DNA from: Escherichia coli | Lineage (GTDB): Bacteria > Pseudomonadota > Gammaproteobacteria > Enterobacterales > Enterobacteriaceae | Assembly: GCF_022846255.1 (NCBI RefSeq) | Contig: NZ_AP025682.1 | Length of the DNA stretch: 64,000 bases | Strand: one strand, 5' to 3' | Shown: positions 1 through 64,000 of the stretch, piece after piece | How the letters are laid out: every line of letters begins with the position of its first letter | Position numbering within the stretch: the first letter of the stretch is position 1 | Made by a program: the position numbers and the translations under genes | Notes under the pieces: generated by a model | The model's database searches: none | Told to the model about the DNA's origin: nothing | Seen by the model: the letters and a program-made list of their open reading frames with translations, nothing else

Positions 1-1145
1 TCGGATTTAACGCTCTCGATAAATTCAAACGAGCTACCGGCACTCTGTTGCAGCTCCAGCAGGCTTTGCATCCAGCGCTGGGCGCGGATTTGCGCGGTGG
101 TGCTGGTTTCGCCGTGCTCTTTATAAGCCCAGTGCGCGGCAACACCCATCTCTGCCATCTGATCCATATCTTCGGTACGGATCTGGACCTCAACCGGCAC
201 GCCGTGCGGGCCAATCATCGAGGTGTGCAAAGACTGATAGCCGTTCGCTTTTGGAATGGCGATATAGTCTTTCACGCGGCCCGGACGCGGCTTGTACAGG
301 CTGTGCATCTGGCCCAGCACGCGATAACAGGTGTCAGAATCATTGACGATCACGCGGAAAGCGTAGATGTCCATGATTGAGTGAAAACGCTGCTCTTTGA
401 GCACCATTTTGCAGTAAATCGAATAAAGATGCTTTTCGCGACCACTGACGCGGCACGGTATTCCCGCTTCCTGCAAACGCCCTTCGATTTCAGAAAGAAT
501 CTTCTGGATCATCTCTTTACGGTTGCCGCGCGCGGCTTTCACCACTTCTTTGATTACGCGATAACGGTTGGGATACAGCGCCTCAAAACCCAGCTCTTCG
601 AGTTCGGTTTTAATGTGGTGGATACCTAAACGGTGTGCCAGCGGGCTGTAAATTTCGAGGGTTTCACGGGCGATGCGGCGACGTTTGTCCGGGCGAAGTG
701 CGCCCAGCGTGCGCATGTTGTGGGTACGGTCGGCAAGTTTGATGAGAATGACGCGGATATCCTGCACCATCGCCATAATCATCTTGCGAAAGTTTTCGGC
801 CTGCGCCTCTTTCTTATCGCGGAACTTGAGCTTATCAAGTTTCGACACCCCCTCTACCAGCTCGGCGACGCTTTTACCAAAAAGCTGTTCCATGTCCTGG
901 TAGGTGGCGGGAGTATCTTCAATCACGTCATGCAGCAGCGCCGCCATCAGCGTTTCATAGTCGAGTTTCATCTCGGCCAGAATGCAGGCAACCGCCACCG
1001 GGTGCGTGATATAGGGTTCACCGCTTGAACGTGTTTGCCCCTCGTGAGCATCACGTGCAACGAGATACGCCTGCCGCAGACGCTTGATTTGGTCTTCCGG
1101 CAGGTAGTTTTGAATCAGCTGATTCAGGCTTTCAAACAGATACAA
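1..1145 (-). CDS. spoT: Bifunctional (p)ppGpp synthetase/hydrolase SpoT, N-terminal part; 3' end lies beyond window start
   Basis: Reverse translation from 1145 reads (TTG)YLFESLNQLIQ..., matching the SpoT N-terminus; TTG start at 1143-1145; sits downstream of rpoZ as in the gmk-rpoZ-spoT operon. Confidence 0.9.
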   Translation of the reverse strand, partial: MYLFESLNQLIQNYLPEDQIKRLRQAYLVARDAHEGQTRSSGEPYITHPVAVACILAEMKLDYETLMAALLHDVIEDTPATYQDMEQLFGKSVAELVEGVSKLDKLKFRDKKEAQAENFRKMIMAMVQDIRVILIKLADRTHNMRTLGALRPDKRRRIARETLEIYSPLAHRLGIHHIKTELEELGFEALYPNRYRVIKEVVKAARGNRKEMIQKILSEIEGRLQEAGIPCRVSGREKHLYSIYCKMVLKEQRFHSIMDIYAFRVIVNDSDTCYRVLGQMHSLYKPRPGRVKDYIAIPKANGYQSLHTSMIGPHGVPVEVQIRTEDMDQMAEMGVAAHWAYKEHGETSTTAQIRAQRWMQSLLELQQSAGSSFEFIESVKS

Positions 1146-1163
1146 GGGCGACCCGCTTTGTGA

Positions 1164-1439
1164 TTAACGACGACCTTCAGCAATAGCGGTAACGGCTTGT
1201 AATTCAGCGGCTTCCTGCTCTTGCTGTTCCTGACGTTCGCGAACGTCGAGGATCTGGTTGTTGATCAGACCTTCTTCAATTTCGCGCAGCGCGATTACAG
1301 TGGTTTTATCGTTTTCTTCCGGTACCAGCGGATCCTTTCCGCCTACCTGCATCTGACGAGCGCGACGCGCGGCGACCAGTACCAGGTCAAAACGGTTACC
1401 AATTTTCTCTACAGCGTCCTGAACAGTTACGCGTGCCAT
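1164..1439 (-). CDS. rpoZ: RNA polymerase omega subunit
   Basis: 91-aa [32 protein letters not shown]... recognised as RpoZ. Confidence 0.95.
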
Positions 1440-1493
1440 ACTTAAAAAGCTCCACAGGTGAAGAAATGACTGGGCATGATACTGAAATCAGGT

Positions 1494-2227
<734 letters not shown>

Positions 2228-2282
2228 ATTTTGCGTAGCTGCTTCCGCATTTGCCTGTGATTCACTGCAATAAAGACGATTC

Positions 2283-2326
<44 letters not shown>

Positions 2327-2333
2327 TCTTCAC

Positions 2334-4671
<2,338 letters not shown>

Positions 4672-4981
4672 GGTTCTCTCCCTAAAAATCTGTCTGGCAG
4701 GGTAGCGATTTGTGCGTATTGTCACGATTGAGATTTTTTAAGGTGAGAGGAAATTGATAACTTTTAGTTATGTGAAATCGCTATTTTCTGTAGCGTAGAT
4801 GTATTCTTCTGACTTCTTGTCTGAGAAAATGCATAAGAAAAAATAGGTTAAAATTGAGGGTGGAAAAGAAAGGTGCAATGTTTAGCCATTGTGTTCACCG
4901 CACCTGGACTTTGGCTTACGCATCGGGTATCTCAATCAACAAAAAGAGTTTTTAGTTTCTGCTATTTCTTCTCTGTAATTT

Positions 4982-5239
4982 TTACACTGTTTTCCAACTG
5001 CTTGATGCTGACCTGCGGGGTCGGCAACTTAATACAACCATTTTGGTGGTTTCAACGAAATGGTCAGATGCAGCTTGATTGCTGGCTTCGCACGCTTGAG
5101 TCGCGCGGGCCAGTACCTTTTGAAAATTGCGCGAGTCCCGATAATCCAGTAACGGTGCCAATTCTCTCGCTGACCAAAATTCTTGCCCTTCAGTGCCATA
5201 ATGCCGTATTTCTTCAAAAGGTTGATGATGTTCGTTCAT
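4982..5239 (-). pseudogene. dinD: Truncated DNA-damage-inducible protein DinD (about 85 aa left of a ~274-aa protein)
   Basis: ORF MNEHHQPFEEIRHYGTEGQEFWSARELAPLLDYRDSRNFQKVLARA... matches the DinD N-terminus, then diverges and stops; no long in-frame continuation on the minus strand between 4726 and 4982; LexA box just upstream; position between yicC and yicG matches dinD. Confidence 0.55.
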
Positions 5240-5282
5240 TGCCCACTCCATGTGATATCGATTGCAAGGAAAGTAAGTTTAC

Positions 5283-5302
5283 AACTGTGTTTATATACAG
5301 TT
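5283..5302. promoter_or_regulatory. LexA (SOS) box AACTGTGTTTATATACAGTT upstream of the dinD remnant
   Basis: Perfect CTGT-N8-ACAG palindrome with AT-rich centre, about 45 bp upstream of the dinD start. Confidence 0.65.
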
Positions 5303-5460
5303 GTGAGCATCTCACGTTCTCACTGCGCTGGGCAAAAAAACATCGCAAAATCTGGAGCAGGCACGCAAAACAGAATTGAATGTTGCGGGGAGGAAAAATG
5401 CCGCTCTGTTTGAGTGGGCGGCATTTGTGAAGGCTGAAAAGGAAGAATTGGCGTTACGAG

Positions 5461-6324
5461 TTATTCAATGTTCTGGATCTGCTCGCGCATCTGCTCAATC
5501 AACACTTTCAGCTCGATGGCAGAATTCGTCACTTCGGCATTGATAGATTTCGACGCAAGAGTGTTCGACTCGCGGTTGAACTCCTGCATCATAAAGTCCA
5601 GACGACGGCCAACCGCTTCTTTTTTCTTCAGAATGTTGTAGGTCTCTTTGACATGCGCTTCGAGGCGGTCCAGTTCTTCGGCAACGTCAATTCGTTGTGC
5701 CAGCAGAACCAACTCCTGCTCCAGACGGTTGTTTTCCAGTTGCACCTGAGCATCTTCCAGCTTCGCGACCAGACGCTCACGCTGCCATTGCAGGATTTCC
5801 GGCATATGGGCGCGGACTTTGACCACTTCGGCGCTGACGCCTTCCAGACGCTGCTCGATCAATGCTTTCAGCGCCTGACCTTCGGTTTCGCGCGCGACGA
5901 TAAAGTCGTCCAGCGTACCATCCAACGCCGCGAGAATTTCAGCGGCAATCGCGTCGAGATCCTGCTCCTGGGCTGCCATTACGCCCGGCCAGCGCAGAAT
6001 ATCAACCGGGTTGATTTCCCCTTCGTCACTCTGCATTTTTACCCAGTTCGCGGCAGTTACCAGCTGTTTAGCCAGTTTTTCGTTGAGGATCAGCTCACCT
6101 TGCGCGCTAACATCTGGCTCATAGCGCAGGGTACATTCCACTTTACCGCGCGTCAGGCGAGAACGAATACGCTCACGAACGACAGGTTCAAGGCTACGGA
6201 ACTGCTCCGGCAGACGAAAGTAAGTTTCCAGATAACGCTGGTTTACCGAGCGCATTTCCCAGGTTGCGCTCCCCCATTCACCCTTGATTTCACGCCGGGC
6301 GTAGGCGGTCATACTGCGGATCAT
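5461..6324 (-). CDS. yicC: UPF0701 protein YicC
   Basis: 287-aa ORF MIRSMTAYARREIKGEWGSATWEMRSVNQRYLE... recognised as YicC. Confidence 0.9.
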   Translation of the reverse strand: MIRSMTAYARREIKGEWGSATWEMRSVNQRYLETYFRLPEQFRSLEPVVRERIRSRLTRGKVECTLRYEPDVSAQGELILNEKLAKQLVTAANWVKMQSDEGEINPVDILRWPGVMAAQEQDLDAIAAEILAALDGTLDDFIVARETEGQALKALIEQRLEGVSAEVVKVRAHMPEILQWQRERLVAKLEDAQVQLENNRLEQELVLLAQRIDVAEELDRLEAHVKETYNILKKKEAVGRRLDFMMQEFNRESNTLASKSINAEVTNSAIELKVLIEQMREQIQNIE

Positions 6325-6450
6325 AGACGTTCCTGTTTATAAAAGGAGAGGTGGAAGGATTATAGCCATCGATGCCTTGTCAGGATAGGAATAACCGCCG
6401 GAAGTCCGTATAATGCGCAGCCACATTTGTTTCAAGCCGGAGATTTCAAT

Positions 6451-7167
6451 ATGCGTCCAGCAGGCCGTAGCAATAATCAGGTGCGTCCCGTTACCCTGAC
6501 TCGTAACTATACAAAACATGCAGAAGGCTCGGTGCTGGTCGAATTTGGCGATACCAAAGTATTGTGTACCGCCTCTATTGAAGAAGGCGTGCCGCGCTTC
6601 CTGAAAGGTCAGGGCCAGGGCTGGATCACCGCAGAGTACGGCATGCTGCCACGTTCTACCCACACCCGTAACGCGCGTGAAGCGGCGAAAGGTAAGCAGG
6701 GTGGACGCACCATGGAAATCCAGCGTCTGATCGCCCGTGCTCTTCGCGCGGCAGTAGATTTGAAAGCGCTGGGTGAGTTCACCATTACGCTGGACTGCGA
6801 CGTGCTTCAGGCTGATGGTGGCACGCGTACCGCGTCGATTACGGGTGCCTGCGTGGCGCTGGCAGATGCGCTACAGAAGCTGGTGGAAAACGGTAAGCTG
6901 AAAACCAATCCGATGAAAGGGATGGTAGCCGCGGTTTCTGTCGGGATTGTGAACGGCGAAGCGGTTTGCGATCTGGAATACGTTGAAGACTCTGCCGCAG
7001 AGACCGACATGAACGTAGTGATGACCGAAGACGGGCGCATCATTGAAGTGCAGGGGACGGCAGAAGGCGAGCCGTTCACCCATGAAGAGTTACTCACCTT
7101 GTTGGCGCTGGCCCGAGGGGGAATCGAATCCATTGTAGCGACGCAGAAGGCGGCGCTGGCAAACTGA
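6451..7167 (+). CDS. rph: Ribonuclease PH, full-length 238 aa (no rph-1 frameshift)
   Basis: [45 protein letters not shown]... reads through to ...[11 protein letters not shown]. Confidence 0.95.
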
Positions 7168-7174
7168 TTTTTAA

Positions 7175-7201
7175 GGCGACTGATGAGTCGCCTTTTTTTT
7201 G
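7175..7201 (+). terminator. pyrE attenuator: GC hairpin GGCGACTGATGAGTCGCC followed by T8
   Basis: Inverted repeat plus T-run starting 8 nt after the rph stop (7165-7167) and about 30 nt before the pyrE start. Confidence 0.7.
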
Positions 7202-7232
7202 TCTGTAGAAAAGTAAGATGAGGAGCGAAGGC

Positions 7233-7874
7233 ATGAAACCATATCAGCGCCAGTTTATTGAATTTGCGCTTAGCAAGCAGGTGTTAAAGTTTGGCGAGTT
7301 TACGCTGAAGTCCGGGCGCAAAAGCCCCTATTTCTTCAACGCCGGGCTGTTTAATACCGGGCGCGATCTGGCACTGTTAGGCCGTTTTTACGCTGAAGCA
7401 TTGGTGGATTCCGGCATTGAGTTCGATCTGCTGTTTGGCCCTGCTTACAAAGGGATCCCGATTGCCACCACAACTGCCGTGGCGCTGGCGGAGCATCATG
7501 ACCTGGACCTGCCGTACTGCTTTAACCGCAAAGAAGCAAAAGACCATGGTGAAGGTGGCAATCTGGTCGGTAGCGCGTTACAAGGACGCGTAATGCTGGT
7601 GGATGATGTGATCACCGCCGGAACGGCGATCCGCGAGTCGATGGAAATTATTCAGGCCAATGGCGCGACGCTGGCTGGCGTATTGATTTCGCTTGATCGT
7701 CAGGAACGCGGGCGCGGCGAGATTTCGGCGATTCAGGAAGTTGAGCGTGATTACAACTGCAAGGTGATCTCTATCATCACCCTGAAAGACCTGATTGCTT
7801 ACCTGGAAGAGAAGCCAGAAATGGCGGAACATCTGGCGGCGGTTAAGGCCTATCGCGAAGAGTTTGGCGTTTAA
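7233..7874 (+). CDS. pyrE: Orotate phosphoribosyltransferase
   Basis: [41 protein letters not shown]..., 213 aa from ATG 7233. Confidence 0.95.
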
Positions 7875-7910
7875 AGAAACTCGCCGGATGAAAAGTCATC
7901 CGGCGTCATA

Positions 7911-8507
7911 TTACTGCAACTGTGCGGCAATTAGCGGCCAGCGGGCGTCAAAATCATCCGTCGGGCGGTATTTAAACTCGCTGCGGACAAAGCGTGACAG
8001 CATACCTTCACAGAAGGCCAGCAACTGGCTTGCCAGCAGGGTTTCATCGGTGGTGTAACCTTCACCCTCACGCATTCTCTTTTCACGCAATACCTGACGC
8101 AACTGCGCTTCAATACGCTCGAACAGCTGGTTGATGCGCCCTTGCAGACGATCCTGTTCGAACATTAGCGCATGACCAGTGAGGATGCGAGTCAGGCCAG
8201 GATTACGCTCACCAAAACCGAGAAGCAGCAACACAATCAGACGCAGGCGCGCTGTGGTGTCCTTCTCATCTTTCAGAATCAGATTGATGCGAGTAATCAG
8301 GCTATCTTCGATAAACTCAATCAGGCTATCGAACATGCGGGTCTTACTGGGGAAGTGGCGATACAGTGCCGCTTCGGAAACGCCGACAGAGGCGGCCAGT
8401 TTTGCCGTCGTGATACGTTGGCTTCCATCGCTGGATTCCAGCATCAGCGCCAGAGACTGAAGTATTTCCTCGCGACGGTTCCTTTTCGCAGTTTGTTTTT
8501 CTGCCAT
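7911..8507 (-). CDS. slmA: Nucleoid occlusion factor SlmA (TetR family)
   Basis: ORF contains [52 protein letters not shown]...; 198 aa. Confidence 0.9.
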
Positions 8508-8613
8508 GTTACAAAATACCCCTGAAAATAAGCACTTGCCAGGCGGCACCCACGCTATGACCGCAAACGAAATGTTTGCGGCTATGTTATGACGTTATTC
8601 GGATGCGTATGTG

Positions 8614-9072
8614 TTACTGACGACCAGAGTGACCAAAGCCGCCTTCACCGCGGTCGGTGGCGTCGAAATCTTCCACCAGATTAAATTCAGCCTGTACTAC
8701 CGGAACAAAAATCATCTGGGCGATGCGTTCGCCAGGTTGAATGGTGAAGCTGTCCTGACCACGGTTCCACACGGAAATCATCAACTGGCCCTGATAGTCA
8801 GAATCGATCAATCCTACCAGGTTACCAAGCACGATACCGTGCTTATGTCCCAATCCGGAGCGCGGCAGCATCATTGCCGCCAGTGAAGGATCGGCAATAT
8901 GAATCGCCAGCCCGGTCGGAACCAGCGTAGTGTCACCCGGAGCCAGTTCTACGGCGTCGTCGAGACAGGCACGCAGGTCAAGTCCGGCAGAGCCAGAGGT
9001 GGCATAAGTCGGGAGCGGAAATTCCTTCCCAACGCGCGGGTCCAGAATCTTAACGTCGATTTTTTTCATCAT
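8614..9072 (-). CDS. dut: dUTP diphosphatase
   Basis: [39 protein letters not shown]... recognised as Dut. Confidence 0.95.
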
Positions 9073-10270
9073 AACGGGTCACGATCTCGTCGAGTAATAA
9101 TTGGCCAAGGAGCTCTTTGCGCTCAAGCGGTAAGACTTTATCTCCGTCCTGCCAGAAAAGGTGTAATGCGTTGTTGTCGCTGTTAAATCCTTGAGTTGGC
9201 TGGGAAACATCGTTCGCGCAGATCAGATCAAGGTTTTTACGGATACGTTTTTGCCGGGCGTATTCTTCCACATTATTTGTTTCGGCGGCAAATCCAACGA
9301 CGTAGGGGCGATGGTCTTTTAGTGCGGCAACGCCTGCGACGATATCGGGGTTTTTAACCATTTTTATTGTTAATTCATCACCCTGCGTGGCCTGCTTTTT
9401 GATTTTTTCTGGGGCCACGGTAGCTGCGCGATAATCCGCCACGGCGGCGCAACCGATAAAAATATTTTGCTGCTGTACAGAAGCATTCACGGCGGCTTCC
9501 ATTTCCAGCGCGGTCATCACATCAACACGGTTAACAAACGGTGGCGTCGGTAGTGAAACCGGACCTGATACCAGCGTGACGTTCGCGCCACGACGGGCTG
9601 CGGCGGCGGCGATAGCAAAACCCATCTTGCCGGAGCTGTGATTAGAGATATAACGCACGGGATCGAGCGGTTCACGCGTCGGACCGGCGGTAATCATAAT
9701 GTTCAGATGTTTCAGGTCGTTGACGGGCGAAAAATGCGCTACCGCCATATCCACAATGGTTAACGGATCGAGCATTCGTCCTGGGCCGATATCACCACAA
9801 GCCTGACTGCCGCTGTCTGGCCCCCAGATGAGCAAACCACGTGAGGCAAGCACCTCTAAATTATGCTGCGTGGCAGCGGCACGGTACATCTGCTGGTTCA
9901 TGGCGGGGAGCACGGCTACAGGCGCAGGTGTAGCCAGACAAATCGTCGATACCAGGTCATTCGCCATTCCGGCAGCAACACGGGCAATTAAATCTGCCGT
10001 GGCAGGGGCGAGAATCACTAAATCAGCCCATTTACCCAGCTCAATATGGCCCATAGCGGCTTCGGCTGCCGGGTCCAGCAGACTGTCGGAAACGGGATAA
10101 CCAGAAACCGCCTGCAAGCTAAGTGGGGTGATAAAGGCTTTTGCCGCTTCGGTCATGGCTACGCGGACATCGGCCCCGCGATCGCGCAAACGACGCACCA
10201 GTTCAGGGGTTTTATAGGCAGCAATACCGCCGCTAACGCCGAGAACGATTTTTTTACCGGCCAGGCTCAT
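9050..10270 (-). CDS. coaBC: Phosphopantothenoylcysteine decarboxylase / phosphopantothenate-cysteine ligase (CoaBC, Dfp)
   Basis: ORF contains [37 protein letters not shown]...; 406 aa from ATG at 10268-10270; 3' end overlaps the dut start by 23 nt. Confidence 0.95.
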
Positions 10271-10441
10271 GATGATTTTTCCTGTTGGGTGACACCAGAA
10301 GTTGGCGATTTTATCACAATACTTTTGTTGTCGTGCCTTCACCTGAGATTCACTTTGCGAGGCGCTTTCCAGGATTGAAAACTGGCCGTCGATTTAAAGG
10401 AACGGCTATGACAGGATGCGAGCACCACAAAGGAGGTGAAG

Positions 10442-11110
10442 GTGAAAAACAATTCACAGCTGTTGATGCCGCGCGAAAAAATGCTGAAGTTTGGTATTAG
10501 CGCCTTAACGGATGTCGAGCTGCTGGCGCTATTTCTGCGTACCGGAACGCGCGGTAAAGATGTATTAACCCTGGCAAAAGAGATGCTGGAGAATTTCGGC
10601 TCTCTTTATGGCTTGTTAACCTCTGAATATGAACAATTTAGTGGTGTTCATGGAATTGGCGTGGCGAAATTTGCCCAGTTAAAGGGGATTGCCGAACTGG
10701 CGCGGCGTTACTACAACGTGCGGATGCGTGAAGAAAGCCCTTTACTCAGCCCGGAGATGACGCGGGAATTTTTACAAAGCCAGCTCACGGGTGAGGAGCG
10801 GGAGATCTTTATGGTGATCTTTCTCGACTCACAACACCGGGTTATAACGCATAGCCGTCTTTTTTCCGGCACGCTAAACCATGTTGAAGTCCATCCTCGG
10901 GAAATTATCCGCGAAGCGATAAAAATAAATGCCTCGGCGCTGATCCTTGCACATAATCACCCTTCGGGTTGTGCTGAACCCAGTAAAGCGGATAAACTCA
11001 TTACTGAACGGATAATAAAGAGTTGTCAGTTCATGGATTTACGCGTGCTCGACCATATCGTAATTGGGCGTGGAGAGTATGTTTCTTTTGCCGAACGCGG
11101 CTGGATTTAA
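10442..11110 (+). CDS. yicR: UPF0758 protein YicR (RadC-like JAB domain)
   Basis: ORF ...[37 protein letters not shown]... with HNHPSG motif; GTG start at 10442 preferred (GGAGG 6 nt upstream), alternative GTG at 10436. Confidence 0.85.
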
Positions 11111-11152
11111 CCCGCTATGCGCGATCCTTCGGGATCTTTGTCTGTTCGGGAC

Positions 11153-11181
11153 TTGAGCACATCGCTGAGTCAGCGTATACT
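11153..11181 (+). promoter_or_regulatory. Putative sigma70 promoter of rpmB-rpmG (TTGAGC-17 bp-TATACT)
   Basis: Near-consensus -35/-10 hexamers with 17-bp spacer about 150 bp upstream of rpmB; inferred from sequence only. Confidence 0.4.
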
Positions 11182-11305
11182 ACGCCACCTTTGAGAATCT
11201 CGGGTTTGGCATTTGGGCCTGGCAATCGAGAGTTCACATAGAACTGCGATGACCGGGCTGTAAAGCCTGACGAGGCGCCAATACCCCATACGAAGCTCGA
11301 GCTAA

Positions 11306-11563
<258 letters not shown>

Positions 11564-11580
11564 GTACTTAGAGGAAATAA

Positions 11581-11751
<171 letters not shown>

Positions 11752-11771
11752 TTCTCGCTTTGATGTAACAA

Positions 11772-11800
11772 AAAACCTCGCTCCGGCGGGGTTTTTTGTT
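11772..11800 (+). terminator. Putative rho-independent terminator after rpmG
   Basis: Imperfect GC-rich hairpin (CCTCGC..GCGGGG) followed by TTTTTT about 20 nt after the rpmG stop. Confidence 0.45.
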
Positions 11801-11848
11801 ATCTGCTTGCCCCCATATTGACTGCATCTGTTCATTCCTGGAGATGCT

Positions 11849-12658
11849 ATGCCTGAATTACCCGAAGTTGAAACCAGCCGTCGCGGCATAGAACCGCATC
11901 TCGTTGGTGCAACCATTCTTCATGCGGTGGTGCGCAACGGACGCCTGCGCTGGCCGGTTTCAGAAGAGATCTACCGATTAAGCGATCAACCAGTGCTTAG
12001 CGTGCAGCGGCGGGCTAAATATCTGCTGCTGGAGCTGCCTGAGGGCTGGATTATCATTCATTTGGGGATGTCTGGCAGCCTGCGCATCCTTCCAGAAGAA
12101 CTTCCCCCTGAAAAGCATGACCATGTGGATTTGGTGATGAGCAACGGTAAAGTGCTGCGCTACACCGATCCGCGCCGCTTTGGTGCCTGGCTGTGGACCA
12201 AAGAGCTGGAAGGGCATAATGTGCTGGCCCATCTTGGACCGGAGCCGCTTAGCGACGATTTCAACGGTGAGTACCTGCATCAGAAGTGCGCGAAGAAAAA
12301 AACGGCGATTAAACCATGGCTGATGGATAACAAGCTGGTGGTAGGCGTAGGGAATATCTATGCCAGCGAATCTCTGTTTGCGGCGGGGATCCATCCGGAT
12401 CGGCTGGCGTCATCACTGTCGCTGGCGGAGTGTGAATTGTTAGCTCGGGTGATTAAAGCGGTGTTGCTGCGTTCGATTGAGCAGGGCGGTACAACGCTGA
12501 AAGATTTTCTGCAAAGTGATGGTAAACCGGGCTATTTCGCGCAGGAATTGCAGGTTTACGGGCGAAAAGGCGAGCCGTGTCGGGTGTGCGGTACGCCGAT
12601 TGTGGCGACTAAACATGCGCAGCGGGCAACGTTTTATTGTCGGCAGTGCCAGAAGTAA
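11849..12658 (+). CDS. mutM: Formamidopyrimidine-DNA glycosylase (MutM/Fpg)
   Basis: 269-aa [39 protein letters not shown]... with C-terminal zinc finger [24 protein letters not shown]. Confidence 0.95.
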
Positions 12659-12667
12659 TTGATGCGA

Positions 12668-12689
12668 GCCGGATGGCATACCATCCGGC
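12668..12689. terminator. Hairpin GCCGGATGG-N4-CCATCCGGC between convergent mutM and coaD
   Basis: Perfect 9-bp inverted repeat in the 38-bp gap between convergent stops; no strong T-run, so function is inferred. Confidence 0.45.
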
Positions 12690-12696
12690 ATAAACG

Positions 12697-14461
<1,765 letters not shown>

Positions 14462-14775
14462 AGTAAATAGCTGACTTATGGATGTGCTGGGGATTCTATG
14501 TATTTAGCTGTGGCTTTACCATTACTTTTCCCGTTTTTGACTTAAATAGCAATTTACCCGCCAATTCTTGCTGAACATCTATACTTTTTTTGTATTTTTA
14601 TGCGATTCATTGATTTCTGCAGTACGTGCAGGAAGGAATCGCAGAGCAACAGTAAAAGAATATGGTTGCTAATGATTTTATTTGATTGATTTCTTTATTG
14701 AAAATCAACAATGTGCTTAAAAATCATTCGGGTCGGATTGCCGCGAAAGAAGTGATACACTAGCGCGTCAATATC

Positions 14776-14825
14776 AGTGCGGTATCAGTATTCAGGTAGC
14801 TGTTGAGCCTGGGGCGGTAGCGTGC
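14776..14825 (+). promoter_or_regulatory. JUMPstart region with ops element GGCGGTAGCGTG (14813-14824) in the waaQ operon leader
   Basis: Exact 12-nt ops sequence about 50-100 nt upstream of the waaQ start on the coding strand; RfaH-dependent antitermination is established for waaQ operons. Confidence 0.7.
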
Positions 14826-14873
14826 TTTTTCTGCTTCACCTTAATCGGATAATCTCAACAAAAAGAGTTACTT

Positions 14874-15932
14874 GTGGATAAGCCATTTCGAAGAATTTTG
14901 CTCATTAAGATGCGTTTTCATGGGGATATGTTATTAACTACTCCCGTCATTAGTTCGCTGAAAAAAAATTACCCTGACGCAAAAATCGATGTGCTGCTTT
15001 ATCAGGACACCATCCCGATCCTGTCTGAAAATCCAGAGATTAACGCGCTCTACGGCATAAAAAATAAAAAAGCAAAAGCTTCAGAAAAAATTGCCAACTT
15101 TTTTCATCTCATCAAGGTATTACGTGCCAATAAGTATGACCTTATCGTTAATCTTACCGATCAATGGATGGTTGCTATACTGGTTCGCTTATTAAATGCC
15201 CGTGTGAAAATTTCCCAGGATTATCATCATCGGCAGTCTGCTTTTTGGCGTAATAGTTTCACTCATTTGGTGCCGTTGCAGGGTGGAAATGTGGTGGAAA
15301 GTAACTTATCCGTGCTGACGCCATTGGGACTTGAATCGTTGGTGAAGCAGACAACCATGAGTTACCCGCCTGCAAGCTGGAAACGTATGCGTCGCGAACT
15401 TGATCACGCTGGTGTTGGACAAAATTATGTGGTTATCCAACCTACGGCGCGGCAAATCTTCAAATGCTGGGACAACGCCAAGTTTTCCGCTGTGATTGAT
15501 GCCTTACATGCTCGTGGTTATGAAGTCGTTCTGACGTCCGGCCCAGATAAAGACGATCTGGCCTGCGTCAATGAAATTGCGCAGGGATGCCAGACGCCAC
15601 CAGTAACGGCGCTGGCCGGAAAGGTGACCTTCCCGGAACTTGGTGCGTTAATCGATCATGCGCAGCTGTTTATTGGCGTTGATTCCGCACCGGCGCATAT
15701 TGCCGCTGCAGTTAATACGCCGCTGATATCGCTGTTTGGTGCGACAGACCATATTTTCTGGCGTCCCTGGTCAAATAACATGATTCAATTCTGGGCGGGA
15801 GATTACCGGGAAATGCCAACGCGCGATCAGCGTGACCGAAATGAGATGTATCTTTCGGTTATTCCGGCGGCAGATGTCATTGCTGCTGTCGATAAATTAC
15901 TGCCCTCCTTCACGACAGGTACGTCGTTATGA
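14874..15932 (+). CDS. waaQ: LPS heptosyltransferase III WaaQ
   Basis: ORF ...MRFHGDMLLTTPVISSLKKNYPDAKIDVLLYQD...; start ambiguous: GTG 14874, TTG 14898 or ATG 14910. Confidence 0.9.
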   Translation: MDKPFRRILLIKMRFHGDMLLTTPVISSLKKNYPDAKIDVLLYQDTIPILSENPEINALYGIKNKKAKASEKIANFFHLIKVLRANKYDLIVNLTDQWMVAILVRLLNARVKISQDYHHRQSAFWRNSFTHLVPLQGGNVVESNLSVLTPLGLESLVKQTTMSYPPASWKRMRRELDHAGVGQNYVVIQPTARQIFKCWDNAKFSAVIDALHARGYEVVLTSGPDKDDLACVNEIAQGCQTPPVTALAGKVTFPELGALIDHAQLFIGVDSAPAHIAAAVNTPLISLFGATDHIFWRPWSNNMIQFWAGDYREMPTRDQRDRNEMYLSVIPAADVIAAVDKLLPSFTTGTSL

Positions 15933-17053
15933 TCGTTGCTTTTTGTTTATATAAATATTTTCCCTTTGGCGGTTTGCAGCGCGATTTTATGCGCATTGCT
16001 CAGACAGTCGCCGCCCGAGGTCATCATGTTCGGGTTTATGCCCAGTCGTGGGAAGGCGAATGCCCTGATGTATTTGAACTGATCAAAGTGCCGGTTAAAT
16101 CGCATACCAATCACGGGCGCAATGCGGAGTATTTTGCCTGGGTGCAAAAACATTTACGTGAACATCCCGTCGATAGAGTCGTTGGATTCAACAAAATGCC
16201 GGGGCTGGACGTTTATTATGCCGCTGATGTTTGTTATGCCGAGAAAGTAGCGCAGGAGAAAGGCTTTTTCTATCGCCTGACGTCACGTTATCGCCATTAT
16301 GCCGCCTTTGAGCGGGCAACCTTCGAACAGGGCAAGCCGACACAGCTGCTGATGCTGACAGATAAGCAAATCGCCGATTTCCAGAAACATTATCAGACTG
16401 AAGCGGAGCGTTTTCATATTCTGCCACCGGGGATTTACCCTGATCGTAAATATAGCCAGCAGCCAGCCAATAGCCGTGAAATCTTCCGTAAGAAGAATGG
16501 AATAACCGAACAACAATATTTATTGTTGCAGGTCGGTTCAGACTTCACGCGTAAAGGTGTTGATCGTTCCATTGAAGCACTTGCTTCATTACCGGATTCG
16601 CTGCGCCACAACACATTGCTATATGTTGTTGGGCAGGATAAACCGCGAAAATTTGAGGCGCTGGCAGAAAAACGCGGCGTGCGCAGTAATGTTCACTTCT
16701 TCTCGGGGCGCAACGATGTCTCGGAATTAATGGCGGCGGCGGATTTATTACTGCATCCTGCCTACCAGGAAGCGGCGGGAATTGTGCTGCTGGAAGCGAT
16801 TACTGCAGGATTACCGGTACTAACAACAGCCGTTTGTGGCTATGCGCATTATATTGTTGACGCCAATTGCGGCGAGGCTATTGCTGAGCCATTCCGCCAG
16901 GAAACATTGAATGAGATTTTACGCAAAGCGTTAACGCAATCTTCATTGCGCCAGGCCTGGGCAGAAAATGCGCGACATTATGCTGATACACAAGATTTAT
17001 ACAGTCTGCCAGAGAAAGCAGCGGACATCATAACGGGTGGTCTGGATGGTTGA
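15929..17053 (+). CDS. waaG: LPS core glucosyltransferase I WaaG
   Basis: 374-aa [49 protein letters not shown]...; start overlaps the waaQ stop. Confidence 0.95.
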
Positions 17054-17843
17054 ACTTAAAGAGCCGTTTGCCACGTTATGGCGCGGTAAAGATCCTTTTG
17101 AGGAAGTTAAAACCTTGCAGGGTGAGGTATTTCGTGAACTGGAAACTCGCCGCACTCTGCGCTTTGAAATGGCGGGCAAAAGCTATTTTCTCAAATGGCA
17201 TCGCGGCACGACCCTGAAAGAGATAATCAAAAATTTACTCTCATTGCGGATGCCAGTATTAGGCGCAGACCGCGAATGGAATGCGATTCATCGACTGCGG
17301 GATGTCGGCGTTGATACTATGTATGGGGTGGCATTCGGCGAAAAAGGCATTAATCCGCTGACCAGAACCTCGTTTATTATTACCGAAGATCTGACACCAA
17401 CCATCAGTCTGGAAGATTACTGTGCTGACTGGGTGACCAACCCACCAGATGTTTGCGTAAAGCGTATGCTTATTAAGCGTGTCGCGACGATGGTGCGCGA
17501 TATGCATGCTGCGGGCATTAACCACCGTGACTGTTATATCTGTCATTTCCTGCTGCACTTGCCTTTTTCCAGTAAGGAAGAGGAGTTAAAAATTTCAGTA
17601 ATTGACCTGCACCGGGCGCAGCTTCGCACGCGCGTTCCACGTCGTTGGCGCGATAAAGATCTTATTGGGCTTTATTTTTCTTCGATGAATATCGGCCTGA
17701 CTCAGCGGGATATCTGGCGGTTTATGAAAGTGTATTTTGTCGCCCCGCTTAAAGACATTCTCAAGCAGGAACAAGGGCTGCTGTCGCAAGCAGAAGCAAA
17801 AGCCACAAAAATCAGGGAAAGAACGATTCGAAAATCGTTGTAA
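17046..17843 (+). CDS. waaP: LPS core heptose(I) kinase WaaP
   Basis: [57 protein letters not shown]...; overlaps the waaG stop. Confidence 0.95.
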
Positions 17844-17858
17844 TTTCCGGAGAGAAAT

Positions 17859-18875
17859 ATGAGTGCCCACTATTTTAATCCACAAGAGATGATCAATAAG
17901 ACAATCATCTTCGATGAAAGGCCAGCGGCGTCAGTGGCATCATCATTCCATGTTGCTTATGGCATTGATAAAAACTTTCTTTTTGGTTGTGGTGTTTCAA
18001 TCACGTCAGTTTTGTTACATAACAACGACGTGAGTTTTGTTTTCCACGTTTTTATTGATGATATCCCTGAAGCTGATATCCAGCGTTTAGCCCAATTGGC
18101 GAAAAGCTATCGTACCTGTATCCAGATCCATCTGGTAAATTGTGAACGGCTTAAGGCATTACCGACGACCAAAAATTGGTCTATTGCCATGTATTTCCGT
18201 TTTGTAATTGCAGATTACTTTATTGATCAACAAGATAAGATCCTTTACCTGGATGCTGATATCGCCTGTCAGGGAAACTTAAAGCCGCTGATAACAATGG
18301 ATCTTGCCAATAACGTTGCTGCTGTTGTTACTGAACGCGATGCTAACTGGTGGTCGTTACGGGGTCAAAGTCTGCAGTGTAATGAACTTGAAAAGGGTTA
18401 CTTTAATTCAGGTGTCCTGTTAATTAATACACTAGCGTGGGCGCAGGAGTCCGTTTCTGCTAAAGCGATGTCGATGCTTGCTGATAAAGCCATCGTTTCC
18501 CGTTTAACCTATATGGATCAAGATATCCTTAATCTTATCCTGTTAGGGAAAGTTAAATTCATTGATGCTAAATACAATACGCAATTTAGTTTAAATTATG
18601 AATTAAAAAAATCATTTGTTTGTCCAATTAATGATGAAACCGTATTAATTCATTATGTCGGCCCGACAAAACCCTGGCATTACTGGGCCGGTTATCCAAG
18701 TGCGCAACCTTTTATCAAAGCCAAAGAAGCATCGCCCTGGAAAAATGAACCGTTAATGCGGCCAGTTAACTCAAACTATGCTCGTTATTGCGCCAAGCAT
18801 AATTTTAAACAAAATAAACCAATTAACGGGATAATGAATTATATTTATTATTTTTATTTAAAGATAATAAAATGA
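17859..18875 (+). CDS. waaO: Outer-core family-8 glycosyltransferase, by position WaaO (alpha-1,3-glucosyltransferase)
   Basis: 338-aa ORF with GT8 hallmarks (YGIDKNFLFG..., YLDADI..., NSGVLLIN); first gene after waaP as in R1/R4 core loci; assignment rests on family plus gene order. Confidence 0.7.
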   Translation: MSAHYFNPQEMINKTIIFDERPAASVASSFHVAYGIDKNFLFGCGVSITSVLLHNNDVSFVFHVFIDDIPEADIQRLAQLAKSYRTCIQIHLVNCERLKALPTTKNWSIAMYFRFVIADYFIDQQDKILYLDADIACQGNLKPLITMDLANNVAAVVTERDANWWSLRGQSLQCNELEKGYFNSGVLLINTLAWAQESVSAKAMSMLADKAIVSRLTYMDQDILNLILLGKVKFIDAKYNTQFSLNYELKKSFVCPINDETVLIHYVGPTKPWHYWAGYPSAQPFIKAKEASPWKNEPLMRPVNSNYARYCAKHNFKQNKPINGIMNYIYYFYLKIIK

Positions 18876-18891
18876 AATTGAGAAAAGTTAA

Positions 18892-19887
18892 ATGAATGAA
18901 TTTATAAAAGAACGGTTTTCGTATTTAGCAGATAATAAAAAAGAAAACGCCCCAGAGCTAAATGTTTCCTACGGTATCGATAAGAATTTTTTGTATGGTG
19001 CTGGCGTTTCAATTTCTTCCGTTTTGATTAATAATTCAGATATTAATTTTGTCTTTCATGTTTTCACTGATTATGTGGATGATGATTATTTAAAGTCATT
19101 TAATGAAACAGCAAAACAATTTAATACCTCAATTATTGTATATTTAATTGACCCCAAATACTTTGCTGATCTGCCGACGTCACAGTTTTGGTCGTACGCG
19201 ACATACTTCAGGGTATTGTCTTTTGAATATCTGAGTGAAAGTATTTCCACACTGCTGTATCTGGATGCCGATGTTGTTTGTAAAGGAAGCCTGAAACCTC
19301 TCACAGAAATTATATTTAAAGATGAGTTTGCTGCGGTCATTCCTGACAATGATAGTACTCAGGCGGCATGTGCAAAACGCCTCAACATTCCCGAAATGAA
19401 TGGACGTTATTTCAATGCAGGCGTTATCTATGTCAATCTTAAAAAATGGCATGAAGCAAATTTGACACCGTATTTACTCACGCTTTTACGAGGGGAAACT
19501 AAATATGGCTCTCTTAAATATTTAGATCAGGATGCGTTGAATATCGCATTTAATATGAATAATATCTACCTCGCGAAGGATTTTGATACTATTTATACCC
19601 TGAAAAACGAACTTCATGATCGTAGTCATCGAAAGTATCAGCAAACCATTACCGATAAAACAGTATTGATTCACTATACAGGGATAACTAAACCATGGCA
19701 TAGCTGGGCTGGATATCCGTCTGCATCATACTTTAATATCGCGCGTGAACAATCTCCCTGGAAGAAATATCCTCTTAAAGAGGCGCGGACTGTTGCAGAA
19801 ATGCAGAAACAATATAAGCATCTGTTTGCCCATGGTGAGTATATAAAAGGCATAACTTCATTAATTAAGTACAAGCTTAAGAAATAA
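18892..19887 (+). CDS. waaT: Outer-core family-8 glycosyltransferase, by position WaaT (alpha-1,2-galactosyltransferase)
   Basis: 331-aa GT8-like ORF (YGIDKNFLYGAGVSISS..., YLDADVVCKG, NAGVIYVN); second GT8 gene in the operon. Confidence 0.6.
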   Translation: MNEFIKERFSYLADNKKENAPELNVSYGIDKNFLYGAGVSISSVLINNSDINFVFHVFTDYVDDDYLKSFNETAKQFNTSIIVYLIDPKYFADLPTSQFWSYATYFRVLSFEYLSESISTLLYLDADVVCKGSLKPLTEIIFKDEFAAVIPDNDSTQAACAKRLNIPEMNGRYFNAGVIYVNLKKWHEANLTPYLLTLLRGETKYGSLKYLDQDALNIAFNMNNIYLAKDFDTIYTLKNELHDRSHRKYQQTITDKTVLIHYTGITKPWHSWAGYPSASYFNIAREQSPWKKYPLKEARTVAEMQKQYKHLFAHGEYIKGITSLIKYKLKK

Positions 19888-19896
19888 ATTACTCTT

Positions 19897-20589
19897 ATGA
19901 TTACAAGTATACGTTATCGCGGCTTCTCATTTTATTACAAAGATAATGATAATAAATATAAAAAAATCTTTGATGAAATACTGGCCTATAATTTTAAAAC
20001 AGTAAAAGTATTACGTAATATTGATGATACCAAAGTATCGTTGATTGATACGAAATATGGTCGCTATGTTTTTAAAGTCTTTGCTCCGAAAACGAAAAGG
20101 AATGAACGTTTTTTAAAATCTTTTGTAAAAGGTGACTACTATCAGAATTTGATCGTTGAAACCGATCGTGTCAGAAGTGCAGGTCTTACTTTTCCTAATG
20201 ATTTTTATTTTCTGGCTGAGCGTAAAATTTTCAACTATGCCAGTGTTTTTATCATGCTTATCGAGTATGTCGAGGGCGTAGAGCTCAATGATATGCCGAT
20301 TATTCCAGAAAATGTTAAAGCAGAAATTAAGGCTTCAATGGAAAAATTGCATGCCTTAAATATGCTATCGGGCGACCCACACCGGGGTAACTTTATCGTT
20401 AGTAAAGATGGTGTCAGGATAATTGACCTATCCGGTAAAAGCTGTACGGCAGAGCGTAAAGCTCGTGATCGTCTGGCCATGGAACGTCACCTGGGTATTG
20501 CCAACGAAATAAAAGATTATGGCTACTATTCAGTAATCTACAGAACCAAACTACGCAAATTTATTAAAAAATTAAAAGGCAAAGCGTAA
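19897..20589 (+). CDS. waaY: LPS core heptose(II) kinase WaaY
   Basis: 230-aa ORF MITSIRYRGFSFYYKDNDNKYKKIFDEILAY... with kinase-like motifs (HGDPHRGNF); right size and position for WaaY. Confidence 0.8.
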   Translation: MITSIRYRGFSFYYKDNDNKYKKIFDEILAYNFKTVKVLRNIDDTKVSLIDTKYGRYVFKVFAPKTKRNERFLKSFVKGDYYQNLIVETDRVRSAGLTFPNDFYFLAERKIFNYASVFIMLIEYVEGVELNDMPIIPENVKAEIKASMEKLHALNMLSGDPHRGNFIVSKDGVRIIDLSGKSCTAERKARDRLAMERHLGIANEIKDYGYYSVIYRTKLRKFIKKLKGKA

Positions 20590-20614
20590 ACCACACAGTC
20601 AAAACGGAACCAAC

Positions 20615-21643
20615 ATGGATTTATTAGCTGAGAGTATTACTGAAGTCGCTGTCTCTGGGGAAATTGCTAACACCGATCGTGTGTTAAATATCGCTTACGG
20701 TATTGACCGCAACTTTTTATTTGGTGCGGCAGTATCTATGCAATCAGTTGTTATGCATAACCCGGACCTTGCGGTTAAGTTTCATCTCTTTACTGACTAC
20801 ATTGATGAAGATTATCTACAACGTGTTAATGCTTTTACCAGCAAAAATGCTAACGTTGAAGTAAGAATTTATAAAGTATCCAGTGCCTTTATTGATATCT
20901 TCCCCAGCCTGAAACAGTGGTCTTATGCAACATTCTTCCGTTTAGTTGCGTTCCAGTATCTGAGTGAAACTATTGAAAATCTGTTATATATCGATGCTGA
21001 TGTCATCTGTAAAGGCTCATTAGCTGGATTGCTTGATATTAATTTTGATGGCGATAAGTTCGCAGCTGTTATTAAAGATGTGCCTTTTATGCAGGAAAAA
21101 CCAGCGAAGCGTCTGGCTATAGAGGGGCTTCCAGGGAATTATTTCAACGCCGGTGTAGTATATCTGCAGCTTGAAGCATGGGCGAAAAATGATTTTATGA
21201 ATAAAGCCATTGCTATGCTGGCAAGTGACCCGCAGCACACGAAATATAAATGCCTTGACCAGGATATTTTAAATATTCTGTTCTTTGGTCATTGTATTTT
21301 TATTAGCGGCGATTATGATTGCTTTTATGGCATTGACTATGAGTTAAAAAATAAAAGCGATGAAGATTATAAAAAGACCATTACCGATGATACTAAGCTG
21401 ATTCATTATGTTGGCGTAACGAAGCCCTGGAACGACTGGACGAATTATCCCTGCCAGAAGTATTTTAATGAGGCTTATCAGGCTTCTTGCTGGAATGATG
21501 TGGCGTTTATTCCAGCAACGAATGAAAAGCAGTATCAAGTGAAATCCAGACATTTGAAAAGAAATGGTAAAATTGCATCTTCATTTTACTATTTCATGCT
21601 CTATTATAGTAAGAAAATAGCGCGTAAGCATTTTTCCAAATAA
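20615..21643 (+). CDS. waaW: Outer-core family-8 glycosyltransferase, by position WaaW (alpha-1,2-galactosyltransferase)
   Basis: 342-aa GT8-like ORF (YGIDRNFLFGAAVSMQS..., YIDADVICKG, NAGVVYLQ); third GT8 gene, following waaY. Confidence 0.6.
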   Translation: MDLLAESITEVAVSGEIANTDRVLNIAYGIDRNFLFGAAVSMQSVVMHNPDLAVKFHLFTDYIDEDYLQRVNAFTSKNANVEVRIYKVSSAFIDIFPSLKQWSYATFFRLVAFQYLSETIENLLYIDADVICKGSLAGLLDINFDGDKFAAVIKDVPFMQEKPAKRLAIEGLPGNYFNAGVVYLQLEAWAKNDFMNKAIAMLASDPQHTKYKCLDQDILNILFFGHCIFISGDYDCFYGIDYELKNKSDEDYKKTITDDTKLIHYVGVTKPWNDWTNYPCQKYFNEAYQASCWNDVAFIPATNEKQYQVKSRHLKRNGKIASSFYYFMLYYSKKIARKHFSK

Positions 21644-21674
21644 TTATTAAGATTAATCATCCAGAGATTTTTTA

Positions 21675-22448
21675 ATGAACTTGCCCATTTATATTGTCTC
21701 ACTTAAAAGAGATATTGAGCGAAGAAATAAAATAAATGATGTTTTTCATCGATTAAATATTAATTTTGATTTTTTTGATGCCATAGATGCTAAAGACCCT
21801 CAAAATAAAGAAATTATTGATAAAATGAGATTAAGTGGTGTCGGCGCAGAAATGACTGATGGAGAAATTGCTTGTACATTAAGTCATCAGCTTATATATC
21901 AGGATATGATAGATAAAAATATAGAATGGGCAGTCATTCTCGAGGATGATGTTATCGTCAATGAGAGATTTAAAAAATTTCTGCAATATTTTAATCTTTC
22001 TGAAAAAGACAAGTTAAAACATAATAATTTGTATTTGCTTGGAGGACAGAAAGGATTACATGATTATCCGGTATTGGGGCAAAGCCTTTTTAGTAAAGTT
22101 AAGGTAAGTACTTGTACTTTTCGGCGTGTTAATTTCAATAAAAATAAAATTCGGCGTACATGTTCATATTTGATGAATAAAGATATGGCACAAAAGTTGC
22201 TCAAATTGACAATGGATTGTGGCACCTATCGAGCTGATAGCTGGAAGTTAATGCATCAACATAATATTATAAAAGATTTTTATTTAGACGAAATAATATT
22301 ACATCCTATTTTAAATGAGTTTAATAGTCACCTTGAAAGTGAAAGGCTTTTAATATCGGAAAAAAAACAACCCAGGACAAGGCTTCAGAAAAAAATGAAG
22401 TTTATACGTTCCTGGATAAAGGTGGCTTTTTTTTCTCTTTTGAAATGA
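21675..22448 (+). CDS. Family-25-like beta-glycosyltransferase (LgtB/Lic2A-like): WaaV (R1) or WaaX (R4)
   Basis: 257-aa ORF MNLPIYIVSLKRDIERRNKINDVF...FDFFDAIDAKD...ACTLSHQLIYQDMIDKN...AVILEDDVIV resembles LgtB-type transferases; I cannot tell WaaV from WaaX without a reference alignment. Confidence 0.7.
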   Translation: MNLPIYIVSLKRDIERRNKINDVFHRLNINFDFFDAIDAKDPQNKEIIDKMRLSGVGAEMTDGEIACTLSHQLIYQDMIDKNIEWAVILEDDVIVNERFKKFLQYFNLSEKDKLKHNNLYLLGGQKGLHDYPVLGQSLFSKVKVSTCTFRRVNFNKNKIRRTCSYLMNKDMAQKLLKLTMDCGTYRADSWKLMHQHNIIKDFYLDEIILHPILNEFNSHLESERLLISEKKQPRTRLQKKMKFIRSWIKVAFFSLLK

Positions 22449-22482
22449 GATTGTTAATTTAAATTTATTGTGAGATATTAAC

Positions 22483-23736
22483 GTGGAAGTAAAAATTGAG
22501 CAATTTCGAAATAACAGCTGTAATTTTATTTTTTTATTATATTTAATCGGTTTATTGTTTGTGCCAATTGATCTAAATATTACCACTAAAATAATTAATG
22601 CTACAGGTGCATTTTCTCTTTTTTTATTAATTGTAAATAACAAGCATAATTATAATAAAAATATCATTATATTAATTCTTGGCTTACTTCTTTTGGGTGC
22701 AATGAACCTGATATGGTATGAGTTTTATAAAACAGAAGATGTAGTATATAGAAATGCTTATCGAGGCTATCTTGAGTCTGGAAAACTATTAGTATTTAGC
22801 TCGTTGACATTTTTATTACTAAGTAAAAATAAATTCAGGCAAAATGAAAAGCTACATTTTATTTCAGCTATCTTAGTTCAAATAATCATGCTATGTAGAG
22901 CATATTATCAAGGGATATATTTGCATGCAGACCGCATTCCCCTCTCCGCCATGAATGGGAATATTGGTCAGATGGGGGCAGCGACTATTGCGGCTTATGT
23001 GATTACATTCACTACTTTATATTCTTCAATTGTATTCATCAAAATGCAATCGAAATATAAATGGTTTCTATTTTATGCTAACTTTGCTTTAAGCTTTGCA
23101 GCAGTAATGATGACAGGAACACGTGCGGCAATTTTCACATTCCCACTTATGATTATGGTCATATTATTTCTTCAGCATCGTGATCAAAAAGTGTTTTTAT
23201 TTAAAGGATTGAGTGGTGTTTTTATATTGCTACTTGCTTGTGGTTTGATATTTAATAAGGAAATTGAGAGGCGAATTAATTCATTAAAAGCTGATGTTAT
23301 TTCATATGCTACAAAAAATAACAGTCAATCCTCGGTCGGAGCACGTTTTGCAATGGTTAATGCAGGAATTAAAGGAAGTCCTGATGGTTTTAATTGGCAA
23401 TCTCTTGAGCAGCGTGCTGAAAAGATAAAAGCATTAAGTGCAGAAAATAATATTTATAGTGGAGCTTTATTATTCCTTGATGTACATATGCATAATGAAA
23501 TTGTTGAATCTCTTTCCACGAAAGGAAAAATTGGTCTTCTTGTTCTTATTATGTTCTATGTTGCAATGATCTATTACTGTATCCGGGAGAAAAAATATAT
23601 ACTCTTGGTTTTCCCTGCTTCTATTATGTTATTTGGCATTAGTGATGTCATTACACATGCTAAACCAATACCGGCATCGTGGATTGTGTGCCTCTTCCTG
23701 TCTATATCGTTTTTGAGTAAAAAAGAACCACAATAA
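22483..23736 (+). CDS. waaL: O-antigen ligase WaaL (polytopic membrane protein)
   Basis: 417-aa, highly hydrophobic, AT-rich ORF at the end of the central waa operon; the track start is a GTG at 22483 and the true start is uncertain; called from position and topology rather than sequence identity. Confidence 0.7.
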   Translation: MEVKIEQFRNNSCNFIFLLYLIGLLFVPIDLNITTKIINATGAFSLFLLIVNNKHNYNKNIIILILGLLLLGAMNLIWYEFYKTEDVVYRNAYRGYLESGKLLVFSSLTFLLLSKNKFRQNEKLHFISAILVQIIMLCRAYYQGIYLHADRIPLSAMNGNIGQMGAATIAAYVITFTTLYSSIVFIKMQSKYKWFLFYANFALSFAAVMMTGTRAAIFTFPLMIMVILFLQHRDQKVFLFKGLSGVFILLLACGLIFNKEIERRINSLKADVISYATKNNSQSSVGARFAMVNAGIKGSPDGFNWQSLEQRAEKIKALSAENNIYSGALLFLDVHMHNEIVESLSTKGKIGLLVLIMFYVAMIYYCIREKKYILLVFPASIMLFGISDVITHAKPIPASWIVCLFLSISFLSKKEPQ

Positions 23737-23751
23737 TAAAAGCGTTGACTA

Positions 23752-23778
23752 AGTAAGTGGGTATAATGCCCACTTACT
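23752..23778. terminator. Hairpin AGTAAGTGGG-N7-CCCACTTACT between convergent waaL and waaC
   Basis: Perfect 10-bp inverted repeat in the 47-bp gap between the two stops; possible bidirectional terminator, inferred. Confidence 0.4.
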
Positions 23779-23783
23779 ATTTA

Positions 23784-24743
23784 TTAAATCAATGTGATTT
23801 TTTTATAAACAGCCGCTGCTTCTAAATTATTTAAATTCATTAGCGGAGCCCTACAAACCATCTGATTCTTCCCATACCCACCAATTAATCCCGGATCGGT
23901 AGGTCCATAAACCGTGATATTGGGTCTATCCAGTGCCGCCGTTAAATGGCTTAACCCCGTATCCACCGACACTACAAATTTAGCCCCGGCCAGTACGCGG
24001 GCAACGCCTTCCAGACTCATCTTCGGCAATACTTCAACATAAGCAAATCCTTCCGCCAGTCGTTTCGCCCGTTCTTCCTCATGCGGCGCGCCCCACGGAA
24101 GTTTAATCCGTATTCCTGAATCAGCCAGTAAACCAATCAATTCTCGCCAGTGTTCTTCCGGCCAGTGTTTATCATCTCGGGTTGTTGCATGAAGAAATAC
24201 GGCATATTCGCCAGCATCTGTAGGCAGGTTCGTCAGGAAATGCTGTGCGATAGCATAATCGCCCTGGGTTTGTGGTTTGCTATAGCCCAGACTTTTGGCA
24301 AACAGTTCGCGGGTGCGTTCTACGGCGTGCTGCTGTTTTGCAATATGATGTTTACGATTGTAAAACAGGCTGGCTAACGGTTCGCGAGCGGTTTGCCAGT
24401 CCATTCCATGCTTTACGCCATGCGCCAGACGCGTCACCAGCGCCGCGCTTTTTACCAGCCCCTGGGCGTCGATAACTGCGTCATAGTTCTTTGCTTGTAG
24501 CGCTTCACGAAACGCTTTGCGTTCAGCTTTTATGGGAGCCGAGAACCAGGCTTTACGCCAGCGACGTATTGCCACAGGAATAACTCGCTCAACGGCAGCG
24601 TGCCAGGAAGGAATCTGTGCGAACCCTTCTTCCACCACCCAGTCAAACTTAATCCCTGGGATTGCCTGCTGGGCATCAGTGAGTGCGGGCAGCGTGTGGA
24701 GAACATCGCCCATCGACGATGTTTTAACGATCAGAACCCGCAT
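23784..24743 (-). CDS. waaC: LPS heptosyltransferase I WaaC
   Basis: 319-aa ORF MRVLIVKTSSMGDVLHTLPALTDAQQAIPGIKFDWVVEEGFAQIPSWH... Confidence 0.9.
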   Translation of the reverse strand: MRVLIVKTSSMGDVLHTLPALTDAQQAIPGIKFDWVVEEGFAQIPSWHAAVERVIPVAIRRWRKAWFSAPIKAERKAFREALQAKNYDAVIDAQGLVKSAALVTRLAHGVKHGMDWQTAREPLASLFYNRKHHIAKQQHAVERTRELFAKSLGYSKPQTQGDYAIAQHFLTNLPTDAGEYAVFLHATTRDDKHWPEEHWRELIGLLADSGIRIKLPWGAPHEEERAKRLAEGFAYVEVLPKMSLEGVARVLAGAKFVVSVDTGLSHLTAALDRPNITVYGPTDPGLIGGYGKNQMVCRAPLMNLNNLEAAAVYKKITLI

Positions 24744-24746
24744 CCG

Positions 24747-25793
24747 TCAGGCTTCCTCTTGTAACAATAGCGCGTTGAGTTCTTCCAGTACGCGCTGGGG
24801 AGTAATGTCGATCAAGCTCTGGTGATAACCCTCCGCAGCGTCACCTTTACGCACTTTGTGATAGCCGGTAATCAGGCGGATCACGCGCGCTTTATGGGAT
24901 AGCGGTGGTGTGAAGTCCGGGCTGCTTGGTCCATACAGGGCAACCAGCGGACGATTGAGCGCCGCCGCAACGTGCATCAGACCAGAATCGTTAGTGACAA
25001 TGGCCTTACAGGCTGCAATCAGGATAACCGCTTGATCAAGCTGTGTTTCTCCCGCCAGATTCCGACACCATGCCTGCTGCTCGGTATTCAAAGCGGCAAG
25101 AATCTCATTGCCCGCCTCATGATCTTTCGCCGAGCCAAACAGAACTACCTGATAACCTTCATCAATCAGCTGCTTTGCCAGCTCCGCATAGTGGTAGTGT
25201 GGCCAGCGTTTTGCCGGACCAAACTCCGCACCCGGGCAAAAACCAATCATCGGACGTTCTGATGAGAGCGAAAATTGATTACAGGTATATGATTTTTCAC
25301 CTTCGCTCACCTGCAACTGCGGCCATAACAATGGTTGCGGCAGATCTTGTGCGGTACGCATAACGCCTTTGTCATAGGCCAGCGCGATATAGCGTTCCAC
25401 CATTAGCGGCCAGGCTTCTTTATCGAGCACGCGTACATCGTTGAGTAAACCGTAGCGCATCTCGCCGCGCCAGCCGGTGCGATGAGGAATACCTGCGAAG
25501 AAAGGCACTAATGCGGATTTGAAGGAGTTAGGTAAGACGTAGGCGCGGTCGTAGCGCTTTTCACGCAGACTATGACCCAGTTTGCGGCGTTCGCCGATTT
25601 CCAGCGCTCCGTGACCGAGAGGCATAGGGATCGCTTCGTTAACTTCCGGCATCCGCGATAATAATGGACGGCACCATGCCGGTGCCATCACGTCGATTAT
25701 CGCCTGGGGATAGCGCGCCTGGAGCGTGCGATAGAGACTTTGCGACATCATCATGTCGCCAACCCAAGACGGGCCGATCACCAGTATTTTCAT
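24747..25793 (-). CDS. waaF: LPS heptosyltransferase II WaaF
   Basis: 348-aa ORF MKILVIGPSWVGDMMMSQSLYRTLQARYPQAIIDVMAPAWCRPLLSRMPEVNEAIP... Confidence 0.95.
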   Translation of the reverse strand: MKILVIGPSWVGDMMMSQSLYRTLQARYPQAIIDVMAPAWCRPLLSRMPEVNEAIPMPLGHGALEIGERRKLGHSLREKRYDRAYVLPNSFKSALVPFFAGIPHRTGWRGEMRYGLLNDVRVLDKEAWPLMVERYIALAYDKGVMRTAQDLPQPLLWPQLQVSEGEKSYTCNQFSLSSERPMIGFCPGAEFGPAKRWPHYHYAELAKQLIDEGYQVVLFGSAKDHEAGNEILAALNTEQQAWCRNLAGETQLDQAVILIAACKAIVTNDSGLMHVAAALNRPLVALYGPSSPDFTPPLSHKARVIRLITGYHKVRKGDAAEGYHQSLIDITPQRVLEELNALLLQEEA

Positions 25794-25802
25794 GCAGAGC
25801 TC

Positions 25803-26735
25803 TTATGCGTCACGATTCAGCCAGGCCATGTATTCCGTTACGCCTTCGGCAACGGTTTTGAACGGTTTATCGTAACCCGCCGCGCGCAGATTCGTCAGAT
25901 CTGCCTGAGTGAACGCCTGGTAGCGGCCTTTCAGTTTATCCGGGAACGGAATGTATTCGATTTGGCCTTTCTTGTGATAAGCAAGCGTAGCATCTGCTAC
26001 TGCCTGGAAGGATTCCGCACGACCGGTGCCGAGGTTGAAGATGCCGGAAACGCCATTTTCCAGGAACCACAGGTTTACATCTGCCACGTCGCCCACATAG
26101 ACGAAGTCACGTTTAAAGTTCTCGCTACCTTCGAACAGCTTCGGTGATTCACCGTTATTAAGCTGGGTGTTGAGATGGAAAGCGACGCTCGCCATACTGC
26201 CTTTATGGCCTTCACGCGGTCCATAAACGTTGAAATAACGGAAGCCAACAATCTGCGAGTTCGCTTCAGGCAGGATTTGGCGAACATATTCATCAAACAG
26301 GAATTTTGAGTAACCGTAGACATTCAACGGTTTTTCATATTCGCGGGATTCAATAAAGTCGGAGGTGCGTCCACCGTAAGTGGCTGCGGAAGAGGCATAC
26401 AGGAACGGGATTTCGCGCTCCAGACAGTAGTGCAGCAGCTCTTTGGAGTATTGATAGTTGTTATCCATCATATACTTGCCGTCCCACTCGGTGGTGGAAG
26501 AGCACGCGCCTTCGTGGAAAATCGCTTCGACATCGCCGAACTCTTCGCCAGCCATAATCTGGATCAGGAAGTCTTCCTTATCCATATAGTCCGCGATATC
26601 CAGATCCACCAGGTTCACAAACTTGGTGCCGTCTTTCAGGTTGTCCACCACCAGAATATCGGTGATGCCTTTATCATTCAGGGCTTTAACGATGTTGCTT
26701 CCGATAAAGCCCGCGCCGCCGGTAACGATGATCAT
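25803..26735 (-). CDS. hldD: ADP-L-glycero-D-manno-heptose 6-epimerase
   Basis: 310-aa [45 protein letters not shown]... (Rossmann GGAGFIG). Confidence 0.95.
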
Positions 26736-26948
26736 AACTGTAACCTTCGAATTATGGAGTCAGAGACAATCTCAGACACGAATACTTCTATCATATCACT
26801 ACATGACGTTGGCTTCAGCCATTCACCAAAAGTGAGGGGGCTGGACGTTATTTATCCTGAATTTTGCAGAAGTGTTAACGCGTCATCTCGTCGCGACCTA
26901 TAAGTTTGGGTAATATGTGCTGGAATTTGCCCTGTCTGGAGAATCGCA

Positions 26949-28145
26949 ATGCGTGGAGAATTTTATCAGCAGTTAACCAACGATCTGGAAACCGCACGGG
27001 CGGAAGGGTTGTTTAAAGAAGAGCGCATTATTACGTCTGCGCAGCAAGCAGATATCACTGTGGCTGATGGAAGCCACGTCATTAACTTTTGTGCCAACAA
27101 CTATCTCGGACTGGCGAATCATCCGGATCTGATTGCGGCGGCAAAGGCGGGAATGGATTCTCACGGTTTCGGCATGGCTTCGGTGCGTTTTATTTGCGGT
27201 ACCCAGGACAGCCATAAAGAGCTTGAACAAAAACTGGCGGCATTCCTGGGGATGGAAGATGCGATTCTCTACTCTTCCTGCTTTGATGCTAACGGTGGCC
27301 TGTTTGAAACGCTGCTGAGCGCGGAGGACGCCATTATCTCCGACGCACTGAACCACGCGTCTATTATTGATGGTGTGCGTCTGTGTAAAGCCAAACGCTA
27401 TCGTTATGCCAACAACGATATGCAGGAGCTGGAAGCACGTCTGAAAGAAGCGCGTGAAGCCGGTGCGCGTCATGTGCTGATTGCCACCGATGGTGTGTTC
27501 TCGATGGACGGCGTGATTGCCAACCTGAAGGGCGTTTGCGATCTGGCAGATAAATACGATGCCTTGGTGATGGTAGACGACTCCCACGCGGTCGGTTTTG
27601 TCGGTGAAAATGGTCGTGGTTCCCATGAATACTGCGATGTGATGGGGCGTGTAGACATCATTACCGGTACGTTGGGTAAAGCGTTGGGCGGGGCTTCTGG
27701 TGGTTATACCGCGGGGCGCAAAGAAGTGGTTGAGTGGCTGCGCCAGCGTTCTCGTCCGTACCTGTTCTCCAACTCGCTGGCACCAGCGATTGTCGCCGCA
27801 TCCATCAAAGTACTGGAGATGGTCGAAGCGGGTAGCGAGCTGCGTGACCGTCTGTGGGCGAACGCGCGTCAGTTCCGTGAGCAAATGTCGGCGGCGGGCT
27901 TTACCCTGGCGGGAGCCGATCACGCCATTATTCCCGTCATGCTTGGCGATGCGGTAGTGGCGCAGAAATTTGCCCGTGAGCTGCAAAAAGAGGGCATTTA
28001 CGTCACCGGTTTCTTCTATCCGGTCGTTCCTAAAGGTCAGGCGCGTATTCGTACCCAGATGTCTGCGGCGCATACCCCTGAGCAAATTACGCGTGCAGTA
28101 GAAGCATTCACGCGTATTGGTAAACAACTGGGCGTTATCGCCTGA
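26949..28145 (+). CDS. kbl: 2-amino-3-ketobutyrate CoA ligase
   Basis: 398-aa [62 protein letters not shown]... Confidence 0.95.
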
Positions 28146-28154
28146 GGGTGTGAG

Positions 28155-29180
28155 ATGAAAGCGTTATCCAAACTGAAAGCGGAAGAGGGCATCTGGATGA
28201 CCGACGTTCCTGTACCGGAACTCGGGCATAACGATCTGCTGATTAAAATCCGTAAAACAGCCATCTGCGGGACTGACGTTCACATCTATAACTGGGATGA
28301 GTGGTCGCAAAAAACCATCCCGGTGCCGATGGTCGTGGGCCATGAATATGTCGGTGAAGTGGTAGGTATTGGTCAGGAAGTGAAAGGCTTCAAGATTGGC
28401 GATCGCGTTTCTGGCGAAGGCCATATCACCTGCGGTCACTGTCGCAACTGTCGTGGCGGTCGTACCCATCTGTGCCGCAACACGATCGGCGTCGGTGTTA
28501 ACCGTCCGGGCTGCTTCGCCGAGTATCTGGTGATTCCGGCGTTCAACGCCTTCAAAATCCCGGACAATATCTCCGACGACCTGGCTTCCATTTTTGATCC
28601 CTTCGGTAACGCTGTGCATACCGCGCTGTCGTTCGATCTGGTTGGCGAGGATGTGCTGGTCTCTGGTGCAGGTCCGATAGGTATTATGGCTGCGGCGGTG
28701 GCGAAACACGTTGGTGCACGCAATGTGGTGATCACTGATGTTAACGAATACCGCCTTGAGCTGGCACGCAAAATGGGTATCACCCGTGCGGTTAACGTCG
28801 CTAAAGAAAACCTTAATGATGTGATGACAGAACTGGGCATGACCGAAGGCTTTGATGTCGGTCTGGAAATGTCCGGTGCGCCGCCAGCGTTTCGTACCAT
28901 GCTCGACACCATGAACCACGGCGGTCGTATTGCGATGCTGGGTATTCCACCGTCCGATATGTCTATCGACTGGACCAAAGTAATCTTTAAAGGCTTGTTC
29001 ATTAAAGGTATTTACGGTCGTGAGATGTTTGAAACCTGGTACAAGATGGCGGCGCTGATTCAGTCTGGCCTCGATCTCTCGCCGATCATTACCCATCGTT
29101 TCTCTATCGATGATTTCCAGAAGGGCTTTGACGCTATGCGTTCGGGCCAGTCCGGGAAAGTTATTCTGAGCTGGGATTAA
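28155..29180 (+). CDS. tdh: L-threonine 3-dehydrogenase
   Basis: 341-aa [59 protein letters not shown]... Confidence 0.95.
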
Positions 29181-29187
29181 CACGAAC

Positions 29188-29212
29188 AAGGGCTGGTATT
29201 CCAGCCCTTTTG
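29188..29212 (+). terminator. Rho-independent terminator of kbl-tdh (AAGGGCTGG-TATT-CCAGCCCTT then TT)
   Basis: Perfect 9-bp GC-rich stem starting 8 nt after the tdh stop, followed by a T-run. Confidence 0.6.
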
Positions 29213-29418
29213 CCTGAGGATAATCCGTTAAATATGTAAAATCCTGTCAGTGTAATCAAGATATCGTAATTGCGCTGATCTCTTATATAGCTGCTCTCAT
29301 TATCTCTCTACCCTGACGTGACTCTCTCACCGGTAAAAATAATATCTCACAGGCTTAATAGTTTCTTAATACAAAGCCTGTAAAACGTCAGGATAACTTC
29401 AGAGGTCGTCGGTAATTT

Positions 29419-30453
29419 ATGATGAACAGCACCAATAAACTTAGTGTTATTATTCCGTTATATAATGCGGGCGATGATTTCCGCACTTGTATGGAATCTT
29501 TAATTGCGCAAACATGGACTGCTCTGGAAATCATTATTATTAACGATGGTTCAACGGATAATTCTGTTGAAATAGCAAAGCATTACGCAGAAAACTATCC
29601 GCACGTTCGTTTGTTGCATCAGGCGAATTCTGGCGCATCGGTGGCGCGTAATCGTGGGATTGAAGTGGCAACGGGAAAATATGTCGCTTTTGTCGATGCT
29701 GACGATGAGGTCTATCCCACCATGTACGAAACGCTGATGACCATGGCGTTAGAGGACGACCTCGACGTGGCGCAGTGCAACGCTGATTGGTGTTTTCGTG
29801 AAACGGGTGAAACCTGGCAATCCATCCCTACCGATCGCCTTCGCTCAACCGGTGTATTAACTGGTCCGGACTGGCTGCGGATGGGACTTTCTTCCCGCCG
29901 TTGGACACACGTGGTCTGGATGGGGGTTTATCGCCGCGATGTTATTGTTAAAAATAACATTAAATTTATTGCCGGATTACATCATCAGGATATTGTCTGG
30001 ACAACAGAATTTATGTTTAACGCGCTGCGTGCGCGATATACCGAGCAATCATTATATAAATATTATCTGCATAATACGTCAGTGAGTCGGTTGCATAGAC
30101 AAGGGAATAAAAACCTTAATTATCAACGTCACTATATTAAGATTACCCGCCTGCTGGAGAAATTAAATCGAAATTATGCCGACAAAATTACGATTTATCC
30201 GGAATTTCATCAGCAAATAACTTACGAAGCATTGCGTGTTTGCCATGCGGTGCGCAAAGAGCCGGATATTATTACCCGCCAACGGATGATTGCTGAGATA
30301 TTTACTTCCGGTATGTATAAGCGCCTGATTACCAATGTGCGCAGCGTGAAGGTGGGTTACCAGGCGTTACTGTGGTCTTTCCGCTTATGGCAATGGCGCG
30401 ACAAAACGCGGTCGCACCATCGCATTACGCGTAGCGCCTTTAATTTGCGCTAG
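29419..30453 (+). CDS. waaH: LPS inner-core family-2 glycosyltransferase WaaH (YibD)
   Basis: 344-aa ORF MMNSTNKLSVIIPLYNAGDDFRTCMESLIAQTWTALEIIIINDGSTDNS...VAFVDADD (GT2 DxD). Confidence 0.85.
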   Translation: MMNSTNKLSVIIPLYNAGDDFRTCMESLIAQTWTALEIIIINDGSTDNSVEIAKHYAENYPHVRLLHQANSGASVARNRGIEVATGKYVAFVDADDEVYPTMYETLMTMALEDDLDVAQCNADWCFRETGETWQSIPTDRLRSTGVLTGPDWLRMGLSSRRWTHVVWMGVYRRDVIVKNNIKFIAGLHHQDIVWTTEFMFNALRARYTEQSLYKYYLHNTSVSRLHRQGNKNLNYQRHYIKITRLLEKLNRNYADKITIYPEFHQQITYEALRVCHAVRKEPDIITRQRMIAEIFTSGMYKRLITNVRSVKVGYQALLWSFRLWQWRDKTRSHHRITRSAFNLR

Positions 30454-31399
30454 CGTTAAGTTTTGCCGATTCGGGCTGTTTGCCCCAGCCTTGCCACTGA
30501 TGCTGGAAGTAAACGATCAGCGTGCTCTGGCTGATGCTTTCGCTTAATACTTCAAAGAAGCGATTAGCATAAACAGGTTCTATCGGCTTCTTCGGTTTGC
30601 ACAGCTTCACGCCACGGAATGGATTACGCGGTGTGTCGGGCACAGTGTTTTTCGGCGGTGTAGACGTATCAACCTGCGGTTCATTCAACAAGCTGCTGGC
30701 TTTCACCAGCGTAATGTCTGGCGGCAGGTTATAAACCATCTGTTGTAGCACGCGTACCGTTGAAGGGTGAGGATGTCCAATGGCAATGGTTGAACCGTTG
30801 CGACGTGCCAGGTCAATTGCGCGATTAAATTGCATACGGATGTCCGCTTCATTTTGCGAATCGTCGAGGAACACCTTCCGTTTGATCACCTTCACGCCAG
30901 TGCCTTGCGCGGCGCGCATCGCCTGGGTATTACCGATGGTTACGCTGTCGAGGAAGTAAAGATTGTAACGCTCCAGCGCCTGCATCACTTTCTGCATACC
31001 AAACAGGTTAGAGGTCATCTTGCTGCCCATGTGGTTGTTGATCCCCACGGCATAGGGCACGTTATTGACCGCACTACGAATAATGCGCTCAATTTCGTCG
31101 CTGCTCATCTCCGGGCGTAGCGTATTTTTCTCCAGCGGCTGTTTACTCAGTGGTGCCATCGGTAGATGAATCAACACTTCGTGACCGCTGTTATGTGCTT
31201 TGGTCGCCATCTCTCTGGCGTGCGGTGAATCGGGTAATACAGCGACGGAGATAGCGGAAGGCATCGCCAGCACCTGGTTTTCGTTGTGCGGGCGATACCC
31301 AAAATCATCAATGACGATGGCAAGTTTGCCAGCAATTACGGGGGAGGAGAGCGCCAACAGAGCGGCAAATGCAAGAACGTTACGACGAAATGGAAACAA
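30440..31399 (-). CDS. yibQ: Divergent polysaccharide deacetylase family protein YibQ
   Basis: 319-aa ORF with signal peptide MFPFRRNVLAFAALLALSSPVIAG...; lies immediately downstream of envC as in K-12. Confidence 0.85.
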   Translation of the reverse strand: MFPFRRNVLAFAALLALSSPVIAGKLAIVIDDFGYRPHNENQVLAMPSAISVAVLPDSPHAREMATKAHNSGHEVLIHLPMAPLSKQPLEKNTLRPEMSSDEIERIIRSAVNNVPYAVGINNHMGSKMTSNLFGMQKVMQALERYNLYFLDSVTIGNTQAMRAAQGTGVKVIKRKVFLDDSQNEADIRMQFNRAIDLARRNGSTIAIGHPHPSTVRVLQQMVYNLPPDITLVKASSLLNEPQVDTSTPPKNTVPDTPRNPFRGVKLCKPKKPIEPVYANRFFEVLSESISQSTLIVYFQHQWQGWGKQPESAKLNASAN

Positions 31400-31402
31400 A
31401 AC

Positions 31403-32662
31403 TTATCTTCCCAACCACGGCTGTGGATTGACCGCCTGACCCTGGCGGCGAATTTCGAAATAGAGTGAAGGCCGACCCTGACCGCCACTGCTGCCCACCA
31501 GTGCAATTGGCTGGCCCGCGCGAACCTGCGAACCAACGCTCACCAGTGCGCTCTGATTATAGCCGTAAAGACTCATGTCGCCTTTACCATGCTCAACCAC
31601 CACCACCAGACCGTAGCCTTGCAGCCAGTCAGCCAGAATCACCCGGCCGTCGGCAATCGCTTTAACTTCAGTACCTTCAGAGGCACCAATCACCATCCCT
31701 TTCCAGCGTAATTCACCCTGTAGCTGTTCGCCATAGCGATGCAGCGTCGGCCCGCGAACTGGCCAGAATGCCTGACCGCGCGGTGCGCCCAGACCACCGG
31801 TACGGGACATCAGCGATTTTTCGCTTTCGGTCGGCTTGTAGGTGGTGCCTTTGCGCGTCGCTTCTTTCTGGCGGTCGCGAACCGCCTGGGCTTCGCGCGC
31901 TTCACGTTCAGCACGCGCTTTCGCCGCGGCTTCCGCACGGGCAATGCTGTTACGCAGACGGGATTCGTTGGCGCGCAGCTCGCTCAACTGTTGCTGACCT
32001 TGCTGGATGGAAGACTCCAGCCCTGCCAGTGTTTTCTTACGCTCGCTCAACGCCTGGGTCAGCTTCGCCTGTTGGGCGCGCTGCTCATATAAAAGCGTTT
32101 GTTGCTCGCTCTGTTTCTCTTCCAGTTCGGCACGCTGCATAGCGACTTCTTCACGCGTTTGTTTCAACTGAGCAATGGTTTCTTGTCGCGCCTGGTTGAG
32201 ATAGCCGAAATAAGCCTGTAACCGCTGCCCACGCTGGCTTTCTTCACCGCTGAGAATCAGCTGAATACCGGTATGTTCACCCTGACGAAACGCGGCATCC
32301 AGTTGCGCGGCGAGGCTGCGCTCCTGGGCGGCTTTTTGCTGCTCTAGTTTGGCAATCGACGCGTTCATCTCATCAATCTGTTTATTCAGTTGATTAAGCG
32401 TGTTTTGCGTTTCGCGCAGTTTACGGGTGGCTTCAGAGATCGCTTCTTCCTGCTTTTTCAATTGTGCGAGCAGGCTTGCGCGTTGTTGTTGCTTTTGGCG
32501 TACCGCGCGCTCTTTCGCGGCGATGTCAGCCTGAATGGATTTGAGTTGGTCACGCTCATCCGCGTGGGCGGAAAAGGCGCACAACAATACGCCAGCGCTC
32601 AGAACGCTGGCGTAGATGATGGGCCTGATTGCAAACCTGCGCGGTTTCACGGCCCGTGTCAT
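31403..32662 (-). CDS. envC: Murein hydrolase activator EnvC (coiled coil plus LytM domain)
   Basis: ORF contains MTRAVKPRRFAIRPIIYASVLSAGVLLCAFSAHADERDQLKSIQ..., Q/A/E-rich coiled coil and C-terminal LytM-like region; 419 aa from ATG at 32660-32662. Confidence 0.9.
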   Translation of the reverse strand: MTRAVKPRRFAIRPIIYASVLSAGVLLCAFSAHADERDQLKSIQADIAAKERAVRQKQQQRASLLAQLKKQEEAISEATRKLRETQNTLNQLNKQIDEMNASIAKLEQQKAAQERSLAAQLDAAFRQGEHTGIQLILSGEESQRGQRLQAYFGYLNQARQETIAQLKQTREEVAMQRAELEEKQSEQQTLLYEQRAQQAKLTQALSERKKTLAGLESSIQQGQQQLSELRANESRLRNSIARAEAAAKARAEREAREAQAVRDRQKEATRKGTTYKPTESEKSLMSRTGGLGAPRGQAFWPVRGPTLHRYGEQLQGELRWKGMVIGASEGTEVKAIADGRVILADWLQGYGLVVVVEHGKGDMSLYGYNQSALVSVGSQVRAGQPIALVGSSGGQGRPSLYFEIRRQGQAVNPQPWLGR

Positions 32663-32695
32663 GGTATTAATCGCCTTTCCCCTCATGGGGAGGGA

Positions 32696-34240
32696 TTATT
32701 CCACGATGAACAGCGGCTTACCAGTCATCTCTTGCGGGATTTCCATACCCATCAGCGACAACATGGTCGGCGCGATGTCAGAAAGTTTGCCGCCTTCAAC
32801 CGCTTTCACGTTCTTATCACCAACGTAAATCAGCGGAACTGGCAGGTTGGTGTGTGCTGTGTGTGCCTGACCCGTTGCCGGATCGCGCATCTGTTCAGCG
32901 TTACCGTGGTCAGCGGTGATCAGCAGTTGTCCACCCACGGACTCAACCGCTTTCGCGACTTCTTCCACGCAGTGATCCAGCGCTTCAACCGCTTTAACCG
33001 CCGCTTCCATCACCCCGGTGTGACCTACCATGTCGCCGTTCGGATAGTTACAGATAATGGTGTCGTATTTGCCGCTCTTGATTGCCGCAACCAGTTTTTC
33101 GGTCAGCTCTGCGGAGCTCATTTCCGGTTGCAGATCGTAGGTAGCCACTTTCGGTGAGTTGATCAGAATGCGATCTTCGCCTTTGAACGACTCTTCTACG
33201 CCACCGTTGAAGAAGAAAGTAACGTGGGCATATTTTTCGGTTTCGGAAATACGCAGCTGAGTTTTGTCGTTTTTCGCCATCCACTCGCCGAAGGTGTTAA
33301 CCAGGGAAGCGGGTGGGTAAGCCACTGCGGTTTTGATGTCGGCAGCGTATTCGGTCAGCATCACGAAATCGACGTTAACCACTTTCTTACGCGCGAAGCC
33401 ATCGAAATCAGCGTTCACGAAAGCACGAGTGATTTCACGCGCGCGGTCAGCACGGAAGTTCATGAAAATCAGCGCATCGCCGTCTTCCATTGCCGCATCT
33501 GGCTGACCTTCTGCACGAATAACGGTCGCTTTCACGAACTCGTCGTTTTCGTCGCGAGCATAAGCAGCCTGCAAACCGGCAACGGCGGTATCGGCCTGGA
33601 ACTCACCTTGCGCCAGAGTCAGCAGGTCATAAGCTTTTTCAACGCGATCCCAACGGTTATCGCGGTCCATCGCGTAGTAACGACCAATGATGGACGCTAC
33701 GCGGCCTTTACCCAGCGCGGCAAATTTCTCTTCGAATTTTTTCAGCGAGGATTCAGCACTGCGCGGCGGAGTGTCGCGACCGTCAAGGAATGCGTGTAGG
33801 TAGATTTTTTCTGCGCCGCGTTCAGCTGCCAGTTCTACCATCGCCATGATGTGATCTTCGTGGCTGTGTACACCACCTGCGGAGAGCAGACCCATAATGT
33901 GTACTGCTTTGCCTGCGTTTTTCGCTTTATCTACTGCACCAGTCAACACCGGATTAGCAAAGAAAGCGCGATCTTTGATTTCAACGTCCAGACGAGTCAG
34001 GTCCTGATACACGATGCGGCCGGCACCCAGGTTAACGTGGCCTACTTCGGAGTTGCCCATCTGACGGTCAGGCAGACCGACTTCCAGACCGGAAGCGTCG
34101 ATCAGGGTATGCGGACGATTGGCCCACAGTGCATCCATTACCGGGGTTTTAGCACTAAAAATGGCGTTATCCTGCTGTTCTTCGCGATAGCCATAGCCAT
34201 CCAGAATCACCAGTACCATAGGTTTTTTAGAAACCGACAT
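32696..34240 (-). CDS. gpmM: 2,3-bisphosphoglycerate-independent phosphoglycerate mutase
   Basis: ORF contains [44 protein letters not shown]...; 514 aa from ATG at 34238-34240. Confidence 0.95.
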
Positions 34241-34484
34241 TGCGACAACCTCATACTCAAGAGTCAAAATTTGCGTAATTTTACTACAGCTGAATCGATA
34301 AAATAGCCTCTGAAGATCAAAATATACGACCGCTCGCGGCAAGCAGATGCCAGATTTACGCTTTTTTTTCGTAGCGCCCCGCAAAATTGCATTCCAGTTA
34401 ACGCGCTGGCTGTATTTGCCGCAACGCGCAGGTATACTCCTTTCCTGGTTTTTTTAATCACTACGTCGGGAGTTGTTACCCCCC

Positions 34485-34916
34485 ATGCAAGAAATTATGC
34501 AATTTGTTGGCCGTCATCCCATACTGAGTATCGCCTGGATCGCGTTACTGGTGGCGGTTCTTGTGACTACGTTTAAGAGCCTGACCTCGAAAGTGAAGGT
34601 GATTACTCGTGGTGAAGCTACGCGTCTGATCAACAAAGAAGACGCTGTGGTTGTGGATTTACGTCAGCGTGATGACTTCCGTAAAGGCCATATCGCAGGT
34701 TCTATCAACCTGTTGCCGAGCGAAATCAAAGCCAACAATGTTGGTGAGCTTGAGAAGCACAAAGACAAACCGGTTATCGTGGTAGATGGTTCTGGCATGC
34801 AGTGCCAGGAGCCTGCAAACGCGCTGACGAAAGCTGGTTTTGCGCAAGTATTCGTACTGAAAGAAGGCGTCGCTGGCTGGGCTGGCGAAAACTTGCCTTT
34901 GGTGCGCGGCAAATAA
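34485..34916 (+). CDS. yibN: Rhodanese-domain inner membrane protein YibN
   Basis: [35 protein letters not shown]...; 143 aa. Confidence 0.85.
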
Positions 34917-35056
34917 TTTACCTGTCGTCTTTCATGATGCAGGCCGTTAGCTGCAATTAGGCCCCCAGCGACTTATTGATATAAGCTTCTGGGGACACTC
35001 CATTTTGCTGCCGCCCTGCAACATGAAATTTCAGGGTAAAAAACAGGAGCTAATTT

Positions 35057-35308
35057 ATGGCCAATGTTGAAATCTATACCAAAGAAACCTGCCCGTATTG
35101 CCATCGTGCAAAAGCACTGCTGAGCAGCAAGGGCGTGAGTTTTCAGGAGTTGCCGATCGATGGCAATGCCGCTAAGCGTGAAGAGATGATCAAACGCAGT
35201 GGTCGCACCACGGTTCCACAGATTTTTATTGACGCACAGCACATTGGTGGCTGTGATGACTTGTATGCATTGGATGCACGTGGTGGACTGGATCCCCTGC
35301 TGAAATAA
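35057..35308 (+). CDS. grxC: Glutaredoxin 3
   Basis: 83-aa ORF MANVEIYTKETCPYCHRAKALLSSKGVSFQELPIDGNAAKREEM... (CPYC active site). Confidence 0.95.
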   Translation: MANVEIYTKETCPYCHRAKALLSSKGVSFQELPIDGNAAKREEMIKRSGRTTVPQIFIDAQHIGGCDDLYALDARGGLDPLLK

Positions 35309-35371
35309 CGTGTGAACGTTGGCATTACATTGCGCAGTATTTTAAGGACAACACTTAAGGGTTTTCTACAC

Positions 35372-35839
35372 ATGTCAGAACAAAACAACACCGAAATGAC
35401 TTTCCAGATCCAACGTATTTATACCAAGGATATTTCTTTCGAAGCGCCGAACGCGCCGCACGTTTTCCAGAAAGATTGGCAACCAGAAGTTAAACTTGAT
35501 CTGGATACGGCATCTACTCAACTGGCAGATGACGTTTACGAAGTGGTACTGCGTGTTACCGTAACGGCCTCCCTGGGCGAAGAAACCGCGTTCCTGTGTG
35601 AAGTTCAGCAGGGCGGTATTTTCTCCATCGCGGGTATCGAAGGCACCCAGATGGCACATTGCCTGGGCGCATACTGCCCGAACATTCTGTTCCCGTATGC
35701 TCGTGAGTGCATCACCAGCATGGTATCCCGCGGTACATTCCCGCAACTGAACCTTGCGCCGGTTAACTTCGATGCGCTGTTCATGAACTATTTGCAGCAG
35801 CAGGCTGGCGAAGGTACTGAAGAACATCAGGATGCCTGA
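35372..35839 (+). CDS. secB: Protein-export chaperone SecB
   Basis: [49 protein letters not shown]...; 155 aa. Confidence 0.95.
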
Positions 35840-36858
35840 TGAACCAACGTAATGCTTCAATGACTGTGATCGGTGCCGGCTCGTACGGCACCGCTCTTGC
35901 CATCACCCTGGCAAGAAATGGCCACGAGGTTGTCCTCTGGGGCCATGACCCTGAACATATCGCAACGCTTGAACGCGACCGCTGTAACGCCGCGTTTCTC
36001 CCCGATGTGCCTTTTCCCGATACGCTCCATCTTGAAAGCGATCTCGCCACTGCGCTGGCAGCCAGCCGTAATATTCTCGTCGTCGTACCCAGCCATGTCT
36101 TTGGTGAAGTGCTGCGCCAGATTAAACCGCTGATGCGTCCTGATGCGCGTCTGGTGTGGGCGACCAAAGGGCTGGAAGCAGAAACCGGACGTCTGTTACA
36201 GGACGTGGCGCGTGAGGCCTTAGGCGATCAAATTCCGCTGGCGGTTATCTCTGGCCCAACGTTTGCGAAAGAACTGGCGGCAGGTTTACCGACGGCCATT
36301 TCGCTGGCCTCGACGGACCAGACCTTTGCCGATGACCTCCAGCAATTGCTGCACTGCGGCAAAAGTTTCCGCGTTTACAGCAACCCGGATTTCATTGGCG
36401 TGCAGCTTGGCGGCGCGGTGAAAAACGTCATTGCCATTGGCGCGGGGATGTCTGACGGTATCGGTTTTGGCGCGAATGCGCGTACGGCGCTGATCACCCG
36501 TGGACTGGCTGAAATGTCGCGTCTTGGCGCGGCGCTGGGTGCCGATCCTGCCACCTTTATGGGCATGGCGGGGCTGGGCGATCTGGTGCTTACCTGTACC
36601 GACAACCAGTCGCGTAACCGCCGTTTTGGCATGATGCTCGGTCAGGGCATGGATGTACAAAGCGCGCAGGAAAAGATAGGTCAGGTGGTGGAAGGCTACC
36701 GCAATACGAAAGAAGTCCGCGAACTGGCGCATCGCTTCGGCGTTGAAATGCCAATAACCGAGGAAATTTATCAAGTATTATATTGCGGAAAAAACGCGCG
36801 CGAGGCAGCATTGACTTTACTAGGTCGTGCACGCAAGGACGAGCGCAGCAGCCACTAA
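35839..36858 (+). CDS. gpsA: NAD(P)H-dependent glycerol-3-phosphate dehydrogenase
   Basis: 339-aa [51 protein letters not shown]...; start overlaps the secB stop. Confidence 0.95.
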
Positions 36859-36937
36859 ACCCAGGGAACCTTTGTTACCACTATGACCCGGCCCGCGCAG
36901 AACGGGCCGGTCATTATCTCATCGTGTGGAGTAAGCA

Positions 36938-37759
36938 ATGTCGTGTGAAGAACTGGAAATTGTCTGGAACAATATTAAAGCTGAAGCCAGAACGCTGGCG
37001 GACTGTGAGCCAATGCTGGCCAGTTTTTACCACGCGACGCTACTCAAGCACGAAAACCTTGGCAGTGCACTGAGCTACATGCTGGCGAACAAGCTGTCAT
37101 CGCCCATTATGCCGGCTATTGCTATCCGTGAAGTGGTGGAAGAAGCCTACGCCGCCGACCCGGAAATGATCGCCTCTGCGGCCTGTGATATTCAGGCGGT
37201 GCGTACCCGTGACCCGGCGGTGGATAAATACTCAACCCCGTTGCTATACCTGAAGGGTTTTCATGCTTTGCAGGCGTATCGCATCGGTCACTGGTTGTGG
37301 AATCAGGGCCGTCGCGCGCTGGCTATTTTTCTACAAAACCAGGTCTCTGTAACGTTCCAGGTTGATATTCACCCGGCAGCAAAAATTGGTCGCGGTATCA
37401 TGCTCGACCACGCGACAGGCATCGTCGTTGGTGAAACGGCGGTGATTGAAAACGACGTGTCGATTCTGCAATCCGTTACCCTTGGCGGTACGGGTAAATC
37501 TGGCGGAGACCGTCACCCGAAAATTCGTGAAGGCGTGATGATTGGCGCAGGCGCGAAAATTCTCGGTAATATTGAAGTTGGGCGCGGCGCGAAGATTGGC
37601 GCAGGTTCCGTGGTGCTGCAACCGGTGCCGCCGCACACTACTGCCGCTGGCGTTCCGGCACGCATTGTCGGCAAGCCGGATAGCGATAAACCGTCAATGG
37701 ATATGGATCAGCATTTCAACGGCATTAACCATACGTTTGAGTATGGTGATGGGATCTGA
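36938..37759 (+). CDS. cysE: Serine O-acetyltransferase
   Basis: 273-aa ORF MSCEELEIVWNNIKAEARTLADCEPMLASFYHATLLKHENLGSALSYMLANKL... Confidence 0.95.
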   Translation: MSCEELEIVWNNIKAEARTLADCEPMLASFYHATLLKHENLGSALSYMLANKLSSPIMPAIAIREVVEEAYAADPEMIASAACDIQAVRTRDPAVDKYSTPLLYLKGFHALQAYRIGHWLWNQGRRALAIFLQNQVSVTFQVDIHPAAKIGRGIMLDHATGIVVGETAVIENDVSILQSVTLGGTGKSGGDRHPKIREGVMIGAGAKILGNIEVGRGAKIGAGSVVLQPVPPHTTAAGVPARIVGKPDSDKPSMDMDQHFNGINHTFEYGDGI

Positions 37760-37773
37760 CATTCTGTGATCGT

Positions 37774-37807
37774 GCCGGATGCGGCGTGAACGCCTTATCC
37801 GGCCTAC
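37774..37807. repeat. REP element (GCCGGATGCGGCGTGAACGCCTTATCCGGCCTAC) between cysE and trmL
   Basis: Canonical REP palindrome in the convergent intergenic gap. Confidence 0.75.
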
Positions 37808-37813
37808 CGCATC

Positions 37814-38287
37814 TTAATCTCTCAACACCGCTCCCGGATATCCCAGCTGCCGCCAGGCTTCATACACCACGACCGACACCGCATTGGACAGGTTCATGCT
37901 GCGGCTGTCCGGCACCATTGGAATGCGAATTTTTTGTTCAGCGGGCAGGGCATCAAGAATGCTCGCTGGCAGGCCGCGTGTTTCCGGGCCGAACATCAGA
38001 TAATCGCCATCCTGATAGCTTACGGCGCTGTGAGCAGGCGTACCTTTCGTGGTGAGGGCAAACAGACGCTGGGGATTTTCTGCTTCGAGAAACGCGCGAT
38101 AGTCATGATGACGCGTAACGGCGGTAAACTCGTGATAGTCCAGCCCCGCGCGGCGCAGGCGCTTATCGTCCCAGGCAAATCCCATCGGTTCGATGATATG
38201 CAGACGAAAGCCGGTATTAGCGCAAAGACGGATGATGTTGCCAGTATTTGGCGGAATTTCTGGTTCGTAAAGTACGATGTTTAGCAT
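37814..38287 (-). CDS. trmL: tRNA (cytidine/uridine-2'-O)-methyltransferase TrmL
   Basis: 157-aa [57 protein letters not shown]... Confidence 0.9.
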
Positions 38288-38359
38288 ACTGCCCCCTTAG
38301 TGCGGGGGCAGGATAGCAGAAAATTGGTGATTGGTACGGCCTTTTCCCCTCACCCCCAA

Positions 38360-39550
38360 CTATGCCGCATTCCCTTTCGCCATCGGAGCTAGTGCCGCAG
38401 GCAATTCTTTATCCAGCCCTTGCACCAGCGAATCTTGCGTAATTTCGCTAATCGATTTCGCGCCAGTCAGCGTCATCGCCACTTTCATCTCTTTTTCGAT
38501 CAGATTTAGCAGGTTAGCTACACCCGCCTGGCCCGCTGTTGCCAGCGCATACAGGAAAGCACGACCCAGCAGTACGGTGTCGGCACCGAGCGCAATCATA
38601 CGCACGACATCAAGCCCGTTACGTATTCCGCTATCCGCCAGAATGGCGATATCACCTTTCACCGCATCTGCAATAGCGGGCAACGCACGAGCGGAAGAGA
38701 GTACACCGTCCAGCTGGCGGCCACCGTGGTTAGAAACCACAATCCCATCAGCACCAAAACGTACTGCATCGCGCGCATCTTCCGGATCGAGGATCCCTTT
38801 GATCACCATCGGGCCATCCCAGAAATCGCGGATCCACTCAAGGTCTTTCCATGAGATGGACGGATCGAAGTTATTCCCCAGCCAGCCGATGTAATCTTCC
38901 AGTCCGGTCGGTTTGCCGAGATAAGCTGAGATATTACCTAAATCATGCGGACGACCGTTCAGGCCCACATCCCACGCCCATTGCGGATGCGTCACCGCCT
39001 GCAAATAGCGGCGCATTGCCGCGTTCGGGCCGCTCATCCCAGAATGCGCATCACGATAACGCGCTCCCGGTGTTGGCATATCCACGGTGAAAACCAGTGT
39101 CGAACAACCCGCTGCTTTTGCTCGCTCCAGTGCGTTACGCATAAAGCCGCGATCGCGCAGCACATAAAGCTGGAACCACATCGGACGTTTGATAGCCGGA
39201 GCCACTTCTTCAATCGGGCAAACGGAAACCGTCGAGAGAGTAAACGGAATGCCATGCGCATCCGCTGCTTTGGCAGCCTGAACTTCGCCGCGTCGCGCAT
39301 ACATGCCACACAAACCTACCGGACCTAGCGCCACCGGCATCGACAATTTCTCATTAAACAGCGTCGTTTCCAGGCTTAAGTCAGACATGTTTTTCAGAAT
39401 ACGCTGGCGCAGCGCCACTTCTGACAAATCTTCCACGTTGCGGCGCAGCGTGTATTCAGAATATGCACCCCCATCCATATAGTGGAACAGGAACGGCGGC
39501 AGAATGCGTTGCGCTGCGGCGCGATAATCGCTGGCTGCGGAAATAATCAT
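38360..39550 (-). CDS. lldD: L-lactate dehydrogenase (FMN-dependent)
   Basis: 396-aa [56 protein letters not shown]... Confidence 0.95.
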
Positions 39551-40323
39551 GCGTTTTTCTCCCTCGAATGCTCATTATGGTCACCAGGCAGGCGGGTAAT
39601 GCGTGCATGGCGAGCCTGATCTTCATCGAATCGTTTCATGGTGGTGTGAACAAAGCTAAGGTGCGCCATCATTGCTTTACGCGCCCCGTCAGCATCACCG
39701 GCAAAAATGGCGTCAATGACTGCCTGATGTTGTTCGGTCAGCTGTGAAAAAACCGGGGGTACCAGATACATCCGCTGGCGGCTATGCTTCACGGAGGATT
39801 GCAGGACATCGAAGAAACCGCGCATGGTTTGCAGCAGCACGATGTTATGTGAGGCTTCGGCAATCGCCAGATGAAAACGAACGTCCGCTTGTGAGGCGAG
39901 ATCCGGGTCTTCACTTAGCGTTGCTTCAAAGCAAAGCTGAATCTTTTCTTTTTCGCCAGGTGTGGCGCGCATTGCCGCATGCCACGCGGTGCTGGCTTCA
40001 ATGGCGTAGCGGGCTTCCAGAATATCGAAACTGTAATCCGGATCATCGGCCATCAGCGTTTTCAGCGGCTGGACGATGTTTTGCTCCGACCATGTGTCAT
40101 GACGCCAGCGAATAAACGTCCCGCCGCCACGTCGACTGAGCAGCACACCTTCGCTTACCAGTTTCGCCAGCGCCTCGCGCAGTGAATTTCTCGACACGCC
40201 GAGTTGCATCGCCAGTTGACGTTCAGCGGGCAACTTCATGCCCGCTTCCAGGTTTTTTTCATCAATCAGCGCCCGCACACGATCGGCAACCTCGTCTGAC
40301 AGGCGTCTGGGTAAAACAATCAT
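39547..40323 (-). CDS. lldR: GntR-family regulator LldR
   Basis: ORF contains [52 protein letters not shown]...; 258 aa; overlaps the lldD start and lldP stop. Confidence 0.9.
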
Positions 40324-41978
40324 TAAGGAATCATCCACGTTAAGACATAGGCCTGAAGCGTGGTGATCACGCCCACCATACAGGTGAAGATCAGGCTGTG
40401 TTTGACAGTAAAGCGGAACAAATCAGACTCTTTGCCCACCAGGCCTACCGCCGCACAGGCGATAGCGATAGATTGCGGAGAGATCATTTTGCCGGTGACA
40501 CCACCGGTGGTGTTGGCAGCAACCAGCAACAGGTCAGAAACGCCAATTTGTTGTGCGGCGGTAGCCTGCAAAGCGGCAAACAAAGCATTAGATGACGTAT
40601 CCGACCCGGTCAGGAATACCCCAAGCCAGCCGAGGAACGGCGAGAAGAAGGTGAATGCATGACCGGTGTGCGCCAGTGCCAGCGCCAGTGTTGATGACAA
40701 ACCGGAATAGTTCGAGATAAAGGCGAACGCCAGCACCATACCGATGGAGTAGATAGGCAGAGCCAGTTCTTTCAGCGTGCTGCCGAAGGTGCTGATAGCG
40801 TCAGATGGTTTCATCTTCAGCCAGACAATCGAGAGCAGGGCAGCAAAAAGAATGGCGGTACCGGTGGCAGAGAACCAGTCAAACTTAAACACGGCGGCAT
40901 ACGCTGTCGCTTCGCTGACCACTGGCGGCATACGGGCAACCAGTTTATCGAGGTACGGCACCGGAATGTTGATCACCCACTCATACAGCGCACCGCCTGA
41001 AGCGAACAGGGCTTTAAACGGCGGGATACTCCACAGCGTTACGGTGGCGGTCAGGAACAGAAACGGTGTCCAGGCGCGCAGCACCTGACCTGCCGTGTAA
41101 CCTGTGTGAGCCAGCGTCATATCAACCTGTGACGCCCCCAAGTCACCGAAGCGGAATACGCGCACTGGTTGCCAGCGTTTGAGGAACAGCGTCAGGCAGA
41201 GCAGTGATACCAGCGAAGAGATAATGTCTGGCAGTTCCGGCCCAATGAAGTTAGAGCTGAGGTATTGAGCAATGGCAAACGAACCACCTGCAACCACGAC
41301 CGCAGGCCACGTCTCTTTGATACCGCGCCAACCGTCCATAATCGCCATGATCCAGAACAGCACGATAATGGTCATAAACGGCAGCTGACGCCCCACCATC
41401 TGACCAATCTCAAAGCTGTCGATGCCTGTTACCTGCCCGGCGACCAGAATCGGAATACCCATCGCGCCAAATGCCACTGGTGCGGTGTTAACAATCAGGC
41501 ACAGTCCGGCGGCGTAGAGTGGTTTAAAGCCCAGACCGACCAGCAATGCGGCGGTAATTGCTACCGGTGCGCCAAAGCCTGCGGCTCCTTCAAGGAAAGC
41601 GCCGAAACAGAAACCGACGATCAGCATTTGCAGGCGCTGGTCAGGGGTTATCGAAAGAATAGACGAGCGAATGATGTCAAACTGCCCGGTTTTCACCGAG
41701 ATCTTATAGACGAACACCGCTGCAATAATGATCCACGCGATGGGCCACAACCCGTAGAAGAAGCCATAAACCACCGAGGCCAGCGCGTTAGCGACCGGCA
41801 TTTTATAGAACAGCAAAGCCACGGCAAGGGCGATTGCCACCGTCCATGAGGCGGCGACGTATCCTTTCAGTTTGAGCTTAATCAGCGCAAAGAAGAAAAA
41901 CAGGATGGGAAGCGATGCTATCAGGCTGGAAAGCCAGATATTCCCGGCGGGATCGTAGTTTTGTTGCCAGAGATTCAT
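40323..41978 (-). CDS. lldP: L-lactate permease
   Basis: ORF contains [44 protein letters not shown]...; 551 aa, polytopic. Confidence 0.95.
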
Positions 41979-42052
41979 TGCAGGTCTCCTGCAGTCCACA
42001 CACGCCGTGTAATGAGTCTGTTGCTCATCTCCTTGTCACACGTTGTGTAAAA

Positions 42053-42068
42053 GTGGCACTGCCAATTG
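42053..42068. promoter_or_regulatory. Putative LldR operator (palindromic TGGCACTGCCA core) upstream of lldP
   Basis: Palindrome about 80 bp upstream of the lldP start; LldR is known to use two operators flanking the lldP promoter; assignment from position and symmetry. Confidence 0.35.
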
Positions 42069-42175
42069 TGTTGTGTAGGGATAATGACAATGGATAGTTA
42101 ACTAAATGTTATGCATTAGCAACATTGATGTGAGTTTTAATTGGGGAATTGTGAACCAGAGGTCAGATAAGCGAA

Positions 42176-42194
42176 GAATTGGTAGGGCCAATTC
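42176..42194. promoter_or_regulatory. Putative LldR operator GAATTGGTAGGGCCAATTC (perfect 7-bp arms)
   Basis: Palindrome about 200 bp upstream of the lldP start and about 120 bp from the other site; matches my recollection of the LldR O1 palindrome AATTGGCCCTACCAATT (reverse strand). Confidence 0.5.
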
Positions 42195-42273
42195 TGGGAG
42201 AGGGGTAATGAAGAAAAGGGCAATTCCCATCAGAGAATTGCCCTCAGATTGTTGATCTGGTGCGCCTTATCTT

Positions 42274-42357
42274 GCCGGATGCGGCGTGAACGCCTTATCC
42301 GGCCTACAGGGTAGTGCTGAATCACCCCGTAGGCCTGATAAGCGTAGCGCATCAGGC
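42274..42357. repeat. BIME: two inverted REP elements between the adhesin gene 3' end and the lldP promoter
   Basis: GCCGGATGCGGCGTGAACGCCTTATCCGGCCTAC followed by inverted REP GTAGGCCTGATAAGCGTAGCGCATCAGGC. Confidence 0.75.
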
Positions 42358-42389
42358 AATGTGGCGTTTACCCATTTGTTAATGGATCA

Positions 42390-45300
42390 TTACCACTGAA
42401 TACCAGCACCGAGTGCGGCGGAGTATTCACCCTGGCTATTGGTACTACCTTGTAATTTGTAGACCCAACGACCATTGGCGCTCACCATCGACACACCTAA
42501 AGCAACAGCCGATTCACCGTTGTAAGTACCGCCACCAATAGACGCCATGCTGGCACCCGGCGTGTAAGCCTGCGGCAGACCGGTCATTGCCATTGCAGAA
42601 GCGATACCACCACTCAGCTTGCTTTCAGTTTTGGACAGTTTGTTATCCATCTCAACCATGCGCTGATCGGTGTATTGCTTCGTTTCCTGCACACTTTGCT
42701 TCAACTGCGCATAGTTCACTGCGTCGTTGTTGTTCACGCCAGCAGAAACGTTGCTGATGCGAGTCGTACCGCTATTGCCGCCACCGAGAGTGATGTTGCT
42801 GTAGTCGATAGAGCCATCAGCTTTGGTGTCGTAGCGCACGCCGCCTGCTTCAGAAGACTTCAGTTGCGAAACGTTAACCGCATCGGTGGCATTAACACCG
42901 GCAGCAACGTTGGTGATACGGCGCTGGTTGGTAGAAGAACCCACAGAGATCGTATTTTCTTCGTCTGCTACGGAACCCGTGCCCAGTGCGACGCTGTTGT
43001 CAGCGGCAGCAATGGAACCAGAACCAATCGCAACACTGTCTTTACCCTGCGCGTTGGCGTCTGCGCCATCGGTGTTGGTCTTGAAGTACTTAGTGCTACC
43101 GGTGGTTACGATATCGCCAATGCCGTTTTCGATATTGGTCACGCGAGTATCCAGATTAGTGACCTGAGTGTTCAGGTTAGTAATGCTCTGGGTATTCTGG
43201 GAAACCTGCGCGTCCGTTACTTTCAACTGACCCACGTTAACCGCATCGGTATCCGCCGAACCTGCTGCGACGTTGGTGATCTGACGTTGACCGTCTTCAC
43301 TGCCGACAGAGAACTCACCCACAGAGTTCTGCGGTGCGTCCATGTTGTAGGCAGTGTAGTTGGTCTGCGCGCCACGGGTAGTCTGAGAACCATTACCCAT
43401 TGCAATGCTGTCGGCATGATTTGCGCGTGCGTTAGAACCGATAGCAATACCGTTGATCGCATCAGCCAGAACTAAAGTGTTCAGGCCGATACCAATACCC
43501 GCATTACCATTAACGATGGTTTTCGCGCCCATTGCCAGCGAGTCTTCACCGACTGCCAGTGAGTCTTCAGCCGTTGAGTTGGCGTGATAGTATTTGGTTG
43601 GTGTGGTTGCGACTGCACCAATGGCGTTCTGCAACTGGCGAACAGTAACAGCGTCATGGGCTTCAGAACCATCCGCGACGTTGATGATTTGACGATATTT
43701 ACCATCATCACCGATCGACAATGCACCAAGCAGTTCGCCGTCAGTTGTGTCATAACCAATAACCACTCCATCTTCTGTTACGCTGGTAGAGCGTGAACCT
43801 TTCAAAATGACCCGGTTAGAGACCGAATTGCTGCCTAATGCGATGCCGGAATCGATAGTGCTACTGCTGTTCTGACCAATCGCGACACTGCTTTCCCCGG
43901 AAGCGACAGAGTTATAACCCACAGCCGTTGAGCCAACGCCCGCGGCGCTTGCGTCGACAAAGGTTAAGCCCGTGTCGTTGGTGCGAACATAGTTAATACC
44001 CGCCCCATTTTCTTCGATATAGGTACTGTTAGTATTACCGGCGAGTTGGTTGATGATCTCACTATTCTGATTGATCAACATATTCGCGGCATACAACTGA
44101 GAACCGTTAACGGCATCGGTACTGGCGGCAGAAAGTTCACCTGCGGCAACATTCGTGATTTTGCTGGTGGTGTTAGTGCCGTGCGCCGCAGAGAATGAGC
44201 CGGATACGGAATCCCACGTCATCGCATCTTCACCGAGACTGTCGATAGCATCAGTCAGATTGGTGATGTTGGTAGTGTTAGTGGCAACGTCAGTGGTCAG
44301 ATTACTGATATTGGTGGTGTTGGCTGCCACATTCTCGTTGGTAGTATTCAACTGAGAGCCATTAATCGCATCAGTACTGGTGGCACTGATCTCACCCGCA
44401 GCAACATAAGCGATTTTGCTGGCACTACCACCGTGACTGGCACTGAAACTGCCTGAAGCGTTGTCCCAGAGCAGGGCATCGCCGAGTGAGGTTCCGACCG
44501 AAGTGTTAATGGCTGCCAGGGCATCGCCTACGCTGTTGTAGTCAGTTCCATTAATACTATAGGTTGGGCCAGTAAATACACCTGTATCACTTACAGTGGC
44601 ACCGCCACCAAAATAATCCGCTACCGTACTGCTAAGACCGTAGAGTTGTCCACCGTTCACGGCATCGGTACTGGTGGCAGAAATAGCACCTGCGGTGACA
44701 TTGGTGATTTTGCTGGTGGCGTCAGTGCCGTGCGCAGCGCTGAATGCTGTGCCCTTCCACAACAGAGAATCGTCACCGAGACTGTCAACAGCGTCAGTCA
44801 GGTTAGTGATACTGGTGGTATTGCCAGCGACGTCGTTGGTCAGATTAGTGATATTGGTAGTGTTGGCAGCAACATCGTCTTTGGTGGCTTTCAACTGCGA
44901 ACCGTTAACGGCGTCAGTGCTGCCAGCTGTCAGGTCACCGGCTTTGACATTGGTGATTTTGCTGGTGGCGTCAGTGCCGTGCGCAGCGCTGAATGCTGTG
45001 CCCTTCCACAACAGAGAATCGTCACCGAGACTGTCAACAGCGTCAGTCAGGTTAGTGATACTGGTGGTATTGCCAGCGACGTCGTTGGTCAGATTAGTGA
45101 TATTGGTAGTGTTGGCAGCAACATCGTCTTTGGTGGCTTTCAACTGCGAACCGTTAACGGCGTCAGTGCTGCCAGCTGTCAGGTCACCGGCTTTGACATT
45201 GGTGATTTTGCTGGTGGCGTCAGTGCCGTGCGCAGCGCTGAATGCTGTGCCCTTCCACAACAGAGAATCGTCACCGAGACTGTCAACAGCGTCAGTCAGG

Positions 45301-47021
45301 TTAGTGATACTGGTGGTATTGCCAGCGACGTCGTTGGTCAGATTAGTGATATTGGTAGTGTTGGCAGCAACGTCGTCTTTGGTGGCTTTCAACTGCGAAC
45401 CGTTAACAGCGTCAGTGCTGCCAGCAGTCAGGCTGCCAGCACTGACGTTGGTGATTTTGCTGGTGGCTTCGGTGCCGTGTGCGGCACTGAATGCTGTGCC
45501 GTTCCACAACAGAGCATCCTGCTGCAGGTCGTACAATTGAGAGCCGTTTACTACATCGGTGCTGGTTGCAGAAACCGTACCTTTAGCAACATTAGTGATT
45601 TTGTTGGTGGCATTTGCACCGTGATTGGCGCTGAACGCCCCCGCGGTTTTATTCCATTGTAGGGTATTATTGTCGATTCCTGACAGAGCATCACCCACGT
45701 TATTATAGGTTCCGCTTCTCAACGCGTAGCTTACTGCGGTTACGGTGCCATCGCTGCCTACAGTAGCGCCTCCTCCGAGTCGCTTGGCGACTGAATCACT
45801 GATCGTATAAAGCTGTGAGCCGTTGATGGCATCGGTACTGGTGTTGCTTATGGCACCAGCAGCCATATTAACAATTTTGCGTTTTGTTGCGCTGTTGCCA
45901 ACTGAAACCGTATTGCTTGCATCTGTGGTCGATCCTGCGCCGATAGCGACAGAATTGTCGGTCGCTGCTGCAGCCCCTACACCGAGGGCGACAGAATCAT
46001 TGCCGTTTGCCCTGGACTGGCTACCGAAAGCAAGGCTGTTGCTGCCACCAGCGGCACTACCCTCTCCCAATGCGATGGCATTCTCTCCCGAGGACAAACT
46101 GTTACTTCCCAACGCGATTGAGTTCACTTTGCTTGCAATGCTACCTTGCCCCAGCGCAATCGCATTTTGTTCGCTGGCTTCACTGGTGTTACCTAATGCA
46201 ATACTGGATTCGCCAGATGCCTGACTTGCATTACCCAGGGCCATCGAATTCACTCCCAGGGCTTGCGTTTTGTTCCCAATCGCGATGGCGTTATCGTTCG
46301 AACTGATACTGTCAGCACCTATTGCCAGTGAGCCAGTGCTATTAGCTGTAGATTGTCTGCCGAATGCGAGGCTATCAGCACCGGCAGCATTGCTACTTGC
46401 TCCCAGCGCCATTGCATAATCTTTTGACGCATTGGCATTATCACCGAGGGCGATGCTCATAATTTCGTAAGCTTTAGCCGAATTTCCTAACGCAATAGTT
46501 TTTTCACCATCGGCAAGGGAGGAGTCCCCAATAGCAAGAGATGTATAACCATTCGTCTTTGCGTAACGACCAAAAGCCATCGAACGATCGCCATTTGCTA
46601 CTGACGATGCACCCAGCGCGACACTTCTGTCACCCATTGATTTTGCACTAACCCCGAACGCCATGGATGCTCCACCAGTTGCAAGGGTTTTTGACCCGAT
46701 GGCAGAACTGTACTCACCTTCGGCTATCGCGTCATATCCTAAAGCTGTACTCGCGCCACTAGTGTTCATAAAGGTATTTGCTTTTGCCCCTTTACCGATA
46801 GCAACCCAGCCGTCACCTGCTGAGCCATCGCCATAATCAGTTGGCTGCCCGTCGTAGTTATTAGCTAACGCTCCAAACGACGACAACAACCCACCCGCAA
46901 CCAACGCAGAAATTAACAGCTTACTGCGCCCGCTTTTTTTACCACGGCTCTTCGCCGTTTCGCTGGCAACGCTGTAACTGCCCGTCGCCGGGTTCCAGAT
47001 AACTTTAAATATTTTATTCAT
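42390..47021 (-). CDS. upaG: Trimeric autotransporter adhesin, UpaG/EhaG/SadA family (1543 aa)
   Basis: N-terminal extended signal peptide [21 protein letters not shown]...; long low-complexity stalk with tandem repeats; C-terminal YadA-like anchor ending ...[13 protein letters not shown]; located between yibL and lldP, where UpaG/EhaG sit. Confidence 0.85.
44640..45620. repeat. Tandem 249-bp (83-codon) direct repeats inside the adhesin gene, about 3 near-identical copies plus diverged flanking copies
   Basis: Segment ttggtgattttgctggtggcgtcagtgccgtgcgcagcgctgaatgctgtgccc... recurs near 44701, 44950 and 45199; the protein shows the unit [25 protein letters not shown]...[11 protein letters not shown] three times. 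Confidence 0.85.
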
Positions 47022-47064
47022 TATTGATGCTCTCTATTCCTTGATATAAGCGCAGAGGCTGCAT

Positions 47065-47748
47065 TTATTTTTTGTTTTTCCGCTGTGGAGATTCAGCAGT
47101 TTGAAGACGGTCGAACTGAATATTTGCCATGTTGATGGCTAATTTCAGATATTTGAGGTTGTTGGGCGAGACACCTTTTAGCGTCAAATTAATGTCTTGC
47201 CATTGACCTGGTAATAATTTCAGGGAGGAGTTCATTGAGGTACTAAATAGCAATTGCTGCCATTTTGCTAATGCGTTGATGTCGGTGGGTTTTTCTCCCC
47301 CCCATGTCGCGTAGAAACCCATATTTGATACAGGAACACTTAATAAGTTAACCAGTGAAATACGAATAACGCTGCCGTTTTCTACTGCGTCAATAGACAG
47401 TATTTTCCCTGCCAAACCAACAGAACCGTTATTTAAAATGAAGTATTGGGTTTGTGCCGGGTTAAATTCTGTAAAGACAAATTCGTCCTGTTTGTCTTTA
47501 ACTGCCTTCACCACGCCAGCGAGCGTTTTGGTACTGTTTATGATGGTAGTTTGTTGTTTTTCAAAGTGTTCTATCTTGCGCTTGTCGAGTTCTTGTTGTT
47601 TTTCAAGCGCCTCAATTTTGCTTTTTTGTAACTCTTGCTGTGTAACGAGATCGTCGACCTTACTCGCTTTTTCAATATAGTCACACCCTACCAATAAGCA
47701 AAGTTGCAATATCATTAACACGCTTAACAGTGTTTTCTTTAGGTTCAT
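47065..47748 (-). CDS. SadB-like lipoprotein encoded just upstream of the adhesin gene
   Basis: 227-aa ORF with lipoprotein signal peptide and lipobox (LLVGC), then a coiled-coil-like stretch (ELQKSKIEALEKQQELDKRKIEHFEKQQ) and a C-terminal domain; 43 bp upstream of and co-oriented with the adhesin gene, like Salmonella sadB-sadA. Confidence 0.65.
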   Translation of the reverse strand: MNLKKTLLSVLMILQLCLLVGCDYIEKASKVDDLVTQQELQKSKIEALEKQQELDKRKIEHFEKQQTTIINSTKTLAGVVKAVKDKQDEFVFTEFNPAQTQYFILNNGSVGLAGKILSIDAVENGSVIRISLVNLLSVPVSNMGFYATWGGEKPTDINALAKWQQLLFSTSMNSSLKLLPGQWQDINLTLKGVSPNNLKYLKLAINMANIQFDRLQTAESPQRKNKK

Positions 47749-48306
47749 AGGATGAATTCCTTTTCATAATCCCGATACAGTTGATAATTACGGCACAATC
47801 ATTTTTTTTATGAATAATTGGAGTGGGGCATATCCGCAAAATAAATTTGTTAGAGAATTTTTGTATTAATTGGTTGTGCGAATATGTTATTAAATGTCAA
47901 ACGATTTCAGTTTGTAGCCAATAATATTAATCGCGCGGATTTTAATGATCGGTGTCAATCGATGTCAAATGTTTCACCGGATAAAGGCACAGGGCATGGA
48001 AAGGTAAATATTCAGTTGAGTGATGTTTTATTGTGGAATTTGCGAAGATGATTGAAAAATTTAAATAATTAATTATGTTTCAAGCATTGATATGCGGCAA
48101 TTCATTGTTAATATTGATACATCGTTCTTTAATTTGTATCTGATTTTCAGAATTTAGCCTGGCATGTGCGCTAAAAAGAATAGAGGAGATTGAATATATA
48201 ATGTTAAGAACGTTATAAATATTCGATCTCTGAAACAGGCTCCTGCATGTGCCAGCAGGAGCGAGTAAATGGTGAGAGGCTGTGATTACAGCGACGAGAA
48301 AGGAAC

Positions 48307-48669
48307 TTAAAACGCAGTCTTTGAGAACCCTGTCATCTCTTGCAGGCCCATTTCACGGCCCAGCGCGGTCATTGGGTGCACAACCACCAGTCCGCGAACA
48401 CTTTTTTTCAGTTTGCCCATATCAGCCTGCTCTTTTTTGGTGATTGCACGCTGGAACGGCATCTTCATCAGTTTCTGCGCTTCTTTGCTGAGTTTCTGGC
48501 TGTGAACTTCGCGCAGGCGAGCAATTTCTGCTTCCAGCGTGGCTTTCTCTTTTTCCAGTTCGGCATATTTGTCTGCGGCTTCAACCAGCGATAGATCGGC
48601 CTGCTGGTGACGGATGGCGTCCAGACGATCGCTGAGACGTTTGATTTCGTTTTTTTCGACTTCTTTCAT
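48307..48669 (-). CDS. yibL: YibL (ribosome-associated protein, 120 aa)
   Basis: 120-aa [59 protein letters not shown]... Confidence 0.85.
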
Positions 48670-48952
48670 GTGATGACTTCTGATAGAGATAAATTTATAG
48701 CCTCTAGTATGCGCGACCAGGTGCTTTGTTCACAACTAATGGCATTGTAATAGTTCCAGATTGTAACCATTAATGCGTTAAAAAATCACCCAATACATTG
48801 ATTAGTTAAGAAATTTAAAGAAAAAAGATAGTCAACAGAAGCAGGTGATTATTGAGGATTGAGCACGTTTTCCTTAATGTCATTTATACCGGGATCTAAA
48901 CTAAAATTGGCGGCCGCGCATTCCCGGCGCGGGGTAATACGGAGATATCATC

Positions 48953-49162
48953 ATGGGCAAATTAGGTGAAAACGTTCCGCTTCTTATCGATAAAGCCGTA
49001 GATTTCATGGCATCCAGCCAGGCGTTCCGGGAGTATCTGAAAAAACTACCTCCCCGTAACGCGATTCCGTCCGGAATACCTGATGAAAGCGTGCCGTTAT
49101 ATCTACAACGTCTGGAGTATTATCGTCAGCTTTATCGTCCGAAACAGGTAGAGGAGAAGTAA
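48953..49162 (+). CDS. yibT: Small protein YibT (69 aa)
   Basis: 69-aa [72 protein letters not shown]. Confidence 0.8.
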
Positions 49163-49172
49163 GCGAAAGTAC

Positions 49173-49760
49173 TTACTTTTGAAAGGCTTTTTTTAAGCTG
49201 ATTTTGGAAATCAGCTCTGTCAGTGAAAGGACCATTGTTGATCGCACAGCCTGTTGGTAACGCTGAATTTGCATTGCATACAAACTGGAGTCTGCAGGTT
49301 CAAACTGTGGCGGCGGTGGTAACGCCGCCACGCAATGCAGTTCACCAAAGGGTCCAAGTATTTCGTCGTCGGTAAAAGCGTACTCGTTGCCGTCGTGATT
49401 TAGCTCTTCACGCAATGCCATCAGCAGTTCCGCATCTTCGTATTCCTGGCGGTTAATGACGCCCAACCCGTAAATGAGTTTTAAACGCACAGAAAGATCG
49501 CCCAGCGGACCATCGCCGTCGAGTAACGGTTCTACAGCATACTTCACCGCGTAATCGTCTTTGCGGAATACCTGAAGCACCAGAAGATTTACCGCCTCGG
49601 TCAAAAGCTCGACGGCGGTGATCAGAAAGCTTCGCACGGTTTTGCCAGCATTCAGACGCTCAAGCACACGGTTTTCAAAGGCCTGGGTTTGTTCCATTGT
49701 TGCCTGCATATCTGACAATCTGTTATTCGGGCGCAGGGTATCCTGCGCCTGGTCCACCAT
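49173..49760 (-). CDS. mtlR: Mannitol operon repressor MtlR
   Basis: 195-aa [56 protein letters not shown]... Confidence 0.9.
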   Translation of the reverse strand: MVDQAQDTLRPNNRLSDMQATMEQTQAFENRVLERLNAGKTVRSFLITAVELLTEAVNLLVLQVFRKDDYAVKYAVEPLLDGDGPLGDLSVRLKLIYGLGVINRQEYEDAELLMALREELNHDGNEYAFTDDEILGPFGELHCVAALPPPPQFEPADSSLYAMQIQRYQQAVRSTMVLSLTELISKISLKKAFQK

Positions 49761-50908
49761 TATTGCATTGCTTTATAAGCGGTTACCGCCTCGGATACAA
49801 CCTCGCTGTTGGCATCAAGACCGGAAATCTGTGCCAGCGCGGCTTGTGGGCCTTTGTCGGCAATCAGCGCTGCCAGTTCCTGAGCCTGCGGATCATCTTC
49901 ACTGCGGAAGTGCATTGCAGCGGCAATACCTTCAATCAGGTTTTTATGTGGCAGACCATATTCCAGGGTTCCGAGCAGTGGCTTGATCAGACGGTCGCCA
50001 GCACTCAGTTTACGCAGCGGCTGACGGCCTACGCGTTCTACATCATCTTTCAGGTACGGGTTCTCGAAACGACCGAGGATTTTCTGGATGTATGCCGCAT
50101 GTTTGTCAGCATCAAAGCCGTAGCGCTTGATCAATACCGCGCCGCTTTCTTCCATTGCCCCTTTTACCACCGCGCGGATTTTCTCGTCGAGAATTGCGTC
50201 ACGAATGGTCTGATGACCGGCCAGTTTTCCGAGGTACGCGGTTATAGCATGACCTGTATTCAGGGTGAAGAGTTTACGTTCGACAAATGCCATCAGATTG
50301 TCGGTTAATTCCATGCCAGGGATGTTTGGCAGCGTGCCTTTGAACTGCGTTTTATCGACAATCCATTCGCTGAAGGTTTCTACCGTCACTTCCAGCGGAT
50401 CGTTAGTTGCCGAAGCCGAAGGCGGTACGATGCGGTCAACGGCGGAATCAACAAAGCCAACGTGTTCTTCTACCCACGCTTTGGCATCTTCCGGCAGGGC
50501 GTTCATCACATGGCCTTTCAGCTGCGTGGTGCCGCGGACCATGTTTTCACAGGCGATGATGTTCAGCGGAGATTCATTACCTTGTTCTTTACGTTTCACC
50601 AGCCCTTTGGCGATGGCCGGAGCAATACGTTCCAGCACGACAGGGCCAACGGCGGTAGTGACTAAATCGACCTGAGCAATCAGATCAACGACATCATCGC
50701 CAATGCTGCTGACGGCATTGACGCCGGAAACGGTATCTACCTGCTCGGTTTCACCAACCACATGAACCTGATAGCTATGACGGGCATTCAGGGCATCAAG
50801 TACCACCTGATTTACATCGGCAAACGTCAGTTGGATACCCGCGTCCGCCAGCAGTTTACCGATAAAGCCACGACCGATATTACCTGCGCCAAAATGTAAT
50901 GCTTTCAT
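49760..50908 (-). CDS. mtlD: Mannitol-1-phosphate 5-dehydrogenase
   Basis: ORF contains [53 protein letters not shown]...; 382 aa from ATG at 50906-50908. Confidence 0.95.
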
Positions 50909-50934
50909 AGTATTAACCTTCATCAATGTTTTTA

Positions 50935-51000
50935 CCCGAGAGGGCTGGGGTGAGGCTTTTCCCTCACCCAAACCCTCTCCATGTGGAGAGGGAGGGATTG
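50935..51000. repeat. Intergenic palindromic element between mtlA and mtlD (paired stem-loops)
   Basis: GGGGTGAGG-CTTTT-CCCTCACCC followed by CCCTCTCC-ATGTGG-AGAGGGAGG; REP-like structure within the operon. Confidence 0.5.
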
Positions 51001-51002
51001 TA

Positions 51003-52916
51003 TTACTTACGACCAGCCAGCAGTTCCAGTACTTCATCCACGCTGGTGGTGTGTGCCAGACGCTCGATGACAGTCTCATCATCCAGTGCATTGGTCAGGC
51101 TGGTGATAACCTGAATGTGCTCGTTGTTACGGGCAGCAATACCAATCACCAGACGGGCAATGTCATCTTCTTCTTCACCGAAGCGCACGCCTTCCGGGTA
51201 CTGGCAGAACACCACGCCCGTTTTCAGTACGCGATCTTTTGCTTCAACCGTACCGTGTGGCACCGCGATAGACTCACCCAGATAAGTCGGGGTCAGTTTT
51301 TCACGATCCAGCATCGCCTGAACATATTCCGGCTCAACGTAACCGCCTTTCACCAGCTGCTCGCCAGCAAAACGAATCGCTTCTTCTTTGGTGGCCGCTT
51401 TGCGACCGAGGAAGATGTTCTCCGCGCCCAGTTTGAACAGATTAGCACTGGAATCGTCAAAGCTGTCTTTCAGACTGTCTTTCACTTTCACTTCGTTTTC
51501 AGTATGGCGCTGGGCAGCAACCAGACGTTCGGTCAGGCTGGTGTACAGGCCGCTGTCGAGGAAGTTGGTCAGCGAAATATGCTGTGCCTGCGGAACCTGG
51601 CGCATAGCGCGTTCGGTCAGGTCACGGTGAGTGATGACCAGGTCCACATCTGGCGGCAGGTTGTTGATCGCGCTGTTAGTAACAGAAATCTGCGACAGAC
51701 CTGCATCCTGAATTTTCTTACGCAGCACACCTGCGCCCATCGCACTGGAACCCATACCGGCATCACAGGCAACGATGATTTTACGTACGTGGCTCAGGTC
51801 GTTAGTCACATCGCCCGCAGACAGCGGAGATGCACCTTTAGACTCAGCTTTCATGTCCTGCATACGACGCGTTGCTGCTTCAATATCATCTTCTTCTTTC
51901 ACTTTGCTGGTTTTCAGCAGAATGGCAGAGACAACGAAGGAGACAGCCATCGCCGCACACACACCCGCGATGTTAGCGAAATAAGCACCTTTTGGTGTCA
52001 TCGCCAGTACAGCAAGGATAGAACCCGGAGATGCCGGAGAAACCAGACCACCGCCCAGGATAGTCAGCGTGAACACGCCAGTCATACCACCGAGGATAAC
52101 GGCCAGAATCAGACGCGGATTCATCAGCACATACGGGAAGTAGATTTCGTGGATACCCCCCAGGAAGTGGATGATTGCCGCACCGCCCGCAGACTGTTTA
52201 GCGCTACCACGACCAAAGAACATGTACGCCAGCAGCACGCCCATACCTGGACCTGGGTTAGCTTCAATCAGGAAGAAGATGGATTTACCCAGTTCATGGG
52301 ACTGCTGAATACCCAGCGGCGAGAAGATACCGTGGTTAATAGCGTTGTTGAGGAACAGGATTTTCGCCGGTTCAACAAAGATAGACGCCAGCGGCAGCAT
52401 GTCATGGACAACCATGAAGTTAACGCCCGCCGCCAGCATTTTAGACAGGGCTTCAACAACCGGGCCAATGCCGAGAAATGCCAGAATAGCGAGGATCATC
52501 CCGATGATGCCTGCGGAGAAGTTATTCACCAGCATTTCAAAACCGGATTTGATCTTACCGTCTACCCAGCGGTCGAAGTGCTTAATGCACCAGCCGCCCA
52601 GCGGACCTGCAATCATAGAGCCGAGGAACATCGGCATATCTGCGCCGACGATAACGCCCATGGTGGTGATGGCACCGACTACGCCGCCACGTTCGCCGCC
52701 TACCAGCTTACCACCGGTATAACCGATCAGCAGCGGCAGGAGATAAGTGATCATCGGCCCGACCAGCTTCGCCAGCGTTTCGTTCGGTAACCACCCTGTT
52801 GGAATAAATAACGCGGTGATGATACCCCACGCGATAAACGCGCCGATATTTGGCATCACCATGTTGCTGAGGAAACGACCAAAGCTTTGCACTTTGATCT
52901 TAATATCGGATGACAT
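51003..52916 (-). CDS. mtlA: PTS mannitol-specific EIICBA component
   Basis: 637-aa [59 protein letters not shown]... Confidence 0.95.
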
Positions 52917-53059
52917 AAAAACACCCCTTCTTATGTTTGCTGTCGCGCAGGCTGGAAGCCCGAGGTTTTTTGTTAATGTGGCGGCAGAGGTAGCCGGACC
53001 TTGTAGATACTGCGAAATCTGGCACTGAATCGGTTAACTGTCCAGTCGACGGCCTTTTG

Positions 53060-53236
53060 TGTGATATCAGTCACATAAATGTAGGGGGTAGAGAGGTAAT
53101 TGACGTGATGCTCATCACAAAATGCTTGTGTAAAAAAGCAACAAGGCGGCGATTTTCGCTAAAAATGGCATTTAAATGTGAGTGATGTCACATTTTTATT
53201 TTGATGGTTTGTTGAATCTTTGTGATCTGAATCACA
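53060..53236. promoter_or_regulatory. Cluster of CRP-binding sites in the mtlA promoter region
   Basis: Three perfect TGTGA-N6-TCACA sites at 53060-53075, 53177-53192 and 53221-53236, plus weaker half-site matches near 53104 and 53263; the mtl promoter is known to carry multiple CRP sites. Confidence 0.65.
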
Positions 53237-53452
53237 AGATATTTTCTTACGGCGTTCACCTGATGTGATCTACAGCATGTTATGCCTTCGTCATGAAATC
53301 GTTATGTAACTAAGCAACTCATCACCTCTTAAAATTATTCTTTGGTGTTATGGCGAGAATCGCGAACCCGGATTATTGTCAAAATATCAGCCTGACTCCC
53401 TTCTGGCTGCCAGCCAAAAAACAACACTGATAAACGTGAATCCGAGGCAGAT

Positions 53453-53815
53453 ATGTTTCTAAACTATTTCGCGTTGGGAGTGCTGATCTTCGTCTTTCTG
53501 GTGATTTTTTATGGAATCATCGCGATACATGACATCCCTTATCTGATTGCCAAAAAGCGCAACCATCCCCATGCTGACGCTATTCATACGGCGGGCTGGG
53601 TGAGCCTGTTTACTCTGCATGTTATCTGGCCGTTCCTGTGGATCTGGGCGACGCTCTATCAACCGGAGCGCGGCTGGGGTATGCAGTCACATGTTGCGTC
53701 GCAGGAGAAAACGACTGACGCGGAAATCGCCGCACTTTCTGACCGGATTTCCCGGCTGGAGCACCAACTCGCCGCCGAGAAAAAGACTGACTATTCCACG
53801 TTCCCGGAGATCTAA
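53453..53815 (+). CDS. yibI: Small inner membrane protein YibI
   Basis: 120-aa [72 protein letters not shown]... Confidence 0.8.
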
Positions 53816-53817
53816 TA

Positions 53818-54954
53818 ATGGATCTATTGATTGTTTTAACTTACGTGGCGCTGGCGTGGGCGGTCTTTAAAATCTTCCGCATTCCGGTGAATCAGTGGAC
53901 GCTGGCGACGGCGGCGCTGGGAGGCGTGTTTCTGGTGAGTGGTTTGATTTTGTTGATGAACTACAACCACCCTTACACTTTTACCGCGCAAAAGGCAGTG
54001 ATAGCGATCCCCATCACGCCACAGGTGACGGGAATTGTTACTGAAGTCACCGACAAAAATAATCAGCTTATTCAGAAGGGCGAGGTGCTTTTTAAGCTCG
54101 ACCCGGTTCGTTACCAGGCGCGAGTTGACAGGCTTCAGGCTGACCTGATGACGGCGACGCATAATATAAAGACGCTGCGCGCGCAGCTCACTGAAGCGCA
54201 GGCCAACACCACCCAGGTTTCAGCGGAGCGCGACCGTCTGTTTAAAAATTATCAACGTTATCTGAAAGGCAGCCAGGCGGCGGTGAATCCGTTCTCGGAA
54301 CGTGATATCGACGATGCGCGGCAAAATTTCCTCGCGCAGGATGCGCTGGTGAAAGGCTCGGTGGCGGAGCAGGCGCAGATCCAGAGCCAGCTCGACAGTA
54401 TGGTTAACGGCGAGCAATCGCAGATTGTGAGCTTAAGAGCGCAACTTACTGAAGCAAAATATAACCTTGAGCAGACCGTCATTCGCGCACCGAGCAATGG
54501 CTACGTCACTCAGGTACTGATCCGCCCAGGTACATACGCCGCTGCCTTGCCGCTGCGTCCGGTGATGGTCTTCATCCCCGAGCAAAAACGGCAAATTGTC
54601 GCCCAATTTCGGCAAAACTCGCTGTTACGTCTGAAACCCGGCGATGATGCGGAAGTGGTGTTTAACGCGCTACCTGGGCAGGTGTTTCACGGCAAACTGA
54701 CCAGTATTTTACCTGTCGTGCCAGGCGGTTCTTATCAGGCGCAGGGGGTATTGCAATCATTAACGGTCGTGCCCGGCACGGACGGTGTGCTGGGAACCAT
54801 TGAACTGGACCCTAACGATGATATCGATGCCTTACCCGACGGCATTTACGCCCAGGTAGCAGTTTACTCCGACCATTTCAGCCATGTTTCGGTGATGCGG
54901 AAGGTGCTGCTGAGAATGACCAGTTGGATGCATTATCTTTATTTGGATCATTGA
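53818..54954 (+). CDS. yibH: HlyD-family inner membrane protein YibH
   Basis: 378-aa ORF with N-terminal TM segment, coiled-coil region and HlyD-like C-terminus; follows yibI by 2 nt. Confidence 0.85.
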
Positions 54955-55024
54955 GACTTGTATCACCTGTGTTTTGCGCGAGCCTGAGCCATACTGATAT
55001 TTTTCCTCGCACAAAGGACTCGGC

Positions 55025-55633
55025 ATGAAACTCGTCGGTAGCTACACCAGCCCGTTTGTACGCAAACTTTCTATTCTGTTGTTAGAAAAGGGCATAACGT
55101 TCGAATTTATTAATGAACTGCCCTATAACGCGGATAACGGCGTGGCGCAATTTAACCCGTTAGGAAAAGTACCGGTACTGGTGACCGAAGAGGGCGAATG
55201 CTGGTTTGATTCACCGATCATCGCTGAATATATTGAATTAATGAATGTTGCTCCGGCGATGTTGCCGCGCGATCCGCTGGAGTCGTTGCGGGTGCGCAAA
55301 ATTGAGGCACTGGCGGATGGCATTATGGATGCCGGGCTGGTATCGGTGCGTGAACAGGCGCGTCCGGCGGCGCAGCAGTCTGAAGATGAATTGTTACGTC
55401 AGCGTGAGAAAATCAACCGCAGTCTGGATGTGCTGGAAGGATATCTGGTCGATGGCACACTCAAAACCGATACGGTCAATCTGGCGACTATCGCCATTGC
55501 CTGTGCCGTCGGATATCTCAATTTCCGCCGCGTTGCGCCAGGCTGGTGTGTCGACCGCCCACACTTAGTCAAACTGGTCGAAAACCTGTTTAGCCGCGAA
55601 AGTTTTGCTCGCACCGAACCGCCAAAGGCTTGA
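55025..55633 (+). CDS. yibF: Glutathione S-transferase-like protein YibF
   Basis: 202-aa [75 protein letters not shown]... Confidence 0.85.
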
Positions 55634-55730
55634 TGCGCGATATGTCCTCCTGACCCATCTCACGTTACAATCCGTGGTTATGTTAAACGCCCTTCTCCGT
55701 GTGAGAGGGCCTTGATCAGCCAGGTTTCCT

Positions 55731-57122
55731 ATGACAACCGAAACGCGTTCCCTCTATAGTCAACTTCCGGCTATTGATCGCTTATTGCGCGATAGCTCCT
55801 TCCTTTCTTTGCGTGATACTTATGGTCACACCCGCGTGGTGGAATTGCTGCGTCAGATGCTTGACGAAGCGCGAGAAGTGATTCGTGACAGCCAGACGCT
55901 GCCCGCGTGGTGTGAAAACTGGGCGCAAGAAGTCGATGCCCGGTTGACGAAAGAGGCGCAAAGCGCGCTGCGTCCGGTAATCAACCTGACAGGAACCGTG
56001 CTGCATACCAACCTTGGGCGAGCTTTACAGGCGGAAGCCGCGGTGGAAGCCGTTACGAAGGCTATGCGTTCGCCAGTGACCCTCGAGTACGATCTGGACG
56101 ACGCCGGACGCGGACATCGCGATCGGGCGCTGGCGCAGCTGCTGTGCCGTATTACGGGGGCGGAAGATGCCTGTATCGTTAATAACAATGCGGCGGCGGT
56201 GTTATTGATGTTGGCGGCCACTGCCAGCGGGAAAGAGGTGGTGGTTTCTCGCGGCGAACTGGTGGAGATTGGCGGCGCGTTTCGTATTCCCGATGTTATG
56301 CGTCAGGCAGGATGCACCCTACACGAAGTAGGGACCACCAACCGCACGCACGCGAATGATTATCGTCAGGCGGTGAATGAAAATACCGCACTGTTGATGA
56401 AAGTACATACCAGTAACTACAGCATTCAGGGGTTCACCAAAGCGATAGATGAAGCGGAACTGGTGGCGCTCGGCAAAGAACTGGATGTTCCAGTGGTGAC
56501 TGATTTAGGCAGTGGCTCGCTGGTCGATCTTAGCCAGTACGGTTTGCCGAAAGAGCCAATGCCGCAGGAGTTGATTGCGGCGGGCGTCAGTCTGGTGAGC
56601 TTCTCCGGCGACAAGCTGTTAGGCGGGCCGCAGGCAGGAATTATTGTTGGTAAAAAAGAAATGATCGCCCGCCTGCAAAGCCACCCGCTGAAGCGTGCAT
56701 TACGCGCGGATAAAATGACCCTCGCGGCGCTGGAAGCCACGTTGCGTCTTTATTTACACCCTGAAGCTCTGAGTGAAAAATTACCGACCCTGCGCCTGCT
56801 TACCCGCAGCGCAGAGGTCATTCAAATCCAGGCACAACGTTTACAGGCTCCCCTTGCCGCACATTACGGCGCGGAGTTTGCGGTACAGGTTATGCCATGT
56901 CTTTCGCAGATCGGCAGTGGTTCGCTGCCGGTTGATCGCCTGCCGAGCGCGGCATTAACGTTTACCCCCCATGATGGACGCGGTAGCCACCTTGAGTCAT
57001 TAGCCGCCCGCTGGCGTGAATTGCCAGTGCCGGTGATTGGTCGTATTTATGACGGACGATTGTGGCTGGATTTACGCTGCCTTGAAGATGAGCAACGTTT
57101 TTTGGAGATGTTGTTGAAATGA
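55731..57122 (+). CDS. selA: L-seryl-tRNA(Sec) selenium transferase
   Basis: 463-aa [52 protein letters not shown]... Confidence 0.95.
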
Positions 57123-58963
57123 TTATTGCGACTGCCGGACACGTTGACCACGGCAAAACAACCTTGTTGCAGGCGATTACGGGCGTAAATGCCGACCGTC
57201 TGCCGGAAGAAAAAAAGCGCGGCATGACCATCGATCTCGGCTATGCCTACTGGCCGCAGCCGGATGGTCGCGTGCCTGGTTTTATCGACGTACCCGGTCA
57301 TGAAAAGTTTCTTTCCAACATGCTGGCGGGCGTTGGTGGTATCGATCACGCGCTGTTGGTGGTGGCGTGCGATGACGGTGTGATGGCACAGACCCGTGAG
57401 CATCTGGCGATTTTGCAGCTGACCGGTAACCCGATGCTGACAGTGGCGCTGACCAAAGCCGATCGCGTGGACGAAGCGCGTGTTGATGAGGTTGAACGCC
57501 AGGTAAAGGAGGTGCTGCGGGAATACGGTTTTGCTGAGGCAAAACTGTTTATCACCGCAGCAACCGAAGGTCGGGGAATTGATGCCCTGCGCGAGCATCT
57601 GCTTCAGTTACCAGAACGTGAACACGCCAGCCAACATAGTTTCCGCCTCGCGATCGACCGCGCATTTACCGTAAAAGGTGCCGGGCTGGTCGTCACCGGT
57701 ACGGCGTTAAGCGGGGAAGTGAAAGTAGGCGATTCACTCTGGCTGACTGGTGTGAATAAACCGATGCGCGTGCGTGCGCTGCATGCGCAAAATCAGCCAA
57801 CAGAAACTGCCCATGCCGGGCAGCGTATCGCGCTTAACATCGCGGGTGATGCGGAAAAAGAGCAGATTAACCGTGGCGACTGGCTGCTTGCCGATGTGCC
57901 GCCGGAGCCGTTCACACGGGTGATTGTCGAGCTTCAAACCCATACACCGCTGACCCAGTGGCAGCCGCTGCATATTCACCACGCCGCCAGCCACGTTACG
58001 GGACGCGTTTCGCTGCTGGAAGATAACCTTGCCGAGCTGGTGTTCGACACGCCGCTGTGGCTGGCGGATAACGATCGCATAGTGCTGCGCGATATCTCGG
58101 CCCGCAACACGCTGGCGGGGGCGCGTGTGGTGATGCTTAACCCGCCGCGTCGCGGTAAGCGTAAGCCGGAATATCTGCAATGGCTGGCGTCTCTTGCACG
58201 GGCGCAGAGCGATGCCGATGCGTTATCTGTTCATCTGGAACGCGGCGCGGTTAACCTTGCGGATTTCGCCTGGGCACGGCAGCTCAACGGCGAAGGGATG
58301 CGCGAACTGCTGCAACAGCCTGGCTATATTCAGGCTGGTTACAGCTTGTTGAATGCGCCAGTTGCCGCCCGCTGGCAGCGGAAAATTCTCGACACATTAG
58401 CGACTTATCATGAGCAACATCGCGATGAACCTGGTCCTGGGCGCGAACGTCTGCGACGTATGGCGTTGCCAATGGAAGATGAAGCGCTGGTACTGTTGCT
58501 GATTGAAAAGATGCGCGAAAGCGGCGACATCCACAGTCATCACGGCTGGCTGCATCTGCCGGATCATAAAGCGGGCTTCAGTGCAGAGCAGCAGGCCATC
58601 TGGCAAAAAGCAGAGCCGCTGTTTGGTGACGAGCCATGGTGGGTGCGTGACCTGGCAAAAGAGACGGGAACCGACGAGCAGGCAATGCGCCTGACGCTAC
58701 GCCAGGCGGCGCAACAGGGGATAATTACTGCGATCGTCAAAGATCGTTATTACCGTAACGATCGGATTGTCGAATTTGCCAATATGATCCGAGATCTCGA
58801 TCAGGAATGCGGTTCAACCTGCGCGGCGGATTTCCGCGATCGCTTAGGCGTAGGCCGCAAGCTGGCAATTCAGATTCTGGAATATTTTGACCGTATTGGC
58901 TTTACGCGTCGTCGTGGAAATGATCATTTATTGCGCGACGCATTATTATTTCCGGAAAAATAA
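57119..58963 (+). CDS. selB: Selenocysteine-specific elongation factor SelB
   Basis: 614-aa [54 protein letters not shown]... (GTPase G1 motif); start overlaps the selA stop. Confidence 0.95.
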
Positions 58964-59023
58964 GGAAATGATTAATTCATAATAAATATGAATTAATACA
59001 AAATTTCTTATTAATGTTAAGAA

Positions 59024-59056
59024 GGCACGTTATTTGATGAATGTAACGTGCTTTTT
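59024..59056 (+). terminator. Putative rho-independent terminator after selB (GCACGTTA-N11-TAACGTGC then TTTTT)
   Basis: Perfect 8-bp inverted repeat followed by a T-run, about 60 nt after the selB stop. Confidence 0.5.
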
Positions 59057-59153
59057 ATTAAAAATATTTTAATAAACGGTAATGTTGATCATATTTTCAA
59101 ATGAAAATCCTCAGTAAGCTGCCCGCCCTTTTTTACACTTTCAGGAGTGTGTT

Positions 59154-60305
59154 ATGGCAGCTTCAACCTTTTTTATTCCTTCCGTGAATGTTATTGGTGC
59201 TGATTCATTGAATGATGCAATGAATATGATGGCAGATTATGGATTTACCCGTACCTTAATTGTCACCGACAACATGTTAACGAAATTGGGTATGGCGGGT
59301 GATGTGCAAAAAGCACTGGAAGAACGCAATATTTTTAGCGTTATTTATGATGGCACCCAACCTAACCCCACCACGGAAAACGTCGCTGCAGGTTTGAAAT
59401 TACTTAAAGAAAATAATTGCGATAGCGTGATTTCCTTAGGCGGTGGTTCTCCACACGACTGCGCAAAAGGTATTGCGCTGGTTGCAGCCAACGGCGGTGA
59501 CATCCGCGATTATGAAGGCGTTGACCGCTCTGCAAAACCGCAGCTGCCGATGATCGCCATCAACACCACGGCGGGTACGGCCTCTGAAATGACTCGTTTC
59601 TGCATCATCACTGACGAAGCGCGTCACATCAAAATGGCGATTGTGGATAAACATGTAACTCCGCTGCTTTCTGTCAATGACTCCTCTCTGATGATCGGTA
59701 TGCCGAAGTCACTGACCGCCGCAACGGGTATGGATGCCTTAACGTACGCTATCGAAGCGTATGTTTCTATTGCCGCCACGCCGATCACTGACGCTTGTGC
59801 ACTGAAAGCCGTGACCATGATTGCCGAAAACCTGCCGTTAGCCGTTGAAGATGGCAGCAATGCTAAAGCGCGTGAAGCAATGGCTTATGCCCAGTTCCTC
59901 GCCGGTATGGCGTTCAATAATGCTTCTCTGGGTTATGTTCATGCGATGGCGCACCAGCTGGGCGGTTTCTACAACCTGCCACACGGTGTATGTAACGCCG
60001 TTTTGCTGCCGCATGTTCAGGTATTCAACAGCAAAGTCGCCGCTGCACGTCTGCGTGATTGTGCCGCTGCAATGGGCGTGAACGTGACAGGTAAAAACGA
60101 CGCGGAAGGTGCTGAAGCCTGCATTAACGCCATCCGTGAACTGGCGAAGAAAGTGGATATCCCGGCAGGCCTACGCGACCTGAACGTGAAAGAAGAAGAT
60201 TTCGCGGTTCTGGCGACTAATGCCCTGAAAGATGCCTGCGGCTTTACTAACCCGATCCAGGCAACTCACGAAGAAATTGTGGCGATTTATCGCGCAGCGA
60301 TGTAA
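59154..60305 (+). CDS. yiaY: Iron-containing alcohol dehydrogenase YiaY
   Basis: 383-aa [54 protein letters not shown]... Confidence 0.9.
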
Positions 60306-60320
60306 TCATCATTTCCACAA

Positions 60321-60347
60321 CGGCTGGCGAGTTGTCAGCCGCTTTTT
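60321..60347 (+). terminator. Putative rho-independent terminator after yiaY (CGGCTG-N10-CAGCCG then CTTTTT)
   Basis: GC-rich inverted repeat plus T-run starting 16 nt after the yiaY stop. Confidence 0.5.
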
Positions 60348-60350
60348 CAA

Positions 60351-60429
60351 CTATCTCAAAACTTGCTTTTTTTGAGATAGTTTCTCTTTCCTGCTATACA
60401 CTATCTCAATATTGCGCTTTTTTGAGATA
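60351..60429. promoter_or_regulatory. Two related palindromes (CTATCTCAAAA-N7-TTTTGAGATAG and TATCTCAA-N12-TTGAGATA) 50 bp apart, immediately upstream of the Fic gene
   Basis: Palindromes at 60351-60379 (11-bp perfect arms) and 60402-60429 (8-bp perfect arms); the second ends 5 nt before the Fic ATG; operator role is inferred. Confidence 0.4.
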
Positions 60430-60434
60430 AGCAC

Positions 60435-61730
60435 ATGGCTATCAAATCACCTCCCGGACTTATTCCTTTATCACACTTATCGGGTGAGGAACTCCTGGCC
60501 CACCTGCGCTTTAACCGGGTTACCGATGAAAAAGGACGTTATCTGCCTTTTGATGAGTTGCAGTACCGCATCAAAAAAGGAGAAAACGTCGATGTGGCGT
60601 GGACGCTTACCCGTCTGGCGCGCAACGCGGCGATCCAACGAATTAATTATTGCAATGAAGCGGGTGAACAGGCCGGATTCAACATTACCCCGGTGATTGC
60701 AGAAGCGTGCGAGCTTGTCGACAAACGTGCTACCGCGCTGGCGCTGAAAGATCAGACTGAACGGTTACGCGGGGCCGGAGCCGAGTTAAGCCAGTTACGC
60801 CTGGAAGAGCCGATCACCAGCTCCCAGCTGGAAGGTGCGAATACTACAACGCTGGTGGCGAGAAAAATGCTGGAAACAGGGCGGTCGCCACGCACTGAAG
60901 ACGAGCATATGATTGCGGGAAATGCCCGGCTGATGGCGGAAATTCCGCACTTACTCGCAGAACCGCTGACACCTGCGCTTATTCGCCAGTTACATGCCAT
61001 TGGTATGGGTGGAATCAATGACGCGAAATATCGTCCGGGAGAATTTCGTGAAACAGATGATGTTGTGATCGCCGACTATGATGGCAATATAGTGCATCAA
61101 CCGCCCGCTGCGGCATTGTTACCGGAACGGCTGGAAAAAGTTTGCCAGTGGTTAAACAGCCATGAAGGGTATATTCATCCGTTGGTCCGTGCCTGCATTC
61201 TGCATTTTATGCTGGCCCATGAACATCCGTTTCGGGATGGCAACGGGCGCACCAGTCGGGCGCTGTTTTACTGGTATATGCTGAAATCGGGCTACGATGT
61301 CTTTAAATATATTTCCATCAGCCGTTTGCTTCATGCTGCACCGGTCAAATATGCCGCCAGCTACCAGTACACTGAATCAGATGGTATGGATCTGACTTAT
61401 TTCCTTGAATATCAGGCGGGTGTCATTAAACGTGCTCTGCAAAACTGGCAGCAGCATATCGATGAAATTACACAACGAAGCGCAAAACTCGATAGTGTGC
61501 TGTTTAGCTCTGGTGTGCTTAAACGCCTGAATCCGCGCCAGGTAACGCTCCTGAATGTGATGCTCGCCAATCCGGGGAAAGAGTACACAGTTGCTGAAAT
61601 TAGCGCGAGCCTGGGCGTCTCTGATAATACGGCTCGAGCTGATTTACGGACAATTGTTAAAGAAGGATTCGCGCAAGAGAAAAGAATTAATAACCAGCAA
61701 GCAGTGTACGTCGCACACTACCCGCTGTAG
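60435..61730 (+). CDS. Fic-domain protein (Fic core [14 protein letters not shown], upstream inhibitory-type motif SSQLEG, C-terminal winged-HTH-like region)
   Basis: 431-aa ORF; canonical HxFx(D/E)GNGRxxR Fic motif; a [S/T]xxxE[G/N] segment (TSSQLEGAN) N-terminal to it; C-terminal [36 protein letters not shown] looks like a wHTH. Confidence 0.8.
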
Positions 61731-61837
61731 CTTTTGCCCGTAAATTCGTGATAGCCGTCGTAAAGCTGTTACCGGCTGGCGAAGATTTCGCCAGTCACGT
61801 CTACCCTTGTTATACCTCACACCGCAAGGAGACGATC

Positions 61838-63376
61838 ATGACCAATAATCCCCCTTCAGCACAGATTAAGCCCGGCGAGTATGGTTTCCCCCTCAAATTA
61901 AAAGCCCGCTACGACAACTTTATCGGTGGCGAATGGGTAGCGCCTGCCGATGGCGAGTATTACCAGAACCTGACGCCGGTGACCGGGCAGCTACTGTGCG
62001 AAGTGGCGTCTTCGGGCAAACGAGACATCGATCTGGCGCTGGATGCTGCGCATAAAGTGAAAGATAAATGGGCGCACACCTCGGTGCAGGATCGCGCGGC
62101 GATTCTGTTTAAGATTGCCGATCGAATGGAACAAAACCTTGAACTTTTAGCGACGGCAGAAACCTGGGATAACGGCAAACCCATTCGCGAAACCAGTGCT
62201 GCCGACGTGCCGCTGGCGATTGATCATTTTCGCTATTTCGCCTCGTGTATTCGGGCGCAGGAAGGTGGGATCAGTGAAGTGGATAGCGAAACCGTGGCCT
62301 ATCATTTCCATGAACCGTTAGGCGTGGTGGGGCAGATTATCCCGTGGAACTTCCCGCTGCTGATGGCGAGCTGGAAAATGGCCCCCGCGCTGGCGGCGGG
62401 CAACTGTGTGGTGCTGAAACCCGCACGTCTTACTCCGCTTTCTGTACTGCTGCTAATGGAAATCGTCGGTGATTTACTGCCGCCAGGGGTGGTGAACGTG
62501 GTCAATGGCGCAGGTGGGGAAATTGGCGAATATCTGGCGACCTCGAAACGCATCTCCAAAGTGGCGTTTACTGGCTCAACGGAAGTGGGCCAACAAATTA
62601 TGCAATACGCCACGCAAAACATTATTCCGGTGACGCTGGAGCTGGGCGGCAAATCGCCAAATATCTTCTTTGCTGATGTGATGGATGAAGAAGATGCCTT
62701 TTTCGATAAAGCGCTGGAAGGCTTTGCACTGTTTGCCTTTAACCAGGGCGAAGTTTGCACCTGTCCAAGCCGTGCTTTAGTGCAGGAGTCTATCTACGAA
62801 CGCTTTATGGAACGCGCTATCCGCCGTGTCGAAAGCATTCGCAGCGGTAACCCGCTCGACAGCGTGACGCAAATGGGCGCGCAGGTTTCTCACGGGCAAC
62901 TGGAAACCATCCTCAACTACATTGATATCGGTAAAAAAGAGGGCGCTGATGTGCTCACCGGCGGGCGACGCAAGCTGCTGGAAGGCGAACTGAAAGACGG
63001 CTACTACCTCGAACCGACGATTCTGTTTGGTCAGAACAATATGCGCGTGTTCCAGGAGGAGATTTTTGGCCCGGTGCTGGCGGTAACCACCTTCAAAACG
63101 ATAGAAGAAGCGCTGGAGCTGGCGAACGATACGCAATATGGCCTGGGCGCGGGCGTCTGGAGCCGCAACGGTAATCTGGCCTATAAGATGGGGCGCGGCA
63201 TTCAGGCTGGGCGCGTGTGGACCAACTGTTATCACGCTTACCCGGCACATGCGGCGTTTGGCGGCTACAAACAATCAGGCATTGGCCGCGAAACCCACAA
63301 AATGATGCTTGAGCATTACCAGCAAACCAAGTGCCTGCTGGTGAGCTACTCGGATAAACCGTTGGGGCTGTTCTGA
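61838..63376 (+). CDS. aldB: Aldehyde dehydrogenase B
   Basis: ORF contains [51 protein letters not shown]...; 512 aa from ATG 61838. Confidence 0.95.
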
Positions 63377-63387
63377 TGTGAAAGGCT

Positions 63388-63407
63388 GCCCGGCGTGTAT
63401 TGCCGGG
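63388..63407. terminator. Hairpin GCCCGGC-N6-GCCGGGC between convergent aldB and the epimerase gene
   Basis: GC-rich inverted repeat in the 46-bp convergent gap; possible bidirectional terminator, inferred. Confidence 0.4.
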
Positions 63408-63422
63408 CACTATCAGGTATGG

Positions 63423-64000
63423 CTACTGCCCGTAATAGGCATTGGCCCCATGCTTACGCAGGTAGTGCTTATCCAGCAGTTCGTTTTGCATCGCAGGGAG
63501 CTGTGGCGCAAGCTGGCGCGAGAACAGACCCATATAGGCGCACTCTTCCAGTACCACGGCGTTATGCACCGCATCGGCGGCATTTTTTCCCCAGGCGAAC
63601 GGGCCGTGAGAATGCACCAGTACCGCCGGGATTTGTGCCGGGTTCAACCCACGCTCTTCGAAGGTTTTAATGATCACTTTGCCGGTCTGGTATTCATACT
63701 CGCCGTTGATCTCTTCTGCGGTCATCAGGCGCGTGCAGGGGATGGCTCCGTAAAAATAATCGGCGTGAGTAGTGCCCCAGGCGGGGAGATCAAGTCCGGC
63801 CTGCGACCAGATGGTGGCGTGGCGCGAGTGGGTATGCACTATGCCGCCAATCTCCGCAAAGCGACGGTAAAGCGCCAGATGCGTTGGCGTGTCGGAAGAG
63901 GGCTTTTTGCTGCCTTCCACCACCTTGCCGCTGGCTATCTCAACCACCACCATATCGTCGGCGGTCATTACCTCATACTCAACGCCGGAAGGCTTAATCA
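63423..64000 (-). CDS. L-ribulose-5-phosphate 4-epimerase (class II aldolase family; SgbE-like), C-terminal part; 5' end beyond window
   Basis: Partial [77 protein letters not shown]...[14 protein letters not shown]; SgbE, AraD and UlaF paralogues cannot be separated without alignment. Confidence 0.7.

Follow-up and report, generated by a model that had tools for sequence, protein, structure and literature searches.

Two 17-bp palindromic boxes upstream of lldP, in the 64,000-nucleotide stretch of Escherichia coli DNA analyzed here (the window), are almost certainly the LldR operators O1 (42177-42193) and O2 (42051-42067) of the sigma-70 lldPRD promoter, working by the published mechanism in which two operators form a loop and LldR plays a dual role. 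The O1/O2 pair of the E. coli lldPRD promoter is already known, and the finding is correct but ordinary. Sequence identity, position, uniqueness and the conservation of both sequence and spacing were established in this analysis. LldR binding and the dual role of the regulator are taken from the literature on the identical K-12 sequence, and we infer the start site, the promoter hexamers and the loop.

Results

The gene lldP lies on the minus strand, so that upstream corresponds to higher coordinates, and both boxes are found upstream of its start codon. On the lldP strand the upstream site, O1, reads AATTGGCCCTACCAATT and the downstream site, O2, which is located within the transcribed leader, reads AATTGGCAGTGCCACTT (AAGTGGCACTGCCAATT on the plus strand of the window). 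O1 is a perfect palindrome with 7-bp arms (GAATTGG/CCAATTC); in O2 the symmetry is perfect over an 11-bp core (TGGCA-C-TGCCA) but imperfect in the outer arms. Both boxes fit AANTGGN5CCANTT, and a search of both strands of the 64 kb with the pattern AANTGGNNNNNCCANTT returned two matches, O1 and O2 only, when 0.12 were expected by chance and two or more were seen in one of 100 shuffled sequences. The boxes are 126 bp apart from start to start, leaving 109 bp between them, and a repeat finder paired them independently in both orientations, direct (D1, spacing 126) and inverted (I2). The first-pass annotation had described two palindromic LldR-type sites flanking the lldP promoter. Its first site, GAATTGGTAGGGCCAATTC, is present at 42176-42194 exactly as given. 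Its second, placed at about 42053-42068, does contain TGGCACTGCCA, at 42054-42064, but the full box extends over 42051-42067, and the spacing of about 120 bp proposed for the pair was slightly low. The description of the sites as flanking the promoter is correct, O2 lying, by the putative start site, in the transcribed leader and not upstream of the promoter.

The boxes were compared with published LldR sites. For the lldP promoter, the LldR genomic-SELEX study of Anzai et al. 2023 (PMC10272880) gives AAtTGGcCctACCAaTT and AAgTGGcactgCCAaTT in its Table 1 and notes their agreement with what Aguilera et al. described in 2008. The window has the same 17-mers at O1 and O2, letter for letter, which supports their identity as LldR operators; the published sites thus occupy the same places as the boxes and do not map elsewhere in the lldP upstream region. 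AATTGGCCCTACCAATT is also cited as an LldR binding sequence in PMC3582500. Measured against the LldR box consensus AAnTGGTCnGACCAnTT of PMC10272880, which has 14 specified positions, O1 matches at 12/14 and O2 at 10/14, as in the table of that paper. Searching the window with this consensus at up to three mismatches detected O1 and one chance-level site (62583) and missed O2. Therefore O2 is a weak consensus match that is recognized by its context. As the strict 14-position consensus does not discriminate, the boxes were instead judged by the looser core pattern, for which chance matches had been estimated.

Alignment to K-12 MG1655 and to CFT073 shows O1 and O2 to be identical in all three, with no insertion or deletion between the boxes. 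In K-12 they occupy positions 3777184-3777200 (O1) and 3777310-3777326 (O2) of NC_000913.3, and in both K-12 and the window they lie at -215 and -89 from the lldP ATG. The window thus shares with the K-12 system (Aguilera et al. 2008) the operator sequences, the 126-bp spacing, the distances from the ATG, the gene order lldP-lldR-lldD and a 99% identical LldR. LldR of the window is identical to that of K-12 at 255/258 residues; residues 1-123, including the N-terminal DNA-binding part, are unchanged, and the three differences all lie beyond residue 123. While the operators carry no differences, the rest of the 237-bp control region departs from K-12 at a few positions, such as 42118, where T replaces C, and the gene upstream of the control region is upaG in the window and yibL in K-12, with the terminator hairpin kept in both. 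The control region is single-copy in 5420/5426 complete E. coli genomes; its best E. coli match is 99.6% identical, and most genomes are about 96% identical. Among E. coli, the window is nearest to uropathogenic strains, with UPEC 26-1 at 99.3% and CFT073 at 99.1%.

The boxes sit directly upstream of the operon that encodes their cognate regulator. All three of its genes are on the minus strand: lldP (40323-41978), encoding the L-lactate permease of 551 aa (NCBIfam NF007740 equivalog, 1199 bits, full length, with a CFT073 RefSeq orthologue); lldR (39547-40323), encoding the 258-aa GntR/FadR-type regulator LldR (NF007741 equivalog, 498 bits); and lldD (38360-39550), encoding the FMN-dependent L-lactate dehydrogenase (NF033901, 823 bits). 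Each protein scores above the curated cut-off of its own NCBIfam model and agrees with the RefSeq annotation of CFT073. A mechanical list of open reading frames gives lldP as 558 aa, beginning with a GTG at 41999 (40323-41999, minus strand). The true start is the ATG at 41978-41976 on the minus strand and not this GTG, because the resulting 551 aa fit the full-length family model and the annotation. A Shine-Dalgarno GGAG (41986-41989, minus strand) stands 7 nt before the ATG, in a block that is invariant in 56 species. On the other side of the control region lies upaG (42390-47021, minus strand), encoding a trimeric autotransporter. Its intrinsic terminator hairpin (42216-42245, minus strand; inverted repeat I8) was called by a terminator scan as a 13-pair stem followed by TTCTTCATTA; its low end is 22 bp from O1, and the hairpin delimits the lldPRD control region on the upstream side. 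REP/BIME elements are seen at about 42260-42360; they give sub-threshold naRNA4 matches and recur in E. coli genomes, with a median of 38 matching places in each.

Is O1 bound by LldR, or by one of its relatives? The boxes, or O1 at the least, could primarily be operators of PdhR, or of another FadR-subfamily paralogue such as GlcC, placing lldP under pyruvate rather than lactate control. The nearest family relatives of LldR by profile are PdhR and GlcC, and the solved structures closest to LldR are those of PdhR. From the region preceding lldP, genomic SELEX with PdhR recovered AATTGGccctACCAATT, which agrees with the PdhR box at 13/14 positions (PMC7660256). O1 equals this box, and it shares 13/14 positions with the ATTGGT-N3-ACCAAT type of site that PdhR, a FadR-subfamily paralogue of LldR, recognizes. 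Moreover, lldPRD mRNA rises 3.3-fold in a pdhR mutant (PMC7660256). However, the strongest LldR genomic-SELEX peak is by far that of the lldP upstream region (62.9, against at most 13.8 elsewhere in the genome), and deletion of lldR abolishes lactate induction of the lldP promoter (PMC10272880). Furthermore, the PdhR list for lldP holds the O1 box without O2 (PMC7660256). The PdhR system differs in this respect, as well as in its effector, pyruvate instead of lactate, and it has no two-site loop model at lldPRD. Occupancy of O1 by PdhR thus adds to control by LldR and does not replace it, and we regard a primarily PdhR-type operator as extremely improbable.

To follow the boxes across species, enterobacterial loci were retrieved solely through a pattern for the N-terminal coding part of LldP, the operators forming no part of the query. 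Both boxes are present in all 57 loci with enough upstream DNA, the window counted, at -211 to -218 (O1) and -86 to -92 (O2) from the ATG. The two boxes start 126 bp apart in 49 loci and 125 bp apart in the remaining 8, or 12.0 and 11.9 turns of a helix with a 10.5-bp repeat, and the O2 core TGGC..CCA is kept in 57/57. Mean column identity to the window, calculated over 56 sequences, is 0.96 in O1 and 0.84 in O2, compared with 0.67 between the boxes and 0.71 in the rest of the leader. Upstream of O1 it falls to 0.26, so that the conserved control region is bounded on this side by O1. A spacing of 126 bp, about 12 helical turns, agrees with the earlier suggestion that the arrangement is compatible with a two-operator model, and a constant O1-O2 phasing, as read from these sequences, would be expected if LldR held the two sites together in a loop. 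Two records carry labels from outside the Enterobacteriaceae. CALXDF010000207.1, labelled as an uncultured Oscillospiraceae MAG, has lldP promoter boxes, positions and spacing exactly as in E. coli, and CACSKA010000004.1, labelled Chryseobacterium sp. 18061, has boxes of the enterobacterial type where they usually lie; contamination or mis-binning is the likely origin of both.

The core promoter was located relative to the operators. In the work of Aguilera and co-workers from 2008, O1 reportedly spans -105 to -89, and the reported span of O2 is +22 to +38. Because these two spans both put +1 on the same base, lldPRD transcription would start at about 42088 on the minus strand (K-12 position 3777289) and produce a leader of about 110 nt; the agreement is an internal consistency check and no proof. 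A putative -10 element, AACTAT (42094-42099, minus strand), ends 6 nt before this start, and a putative -35 element, TTGCTA (42117-42122, minus strand), is separated from it by a 17-bp spacer. Both were read from the sequence and placed by position and conservation alone. The candidate -10 is AACCAT in K-12, and AAC-AT is conserved across species (56 sequences); the candidate -35 is TTGCCA in K-12 and CFT073, with GTTGC conserved in the same set. The strain-specific substitution at 42118 moves this -35 one step further from TTGACA. A simple sigma-70 consensus scan called no promoter, a result that would be in keeping with a promoter dependent on an activator.

Additional conserved features are present around the promoter. 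The ArcA-box-like sequence GTTAACTAAATGTTA (42097-42111, plus strand) overlaps the core promoter and the putative -10. It matches GTTAATTAAATGTTA, an ArcA-box consensus, at 14/15 positions, is the sole match in the window at up to two mismatches and is 88% conserved among the 56 sequences. In the literature, an ArcA operator is placed between O1 and O2 (PMC8689689) and ArcA represses lldPRD directly (PMC3798270). Between O1 and the putative -35, at about -66 to -62 and -45 to -41, two strongly conserved TCACA blocks (42150-42154 and 42129-42133, minus strand) are 21 bp apart. A CRP site sought by eye around these blocks gave weak half-sites only; glucose repression of the lldPRD promoter has been reported. 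In the lldP leader, a direct repeat, CACACGCCGTGTAA / CACACGTTGTGTAA, lies at 41999-42012 and 42037-42050, each copy being partly palindromic. Part of the copy adjoining O2 does not vary among species (on the lldP strand, TTTTACACA), and the other copy is poorly conserved.

The region of O1 also bears a weak resemblance to a described small RNA. The Rfam family STnc380 (RF02055) aligns to 42152-42253 on the plus strand; the first hairpin of its model, with the consensus aaaauuGGuAGGgCCaauu, corresponds to O1 and the second to the upaG terminator hairpin. The orthologous place in Salmonella arizonae (8225-8326 of the retrieved locus L021) gives the same weak match. Accordingly, the O1 palindrome and the adjacent hairpin might be the stem-loops of a plus-strand small RNA, antisense to the upaG-lldP intergenic region, instead of a DNA site. 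Yet the window scores 26.2 bits and Salmonella arizonae 21.4 bits, far under the gathering threshold of 60 bits, and six related loci yielded no match at gathering level. A simple promoter scan found no promoter-like site for such an RNA, and its plus-strand hairpin is not followed by a run of T. Invariant TGG/CCA cores together with a fixed phasing of 125-126 bp to a second box are, in turn, what a DNA operator predicts and not what an RNA stem does. We consider the chance that O1 is such an RNA stem to be practically nil, and LldR operators remain the preferred reading of both boxes. With all scores far below gathering, membership of 42152-42253 in the STnc380 family was rejected. Within the collection of papers searched, none was on STnc380, the one match being to STnc3800. 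Since the consensus of its first hairpin equals the O1 palindrome and its second hairpin the upaG terminator, what the STnc380 family model captures may in part be a DNA operator and not a structured RNA.

Discussion

The lldPRD control region described here carries two LldR boxes that are identical to those of K-12 and that are maintained, in sequence and in distance, throughout the enterobacterial loci sampled. Each 17-bp imperfect palindrome is of the type that a dimer of the GntR/FadR-family protein LldR would be expected to bind. LldR, the product of the second gene of the operon, would bind both O1, about 97 bp before the putative start, and O2, about 30 bp after it. In the published model, the dimers bound at the two sites contact each other when lactate is absent, so that the 109 bp with the promoter form a loop and transcription is repressed. 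Upon exposure to L- or D-lactate the repression loop would be lost, and LldR at O1 would then activate transcription. Under anoxia, phosphorylated ArcA would repress from its site between the operators, and PdhR may also occupy the O1 box.

Published work on the K-12 promoter is in accordance with this scheme. The two LldR sites bracket the transcription start; repression requires both of them, and lactate-dependent activation requires the upstream one (PMC3424551, PMC5412874). Likewise, in a synthetic promoter both LldR sites were required and O2 had to come after the start site (PMC7969014), and cutting the distance from O2 to the promoter by 10 bp in a synthetic promoter abolished induction, a result discussed in terms of distance and looping (PMC8689689). 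As to the effector, millimolar lactate strengthened LldR-DNA complexes, and dissociation was seen only with excess lactate (PMC10272880). This differs in detail from the model in which O2 is released (PMC5412874), and the effector step is not fully settled.

The lldPRD promoter can be compared with two other kinds of system. Loop repression with two or more operators is known from lac (O1/O2/O3), gal (OE/OI) and ara (O2/I1). As in these loops, sites for one regulator bracket the lldPRD promoter and lie a whole number of helical turns apart (126 bp, about 12), and distance-dependent repression has been reported (PMC8689689). The lldPRD system differs from lac, gal and ara in that its regulator belongs to the GntR/FadR family and in that LldR at the upstream site turns activator with the effector (PMC5412874, PMC3424551). 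LldR proteins outside the enterobacteria offer a second comparison, which concerns the number of sites. In Corynebacterium glutamicum and Pseudomonas, LldR acts at a single operator with a FadR-type TNGTNNNACNA motif; the site overlaps the promoter, and the protein is described as a simple repressor that lactate releases. These regulators are of the same family and share the same core type, TGG-N5-CCA, with that of lldPRD, whereas the enterobacterial lldPRD promoter has two distant sites and a regulator with a dual role.

Might one sequence work at two levels, as an operator in DNA and as a stem-loop in RNA? Transcription of O1 and the terminator hairpin on the plus strand might also yield a small RNA of the STnc380 type, in addition to the function of O1 as an operator; the sub-threshold Rfam match is all that positively supports such a transcript. 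We judge it very unlikely that the region holds this novelty or the milder one, that the phasing newly supports the loop model. The phasing itself was read from 57 loci that had been collected independently of the operators, and its strict 125/126 bp across Enterobacteriaceae may provide new quantitative support for a loop.

O1 and O2 are textbook-level elements of lactate regulation in E. coli, already in use in lactate biosensors, and the present analysis leaves that knowledge unchanged. Its outcome is a confirmed annotation of the window, comprising the operators, the putative promoter, the ArcA box and the minus-strand operon, together with a cross-species footprint. In that footprint, the two boxes and the 12-turn spacing between them are kept in every enterobacterial lldP promoter sampled, a conservation that fits the published looping model.

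Follow-up and report, generated by a model that had tools for sequence, protein, structure and literature searches.

Introduction

The closest described relatives of the locus reported here are the SadB-SadA pair of Salmonella and the Escherichia coli adhesins UpaG and EhaG. SadB, a lipoprotein of the inner membrane that forms trimers, enhances the surface display of the trimeric autotransporter SadA, and the size of this effect was about three-fold in two independent studies with artificial promoters (PMC3953254, PMC11054257). Like the E. coli protein described below, SadB of Salmonella carries Cys-22 followed by Asp at +2, and it was found experimentally to be an inner-membrane lipoprotein (PMC3953254). 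In Escherichia, Salmonella and Shigella the sadBA genes occupy the interval that separates the mtl operon from the lld operon, a site at which K-12 has a deletion (PMC3953254, PMC11054257); the operon, its location and the K-12 deletion were already reported by Grin et al. in 2014. Adhesion, aggregation and biofilm phenotypes are known for UpaG and EhaG, according to reviews, and a review table citing Totsika 2012 gives upaG as derepressed by hns deletion (PMC12525524). Trimeric assembly of UpaG has been shown experimentally, and its barrel trimerises in the periplasm (PMC5670179).

Results

Within the window, the whole stretch of 64,000 nucleotides of E. coli DNA that was analysed, we find what we take, with a probability of roughly 0.93 for the whole explanation of the pair, to be E. 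coli's sadB-upaG operon, which corresponds to sadBA of Salmonella. The analysis shows both genes directly, along with their domains, their orthologues and their place on the chromosome, and every feature given below is on the minus strand. A sadB-type gene (47065-47748) encodes a 227-aa product, predicted to be an inner-membrane lipoprotein in which a long N-terminal helix precedes a C-terminal beta-sandwich, and a upaG-type gene (42390-47021), recognised from its open reading frame, Pfam domains, PDB matches and alignment with UpaG, encodes a 1543-aa trimeric autotransporter adhesin. The 43-bp spacer between them (47022-47064) holds a Shine-Dalgarno-like AAGGAA for the adhesin gene and has no terminator-like hairpin. 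The first-pass annotation had placed the 227-aa frame 43 bp upstream of, and co-oriented with, the 1543-aa frame and had called the pair a described system, and it was right on both counts. The 1543-aa frame is not a chance one, because it scores with the Pfam families YadA_stalk (E 1.6e-120), YadA_head (E 6.2e-63), YadA_anchor and ESPR, and neither is the 227-aa frame, because it matches the crystal structure of Salmonella SadB (PDB 4C47, E 1.4e-66). A pseudogene reading of either gene was rejected, both frames being intact.

Residues 1-48 of the adhesin (46878-47021) form an extended signal peptide region (PF13018, ESPR, E 2.6e-16). Across the passenger, 21 stretches match YadA_head and 12 match YadA_stalk, and the DAVNGSQL-type neck motif occurs in 11 copies. 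A YadA-type membrane anchor (residues 1483-1543; 42393-42575) matches PF03895 over profile positions 1-60 of 60 (E 4.9e-19) and closes the protein with ...AALGAGIQW, the last residue thus being aromatic. This anchor also matched the solved anchors of Hia, 3EMO (E 3.3e-20) and 2GR7, and the adhesin matched the SadA fragment structures 2YO0 (E 3.6e-141), 2YO3, 2YNZ and 2YO2, as well as fragments of AtaA, UspA1 and BpaC in the PDB. The earlier proposals of an extended signal peptide and a YadA-like C-terminal anchor are therefore borne out, and head, stalk and anchor were all found. NCBIfam matches to Ata, EmaA, Vomp, BimA and YadA all fell far under the curated cut-offs, and they point only to a trimeric autotransporter, not to membership in any of those families. 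Judged by its domains, the 1543-aa protein is a trimeric autotransporter adhesin (type Vc secretion), and residues 1101-1543, which take in the anchor and are 100% identical to UpaG, suggest that it would stand at the cell surface as a homotrimer.

The 227-aa protein begins with MNLKKTLLSVLMILQLCLLVGC, then DYIEK, and its signal peptide with the lipobox LLVGC (47683-47748) ends at Cys22, which is followed directly by Asp23, an inner-membrane retention signal. Neither Pfam nor NCBIfam scans placed this protein in a family, even with the E threshold relaxed to 10, and the assignment to SadB therefore comes from the PDB match instead: residues 23-227 align with residues 3-207 of 4C47, which is to say the whole mature protein, over 205 residues with zero gaps and 52.7% identity. 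A structure model of the monomer, of medium confidence (mean pLDDT 66), has a helix at residues 3-89, then strands and a short helix; a Foldseek search with the model placed SadB (4C47, E 2.2e-19) first and YajI (2JWY, E 5.7e-05) second. YajI was recovered by the fold search alone and not by a PDB profile search with the SadB alignment. On this alignment evidence the 227-aa protein is a SadB orthologue, as had been proposed from its lipobox and coiled-coil segment, and the SadB crystal structure suggests by analogy that it may form a homotrimer through its N-terminal coiled coil.

The pair is flanked by yibL (48307-48669) and the lldP open reading frame (40323-41999). Alignment with K-12 MG1655 (blastn) breaks at 42332 and 48306, leaving a 5,973-bp accessory segment (42333-48305) that is missing from K-12, where about 11 bp replace it directly after the yibL stop codon. 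In the K-12 annotation lldP comes directly after yibL with a gap of 371 bp and, together with the alignment break, this gap means that the first-pass annotation was correct in giving the site as empty in K-12. Just 3' of the adhesin stop, sequence and junction comparison place a pair of palindromic elements (42280-42350) that we take to be REP-like, and the K-12 breakpoint lies between the two. CFT073, O157 Sakai, 382634_2f and ChlosBP-23-1 carry the pair at the same position with the same 43-bp spacer, whose sequence is nearly that seen here, and sadB-like DNA is present in no fewer than 4047 of the 5426 complete genomes of E. coli. An origin of the segment as a mobile element or island was rejected: no integrase, tRNA gene or inverted repeat was seen at its ends, and Salmonella has the pair at the same site. 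The repeat search of the locus found no inverted repeats, and a scan with Rfam detected no RNA families either within it or next to it.

Upstream of sadB lies an AT-rich intergenic region (47749-48305; GC 0.341 vs 0.501 for the whole window), which is the probable promoter and regulatory region and may be a target of H-NS. Its best sigma-70-like match (47939-47968; TTGACA, 18 nt, TAAAAT; 11/12 positions) lies some 190 bp upstream of the start codon of sadB. It agrees with the consensus and no more, as sites of this kind are not more numerous in the region than expected from shuffled sequence. A terminator-like hairpin with a 13-bp stem followed by a T-run (42216-42245) stands 145 bp past the adhesin stop and is the sole site of this kind on the minus strand in the region; none was found between sadB and upaG. 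From this layout, both genes would be co-transcribed from the AT-rich region downstream of yibL, with transcription ending at the hairpin, and the orthologues suggest that H-NS probably silences expression under laboratory conditions.

Discussion

The sadB-upaG unit is an ordinary one, found in many E. coli strains and already described, and only the stalk of the adhesin, shuffled and repeat-bearing, is specific to the strain. The adhesin is collinear with UpaG of CFT073 over its full length, with 88.7% identity across 1535 aligned residues, rising to 94.3% in the C-terminal 592 residues (952-1543). We considered whether it could instead be an EhaG-type allele, as in diarrhoeagenic strains, or another of the trimeric autotransporters of E. 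coli, for example Saa or Eib. The last 595 residues are indeed 88.4% identical to Sakai EhaG, and the conserved C-terminal third is common to all members; however, the head (residues 1-551) is 96.7% identical to UpaG vs 40-76%, in a gapped alignment, to EhaG, the linked lipoprotein is 98.7% identical to its CFT073 counterpart vs 70% to that of Sakai, and Saa and Eib are proteins of 392-535 aa according to the review cited above (PMC12525524). We therefore rejected the EhaG-type allele, and reading the adhesin as any of these others is highly improbable; on alignment it belongs to the UpaG/EhaG/SadA group of positional orthologues, as the first-pass annotation had supposed, and is nearest to UpaG. 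The divergent stalk carries a tandem array of 249 bp in 3.3 copies with 97% matches (44696-45518), found by Tandem Repeats Finder and a repeat search and translated as a run of 83-aa stalk modules over roughly residues 502-776, with exact peptide repeats beginning at residues 585, 668 and 751; a protein self-BLAST listed no internal repeats. Three near-identical repeats might be an artefact of assembly, the true gene being of another length, and the exact 1543-aa protein is recorded from one contig only, as the sole member of its 90% identity cluster. However, the reading frame is unbroken through the array, the independent complete genome of ChlosBP-23-1 aligns without gaps over residues 218-718 at 93.8% identity and so covers most of it, and an array of comparable modules also occurs in UpaG of CFT073, which leaves an artefact very unlikely.

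By analogy with the orthologues, we suggest that the 227-aa product of this sadB-upaG operon would be exported, lipidated at Cys22, held in the inner membrane by Asp23 and trimerised through its N-terminal coiled coil, and that the adhesin would cross the inner membrane by Sec, using its extended signal peptide. The C-terminal segments of three chains, four strands each, would then combine in a single 12-strand barrel that the Bam complex inserts in the outer membrane, after which the passenger would be passed to the outside as a fibre with head, necks and a coiled-coil stalk, able to promote aggregation and biofilms and to bind matrix proteins as well as epithelial cells. The SadB-type trimer may raise the amount and integrity of adhesin at the surface, perhaps by keeping the three chains in register. 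It is not strictly required, because UpaG assembled in strain AD202, which we take to be a K-12 derivative, and because Sakai has an amber codon in sadB together with an intact ehaG. The lipoprotein could be a co-inherited neighbour of no consequence for UpaG in E. coli, with Sec, chaperones and Bam sufficing. K-12 MG1655 is without sadB, yet UpaG constructs and derivatives assembled in AD202 (PMC5670179), and the TAG at codon 3 of Sakai sadB rules out a signal peptide translated from the annotated start. However, the pair and its spacer have been kept across divergent E. coli alleles and in Salmonella (44 bp there; PMC3953254), K-12 has lost the lipoprotein gene as well as the adhesin gene, and the boost that SadB gives to SadA was seen independently twice; we therefore regard a lipoprotein without consequence as unlikely. 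With three near-identical 83-aa modules, the three chains of the allele reported here could easily pair out of register, and its dependence on the SadB-type trimer may therefore be much stronger than that of UpaG or EhaG; recombination among the repeats might also alter the length of the stalk. We hold this to be doubtful, though if such dependence were real, the allele would be a natural case on which to try the proposal by Grin et al. that the register of repetitive stalks is set by SadB.

We see little significance in the locus past the correct annotation of the pair. RefSeq labels the products of the two genes only as 'YadA-like family protein' and 'DUF3251 domain-containing protein' or 'SadB/YajI family lipoprotein', and the genes can be named upaG (a stalk variant) and sadB. 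The locus also marks the strain as a carrier of an adhesin linked to extraintestinal E. coli and missing from K-12. Reviews discuss UpaG as a possible vaccine target, so a mosaic, length-variable stalk set against a conserved head and anchor bears on the choice of broadly useful antigens.

Comparison with known systems

The nearest relatives are UpaG of CFT073 and its lipoprotein (WP_001033292.1, WP_001049694.1), which share the site between yibL and lldP, the 43-bp spacer and the domain order. CFT073 UpaG has 1778 aa vs 1543 aa here, the stalk of our allele being 235 aa shorter; stalk residues 552-951 are 30-86% identical to it in blocks, with several deletions, and the three near-identical modules here contrast with a longer and more diverged array in CFT073. 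EhaG (ECs_4480) and the amber-bearing lipoprotein gene ECs_4479 of Sakai are likewise positional orthologues with a spacer of equal length, and the head and stalk of EhaG are strongly diverged from those of the adhesin here. Outside E. coli, the SadB-SadA pair of Salmonella enterica (STM3690-STM3691; 4C47, 2YO0-2YO3, 2YNZ) is likewise an operon of a lipoprotein and a trimeric autotransporter at the mtl-lld site. SadB resembles the 227-aa protein in its Cys22, Asp at +2, coiled coil and beta-sandwich, and the stalk and anchor segments of SadA are homologous to those here, although SadA has 1461 aa and another passenger composition. The first-pass view that the pair mirrors sadB-sadA thus stands for orthology and layout, while the helper effect belongs to what has been documented for the Salmonella pair only. 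YajI, an enterobacterial paralogue of SadB, shares the C-terminal beta-sandwich fold and is not linked to an autotransporter (PMC3953254). The TpgA-AtaA pair of Acinetobacter is analogous, in that the gene next to that of a trimeric autotransporter encodes a small envelope protein which aids display of the adhesin; however, TpgA is unrelated to SadB, with BamE-like and OmpA-like peptidoglycan-binding domains, and it acts at the barrel rather than as a coiled-coil trimer in the inner membrane.

Results

The first-pass annotation described a 227-aa lipoprotein encoded 43 bp upstream of a co-oriented 1543-aa adhesin, between yibL and lldP at a position that K-12 leaves empty, and each part of this description is borne out. 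Both open reading frames are in the ORF list on the minus strand, the sadB-type gene at window positions 47065-47748 and the adhesin gene at 42390-47021, with yibL (48307-48669) upstream of the pair and the lldP ORF (40323-41999) downstream. The spacer read from the sequence (47022-47064, minus strand) is 43 bp long and nearly identical across the five E. coli loci compared, with AAGGAA conserved before the adhesin start. The best promoter-like site on the minus strand (47968-47939, 11 of 12 matches) lies upstream of sadB. No terminator-like hairpin was seen between the two genes, and the sole one on this strand (42245-42216) follows the adhesin gene. From this layout, we infer that the two genes form an operon. 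GC content is 34% upstream of sadB, 39.6% in sadB and 51.9% in the adhesin gene, against 50.1% for the window; sadB and its upstream intergenic region (47065-48305) are much richer in AT than the adhesin gene or the window.

In K-12 MG1655, yibL is followed directly by lldP. The alignment with the window breaks at 42332 and 48306, and K-12 is without 5,973 bp, having about 11 bp instead. The deletion starts right after the yibL stop codon (window 48306; L001:5029-5040, in the K-12 MG1655 region), the junction containing about 11 unrelated bases, and at its other end it stops between two REP-like palindromes that closely follow the adhesin stop (window 42280-42350). At the same site, CFT073 has upaG (1778 aa) together with a gene for a 227-aa lipoprotein, and O157:H7 Sakai has ECs_4479 and ECs_4480, the latter being the 1588-aa EhaG adhesin. 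Among 5426 complete E. coli genomes, megablast found sadB-like DNA in at least 4047 and adhesin-gene DNA in at least 4157; both are minimum counts, since megablast misses diverged alleles. The flanks place the window in E. coli: identity to the best genomes reaches 99.6% towards mtl and 98.6% towards lld/waa.

Elsewhere in the window, an Rfam JUMPstart element (14786-14824, plus strand) scores 55 bits against a gathering score of 35, and nearby, from 18000 onward, the sequence matches the waa (LPS core) genes of other genomes. The mechanical mtlD ORF (49760-51091, minus strand) has 443 aa against the 382 aa annotated in K-12, its extra 61 codons reaching upstream into the spacer between mtlA and mtlD. 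The length of this spacer differs among strains, with 95 bp in Sakai, 230 in K-12 and 420 in CFT073.

The long ORF is not a chance frame, since Pfam scores YadA_stalk (E 1.6e-120, 12 stretches), YadA_head (E 6.2e-63, 21 stretches), YadA_anchor (E 4.9e-19, residues 1483-1543, the whole 60-position profile) and ESPR (E 2.6e-16, residues 1-48); the last two correspond to the C-terminal anchor and extended signal peptide originally proposed. The C-terminus reads AALGAGIQW. Fragments of Salmonella SadA match along the protein (2YO0 at residues 1126-1391, E 3.6e-141; 2YO3 at 1266-1469; 2YNZ at 908-1030; 2YO2 at 403-451), as do the solved structures of Hia membrane anchors (1456-1543) and of the UspA1, BpaA and EibD heads (about 124-414). 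All defining features open to computational testing were found.

The adhesin is collinear with CFT073 UpaG, with 96.7% identity over residues 1-551, 94.3% over 952-1543 and 100% over 1101-1543. Stalk residues 552-951 retain only short blocks at 30-86% identity to UpaG, with deletions summing to 235 residues. The head is far more diverged from EhaG than from UpaG, and the protein is therefore a UpaG-type allele carrying a different stalk. The stalk holds three near-identical 83-aa modules, encoded at 44696-45518 by 3.3 copies of a 249-bp unit with 97% identity; exact repeats in the peptide lie at residues 585, 668 and 751. The vervet-monkey isolate ChlosBP-23-1 matches at 99.0% over residues 844-1543 and 93.8% over 218-718 and is unlike the adhesin at the N-terminus, where the close relative is CFT073. 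The gene is mosaic. The whole allele was found in none of the complete RefSeq genomes, where the best matches cover 85% of the gene at 96.8% identity and 94% of it at 88%. An identical protein is on public record as WP_244331633.1 / BDH31290.1 ('YadA-like family protein'), and with about 15 billion sequences clustered at 90% identity, no other groups with it.

The smaller protein begins MNLKKTLLSVLMILQLCLLVGC-DYIEK, with a signal peptide, a lipobox whose Cys is residue 22, and Asp as the +2 residue. Its one strong solved-structure match is 4C47, the Salmonella inner-membrane lipoprotein SadB (E 1.4e-66), aligned without gaps over residues 23-227 on 3-207 at 52.7% identity, in agreement with its initial description as a SadB-like lipoprotein. 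Identity is 98.7% to the CFT073 protein, 70% to that of Sakai and 53% to SadB. An AlphaFold model built from a five-sequence alignment (mean pLDDT 66, medium confidence) predicts a single long helix (3-89), then a beta-rich domain that includes a short helix; Foldseek against the PDB ranks SadB top (E 2.2e-19) and its paralogue YajI second (2JWY, E 5.7e-05). No model in the Pfam and NCBIfam copies used detects the protein (47065-47748), and its relatives appear in RefSeq as 'DUF3251 domain-containing protein' or 'SadB/YajI family lipoprotein'.

Discussion

The gene pair, its domains, orthology and position are observed directly in the analysis, and the least secure part of the explanation is the helper step. 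SadB is a trimeric inner-membrane lipoprotein whose co-expression gives more surface SadA and higher protease resistance (PMC3953254), and a second study found SadA display about three-fold up with SadB (PMC11054257). By analogy, the lipoprotein described here would be trimeric, sit in the inner membrane and raise the amount of adhesin on the surface. The barrel segments of UpaG form trimers in the periplasm prior to Bam-dependent insertion (PMC5670179), and those of this adhesin would do likewise. UpaG mediates aggregation, biofilm formation and binding to fibronectin, laminin and bladder cells, and is derepressed by hns deletion (PMC12525524); we would expect the same activities, and repression by hns, of its relative here.

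Whether such a partner is required can be judged from two cases. In Sakai, the sadB orthologue opens with ATG AAC TAG, its third codon being amber (L004:18508-18516 in the Sakai region, upstream of ECs_4479), so that SadB is either dispensable for EhaG or lost in that lineage. The amber codon takes the place of a Leu codon (CTA) in the window; the sole product annotated by RefSeq starts at an internal TTG, is 193 aa long and has neither signal peptide nor lipobox, and the downstream ehaG is intact. Strain AD202 is a derivative of K-12, which has no sadB. UpaG derivatives were assembled in AD202 (PMC5670179), which together with the Sakai amber codon argues that SadB-type proteins are not required for display. 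They would therefore improve display rather than be required for it. With stalk repeats so nearly identical, this allele might rely on its SadB-type partner to an unusual degree for correct register; this seems unlikely to us and, if true, would be of modest interest.

What is specific to this strain is the mosaic stalk with its young three-fold repeat, which is ordinary variation for such adhesins. The pair is an already known system, as the first-pass annotation held, and the earlier interpretation is supported. Grin et al. (2014) described the site between the mtl and lld operons, a Salmonella spacer of 44 bp and the loss of both genes from K-12 by deletion (PMC3953254). A 2026 survey found SadB homologues confined to Enterobacterales, and EhaG and SadA are the positional orthologues of UpaG (PMC7247748).

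Follow-up and report, generated by a model that had tools for sequence, protein, structure and literature searches.

The non-coding segment at 47749-48306 raises the question of how the lipoprotein-adhesin operon downstream of it is controlled, and whether its low GC content marks a horizontally acquired, H-NS-silenced promoter, as the first-pass annotation of this DNA had proposed. Positions refer to the complete stretch of Escherichia coli DNA that was analysed (64 kb, hereafter the window). Base composition, a promoter scan, and a comparison with orthologous spacers describe a region that is real but largely ordinary and of a kind already known. It is already explained, because it holds the conserved promoter and the long leader of an operon that secondary sources describe as H-NS-silenced. 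We read it as a composite regulatory region, in which a near-consensus sigma-70 promoter lies between AT-rich arms and is kept silent by H-NS, and assign this reading a probability of roughly 0.7.

The operon and the composition of its upstream spacer

The segment is exactly the gap of 558 bases between the yibL stop (48307) and the start of a SadB-like gene (47748), both on the minus strand. The SadB-like gene (47065-47748, minus strand) is the first gene of the operon. It encodes an inner-membrane lipoprotein of 227 amino acids, which matches Salmonella SadB (PDB 4C47, E = 1.4e-66) and in a 99%-identical strain carries the annotation DUF3251. After a gap of 43 bp follows the gene of a trimeric autotransporter adhesin of the UpaG/EhaG/SadA family (42390-47021, minus strand; 1543 amino acids) with the Pfam domains ESPR, YadA_head, YadA_stalk, and YadA_anchor. 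The gene order is lldP, adhesin, lipoprotein, yibL, yibT, mtlR, mtlD, mtlA. Judged from these matches, the locus is the sadBA / upaG / ehaG lipoprotein-adhesin operon between the mtl and lld operons. The SadB match, the ESPR/YadA domains, and the 43-bp gap thus bear out the initial description of the spacer as the control region of a lipoprotein-adhesin operon.

The spacer has a GC content of 34.1%, compared to 50.1% for the whole window. This is the lowest value among the 13 non-coding gaps of at least 200 bp; the comparison set comprised 23 non-coding gaps of at least 80 bp with a median of 46.4%. A GC content that low was found in 5.1% of all 558-bp windows, nearly all of them at 18.6-23.6 kb. 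The sliding-window analysis that had been suggested earlier confirmed the AT bias: throughout a continuous tract of 726 bp (47569-48294), the second longest such run in the window, the AT content of 100-bp windows never falls below 58%. Per 100 bp, the GC content was 23-29% at 48001-48200 and 26-29% at 47801-47950; the 72 bp adjoining yibL (48235-48306) have about 45-50%. The AT-rich tract continues into the SadB-like gene, which at 39.6% GC is the sole ORF below 43% outside 17.9-23.7 kb. The flanking genes had been called GC-balanced, which is correct for one flank but not for the SadB-like gene.

Other proposed signatures were weaker. The A/T tracts named as a further feature are not enriched (nine A4+/T4+ tracts, compared to 11.6 ± 2.3 in shuffles), and TpA statistics of the spacer gave no excess beyond composition. 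A repeat search of the spacer returned nothing except a 22-nt two-copy family built around TGTCAA and weak inverted repeats. Curvature had been named alongside AT bias as a point for quantitative analysis. The AT bias is present, but predicted curvature was unremarkable in a crude, home-made wedge model of the Bolshoy type, whose noisy output put the mean at the 88th percentile; its single top-1% peak lies at 47855-47862.

A conserved promoter in a divergent spacer

The promoter scan identified a -35 hexamer TTGACA (47963-47968, minus strand) followed after 18 bp by a -10 hexamer TAAAAT (47939-47944, minus strand) and a GC-rich discriminator, CCGCGCG. The pair matches the sigma-70 consensus at 11 of 12 positions and is the only site of at least 11/12 on either strand of the window; 3% of shuffled spacers contained a site that good or better. 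From its position, transcription is predicted to start at about 47931-47933 (minus strand). No other promoter-like site was detected by the scan on the minus strand between this promoter and the adhesin gene, including 47000-47748, and TTGACA-18-TAAAAT probably drives the whole sadB-adhesin operon.

Orthologous spacers were collected via protein look-ups from Escherichia, Pseudocitrobacter, Salmonella, and Citrobacter. The set comprised 20 spacers; the analysis of a distal box (see below) used 14 allele classes. All 20 are 444-560 bp long with 29-36% GC, while their sequences diverge almost completely. The homologous promoter was the top-scoring site in each of the 20, though overall identity falls to about 40%. 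Its -35 hexamer is TTGACA in 17 alleles and TTGACC in the remaining three, and its -10 hexamer conforms to TA(A/G/T)(A/C)AT in all of them, at a distance of 17-18 bp that is filled by variable sequence. From the -10 hexamer to the ATG, 17/20 alleles have 172-202 nt; in the LT2/Citrobacter type the distance is 213-232 nt. The GC-rich discriminator is missing from the Salmonella, E. fergusonii, O157, and Citrobacter types. In every allele class, the promoter is flanked by two GC minima, one at -160 to -120 and the other at 0 to +80 (22-27% GC). By its hexamers, their spacing, and its conservation among orthologues, TTGACA-18-TAAAAT qualifies as a sigma-70 promoter with a predicted start site. 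The locus is a tidy example of conserved regulatory composition and architecture without conserved sequence.

The -35 hexamer also accounts for part of the "repeated TGTCAA" of the first-pass annotation. Three copies do exist on the plus strand (at 47895, 47953, and 47963; TTGACA on the operon strand). Dinucleotide shuffles of the spacer contained 0.39 copies on average and 0.6% of them reached three, in what was a post-hoc test. The copies do not make up a repeat element, since only the one at 47963, the -35 hexamer, is conserved. The second TTGACA (47953-47958, minus strand) lies inside the promoter spacer, at a place taken in other alleles by TTGATA, TTAATA, or unrelated sequence; together with the bases following it, it forms a weak FNR/CRP-like match (8/10) centred at -19.5. 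The third (47895-47900, minus strand) lies in the leader at +33 to +38, within TTTGACATTTAATAAC, of which the ATTTAATAA part alone is partially conserved. No usable -10 hexamer was found downstream of it.

Upstream of the promoter lies an AT-rich arm (48001-48200, minus strand; roughly -70 to -270 relative to the predicted start). Nowhere else in the locus does the sequence vary as much: identity to other E. coli alleles is 54-62% here, compared to 100% in yibL. The arm contains a conserved distal box, TCTGAAAAT (48143-48151, minus strand), at about -215 from the predicted start. The 8-mers TCTGAAAA and TTTGACAT are the only ones common to nine of the 14 allele classes. In nine of the 14 classes the box core CTGAAAA is located at -206 to -218 from the promoter, and a tenth has the one-base variant CCGAAAA. 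The core lies 122-157 nt from the yibL stop; what is kept is its spacing to the promoter, not that to yibL. The window contains two copies of the TCTGAAAAT box where 0.54 are expected. On this conservation, the box is a candidate operator of some factor. Compared by eye across the alleles, TCTGAAAAT fits no CRP, Cra, Lrp, Fis, IHF, SlyA, sigma-54, or sigma-32 consensus known to us. As a sigma-54 site, it would have a spacing of 11 to the upstream GG, not the 12 that we take to be needed.

The predicted 5' leader (47749-47932, minus strand) extends over about 184 nt from the predicted start to the SadB-like gene and is AT-rich. Its fold is no more stable than that of shuffled sequences (z = -0.52). 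The minimum-energy fold includes an inverted repeat, CAAUUAUU-CAUAAAAAA-AAUGAUUG (47796-47820, minus strand), which could be a weak AU hairpin or else a palindrome at the DNA level. Within it lies the only homopolymer of at least 7 bases (A8/T8). A related repeat, CATTCAT ... ATGAATG, is retained in E. coli-type alleles and in Pseudocitrobacter. The leader ends with a Shine-Dalgarno sequence, AAGGA (47758-47762, minus strand), read from the sequence 9 nt before the SadB-like ATG (47746-47748). The sequence AAAAGGAATTCATCCT-ATG is identical across all E. coli-type alleles.

The opposite end of the spacer is different in kind. The piece at 48235-48306 (minus strand) forms two hairpins, including GCUCCUGC-UGGCACAU-GCAGGAGC at 48239-48262. 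The fold of 48215-48310 on the minus strand has -26.9 kcal/mol (z = -3.87), and none of 200 shuffles was as stable. Between E. coli alleles the piece is 88-100% identical, with the rest of the spacer at 54-62%. The tail after the hairpin at 48239-48262 is a weak U-run, CUGUUUC, and the terminator scan reported none. The piece is probably the terminator or 3' UTR of yibL and would lie outside the control region of the adhesin.

H-NS silencing and competing explanations

Repression of upaG by H-NS, to which the first pass had appealed, is indeed reported, in secondary sources citing Totsika et al. (2012): a review table gives "hns deletion derepresses upaG". UpaG is also counted among the H-NS-repressed autotransporters (PMC5012682). 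The spacer fits such silencing, as its length and AT content are conserved despite the divergence of its sequence and its AT-richest stretches lie on both sides of the promoter. We propose the upstream arm (48001-48200) and the leader (47749-47932) as candidate H-NS binding tracts, the latter downstream of the start.

Read along the minus strand, the region would consist of five parts: the yibL 3' end with its hairpin (48306-48235), an upstream tract, the promoter, the leader, and the ribosome-binding site of the SadB-like gene. The upstream AT-rich tract would span about 270 bp and be hypervariable save for the TCTGAAAAT box at about -215. We infer that H-NS occupies the spacer and that its silencing is two-sided. 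It would coat the AT-rich DNA flanking the promoter on either side, continue into the 40%-GC sadB gene, and by this coat exclude or trap RNA polymerase. An intrinsically strong promoter may thereby stay silent until some signal relieves H-NS.

The same features could belong to an ordinary intergenic region without any silencing, given that low GC is normal for promoters, UP elements, and leaders. In agreement with this, the non-coding gaps of the window average 46% GC versus 50% for its genes, and the specific H-NS motif is not enriched, nor is curvature as predicted by the crude model. For the high-affinity nucleation motif tCGATAAATT (Lang et al., 2007, PMC2094087), we found one match with up to two mismatches in the spacer compared to 2.2 ± 1.5 in shuffles, and 16 compared to 13.6 with up to three. 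However, the spacer has the lowest GC of the 13 longer gaps, and AT content and length are what its alleles have conserved while the sequence changed. Furthermore, an hns-dependent repression of upaG is reported in the literature cited above, and the adhesin is silent in culture despite its near-consensus promoter: SadA was not detectably expressed in culture, and native inducing conditions are not established (Grin et al., 2014, PMC3953254). We therefore consider an unsilenced, ordinary region unlikely.

More weight is due to the idea that a specific regulator, and not H-NS, exerts the main control, although we still regard it as doubtful. A factor binding the TCTGAAAAT box, or FNR and Fur, would switch the promoter on, for example in anaerobiosis, and AT-richness would be secondary. 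The box is among the only two 8-mers conserved across classes and has kept its distance to the promoter. In published arrays, expression of Salmonella STM3690 dropped 5.7-fold when fnr was mutated and 4.2-fold when fur was, with putative sites for both Fur and Fnr flagged at -400 to +50. In contrast, across all 20 spacers a search for the FNR site TTGAT-N4-ATCAA returned no match of at least 9/10 and none near -41.5. The sole recurrent 8/10 match is the one centred at -19.5, from where a bound factor would repress, and its conservation does not extend beyond E. coli; this allele has 8/10 matches centred at -19.5 and -161.5 only. The LT2-type spacer used in the arrays is without the TCTGAAAAT box at that position. 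A specific regulator would also be compatible with H-NS silencing combined with an anti-silencer.

The fur result has a further side. In the anaerobic Salmonella fur mutant, in which the sadB homologue STM3690 was 4.2-fold down at a marginal p = 0.046, hns was 3.1-fold up, and the authors of the Fur-regulon paper concluded that H-NS-repressed genes decrease in this mutant. The Salmonella arrays report on the LT2-type spacer, which can be aligned with the present one only at the promoter.

Two further accounts were assessed by searching the spacer for a gene or a switch of its own. The length of the spacer, the predicted leader of about 184 nt, and a plus-strand ORF of 55 codons (47884-48051) might suggest that it hides a small RNA, a small protein, or a leader of the riboswitch type. 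This is very improbable. A scan of 47000-49300 with the covariance models of Rfam 15 gave 0 matches at E up to 1, and the leader fold is not unusually stable. The ORF was rejected as a gene: it is broken in a 92%-identical allele, and neither it nor any other small ORF is conserved or has a Pfam match. No ORF of at least 25 amino acids is common to the allele classes, and RefSeq has no annotated feature beneath the spacer in the E. coli matches listed. Phase variation, by Dam methylation of GATC or by homopolymer slippage as in some other adhesin operons, is hardly credible. One GATC is located in the promoter spacer by the -10 hexamer (47947) and the A8/T8 run lies in the leader, but the spacer contains two GATC compared to 1.6 expected, and these are lost in other alleles. 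There is no sign of slippage at the T8 run, because its length is identical in all close alleles; in other alleles the position is not homopolymeric. No repeats of an invertible element were found.

Probable allele replacement and the origin of the locus

The notion of horizontal acquisition concerns the origin of the AT-rich DNA, which might be the edge of a recently inserted foreign island. The spacer and sadB have 34-40% GC in a 50% GC genome, K-12 is without the operon, as are 1,261 of 5,426 complete E. coli genomes, and identity between E. coli alleles drops from 100% to 54-62% at about 48235. Nevertheless, in four Escherichia species as well as in Pseudocitrobacter, Salmonella, and Citrobacter, the operon occupies the same site, flanked by yibL and lldP. 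The K-12 state is a clean loss of 5,973 bp, from one base after the yibL stop to a REP-like element; a deletion, of about 5 kb, was also concluded by Grin et al. (2014, PMC3953254). The region occurs as a single copy and never on plasmids, no integrase, IS element, tRNA, or flanking direct repeat accompanies it, and the adhesin gene itself has about 52% GC. The same-site synteny in four genera and the K-12 deletion argue against recent insertion, which we regard as improbable.

What does seem to occur is replacement by very divergent alleles, and to this extent the idea of acquisition is partly right. E. coli has alleles with an identity of only 42-70%, which points to allele replacement. At least three deep spacer families exist in E. 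coli (the family of the window, an O157/Shigella family, and the K-12 deletion), with sub-alleles that are 65-80% identical. The best match of the present spacer, at 99.1%, was found in a strain from a bat.

Relation to known systems

The upaG locus of UPEC CFT073 and Nissle and the ehaG locus of EHEC O157:H7 are the same chromosomal locus and operon, reported as H-NS-repressed in the accounts available of Totsika et al. (2012, AEM 78:2179). The Nissle upaG spacer is 95.7% identical to the one analysed here. The O157-type spacer is only about 42-47% identical, yet the O157 ehaG spacer shares with it the promoter, the box (at -217), the length (542 bp), and the GC content (33%). Salmonella sadBA has the same arrangement and likewise lies between the mtl and lld operons, its trimeric autotransporter gene beginning about 44 bp after the lipoprotein gene (Grin et al., 2014, PMC3953254). 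The lipoprotein described here is about 53% identical to Salmonella SadB over the crystallised part. The Salmonella LT2-type spacer differs: it has 487 bp, its TTGACC-18-TATCAT lies 232 nt before the ATG, and the -215 box is absent.

The classical H-NS-silenced promoters proU, bgl, and hilA have binding regions on both sides of the promoter. The present locus resembles them in having AT-rich DNA up- and downstream of a competent promoter that is silent under laboratory conditions, with H-NS binding being predicted here. It differs in that its spacer is without a close match to tCGATAAATT. A second likeness concerns the core promoter. The rrnB P1 and fis promoters combine a GC-rich discriminator with a non-optimal spacer. 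In sequence, the present promoter resembles them by its consensus-like hexamers, the CCGCGCG discriminator, and the 18-bp spacer. A discriminator and a spacer of this kind could on their own render a promoter weak or condition-dependent, with no silencer needed.

These results leave the published picture of an H-NS-repressed operon, as conveyed by secondary sources, unchanged. The adhesins UpaG, EhaG, and SadA are widespread among pathogenic E. coli and Salmonella and have been considered as vaccine and surface-display scaffolds, while their natural expression conditions are not established (Grin et al., 2014, PMC3953254). The locus offers experimental handles in the promoter upstream of the lipoprotein gene, the two AT-rich arms, and the distal 9-mer conserved across alleles that cannot be aligned. 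As a tentative extension of H-NS silencing, the spacer may be a silencer module of conserved composition and hypervariable sequence, in which selection keeps length, AT content, core promoter, and TCTGAAAAT, and the box might be the operator of an anti-silencer or activator. If this is true, the factor binding TCTGAAAAT would deliver the long-sought natural signal for the expression of SadA, UpaG, and EhaG.

Operon identity and base composition of the spacer

The AT-rich region proposed in the first-pass annotation as the control region of a lipoprotein-adhesin operon corresponds exactly to the non-coding spacer (47749-48306, 558 bp) upstream of that operon. All surrounding genes lie on the minus strand, in the order lldP, adhesin, lipoprotein, spacer, yibL (48307-48669), yibT, mtlR, mtlD, and mtlA. 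The trimeric autotransporter adhesin (42390-47021, 1543 aa) carries ESPR, YadA head, stalk, and anchor domains and is separated by 43 bp from the gene of the SadB-like lipoprotein (47065-47748, 227 aa). Because the lipoprotein matches the sequence of the Salmonella SadB crystal structure (4C47, E = 1.4e-66), the locus is assigned by homology to the sadBA/upaG/ehaG operon, for which a single transcript was inferred from a 44-bp gap (Grin et al., 2014; PMC3953254). The window is E. coli chromosomal DNA: the best match of the spacer was found in strain A3 (99.1%), and the flanks of the locus share 98-99% identity with other E. coli.

The strong AT bias that had been claimed was borne out by GC windows: the spacer has a GC content of 34.1% compared to 50.1% for the window, and it is the lowest among the 13 non-coding gaps of at least 200 bp (median of the 23 gaps of at least 80 bp on a crude ORF map, 46%). 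An equally low GC content was observed in just 5% of 558-bp windows, nearly all of which belong to another AT-rich cluster (18.6-23.6 kb). This second region (17859-23736) comprises six consecutive plus-strand ORFs with only 30-38% GC and probably represents a cluster of the LPS-core (waa) type; no AT-rich stretch in the window is longer than the one it includes (21435-22976).

The true AT-rich stretch extends from 47569 to 48294. The flanks had been described as GC-balanced, which does not hold on the lipoprotein side, since a low GC content (~40%) persists through the entire lipoprotein gene, the only ORF of low GC content apart from those in the cluster at 18-24 kb. The 72 bp adjacent to yibL are not AT-rich, form a stable hairpin (z = -3.87), and are kept between alleles that are otherwise wholly different; they were ascribed to the 3' end of yibL. 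For A/T tracts, TpA steps, and AT runs, the spacer showed no excess over composition.

Predicted promoter and its conservation

The reported repetition of TGTCAA is real, with three copies in the spacer, all on the plus strand (0.39 expected from shuffled spacers; 0.6% of shuffles reach three in this post hoc test). On the operon strand, TGTCAA reads TTGACA. One copy (47968-47963) serves as the -35 box of a predicted sadBA promoter, followed by an 18-bp spacing and TAAAAT (47944-47939), and matching the sigma-70 consensus at 11 of 12 positions. No other site on either strand of the 64 kb reaches at least 11/12, and such a site was contained in 3% of shuffled spacers. The other two copies, one inside the promoter spacing (47958-47953) and one at +33 in the leader (47900-47895) without a usable -10 downstream, are not conserved among orthologous spacers.

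Transcription is predicted to start near 47932, resulting in a leader of ~184 nt that showed no significant fold (z = -0.52) and holds a weak conserved inverted repeat (47796-47820). A scan of the minus strand from this promoter to the adhesin gene found no further promoter-like site, as would be expected if the operon were transcribed as one unit. Between the -10 box and the predicted start (47931-47938), the discriminator reads CCGCGCG. Alleles of the E. coli window type, of E. marmotae, and of Pseudocitrobacter share it, whereas the Salmonella, E. fergusonii, O157, and Citrobacter types do not. Together with the 18-bp spacing, it might render the promoter sensitive to supercoiling or ppGpp.

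Orthologous yibL-sadB spacers were gathered from eight E. coli allele classes including O157:H7, from E. marmotae, E. ruysiae, E. fergusonii, and Pseudocitrobacter, and from two Salmonella types and two Citrobacter species. Overall identity drops to 65-80% among E. coli alleles and to ~40% from genus to genus, a level at which the sequences can hardly be aligned. The homologous promoter was nevertheless the top promoter-like site in all 20 spacers, with the pattern TTGAC(A/C), 17-18 bp, TA(A/G/T)(A/C)AT, located 172-232 nt upstream of the start codon; the sequence between the hexamers varies. The site thus shows a clean phylogenetic footprint of a promoter.

All 20 spacers measure 444-560 bp with 29-36% GC. 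Aligned on the predicted start, every allele class exhibits two GC minima, at -160 to -120 (mean 23%) and at 0 to +80 (22-27%), and a local maximum of ~35% over the promoter. In the window, the upstream arm (48001-48200) has 23-29% GC and the leader-side arm (47801-47950) 26-29%. No part of the locus diverges more than the upstream arm: compared with other E. coli alleles, yibL is 100% identical, 48022-48221 54-62%, and sadB 75-85%. Hence length, composition, and architecture of the spacers are conserved, whereas their sequence is not.

Only two 8-mers were common to 9 of 14 allele classes, TTTGACAT at the -35 box and TCTGAAAA further upstream. The latter belongs to a distal box (48151-48143, minus strand) whose core, CTGAAAA, is placed at -206 to -218 relative to the predicted start in nine classes, including O157, E. 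fergusonii, and one Salmonella type; Pseudocitrobacter has the one-base variant CCGAAAA. As the distance to the yibL stop is more variable (122-157 nt), it is the promoter, not yibL, to which the box is coupled. It matched none of the operator consensus sequences with which it was compared by eye.

Two Salmonella enterica loci (L014 and L021) differ strongly in both spacer and SadB. The LT2-type spacer (487 bp, TTGACC-18-TATCAT) resembles Citrobacter, and the other is closest to E. fergusonii (52% spacer identity).

Predicted silencing by H-NS

A near-consensus promoter with conserved AT-rich DNA on both sides, upstream of an adhesin (SadA) not detectably expressed in culture (Grin et al., 2014; PMC3953254), corresponds to the standard picture of H-NS silencing. 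H-NS repression, which had been cited for adhesins of the upaG/ehaG type, is stated for upaG in literature citing Totsika 2012, according to which hns deletion derepresses upaG; UpaG is also listed among H-NS-repressed autotransporters (PMC5012682, citing the same work), and both UpaG and EhaG are named in the title of Totsika 2012. The spacer of the window shares 95.7% identity with that of Nissle upaG. The upaG and ehaG spacers share only ~42-47% identity but have the same architecture, a pattern that would be compatible with control through base composition and not through a particular sequence. In anaerobic Salmonella, the sadB homologue STM3690 was down 4.2-fold in a fur mutant, where hns was up 3.1-fold, and down 5.7-fold in an fnr mutant. 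These data may lend indirect support to H-NS silencing.

Several points weigh against a strong claim: neither the tCGATAAATT motif nor A-tracts are enriched in the spacer, its predicted curvature, which had been named alongside the AT bias, is unremarkable by a crude estimate, and none of the alleles examined has a canonical FNR site. Other roles were considered. An ordinary spacer is contradicted by the extreme and conserved composition. A hidden RNA or small protein was rejected, as no Rfam match, conserved ORF, or structured leader was found, and so was a phase-variation switch, since GATC is no more frequent than expected by chance and the T8 run does not vary. We regard the spacer as the sadBA promoter region, predicted to be silenced by H-NS, with a probability of roughly 70% for both parts jointly; the promoter assignment by itself deserves higher confidence.

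Origin of the locus and allele replacement

Horizontal acquisition, in the sense of an inserted island, is not supported. In all four genera, the operon is found at one common site; it is single-copy and never plasmid-borne, and its absence from K-12 is due to deletion. K-12 lacks exactly 42333-48305, a gap that begins one base past the yibL stop, finishes in a REP-like element, and is in line with the "5-kb deletion" described by Grin et al. (2014; PMC3953254). Among 5,426 complete E. coli genomes, 1,880 carry a window-family spacer (identity bands of at least 98%, ~95.5%, ~92%, and ~70%), 2,267 the O157/Shigella type, and 1,261 the K-12 deletion junction; these three types account for 5,408 genomes and thus nearly the full set. 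SadB falls into classes ~99, 88, 78-80, and 67% identical to the window protein across E. coli and Shigella, compared to 99-100% for the neighbouring YibL across E. coli loci. Given the common site, the K-12 deletion, and this contrast, the locus appears to be old yet replaced by very divergent alleles. On the yibL side, the replacement breakpoint lies inside the spacer, near 48235.

REP-like palindromes (GCCTGATGCG...CTTATCAGGCCTAC) are located directly downstream of the adhesin stop (~42300-42372), and the K-12 junction falls inside one of them. The mtlR-yibT-yibL DNA (48306-49500) is just 93.5% identical to K-12, with identical YibL protein, but several further E. coli strains match it at 99-100%; the flank is thus itself mosaic. 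In E. coli 24AR0376 (L008, 1-3121), IS1 and fimbrial usher/chaperone genes adjoin yibL in place of the operon, leaving a spacer remnant of only 121 bp. Two metagenome-assembled genomes labelled Oscillospiraceae and Collinsella (L010, L011) contain E. coli yibL-sadB DNA (YibL 100% identical), most likely by bin contamination.

Within the adhesin gene (44783-45286), TGTCAA recurs every 249 bp (plus strand 44783, 45032, 45281; minus strand 44944, 45193), a spacing indicative of tandem 83-codon repeats within the passenger domain; this repeat region shows the greatest difference between strains. The O157:H7 sadB-like gene (L022, 1821-1836) has TAG at codon 3 (ATGAACTAG), with the RefSeq CDS starting 15 nt later, and that of strain 2012C-4221 (L005, 516-1200) carries a frameshift annotation. 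In some lineages, decay of the chaperone-like lipoprotein may be under way.

The initial observation is real. Its main reading is a reasonable one and has in essence been published before for this operon, with three corrections concerning TGTCAA as a -35 box, the lack of a recent insertion, and the missing enrichment of H-NS-specific sequence features. New are the position and conservation of the promoter, the composition profile with its two arms, the box at -215, and the deep allelism; these details are of use to specialists, yet incremental.

What the first reader, a model, noticed from the sequence alone, without database searches (positions are those of the whole stretch)
53060..53280. 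Dense cluster of consensus CRP sites upstream of mtlA
Three perfect TGTGA-N6-TCACA sites and at least two further half-site matches occur within about 220 bp of the mtlA upstream region. This density is unusually high and is consistent with the strong catabolite control known for the mtl operon.
Basis: partly seen in the sequence, partly recalled or inferred. Interest (0 to 1): 0.2.

Follow-up and report, generated by a model that had tools for sequence, protein, structure and literature searches.

The report
Known five-site CRP array of mtl operon
The cluster is real and is the long-known control region of the E. coli mannitol operon, where five binding sites for the sugar-sensing regulator CRP switch the operon on and, through their exact 43-44 bp spacing, also give the DNA-blind repressor MtlR a place to dock; it is an ordinary, already published feature.

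Summary
The only three perfect TGTGA-N6-TCACA sites in the 64 kb window (0.07 expected) lie at 53060-75, 53177-92 and 53221-36. A 9/10 site lies at 53104-19 and a 7/10 site at 53264-79. An independent CRP weight matrix ranks the five sites 1, 2, 3, 4 and 9 of 63,979 window positions.

The window is E. coli. The sites lie upstream of mtlA-mtlD-mtlR, which is on the minus strand. Their centres (53067.5, 53111.5, 53184.5, 53228.5, 53271.5) give spacings of 44, 73, 44 and 43 bp. These equal the published CRP5 to CRP1 sites of the mtl operator (-58.5 to -262.5).

The function is published. CRP activates the promoter, and pairs of CRP dimers 43-46 bp apart anchor MtlR, a repressor with no DNA-binding domain (Lee et al., NAR 2026).

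My own comparison of 78 mtlA loci shows the four-site 44/73/44 lattice across all sampled Enterobacterales families, and near-identical lattices in Aeromonas, Tolumonas and some Vibrionaceae (Vibrio, Photobacterium). It co-occurs with mtlR and is absent from Firmicutes. The equally strict 73 bp inter-pair distance is a small addition that the main text of the 2026 paper does not discuss across species.

Verdict: already known, low interest.

The parts
53060..53075 (-). CRP5: perfect TGTGA-N6-TCACA, centre 53067.5, published position -58.5. It is the promoter-proximal site, placed like a Class I site.
   Evidence: 18.0 bits, rank 2. The spacing matches PMC13421365. It aligns in 37 other loci with the exact lattice and is found in 46 loci by the lattice search.
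53104..53119 (-). CRP4: 9/10 core match (TGTGATGAGCATCACG on the minus strand), centre 53111.5, published position -102.5. It lies 44 bp from CRP5.
   Evidence: (13.8 bits, rank 3).
53177..53192 (-). CRP3: perfect site, centre 53184.5, published position -175.5. It lies 73 bp from CRP4.
   Evidence: (19.3 bits, rank 1).
53221..53236 (-). CRP2: perfect site, centre 53228.5, published position -219.5. It lies 44 bp from CRP3.
   Evidence: (13.1 bits, rank 4).
53264..53279 (-). CRP1: weak site with a 7/10 core match, centre 53271.5, published position -262.5. It lies 43 bp from CRP2. The literature reports it as dispensable and poorly occupied.
   Evidence: (10.9 bits, rank 9). Among the sampled loci it appears only in part of the Enterobacteriaceae. 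One E. coli strain has an IS21-family insertion between it and CRP2.
53039..53044 (-). -35 hexamer TGGACA of the mtl promoter. I inferred the position from the published TSS offset.
   Evidence: Sequence. A 17-bp spacer separates it from the -10 hexamer. CTGGACA is conserved in the same column across Enterobacteriaceae.
53016..53024 (-). Extended -10 element TG-c-CAGATT. The hexamer matches only 3 of 6 consensus bases, so the promoter is weak and activator-dependent.
   Evidence: it aligns with TGaTAGAGT in Yersinia, Serratia and Pantoea. The generic sigma-70 scan does not call it.
53009..53009 (-). Transcription start of mtlADR (about +/-2 bp). I derived it from the CRP5 centre at -58.5. The 5' UTR is about 93 nt (52917-53009).
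   Evidence: Arithmetic. The start site itself comes from S1 mapping cited in PMC13421365 and was not tested here.
53024..53037 (+). Probable Cra (FruR) operator, ACTGAATCGGTTAA. It lies between the -35 and -10 elements.
   Evidence: It is a perfect match to RSTGAAWCSNTHHW, a consensus I recalled from memory. It is one of 4 such matches in the window, against 0.49 expected. It is conserved in Enterobacteriaceae. ChIP-exo places Cra on mtlADR (PMC5888115).
51003..52916 (-). mtlA, encoding the PTS mannitol transporter IICBA (EII-Mtl).
   Evidence: NF011663, 1323 bits. RefSeq annotation.
49760..50908 (-). mtlD, encoding mannitol-1-phosphate 5-dehydrogenase. The true start is at residue 62 of the listed ORF.
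   Evidence: NF002648, 878 bits, match over residues 62-443.
49173..49760 (-). mtlR, encoding the repressor that has no DNA-binding domain and docks on paired CRP dimers.
   Evidence: (PF05068 MtlR, 223 bits) and PMC13421365.

Best explanation
This is the operator-promoter of the E. coli mtlADR operon.

Five cAMP-CRP sites (CRP5 to CRP1, centred at -58.5, -102.5, -175.5, -219.5 and -262.5) sit upstream of a weak extended -10 promoter. CRP bound at CRP5 recruits RNA polymerase in the Class I manner. CRP2 and CRP4 are also needed for expression, and CRP3 for full expression, probably in an architectural, helical-phase-dependent role.

Adjacent sites 43-46 bp apart (CRP4/5, CRP2/3, CRP1/2) present two CRP dimers in the geometry that an MtlR dimer can bridge. 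MtlR has no DNA-binding domain of its own. It therefore represses the operon while anchored on CRP.

When mannitol is transported, dephosphorylated EII-Mtl (MtlA) sequesters MtlR at the membrane and the operon is induced. Dephospho-HPr, formed when glucose is present, releases MtlR back to the operator. Cra adds repression at a site inside the core promoter.

Shown here: the sites, their scores, the spacings, the genes, the conservation and the co-occurrence with mtlR. Taken from the literature: CRP binding, the MtlR ternary complex, the site mutants and the start site. Inferred: the promoter hexamers and the helical-phase reading of the 73 bp gap.
For: Identity of the locus: the window is E. 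coli, with 5,404 of 5,426 complete genomes matching. The genes are mtlA, mtlD and mtlR. There are no indels against K-12 across the operator.

The spacings 44/73/44/43 equal the published 43/44/73/44 read from CRP1 to CRP5.

Published experiments (PMC13421365):
- EMSA supershifts with MtlR appear only on site pairs 43-46 bp apart.
- A malK operator re-spaced from 34 to 44 bp gains MtlR binding.
- Chromosomal mutants of CRP2, CRP4 or CRP5 lose expression, whereas the CRP1 mutant behaves like wild type.

Genomic SELEX found the yibI-mtlA spacer to be the second most abundant cAMP-CRP clone (PMC3105977).

My comparative test gave these results:
- Of 78 mtlA loci, 46 carry a four-site lattice within +/-1 bp of 44/73/44, and 39 carry it exactly.
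- 54 of 56 loci with an mtlR homologue have at least one CRP pair at 43-46 bp. Only 3 of 22 loci without a visible mtlR have one, and two of those three loci are truncated.
- 0 of 588 control tiles and 3 of 1,560 shuffled upstream regions show such a pair.
- Firmicutes, a Fusobacteriales MAG, the alphaproteobacterium Pleomorphomonas and a Brenneria paralogue without mtlR have no array.
- Core half-sites are at least 90% conserved, while the N6 spacers and inter-site sequence vary.
Against: I tested no binding or expression here. The mechanism rests on one recent paper plus older footprints that I could not read (Ramseier and Saier 1995 is not held).

The same laboratory reported in 2017 that it could not detect an MtlR-CRP interaction (PMC5320558). 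The 2026 result depends on CRP being bound to correctly spaced DNA.

CRP5 at -58.5 is about 3 bp off the canonical Class I position of -61.5. The inferred +1 base is a T, so the mapped start may be off by 1-2 bp.

My weight matrix was built from sites recalled from memory.
Confidence: 0.93

Rival explanations
1. The array is a pure activation and catabolite-repression device. On this view, many strong CRP sites simply make mtl very sensitive to cAMP, and the spacing has no further meaning.
For: CRP is essential for mtl expression, and the spacer is among the strongest CRP targets in genomic SELEX. Four of the five sites score 13-19 bits.
Against: The preference for glucose over mannitol persists with 5 mM cAMP and in a crr mutant. 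The 44 bp spacing is invariant to within +/-1 bp across orders and co-occurs with mtlR, which simple additive activation does not require. EMSA shows spacing-dependent MtlR docking.
Confidence: 0.05
2. Some or all of the sites, especially the distal CRP1 to CRP3, serve the divergent yibI-yibH operon rather than mtl.
For: yibI starts at 53453 on the opposite strand, 181 bp from the CRP1 centre. Shimada et al. note that CRP in divergent spacers often controls both promoters.
Against: The lattice keeps a similar distance to the mtlA start within related genera. It is present in 46 loci, of which only 12 have a yibI homologue upstream. CRP2 mutation abolishes mtl expression. A secondary effect on yibIH in Escherichia is not excluded.
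Confidence: 0.02
3. The cluster is a chance or compositional artefact of an AT-rich intergenic region, or consists of inverted repeats left by a mobile element.
For: The intergenic region is 42% GC against 50% for the window. The sites are palindromes.
Against: 0 of 100 shuffles give 3 perfect sites. No shuffle reaches the observed cluster size. The positions are conserved across three orders, with variable spacers and conserved half-sites. There is one copy per genome in nearly all of the 5,404 matching genomes, always chromosomal (median 1, highest 2).
Confidence: 0

Closest known systems
E. coli K-12 mtlADR operator-promoter (Ramseier and Saier 1995; Lee et al. NAR 2026, PMC13421365)
   Same: It is the same locus. 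There are five CRP sites with the same centre-to-centre distances (43/44/73/44), and all 50 core half-site bases are identical to K-12. There are no indels across the operator. The -35 and -10 elements and the Cra match are the same.
   Different: There are 12 substitutions in the 536-bp intergenic region. Five of them lie in the N6 spacers of CRP3, CRP4 and CRP5. The window carries a minority allele, held by 233 of 5,426 genomes, at the CRP3 dyad centre.
malEp-malKp divergent control region (four CRP sites plus MalT)
   Same: It is also a multi-site Class III CRP region in which several adjacent CRP dimers build a higher-order activating nucleoprotein complex.
   Different: Its neighbouring CRP sites are 34 bp apart. 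It does not bind MtlR unless re-spaced to 44 bp, and its specific co-regulator, MalT, binds DNA itself.
CytR-CRP repression complex at deoP2 and other CytR-regulon promoters
   Same: A specific repressor achieves selectivity by contacting two DNA-bound CRP dimers at tandem sites, turning the activator into a platform for repression.
   Different: CytR has its own LacI-type DNA-binding domain and an operator between CRP sites about 53 bp apart (from memory). Here the spacing is 43-44 bp and MtlR has no DNA-binding domain. Only one 7/8 CytR-like octamer is found, which is near chance.
Mlc sequestration by dephospho-EIICB-Glc (PtsG)
   Same: In both systems, induction occurs when a repressor is captured at the membrane by the dephosphorylated PTS transporter of the cognate sugar.
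   Different: Mlc binds its operators directly. The CRP array plays no role in anchoring it.

Membership tests
cAMP-CRP binding site | Match to the 22-bp consensus AAATGTGA-N6-TCACATTT well above background | tested here: met
   The cores match 10/10, 9/10, 10/10, 10/10 and 7/10. The weight-matrix ranks are 1, 2, 3, 4 and 9 of 63,979 positions.
cAMP-CRP binding site | Located upstream of, or overlapping, a sigma-70 promoter at an activating position | tested here: met
   CRP5 lies at -58.5 from the published start site. A conserved -35 TGGACA, a 17-bp spacer and TGcCAGATT lie downstream of it. The start site itself comes from the literature.
cAMP-CRP binding site | Physical occupancy by CRP (footprint, EMSA, SELEX or ChIP) | not testable with these tools
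   The literature gives EMSA on each site pair, genomic SELEX with 38 clones and ChIP-exo.
cAMP-CRP binding site | Half-sites conserved in CRP-bearing relatives and absent from lineages without CRP | tested here: met
   Core bases are at least 90% conserved in 38 aligned operators. The Firmicutes, Fusobacteriales and Pleomorphomonas loci have 0 to 2 weak hits each.
MtlR-CRP anchoring operator (Lee et al. 2026) | Adjacent CRP sites 43-46 bp apart, centre to centre | tested here: met
   The spacings are 44 (CRP5-4), 44 (CRP3-2) and 43 (CRP2-1). These are the only such pairs in the 64 kb window, even at a 7-bit threshold.
MtlR-CRP anchoring operator (Lee et al. 2026) | An MtlR (PF05068) repressor without a DNA-binding domain encoded in the operon | tested here: met
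   mtlR lies at 49173-49760 and scores 223 bits against PF05068. mtlR co-occurs with the 43-46 bp pair in 54 of 56 loci.
MtlR-CRP anchoring operator (Lee et al. 2026) | EII-Mtl with a IIB domain available to sequester MtlR | tested here: met
   MtlA is a full-length IICBA protein of 637 aa (NF011663).
MtlR-CRP anchoring operator (Lee et al. 2026) | [quoted passage not shown] | not testable with these tools
   This was shown for K-12 DNA, which has the same core half-sites and spacings.
CytR-CRP repression complex | Tandem CRP sites about 52-53 bp apart with a CytR operator (GTTGCATT repeats) between them | tested here: not met
   The spacings are 43, 44 and 73 bp. There is a single 7/8 octamer at 53135-53142, with 0.4 expected by chance.

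The most novel reading that the evidence does not exclude
The 73-bp distance between the two CRP pairs (CRP3 to CRP4) is as tightly fixed as the 44-bp spacings. Among 51 gammaproteobacterial operators it is 73 bp in 44, 72 to 74 bp in 4 more, and 63 bp in Edwardsiella, which is exactly one helical turn less.

This suggests that the four CRP dimers, with or without two MtlR dimers, form one rigid, phase-locked nucleoprotein assembly, or that an unidentified factor occupies the gap. The gap also holds a conserved T7 tract, and an AACAAA motif is conserved next to CRP2.

The main text of the 2026 paper treats the 73-bp gap only as non-permissive for MtlR. It mentions phase-dependent remote activation only as a possibility.
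Probability: 0.35. Interest if true: 0.35.

Novelty: already known. Interest (0 to 1): 0.1.

Why it matters
The finding itself adds nothing new. The five CRP sites were footprinted in 1995, and the reason for their spacing was published in 2026.

It is a useful positive control for the scan, because a reader working from raw sequence recovered a real and unusually dense regulatory array at the exact coordinates.

The comparative data gathered here add independent support for the spacing model. They show that the inter-pair distance and helical phase are also under strong constraint. This makes the paper's speculative idea of phase-dependent remote activation directly testable.

Tried and rejected
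- **Generic promoter and terminator scan of 52880-53480.** It does not call the mtl promoter, whose -10 hexamer matches 3 of 6 bases. It reports only one antisense promoter-like match and one weak hairpin, both at chance level.
- **Rfam scan of 52800-53500 at E<=1.** No RNA family matched, so there is no evidence for an sRNA or riboswitch in the spacer or the 93-nt leader.
- **Hidden sixth CRP site in the 73-bp gap.** Only sporadic, non-aligned weak hits appear in two genera, and the best E. coli candidate matches 6 of 10 core bases by eye. I rejected this.
- **IHF and Fis consensus patterns.** There are no hits in the intergenic region. The Fis sites reported in the literature could not be placed.
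- **CytR involvement.** I rejected it on spacing and motif grounds.
- **The array serving yibIH.** I rejected it as the main role on synteny grounds.
- **A divergent promoter built from the conserved AAAATA and AACAAA motifs flanking CRP2.** By my reading of the sequence, the best candidate hexamers would be 20 bp apart, which is too long, so I rejected it.
- **Primary sources.** The original footprint paper (PubMed 7551052) is not held, and the supplement of PMC13421365 is not held. I therefore could not check whether its Fig. S11 shows the 73-bp distance in other species.

Full report
**1. Observation**

Reading 52700-53700 and searching for the exact palindrome TGTGA-N6-TCACA gives three matches in the whole 64 kb window. 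They lie at 53060-53075, 53177-53192 and 53221-53236. Only 0.07 matches are expected, and no dinucleotide shuffle reaches three.

Allowing mismatches adds CGTGATGCTCATCACA at 53104-53119, with one mismatch. The fifth site, TGTGATCTACAGCATG at 53264-53279, has one perfect half-site and matches 7 of 10 core bases.

At two or fewer mismatches the window as a whole is not enriched (21 found, 26 expected). The signal is therefore the local cluster of near-perfect sites.

I built a symmetrised 22-bp matrix from 19 classical CRP sites that do not include mtl, and scanned the window with it. The sites were recalled from the Stormo-Hartzell and Lawrence-Reilly promoter set, so this rests on my own knowledge rather than a database.

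The five sites rank 1, 2, 3, 4 and 9 of 63,979 positions. Five hits of at least 9.5 bits fall within 220 bp, against at most three in 300 shuffles. Four hits of at least 12 bits fall there, against at most two.

**2. What it is**

The window is E. coli. An 801-bp query across the region matches 5,404 of 5,426 complete genomes, and the flanking genes are annotated as mtlA and yibI.

| Gene | Coordinates | Strand | Evidence |
|---|---|---|---|
| mtlA | 51003-52916 | minus | NF011663, 1323 bits |
| mtlD | 49760-50908 | minus | NF002648, 878 bits |
| mtlR | 49173-49760 | minus | PF05068, 223 bits |
| yibI | 53453-53815 | plus | DUF3302 |

The site centres are 53067.5, 53111.5, 53184.5, 53228.5 and 53271.5. 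The spacings are therefore 44, 73, 44 and 43 bp.

Lee et al. (NAR 2026, PMC13421365) give the five CRP sites of the K-12 mtl operator as centred at -262.5, -219.5, -175.5, -102.5 and -58.5. That corresponds to spacings of 43, 44, 73 and 44 bp, an exact match. Their description of CRP1 as matching 7 of 10 conserved bases and CRP2 and CRP3 as matching 10 of 10 also agrees.

Alignment with MG1655 shows no indels across the operator. There are 12 substitutions in the 536-bp spacer, and none falls in the 50 core half-site bases.

From CRP5 at -58.5, the transcription start falls at about 53009 on the minus strand. This places a -35 hexamer TGGACA at 53044-53039, a 17-bp spacer and an extended -10 element TG-c-CAGATT at 53024-53016. 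The -10 hexamer matches only 3 of 6 bases. The generic promoter scan misses it, as expected for an activator-dependent promoter.

A perfect match to the Cra consensus RSTGAAWCSNTHHW (recalled from memory) lies at 53024-53037, inside the core promoter. It is one of four in the window, against 0.49 expected. This agrees with reports that Cra represses mtl and binds the mtlADR unit.

**3. How it works**

These points come from the literature and are not tested here:

- CRP is essential for activation.
- Chromosomal mutants of CRP2, CRP4 or CRP5 lose expression and growth on mannitol. The CRP3 mutant is mildly affected, and the CRP1 mutant behaves like wild type.
- MtlR has no DNA-binding domain. 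In EMSA it supershifts CRP-DNA only when two CRP dimers occupy sites 43-46 bp apart. The malK operator gains MtlR binding when its 34-bp spacing is stretched to 44 bp, and the CRP3-4 pair gains it when 73 bp is cut to 44 bp.
- Induction occurs when dephospho-EII-Mtl sequesters MtlR at the membrane. Dephospho-HPr competes for MtlR, which explains the preference for glucose over mannitol.
- Earlier work showed that this preference is not relieved by 5 mM cAMP.
- Genomic SELEX ranked the yibI-mtlA spacer second among cAMP-CRP clones.

**4. Independent comparative test**

A protein-based scan of one genome per species returned 80 mtlA loci. I scored 600 bp upstream of 78 of them with the weight matrix.

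- A four-site lattice within +/-1 bp of 44/73/44 is present in 46 loci, and is exact in 39.
- It is found in every sampled Enterobacterales family: Escherichia, Citrobacter, Enterobacter, Klebsiella, Cedecea, Pluralibacter, Pantoea, Erwinia, Serratia, Yersinia, Rahnella, Pectobacterium, Hafnia, Budvicia and Providencia.
- Near-identical versions occur in Aeromonas (45/73/44), Tolumonas (45/74/43), some Vibrio (44/73/43) and a Photobacterium (45/73/43).
- An mtlR homologue lies downstream in 56 loci, and 54 of these have at least one CRP pair at 43-46 bp.
- Of the 22 loci without a visible mtlR, only 3 have such a pair, and two of those three loci are truncated.
- No pair was found in 588 control tiles, and only 3 in 1,560 shuffled upstream regions.
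- The mtlA loci from Firmicutes, a Fusobacteriales MAG and the alphaproteobacterium Pleomorphomonas, and a Brenneria paralogue without mtlR, have no array.

In an ungapped alignment of 38 operators anchored on CRP2, the half-sites are at least 90% conserved, while the N6 spacers and most inter-site sequence vary freely. The lattice is found with a yibI homologue upstream in only 12 of 46 loci, so it belongs to mtl and not to the divergent gene.

CRP1 is detectable only in part of the Enterobacteriaceae, which is consistent with its dispensability.

**5. A small addition**

With a lower threshold, 51 gammaproteobacterial operators show two 43-46 bp pairs. The distance between the pairs is distributed as follows:

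| Inter-pair distance | Number of operators |
|---|---|
| 73 bp | 44 |
| 72 bp | 3 |
| 74 bp | 1 |
| 63 bp (Edwardsiella, one turn shorter) | 1 |
| 131 or 168 bp (two cases with weak sites) | 2 |

At 10.5 bp per turn, 73 bp is 6.95 turns, so CRP3 and CRP4 lie on the same face of the helix.

The main text of the 2026 paper treats the 73-bp gap only as non-permissive for MtlR. It offers helical-phase-dependent remote activation as a speculation. Its cross-species check covered four species and reports only the 43-44 bp pairs, and its supplement is not held here. The conservation shown here supports a phase-locked assembly of both pairs, but it does not prove one.

**6. Comparison with known systems and novelty**

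This is the same locus as the published K-12 mtl operator, not merely a relative of it.

It works like a Class III multi-CRP promoter, with malE-malK as the closest analogue. Its repression resembles the CytR-CRP complex at deoP2, but the CytR membership test fails on both spacing and operator motif. Its induction resembles Mlc sequestration by PtsG.

The novelty class is "already known", and I score interest at 0.1.

**7. Leads that went nowhere**

No Rfam family matched the region. No IHF or Fis consensus was found. There is no consistent sixth CRP site in the gap.

Noticed in passing
window 53182-53185 (CRP3 N6) and 53109-53111 (CRP4 N6): Within E. coli, polymorphism in the operator is concentrated in the central spacers of CRP3 and CRP4. 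I compared 12 genomes by a hand re-tally, leaving out the IS21-disrupted strain L091. Polymorphic positions were 9 of 30 in the N6 spacers, 1 of 50 in the core, about 15 of 146 elsewhere in the operator, and about 17 of 308 in the rest of the spacer.

The two dyad-centre bases of CRP3 (53184-85, plus strand) occur as five alleles among 5,426 genomes: AG in 3,246, AA in 1,383, TA in 405, GA in 233 (the window's allele) and GG in 26. In all of these the 28 flanking bases are identical.

All four combinations of two adjacent bases occur, and the same allele appears on different flanking haplotypes. This hints at recurrent mutation, or at selection that tunes the site. The N6 spacer of CRP2 is invariant.
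   Followed up: partly
L092 (E. coli GPEC1054, NZ_CM142793.1), corresponding to window 53252/53253: In this strain, homology to the operator stops between CRP2 and CRP1. An IS21-family element (istA and istB) sits there. It is a natural variant that separates CRP1 from the operator, which is consistent with CRP1 being dispensable.
   Followed up: partly
window 53208-53213, 53240-53245 and about 53133-53139 (minus-strand motifs AACAAA, AAAATA and T7): Three short motifs outside the CRP cores are conserved in at least 70-90% of 38 aligned operators. AAAATA lies 3 bp upstream of the CRP2 core (TGTGA), AACAAA lies 7 bp downstream of it, and a run of seven T lies about 22-28 bp upstream of the CRP4 centre, inside the 73-bp gap. 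They may be bending tracts or the site of another factor. They are not explained.
   Followed up: no
window 53024-53037 (+): ACTGAATCGGTTAA is a perfect match to the Cra/FruR consensus. It lies between the -35 and -10 elements of the mtl promoter and is conserved in Enterobacteriaceae. Three other perfect matches in the window, at 34289, 45901 and 54282, were not examined.
   Followed up: partly
window 22998-23163: Three loose CRP-like matches fall within 165 bp: one with one mismatch at 22998-23013 and two with two mismatches at 23124 and 23148. They lie inside a 417-aa ORF (22483-23736) in a region of 34-35% GC. Their weight-matrix scores are modest (10.6, 5.5 and 5.2 bits), so this is most likely a compositional coincidence.
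   Followed up: partly
window 4708-4729: The best CRP weight-matrix hit outside the mtl operator is ATTTGTGCGTATTGTCACGATT, at 12.3 bits and rank 5. A second hit lies at 4549-4570 (11.0 bits). The gene context was not examined.
   Followed up: no

Follow-up and report, generated by a model that had tools for sequence, protein, structure and literature searches.

The rhsA element of Escherichia coli K-12 reportedly measures 8,249 bp, and Feulner et al. are said to have described in 1990 an Rhs-free strain in which an unrelated 32-bp sequence stands in its place. On the K-12 map (NC_000913.3), rhsA, yibA, the pseudogene yibJ, yibG, yibS, yibW, yibV and yibU lie between yibF (3761347-3761955, minus strand) and yibH (3770243-3771379, minus strand). 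The insert has the classic Rhs composition, with a GC content of about 60% in the core and of 27-39% in most of the downstream tip region. The passage of PMC3150448 that cites Vlazny and Hill (1995) states that the toxicity of RhsA-CT is neutralised by YibA. The yibF/yibH site was later numbered 10 of 11 rhs loci, and its presence or absence was scored in 20 strains of E. coli and Shigella (Jackson et al. 2009, BMC Genomics 10:584, PMC2935791). Locus 10 was absent from the group of pathogenic strains without the clade I rhs expansion, and the authors inferred for it an origin later than the divergence of that group (PMC2935791).

We analysed the corresponding site in a stretch of E. coli DNA of 64,000 nucleotides, hereafter called the window. 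A preliminary description of this DNA had noted that only about 70 bp separate the yibH stop from the yibF start, had placed rhsA and a set of small genes between the two in K-12, and had concluded that the Rhs toxin cassette is absent and that the spacer marks an empty insertion site. This placement agrees with the NC_000913.3 map, which also rules out a possibility raised in the same description, namely that yibH and yibF are adjacent in K-12 too.

Structure of the yibH-yibF junction

The site lies within a co-oriented run of genes, yibI-yibH-yibF-selA-selB, whose orientation in the window is opposite to that of the K-12 map. On the left flank, yibI (53453-53815, plus strand; 120 aa; Pfam DUF3302, E 2.7e-41) is the first gene of the yibI-yibH pair and is followed by yibH (53818-54954, plus strand), a 378-codon ORF for a HlyD/EmrA-type periplasmic adaptor (HlyD-family membrane-fusion protein), which ends with a TGA codon at 54952-54954. 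On the right flank, yibF (55025-55633, plus strand; 202 codons) starts with an ATG at 55025, and its glutathione S-transferase-like product of 202 aa gave a full-length match to the NCBIfam equivalog PRK10357 (glutathione S-transferase), with an E value of 7e-123. Downstream of yibF, and in the same orientation, are selA (55731-57122, plus strand; TIGR00474, E 2.4e-190) and then selB (57119-58963). These five names are those given by the RefSeq annotation to near-identical DNA in matching genomes. The spacer between yibH and yibF (54955-55024, plus strand), which is the unoccupied RhsA site, measures exactly 70 bp by the ORF coordinates, in line with the earlier estimate, and has a GC content of 50%.

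The junction was aligned with K-12, a check that the preliminary description had proposed, by a two-arm BLAST of window positions 54500-55400 against the K-12 locus. The yibH arm showed 98% identity to K-12 without gaps up to its last base at 54955, the base after the stop codon, and the yibF arm, also ungapped and 98% identical, started at 54988, 37 bp ahead of the yibF ATG. The interval enclosed by the two arms amounts to 32 bp in the window and to 8,249 bp in K-12. The 32-bp segment, ACTTGTATCACCTGTGTTTTGCGCGAGCCTGA (54956-54987, plus strand), is thus delimited by breakpoints between 54955 and 54956 and between 54987 and 54988, and comparison with the K-12 locus returned no counterpart better than chance words of 9-10 nt. 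The right breakpoint is straddled by a non-coding block of 17 nt, GCCTGAGCCATACTGAT (54982-54998, plus strand), which is the most conserved part of the spacer; K-12 keeps only its right-hand part, GCCATACTGAT, after CACCAG. As judged from the alignment, the K-12 state corresponds to an insertion plus a replacement of 32 bp and not to a simple insertion. The term empty insertion site is therefore correct in that the site is unoccupied, but it does not describe a clean insertion point, as 54956-54987 are replaced in K-12.

Searches of the 64-kb window with K-12 RhsA, YibA, YibG and YibV (tblastn) and with the whole 8,249-bp K-12 insert (blastn) returned no matches, which bears out the reported absence of the Rhs toxin cassette. 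The window likewise contains no GC-rich core ORF of about 3.7 kb for a YD-repeat protein, nor an AT-rich toxin tip followed by a small immunity ORF of the yibA, yibG or yibV types. Its flanks are colinear with K-12 up to the element borders, where 32 bp unrelated to K-12 replace the 8,249-bp element, which is the arrangement of an RhsA-null allele.

The ends of the K-12 insert were also inspected; terminal inverted repeats reached at most 7 bp and direct repeats at most 5 bp. The flanks, which end in TTGAG on the left and resume with GCCAT on the right, are not duplicated; hence there is no target-site duplication, and 32 bp have been lost instead. The features of an integrase or transposase island site (repeats, an att site or a tRNA core) were not found at yibH-yibF.

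Several other differences from K-12 were observed in the window. A segment of about 6 kb between lldP and yibL (42332-48306), absent from K-12, carries on the minus strand a 1,543-aa YadA-type trimeric autotransporter adhesin of the UpaG/EhaG type (42390-47021), with an ESPR signal, YadA head and stalk repeats and an anchor domain, and a 227-aa ORF (47065-47748, minus strand) that has no Pfam match and is annotated as DUF3251 in relatives. Between yiaY and aldB, the region 60357-61734 holds a Fic-family gene (60435-61730, plus strand; 431 aa; Pfam Fic, E 5.7e-20) that is absent from K-12 and present in Z0117EC0036 and O157:H7. At 63377-63424 aldB abuts sgbE, and the K-12 genes yiaT, yiaU, yiaV and yiaW (about 4.2 kb) are absent. 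The products of yiaW-yiaV, the paralogous pair of yibI-yibH, share 75-77% amino-acid identity with those of the latter, and with yiaW-yiaV absent only one of the two DUF3302/HlyD pairs is therefore kept in this region. The LPS outer-core (waa) region (17739-23845) is not of the K-12 type, with a WaaL homologue that is 31% identical and no homologues of WaaB, WaaS, WaaU or WaaZ within the waa region of the window; the conserved inner waa cluster (5207-17739) is 92.5% identical to K-12. Remnants of dinD are found at 5029-5207, where about 177 bp stand in place of 724 bp of K-12 and only fragments were recovered by tblastn, and htrL is absent at 26783-26845, where about 60 bp replace about 1.28 kb of K-12.

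Distribution of the empty and occupied alleles in E. coli

A population survey of the site was carried out on 5,426 complete E. coli genomes using a 2.3-kb probe and a 169-bp junction probe. The uninterrupted junction, including the 32 bp, was found in 1,522-1,523 genomes (28%) with 97.6-100% identity. The genomes with a split match, among those listed, all break at exactly 54955 and 54988. K-12-type junctions with full probe coverage were found in 3,745 of the 5,426 genomes on the yibF side and in 3,723 on the yibH side, corresponding to a K-12-type occupied site in about 69% of the collection (about 3,720-3,745 genomes), and other arrangements account for about 3%. The yibH-yibF locus is essentially two-state, either empty or occupied with constant borders. 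With junctions that are exact to the base in more than 5,000 genomes, it is a useful phylogenetic marker.

The distance between the two arms was measured in four occupied genomes and amounted to 8,249 bp in K-12, 8,237 bp in O26:H11 11368, 6,496 bp in an O157:H7 strain and 6,148 bp in 266917_2; tips and immunity genes differ among these four alleles. In each of the five further empty alleles examined, from E. coli and other Escherichia, the arms lay 32 bp apart. A side observation was made in O26:H11 11368, in which the yibH copy beside the occupied RhsA site (locus L026, 19333-20399) is annotated as a frameshifted pseudogene.

The occurrence of Rhs cores elsewhere in the same genomes was assessed with a 3.7-kb RhsA core probe, which matched 3,903 of the 5,426 genomes. 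The 1,523 genomes without a core match correspond almost exactly in number to those with an empty site. A chimeric probe, combining 1.6 kb over the empty junction with 1 kb of core, was then evaluated on 60 rows evenly spaced down the ranking. The sample included 17 empty-site genomes, 16 of which had no RhsA-type core match anywhere, while all the occupied genomes in it had 4-7 matching places. The sole exception among the 17 was XYEH3934 (NZ_CP110978.1), whose site is empty and yet core matches are present elsewhere (three places in total, two of them additional). Given this genome, the association between an empty site and a genome free of Rhs cores is tight but not absolute.

Among the complete genomes ranked, the closest was Z0117EC0036: it matches the window at 100% identity across 1,602 bp, and no part of its genome matches the RhsA-type core. 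Taking related genomes as a proxy, the source strain of the window is probably without the whole RhsA/B/C/F-type family. At the window locus, the consequence is that no RhsA toxin, YibA immunity protein or orphan tips are present, and that the strain has one toxin/immunity cassette fewer and one large repeat fewer for chromosomal rearrangement.

Outgroup loci and history of the site

Outgroup loci were collected by running a degenerate pattern for the yibF N-terminus over species-representative genomes, which returned 19 loci; E. albertii, E. fergusonii, E. marmotae and E. ruysiae were not caught by the pattern. The genes yibI-yibH-yibF-selA are adjacent in Escherichia sp. E1V33, in SCPM-O-B-8794, in five Kluyvera-group and three Atlantibacter genomes and in a record labelled C. 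freundii M-21. Mangrovibacter and Siccibacter are without yibIH, and in them mtlA adjoins yibF. Since the flanking genes of E1V33 and SCPM-O-B-8794 are 7-15% divergent from the window, these two genomes are genuine outgroups. The spacer is alignable across the loci in which yibI-yibH-yibF-selA are adjacent, and the 32-bp segment of E1V33 and SCPM-O-B-8794 shows only 3-4 substitutions relative to the window. In the alignment, GCCTGAGCCATACTGAT is identical in the window, in the E. coli empty alleles and in four Kluyvera-group genomes, with 1-2 differences in E1V33 and SCPM-O-B-8794.

Because the 32 bp cannot arise by deleting the element, and because the same spacer is found in the outgroup species, these comparisons indicate that the empty yibH-yibF arrangement is the ancestral state, and that the window allele represents the ancestral sequence and not a deletion scar. 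We consider it very probable that the 70 bp are an ancestral spacer that was never occupied, and that the Rhs element was inserted once in an E. coli lineage with the removal of 32 bp. The element itself combines a GC-rich core ORF with downstream AT-rich modules for the toxin tip, immunity and orphan tips. Entry presumably occurred by illegitimate recombination, since neither a target-site duplication nor terminal repeats are found. The derived allele is now carried by roughly 69% of sequenced E. coli, with an internal content that varies from 6.1 to 8.2 kb and constant junctions, and the window represents the other allele.

A K-12-type yibF-side junction with about 180 bp of K-12-like element DNA was observed in MOD1-EC7003, a non-coli Escherichia (locus L021, 10310-13271). 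Beyond the junction lie unrelated ORFs, including an H-repeat/ISAs1-like transposase fragment, and no Rhs core was found in the 2.9 kb before the contig end. The derived allele therefore extends beyond E. coli proper, possibly in a degraded form in this genome. The insertion either predates E. coli proper or crossed species boundaries, which complicates a history in which it took place once and within E. coli.

The empty junction might alternatively have been reached by secondary loss, in which an RhsA-bearing ancestor regained the empty allele from an Rhs-free donor through allelic replacement via the yibH and yibF-selA flanks. Empty alleles were found on at least two diverged flank backgrounds, one B2-like and the other of the O145/100181 type, and the occupied alleles are also diverse; alleles may therefore have moved between lineages by homologous recombination. 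Such exchange would be compatible with the state of the site in O145 RM12522, which is empty while that of O157:H7 is occupied. The flanks of the window, however, point to a lineage without the element. They show no differences from Z0117EC0036 over the 3,976 bp of the yibF-selA-selB arm and 6 over the 1,503 bp of the yibI-yibH arm, and 8 differences from ATCC 25922 over 2,135 bp of the yibF arm and 18 over the 1,503 bp of the yibI-yibH arm. The corresponding values against K-12, O157, O26, O145 and strain 100181 are about 24-37 differences per arm. The window locus thus appears B2-like and groups with ATCC 25922 and Z0117EC0036, B2-type genomes without the element. The inference that locus 10 arose once this group had branched off (Jackson et al. 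2009, PMC2935791) speaks against a replacement as well, and agrees both with the polarity of the alleles and with the B2-like flanks of the window. Moreover, the absence of any RhsA-type core from Z0117EC0036 fits a lineage that never had the family better than one that lost each copy. Allelic replacement is thus an unlikely origin of the window allele, and a spacer that was never occupied is the reading we retain. The window strain carries the ancestral allele of a classic E. coli presence/absence locus, which fits its B2-like background.

Over a longer stretch of 24 kb, the best-ranked complete-genome matches to the window reached 96.7-98.4% identity, in 3-5 pieces. Among the occupied alleles, K-12 and O157 differ by only 5 positions over 1,503 bp, and 266917_2 is as far from them as the empty alleles are (four occupied and five empty alleles compared). 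It had been considered that a low flank diversity of the occupied alleles might point to a recent origin of the derived allele; this idea was dropped, as 266917_2 is divergent and few alleles were sampled (four occupied and five empty).

Deletion or excision of an element once present, with the 70-bp spacer left as a scar, has nothing in its favour except that Rhs elements in general serve as substrates for recombination. Positions 54956-54987 are absent from K-12-type loci, so that removal of the element cannot yield them, and they are homologous to the spacer of the outgroup species; furthermore, excision finds no support in the ends of the element, where neither terminal repeats nor a target duplication are present. 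We regard this origin as highly improbable. An assembly artefact is scarcely credible: short-read assemblies can break at Rhs cores, which are about 3.7 kb long and repeated in multiple copies, but their collapse or omission by the assembler would not make a unique 32-bp sequence common to 1,522 independently finished genomes and to the outgroups.

The region upstream of yibF and comparison with known rhs loci

In the window, yibF keeps its native upstream sequence and lies directly downstream of yibIH. Promoter and terminator scans of positions 54700-55200 returned no sigma-70-like or terminator-like site within the spacer. As no terminator is predicted there, read-through from yibIH into yibF would be allowed. 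The conservation of GCCTGAGCCATACTGAT (54982-54998) suggests that the block may contain the -10 region of a yibF promoter. A regulatory hairpin was also considered in view of an imperfect pairing, seen by eye, between 54974-54982 and 55006-55014; this candidate was rejected, since the folding energy of -16.6 kcal/mol compares with a mean of -19.3 kcal/mol for shuffled sequences (z = +0.84).

On the same grounds of conservation, it is conceivable, although doubtful, that GCCTGAGCCATACTGAT is a native promoter or regulatory part of yibF(-selAB), and that the acquisition of RhsA rewired the expression of the glutathione S-transferase-like gene yibF and perhaps of the selenocysteine genes. Were this the case, yibF would remain under its ancestral control region in empty-site strains, where transcripts might also read through from yibIH, whereas Rhs-bearing strains would have element DNA upstream of position -37 of yibF and yibIH would be uncoupled.

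The locus described here can be compared with three known systems. With respect to the K-12 RhsA element, made up of the rhsA toxin gene, the yibA immunity gene and downstream orphan tips, the chromosomal site is the same and the flanks share 97-98% identity as far as the breakpoints, but none of the components of the element is present in the window. The comparison is closest with the RhsA-null allele attributed to Feulner et al. (1990), since both of its figures, 8,249 and 32 bp, are matched exactly by the two-arm alignment and no structural difference is apparent. Rhs locus 10 of Jackson et al. (2009) has the same flanking genes, and the window provides an additional example of its absent state; base-level junctions for locus 10 are not given in that paper (PMC2935791). 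The difference in gene content at yibH-yibF was thus already known, and the feature is an ordinary one. The present survey leaves the current understanding unchanged and adds to it allele frequencies from 5,426 genomes, the finding that the junctions are constant and the outgroup evidence for the ancestral 32 bp, which provides a clear polarity for a locus that these earlier systems had already described.

Follow-up and report, generated by a model that had tools for sequence, protein, structure and literature searches.

In silico analysis of a 64-kb stretch of Escherichia coli DNA (here called the window, at its full length) has identified a pair of palindromes directly upstream of a fic gene. 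These palindromes are probably operators for the Fic protein encoded immediately downstream, through which the gene would be negatively autoregulated. The original prediction of a two-operator arrangement, possibly served by the Fic protein's own wHTH, is supported by comparative data: (i) the palindromes travel with fic at a fixed distance from the ATG; (ii) their arms are kept and their spacers drift; (iii) the half-site co-varies with the recognition helix of the protein. Fic AMP-transferases are potentially lethal to the cell that makes them. To our knowledge, the safeguarding of solitary class II Fic genes is understood in one case only, that of CccR. The principle of self-repression is already established by CccR, and what is new here is a further subfamily and a different operator layout.

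Location and distribution of the fic gene

According to the list of open reading frames, the genes in this region of the window are arranged in the order known for E. coli, selA-selB-yiaY-[fic]-aldB, where the product of yiaY is an Fe-alcohol/threonine dehydrogenase. The 1.7-kb segment carrying fic is 100% identical to that of E. coli strain Z0117EC0036. Among 5426 complete E. coli genomes, 1572-1575 (about 29%) have fic at this place, flanked by yiaY and aldB, and the carriers include O157:H7 and ST131 strains. The intrinsic terminator of yiaY, with a stem of nine pairs (six of them GC), the tail CTTTTTCAAC and an RNA fold of -13.5 kcal/mol, is located just upstream of the operator region and outside it, and it is present in fic-less genomes as well. 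The features of the locus are collected in Table 1.

Table 1. Features of the fic locus, in coordinates of the window; operators and promoter elements are predictions
Feature	Position	Strand	Description
yiaY intrinsic terminator	60321..60348	+	GC-rich hairpin followed by a T-run
Distal operator O1 (predicted)	60349..60382	.	core TATCTCAA-N12-TTGAGATA at 60352-60379
-35-like hexamer TTGAGA (putative)	60372..60377	+	5/6 match to TTGACA, inside the O1 right arm
-10 region TGCTATACACT (putative)	60392..60402	+	from ortholog comparison
Proximal operator O2 (predicted)	60400..60430	.	core TATCTCAA-N12-TTGAGATA at 60402-60429
fic	60435..61730	+	431 aa, class II Fic enzyme with C-terminal wHTH
wHTH-encoding region	61527..61727	+	residues 365-431
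Recognition helix	61623-61661	+	residues 397-409; N398 is the specificity-linked residue

The two palindromes

The core pattern TATCTCAA-N12-TTGAGATA occurs twice upstream of fic, at an interval of 50 bp from start to start, and the two palindromes together form a 30-nt direct repeat with 80% identity. The matching pair announced by the original prediction is indeed present in the sequence. A search of the window returned these two places and no others, and none of 100 dinucleotide-preserving shuffles of the window gave any match. The octamer alone is found eight times in the window against 1.6 expected, four of the eight being the arms of these palindromes.

The distal palindrome, O1, is built from the arms CTATCTCAAAA (60351-60361) and TTTTGAGATAG (60370-60380). 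It had been described with a 7-nt spacer and an end at 60379; in fact 8 nt separate the arms and the second arm ends at 60380. In the allele of the window the perfect complementarity of O1 reaches 13 nt, with AACTATCTCAAAA and TTTTGAGATAGTT spanning 60349-60382 around the 8-nt centre. The proximal palindrome, O2, lies exactly where it had been placed and with the same 12-nt spacer: TATCTCAA occupies 60402-60409 and TTGAGATA occupies 60422-60429, and the core is followed by 5 nt (AGCAC) before the fic ATG at 60435.

The Fic protein and its wHTH

The Pfam Fic domain has been identified in the 431-residue protein with E=5.7e-20. The catalytic motif, of the type HxFx(D/E)GNGRxxR, is located at residues 264-275 (nt 61224-61259), and in an alignment of 22 homologs the residues H264, P265, F266, D268, G269, N270, G271, R272 and R275 are invariant. 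The class II inhibitory motif S129-S-Q-L-E133-G134 (nt 60819-60836), of the (S/T)xxxE(G/N) type and also invariant in the alignment, is carried on the same chain, N-terminal to the Fic core. In a search of the PDB the match to 7XUX, which is probably CccR, starts at query residue 122 and chain residue 52, with S129 opposite chain residue 59; this offset places S129 at the position of the S59ARIEG motif of CccR (PMC9755527).

The AlphaFold2 monomer model (pLDDT 88, pTM 0.85) ends at the C-terminus in a canonical wHTH, composed of helices 367-378, 386-393 and 397-409 and strands 413-417 and 423-427, with residue 398 at the N-terminus of the third helix. At the sequence level, the Pfam families HTH_DeoR, HTH_11 and IclR give weak matches below their cut-offs, and a PDB search with the wHTH sequence alone returned just insignificant matches to TFE. 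Structure comparison with Foldseek places CbFic2 (8CIL), Dde_2494 (4RGL), SoFic (3EQX/3ZCN) and 7XUX at the top, and the alignments to these Fic-wHTH structures cover 350-364 columns at about 18-19% identity.

The PADLOC model of the SoFic defence protein matches residues 96-427 (E=1.1e-43). With the NCBIfam equivalog model for SoFic, NF046030, the protein reaches 40.3 bits, where the cut-off is 550. Its N-terminus is also extended by about 65-90 residues that have no counterpart in SoFic or CccR. The extension and the score far below the cut-off together indicate a separate subfamily of class II Fic-wHTH enzymes.

Conservation of the palindromes with fic orthologs

Close homologs of 43-96% identity were found in E. 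albertii, Pseudescherichia, enterobacterium RIT691, Pantoea, Salmonella (two lineages), Photorhabdus, Enterobacter, Kosakonia, Rahnella, Klebsiella, Xenorhabdus and Buttiauxella, and in a metagenomic relative. The neighbouring genes differ at every one of these loci except that of E. albertii. Orthologs of 43-76% identity occupy at least ten unrelated chromosomal contexts, in which the half-sites are kept and the spacers vary freely. Upstream of the close homologs a site of the form yTATCTCAA-N12-TTGAGATAr ends 3-10 nt before the ATG; its spacer is A/T-rich and otherwise shows no conservation, and several loci possess a second upstream copy. The strongest deviations from the arm consensus are seen in Xenorhabdus and in Salmonella serovar Nigeria.

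A wider set was formed from the 26 loci with asparagine at the residue aligned with N398 (class N), counting as a site any sequence with at most two mismatches. These loci, which extend to Glaciecola, Alcanivorax, Halopseudomonas and Pseudomonas, contain 32 sites in the 150 nt upstream of fic against two in the remaining 174 kb. A proximal site is present at 17 of the 26 loci, its core starting 23-34 nt before the ATG. The spacing of O1 and O2 could be taken as 11 intervals from ten loci, with values of 49, 49, 50 (six times) and 51 bp (three times); at one locus (L015) there are three sites with a 50-bp phasing. A high information content is found in the arms of the aligned sites and also at three flanking positions on each side, which were outside the search pattern, whereas in the middle of the spacer it falls almost to zero.

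Five Escherichia alleles (the window, IMT16316, O157:H7, GmF052 and E. albertii) were compared over 60349-60434, and none of the 36 arm positions is variable against nine of the 50 others (Fisher p=0.009); the centre of O1 has received four substitutions, with invariant arms on both sides. An orphan O1-like palindrome is found in about 575 E. coli genomes that have no fic. Its arms carry substitutions (TTGAGAGAG, or CTCTCTCAA in GPEC1337), and such decay would be expected once the binding protein has been lost.

Distant homologs are encoded by gamma- and betaproteobacteria, Verrucomicrobia, Actinobacteria, Chlamydiae, methanogens and other archaea. Most of them have one or two palindromes near the start codon, and these differ in sequence from the E. 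coli motif.

Co-variation of the half-site with the recognition helix

Across 83 loci the core of the half-site tracks the residue aligned with N398, which lies within a motif (S/Y)-X-T-A-R at the start of the recognition helix. Asparagine at this position goes with CTCAA (22 of 26 loci), glutamine with CTAAT (18 of 31), alanine or glycine with ATCAA (8 of 12) and aspartate with CCAA (4 of 5). Cross-class cases are rare: two class-Q loci with CCAA, one class-D locus with CTAAT and one class-G locus (L214) with CTCAA. Within class Q the half-site also varies with the preceding residue: tyrosine at 397 is found with ACTAA at 15 of 17 loci, and other residues with GCTAA at 8 of 14, or with CCTAA.

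The rule is obeyed by 52 of 74 loci; in 10,000 permutations the mean was 17 and the highest value 31. The rule was drawn from the same loci on which it was tested, and their sequences are related and not independent. The remaining 22 loci have no expected inverted pair within 120 nt; some of them have mis-set start codons, and others show different layouts, as in the P. fluorescens group. When the proteins are compared outside the wHTH the classes are interleaved: the class-D locus L048 is nearest to the class-Q locus L022, and the archaeal class-D locus L067 is nearest to the class-A locus L066. This interleaving indicates that specificity has been switched repeatedly, with the sites switching along. 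We regard the co-variation, drawn from sequence comparison, as the strongest support short of experiment for a Fic wHTH that would read the palindromes.

A broader proposal, offered tentatively, is that of a simple recognition code, in which residues 398 and 397 would set two bases of the half-site: N with CTCAA, Q with CTAAT, A or G with ATCAA and D with CCAA, and, at the finer level, YQ with ACTAA and Q without the tyrosine with GCTAA. Under such a code the lineages of Fic toxins, ranging from E. coli to methanogens, would each use a private operator that insulates the lineage from its paralogs; as a further possibility, occupancy of the operator might gate the AMP-transferase activity. If the proposal is true, the code could be used to predict or re-programme specificity, and the gating would couple the dosage of the toxin to its activity in a one-gene toxin/repressor module. 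Searches of the literature returned no report of a family-wide operator pattern or of a specificity rule.

Predicted promoter geometry and the proposed autorepression

A consensus scan for promoters and terminators called no promoter in the operator region, and the fic promoter has been assigned through ortholog comparison. Several orthologs without O1 possess a recognisable sigma-70 promoter placed right on the proximal site, with TTGACT, TTGACG or TTGCCA followed after 16-18 nt by TAAACT, CATACT or TAAAAT, and the last bases of the -10 element overlap the left arm of the proximal site. At loci bearing O1, the TTGAGA of its right arm occupies the -35 position. For the -10 hexamer of the window there are two options: TACACT (60397-60402), in register with TATACT or TAAACT of the orthologs and replaced by TATACT in the allele IMT16316, or TATACA with an upstream TG (TGcTATACA, 60392-60400). 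The register is ambiguous by 2 nt, and the element is non-canonical. The predicted -10 abuts or overlaps the left arm of O2, and O2 itself spans the Shine-Dalgarno-like bases GAGA (60424-60427) and the predicted transcription start. An overlap with the ribosome-binding and promoter region had been predicted originally; the sites coincide with the putative -35 and with the putative -10, +1 and ribosome-binding bases.

In the proposed mechanism a Fic homodimer would dock on a palindrome with one recognition helix on each of the TATCTCAA half-sites, which stand 20 bp apart from centre to centre, i.e. about two helical turns or about 68 Å. One dimer on O1 would cover the -35 position, and a second dimer on O2 would cover the -10 together with the start of transcription and the ribosome-binding bases. 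Given this position of the operators, their occupancy would block RNA polymerase, and with the polymerase excluded the potentially toxic enzyme would be held at a low, self-limiting level of expression. The spacing of 49-51 bp between O1 and O2 would correspond to the geometry of the promoter, and possibly also to two dimers binding cooperatively. That the protein dimerises and physically binds the sites, that it represses rather than activates, and where exactly transcription starts are points that we infer from the sequences.

Self-repression through the protein's own wHTH may be widespread in the subfamily, in bacteria and archaea alike. For this uncharacterised fic gene, present in about 29% of complete E. 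coli genomes, exact coordinates of the predicted operators become available. Strains K-12 and BL21 are natural deletion mutants of the fic locus and would be handy hosts for reporter tests. The residue-to-base specificity rule is testable as well.

Comparison with known Fic systems

The closest precedent is CccR (YPK_0951) of Yersinia pseudotuberculosis, a class II Fic-HTH toxin that represses its own promoter via a footprinted palindrome, given as AGATAATCAT-N26-ATGATAATCT; repression needs dimerisation, and in the dimer the DNA-binding helices are 70.2 Å apart (PMC9755527). The half-site spacing deduced here appears compatible with that distance; the N-terminal extension, which CccR and SoFic lack, was counted against the autorepression reading, since the dimer of the present protein may have another geometry. 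Both proteins have a Fic domain, an N-terminal inhibitory helix motif and a C-terminal HTH or wHTH, both are encoded by solitary genes with no classic antitoxin, and the CccR structure is among the top Foldseek matches. In CccR the palindrome bound by the dimer lies close to the -35 and -10 elements of the gene's own promoter, and the sites predicted here overlap promoter positions. The two systems also differ. The identity is about 18%, with the sequence similarity confined to the Fic core, and CccR, of 380 residues, is built without the N-terminal extension. CccR uses one pair of 10-bp boxes with 26 bp between them, whereas here two palindromes with 12-bp spacers lie 50 bp apart. Unlike CccR, which is a T6SS effector, the present protein gives no hint of being secreted.

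Dimers of SoFic (SO_4266) from Shewanella oneidensis bind DNA upstream of their own gene, in the first 100 bp (bioRxiv 10.64898/2026.07.09.737422). The architecture of a class II Fic enzyme with a wHTH is shared with the present protein, and the structures match with a TM of about 0.6-0.7. In contrast to the present case, where an operator motif is predicted, none has been defined for SoFic, and by the NF046030 score the present protein belongs to a different subfamily. In the case of EcSofic, a toxic defence protein, an antitoxin of 47 aa (AS1) is encoded downstream (PMC12249575); no comparable small gene follows fic in the list of open reading frames of the window.

The best structural match is to CbFic2 of Coxiella burnetii (PDB 8CIL). 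This protein has the same domain order and binds DNA via its wHTH as a dimer, but no specific operator or autoregulation has been demonstrated for it. It binds random DNA with high affinity, and the DNA stimulates its enzyme activity (PMC10628234). The binding of DNA without clear sequence specificity by a structural relative (PMC10628234) was counted against the autorepression reading.

A functional parallel outside the Fic family is provided by AbiEi of type IV TA systems. It is a wHTH protein that binds cooperatively to paired inverted repeats in the promoter of a toxin-encoding operon and thereby exerts negative autoregulation (Hampton et al. 2018, cited in PMC9755527; see also PMC3985639). 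AbiEi differs from the present protein in being a separate antitoxin and not the toxin, with no Fic domain and no homology.

These comparisons bear on an alternative in which the Fic wHTH does bind the palindromes and repression is not the main role: the operator DNA would be an allosteric or positional cofactor of the AMP-transferase, or the protein would be the sensor module of an anti-phage defence gene of the SoFic type. We consider this alternative unlikely. The cofactor version has its precedent in the stimulation of CbFic2 by DNA (PMC10628234). The defence version is favoured by the PADLOC match, by SoFic-type proteins being toxic and dependent on dimerisation (PMC12249575), and by homologs that often adjoin TA or Abi genes. 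Against a cofactor stands the strict placing of the sites over the -35, the -10 and the ribosome-binding bases before the gene's own start in dozens of lineages, which is needed for occlusion of a promoter and not for allostery; moreover, repression by CccR via its palindrome has been demonstrated directly (PMC9755527). An allosteric role of the operator DNA could nevertheless coexist with autorepression.

Hairpins, host factors and insertion remnants

A second alternative, which we rate as very unlikely, is that the palindromes act as nucleic-acid hairpins, O1 as a second terminator or an insulator against read-through from yiaY, and O2 as an mRNA hairpin sequestering the ribosome-binding site. 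O1 does pass a lax terminator scan (13 pairs, three of them GC, with the T-rich tail TCTCTTTCCT), its RNA fold equals that of the yiaY terminator at -13.5 kcal/mol, and O2 folds at -7.3 kcal/mol. Some symmetric changes in the arms preserve the pairing; they are equally compatible with a hairpin and were counted against the protein-operator reading, and the pair counts on the aligned sites do not discriminate between a hairpin and a symmetric protein site. However, it is the sequence of the arms, and not just their pairing, that is conserved in orthologs of 43-76% identity, and one-sided changes that break the pairing (CTATCgCAA, CTAgCTCAA, TTGAGgTAG) are common. The 13-bp stem with a T-rich tail exists in the Escherichia allele only, whereas the ortholog sites have short AT-rich arms of 9 bp and loops of 12 nt, with no T-run. 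In addition, a -10 abutting O2 would leave most of its left arm untranscribed, a search of 60200-60600 against Rfam at the E-value threshold gave no match, which counts against a hairpin RNA, and the change of half-site with the wHTH residue is left unexplained by hairpins.

Binding of the sites by a host transcription factor unrelated to Fic, in control of fic or of aldB, is highly improbable. It is prompted by the sites lying, in E. coli, between yiaY and aldB and so close to a metabolic gene that is regulated. Against it, the sites accompany fic in unrelated contexts and distant taxa with no common neighbouring regulator, their sequence tracks the recognition helix of Fic itself, and in E. 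coli the motif region is found at fic only.

The least credible explanation, that of insertion remnants (an att site, a target duplication or a recombination scar) or of a generic dispersed repeat, takes its appeal from the position of O1 exactly at the left edge of the segment missing in fic-less E. coli and from the two copies being direct repeats of each other, but it can be set aside, as both copies lie upstream of fic with none found downstream, E. albertii has fic at the same locus, and the 1576 places where the pattern occurs, in 1575 E. coli genomes, are all at fic. In fic-less genomes such as BL21 and E. coli C the first 9 nt of O1, AACTATCTC, remain and run directly into CTGTAA, the end of the fic reading frame, and this junction indicates that the fic-less state (K-12 type) is a deletion scar and not a virgin target. 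The suggestion that the palindromes are remnants of the insertion event therefore fails, as the empty site is a scar and both copies are upstream of the gene; nor are they a generic repeat spread over many unrelated loci, with one place per E. coli genome, always at fic.

A scan of metagenome contigs with the exact 16-base pattern gave 80 loci for examination. Seventy of them are single sites with heterogeneous flanks and spacers and, with one exception (L156), no Fic homolog nearby; such single matches are as chance would give in a very large collection and are uninformative. The other ten loci are doublets with a spacing of 49-50 bp: one (L095) lies upstream of fosA, with no fic, and nine are located beside fic.

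Deletion of fic and the remaining putative operator sequences

In K-12-type, BL21 (locus L001) and C (locus L002) strains, the fic-less spacer between yiaY and aldB reads ...TTTTTCAACTATCTC/TGTAAC..., and at its junction the first nine nucleotides of the distal palindrome O1 run directly into the final bases of the fic ORF. The fic-less state of this locus is, as read from the spacer sequence, a deletion scar, because both the beginning of O1 and the end of the ORF have been retained. The fic gene is probably ancestral in Escherichia; in E. albertii it occupies the same locus, and the next gene is aldB (93% identity).

Of 5426 E. coli genomes, about 575 carry a third allele of the locus. It is also devoid of fic and comprises, in this order, one orphan O1-like palindrome, a stretch of 8 nt and TATCTC/TGTAA. 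The right arm of the orphan palindrome has decayed to TTGAGAGAG. In the GPEC1337-type genomes (n = 37, at least 99% identity) the left arm is altered as well (CTCTCTCAA), which restores the symmetry; this second change may have arisen by chance or may have been hairpin-driven.

An operator-like doublet has also been identified in a human gut metagenome contig (L095), where two TATCTCAA-N12-TTGAGATA sites lie 49 bp apart and precede the gene of a fosA-like glutathione transferase by about 40 nt. No Fic homolog is present at this locus. The doublet looks like a pair of orphan fic operators remaining after deletion, and the expression of fosA might now be influenced by them.

Putative promoter and operator variants

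A C/T polymorphism (window position 60399) is located within the presumed -10 element of fic, which reads TACACT in the window and in O157:H7, and TATACT in the allele of IMT16316, one of the 99.4%-identity genome group. Since TATACT would be the better -10 element, allele-specific fic expression is predicted.

The operator layout varies among the homologs. Alcanivorax quisquiliarum (L015) possesses three operator-like sites, one more than E. coli, at distances of 131, 81 and 31 nt upstream of the fic start codon; their phasing of exactly 50 bp suggests that cooperative arrays of a higher order could form. The Pseudomonas fluorescens group (L012, L014, L016, L018 and L027) has a different layout, formed from a proximal pair (GTACTCAA ... 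TTGAGACAG) with a spacer of about 19 nt containing a small GC hairpin, and a TTTCAG-N12-TTGAG site upstream of this pair. In four further loci (L019, L020, L032 and L057) the wHTH regions are truncated or divergent, and the sites are degenerate.

Gene neighbourhood and other repeats

The fic orthologs are frequently found among toxin-antitoxin or defence genes; the flanks of individual loci encode (i) AbiEi (L205); (ii) ParE/PhD and HicAB (L207); (iii) a second Fic-HTH gene (L213); (iv) RES-Xre and a second DUF4172-Fic gene (L214). The Fic protein matches the PADLOC SoFic model. The flanking genes are consistent with a defence-island lifestyle of the fic orthologs.

Four more isolated TATCTCAA octamers occur in the window, none of them with an inverted partner at N12; after subtraction of the four operator arms, the octamer count in the window is within the shuffle range. 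On the plus strand, the inverted repeat of the terminator-like hairpin immediately precedes the fic stop codon.

Coordinates of fic-associated features and repeats in the window and in the retrieved loci
Sequence	Position	Strand	Feature	Details
Window	60349-60357		First 9 nt of O1	
Window	61725-61730		Last bases of fic ORF	CTGTAG
Window	61695-61727	minus	Terminator-like hairpin	15 pairs, 7 GC; inside fic 3' end
Window	4928, 32196, 55514, 63936		Isolated TATCTCAA octamers	
L003 (GPEC1337)	440-500		Third allele	Also L218, L219
L095	2835-2911		Operator-like doublet	
L157	12315-12342			Entered together with the L095 doublet
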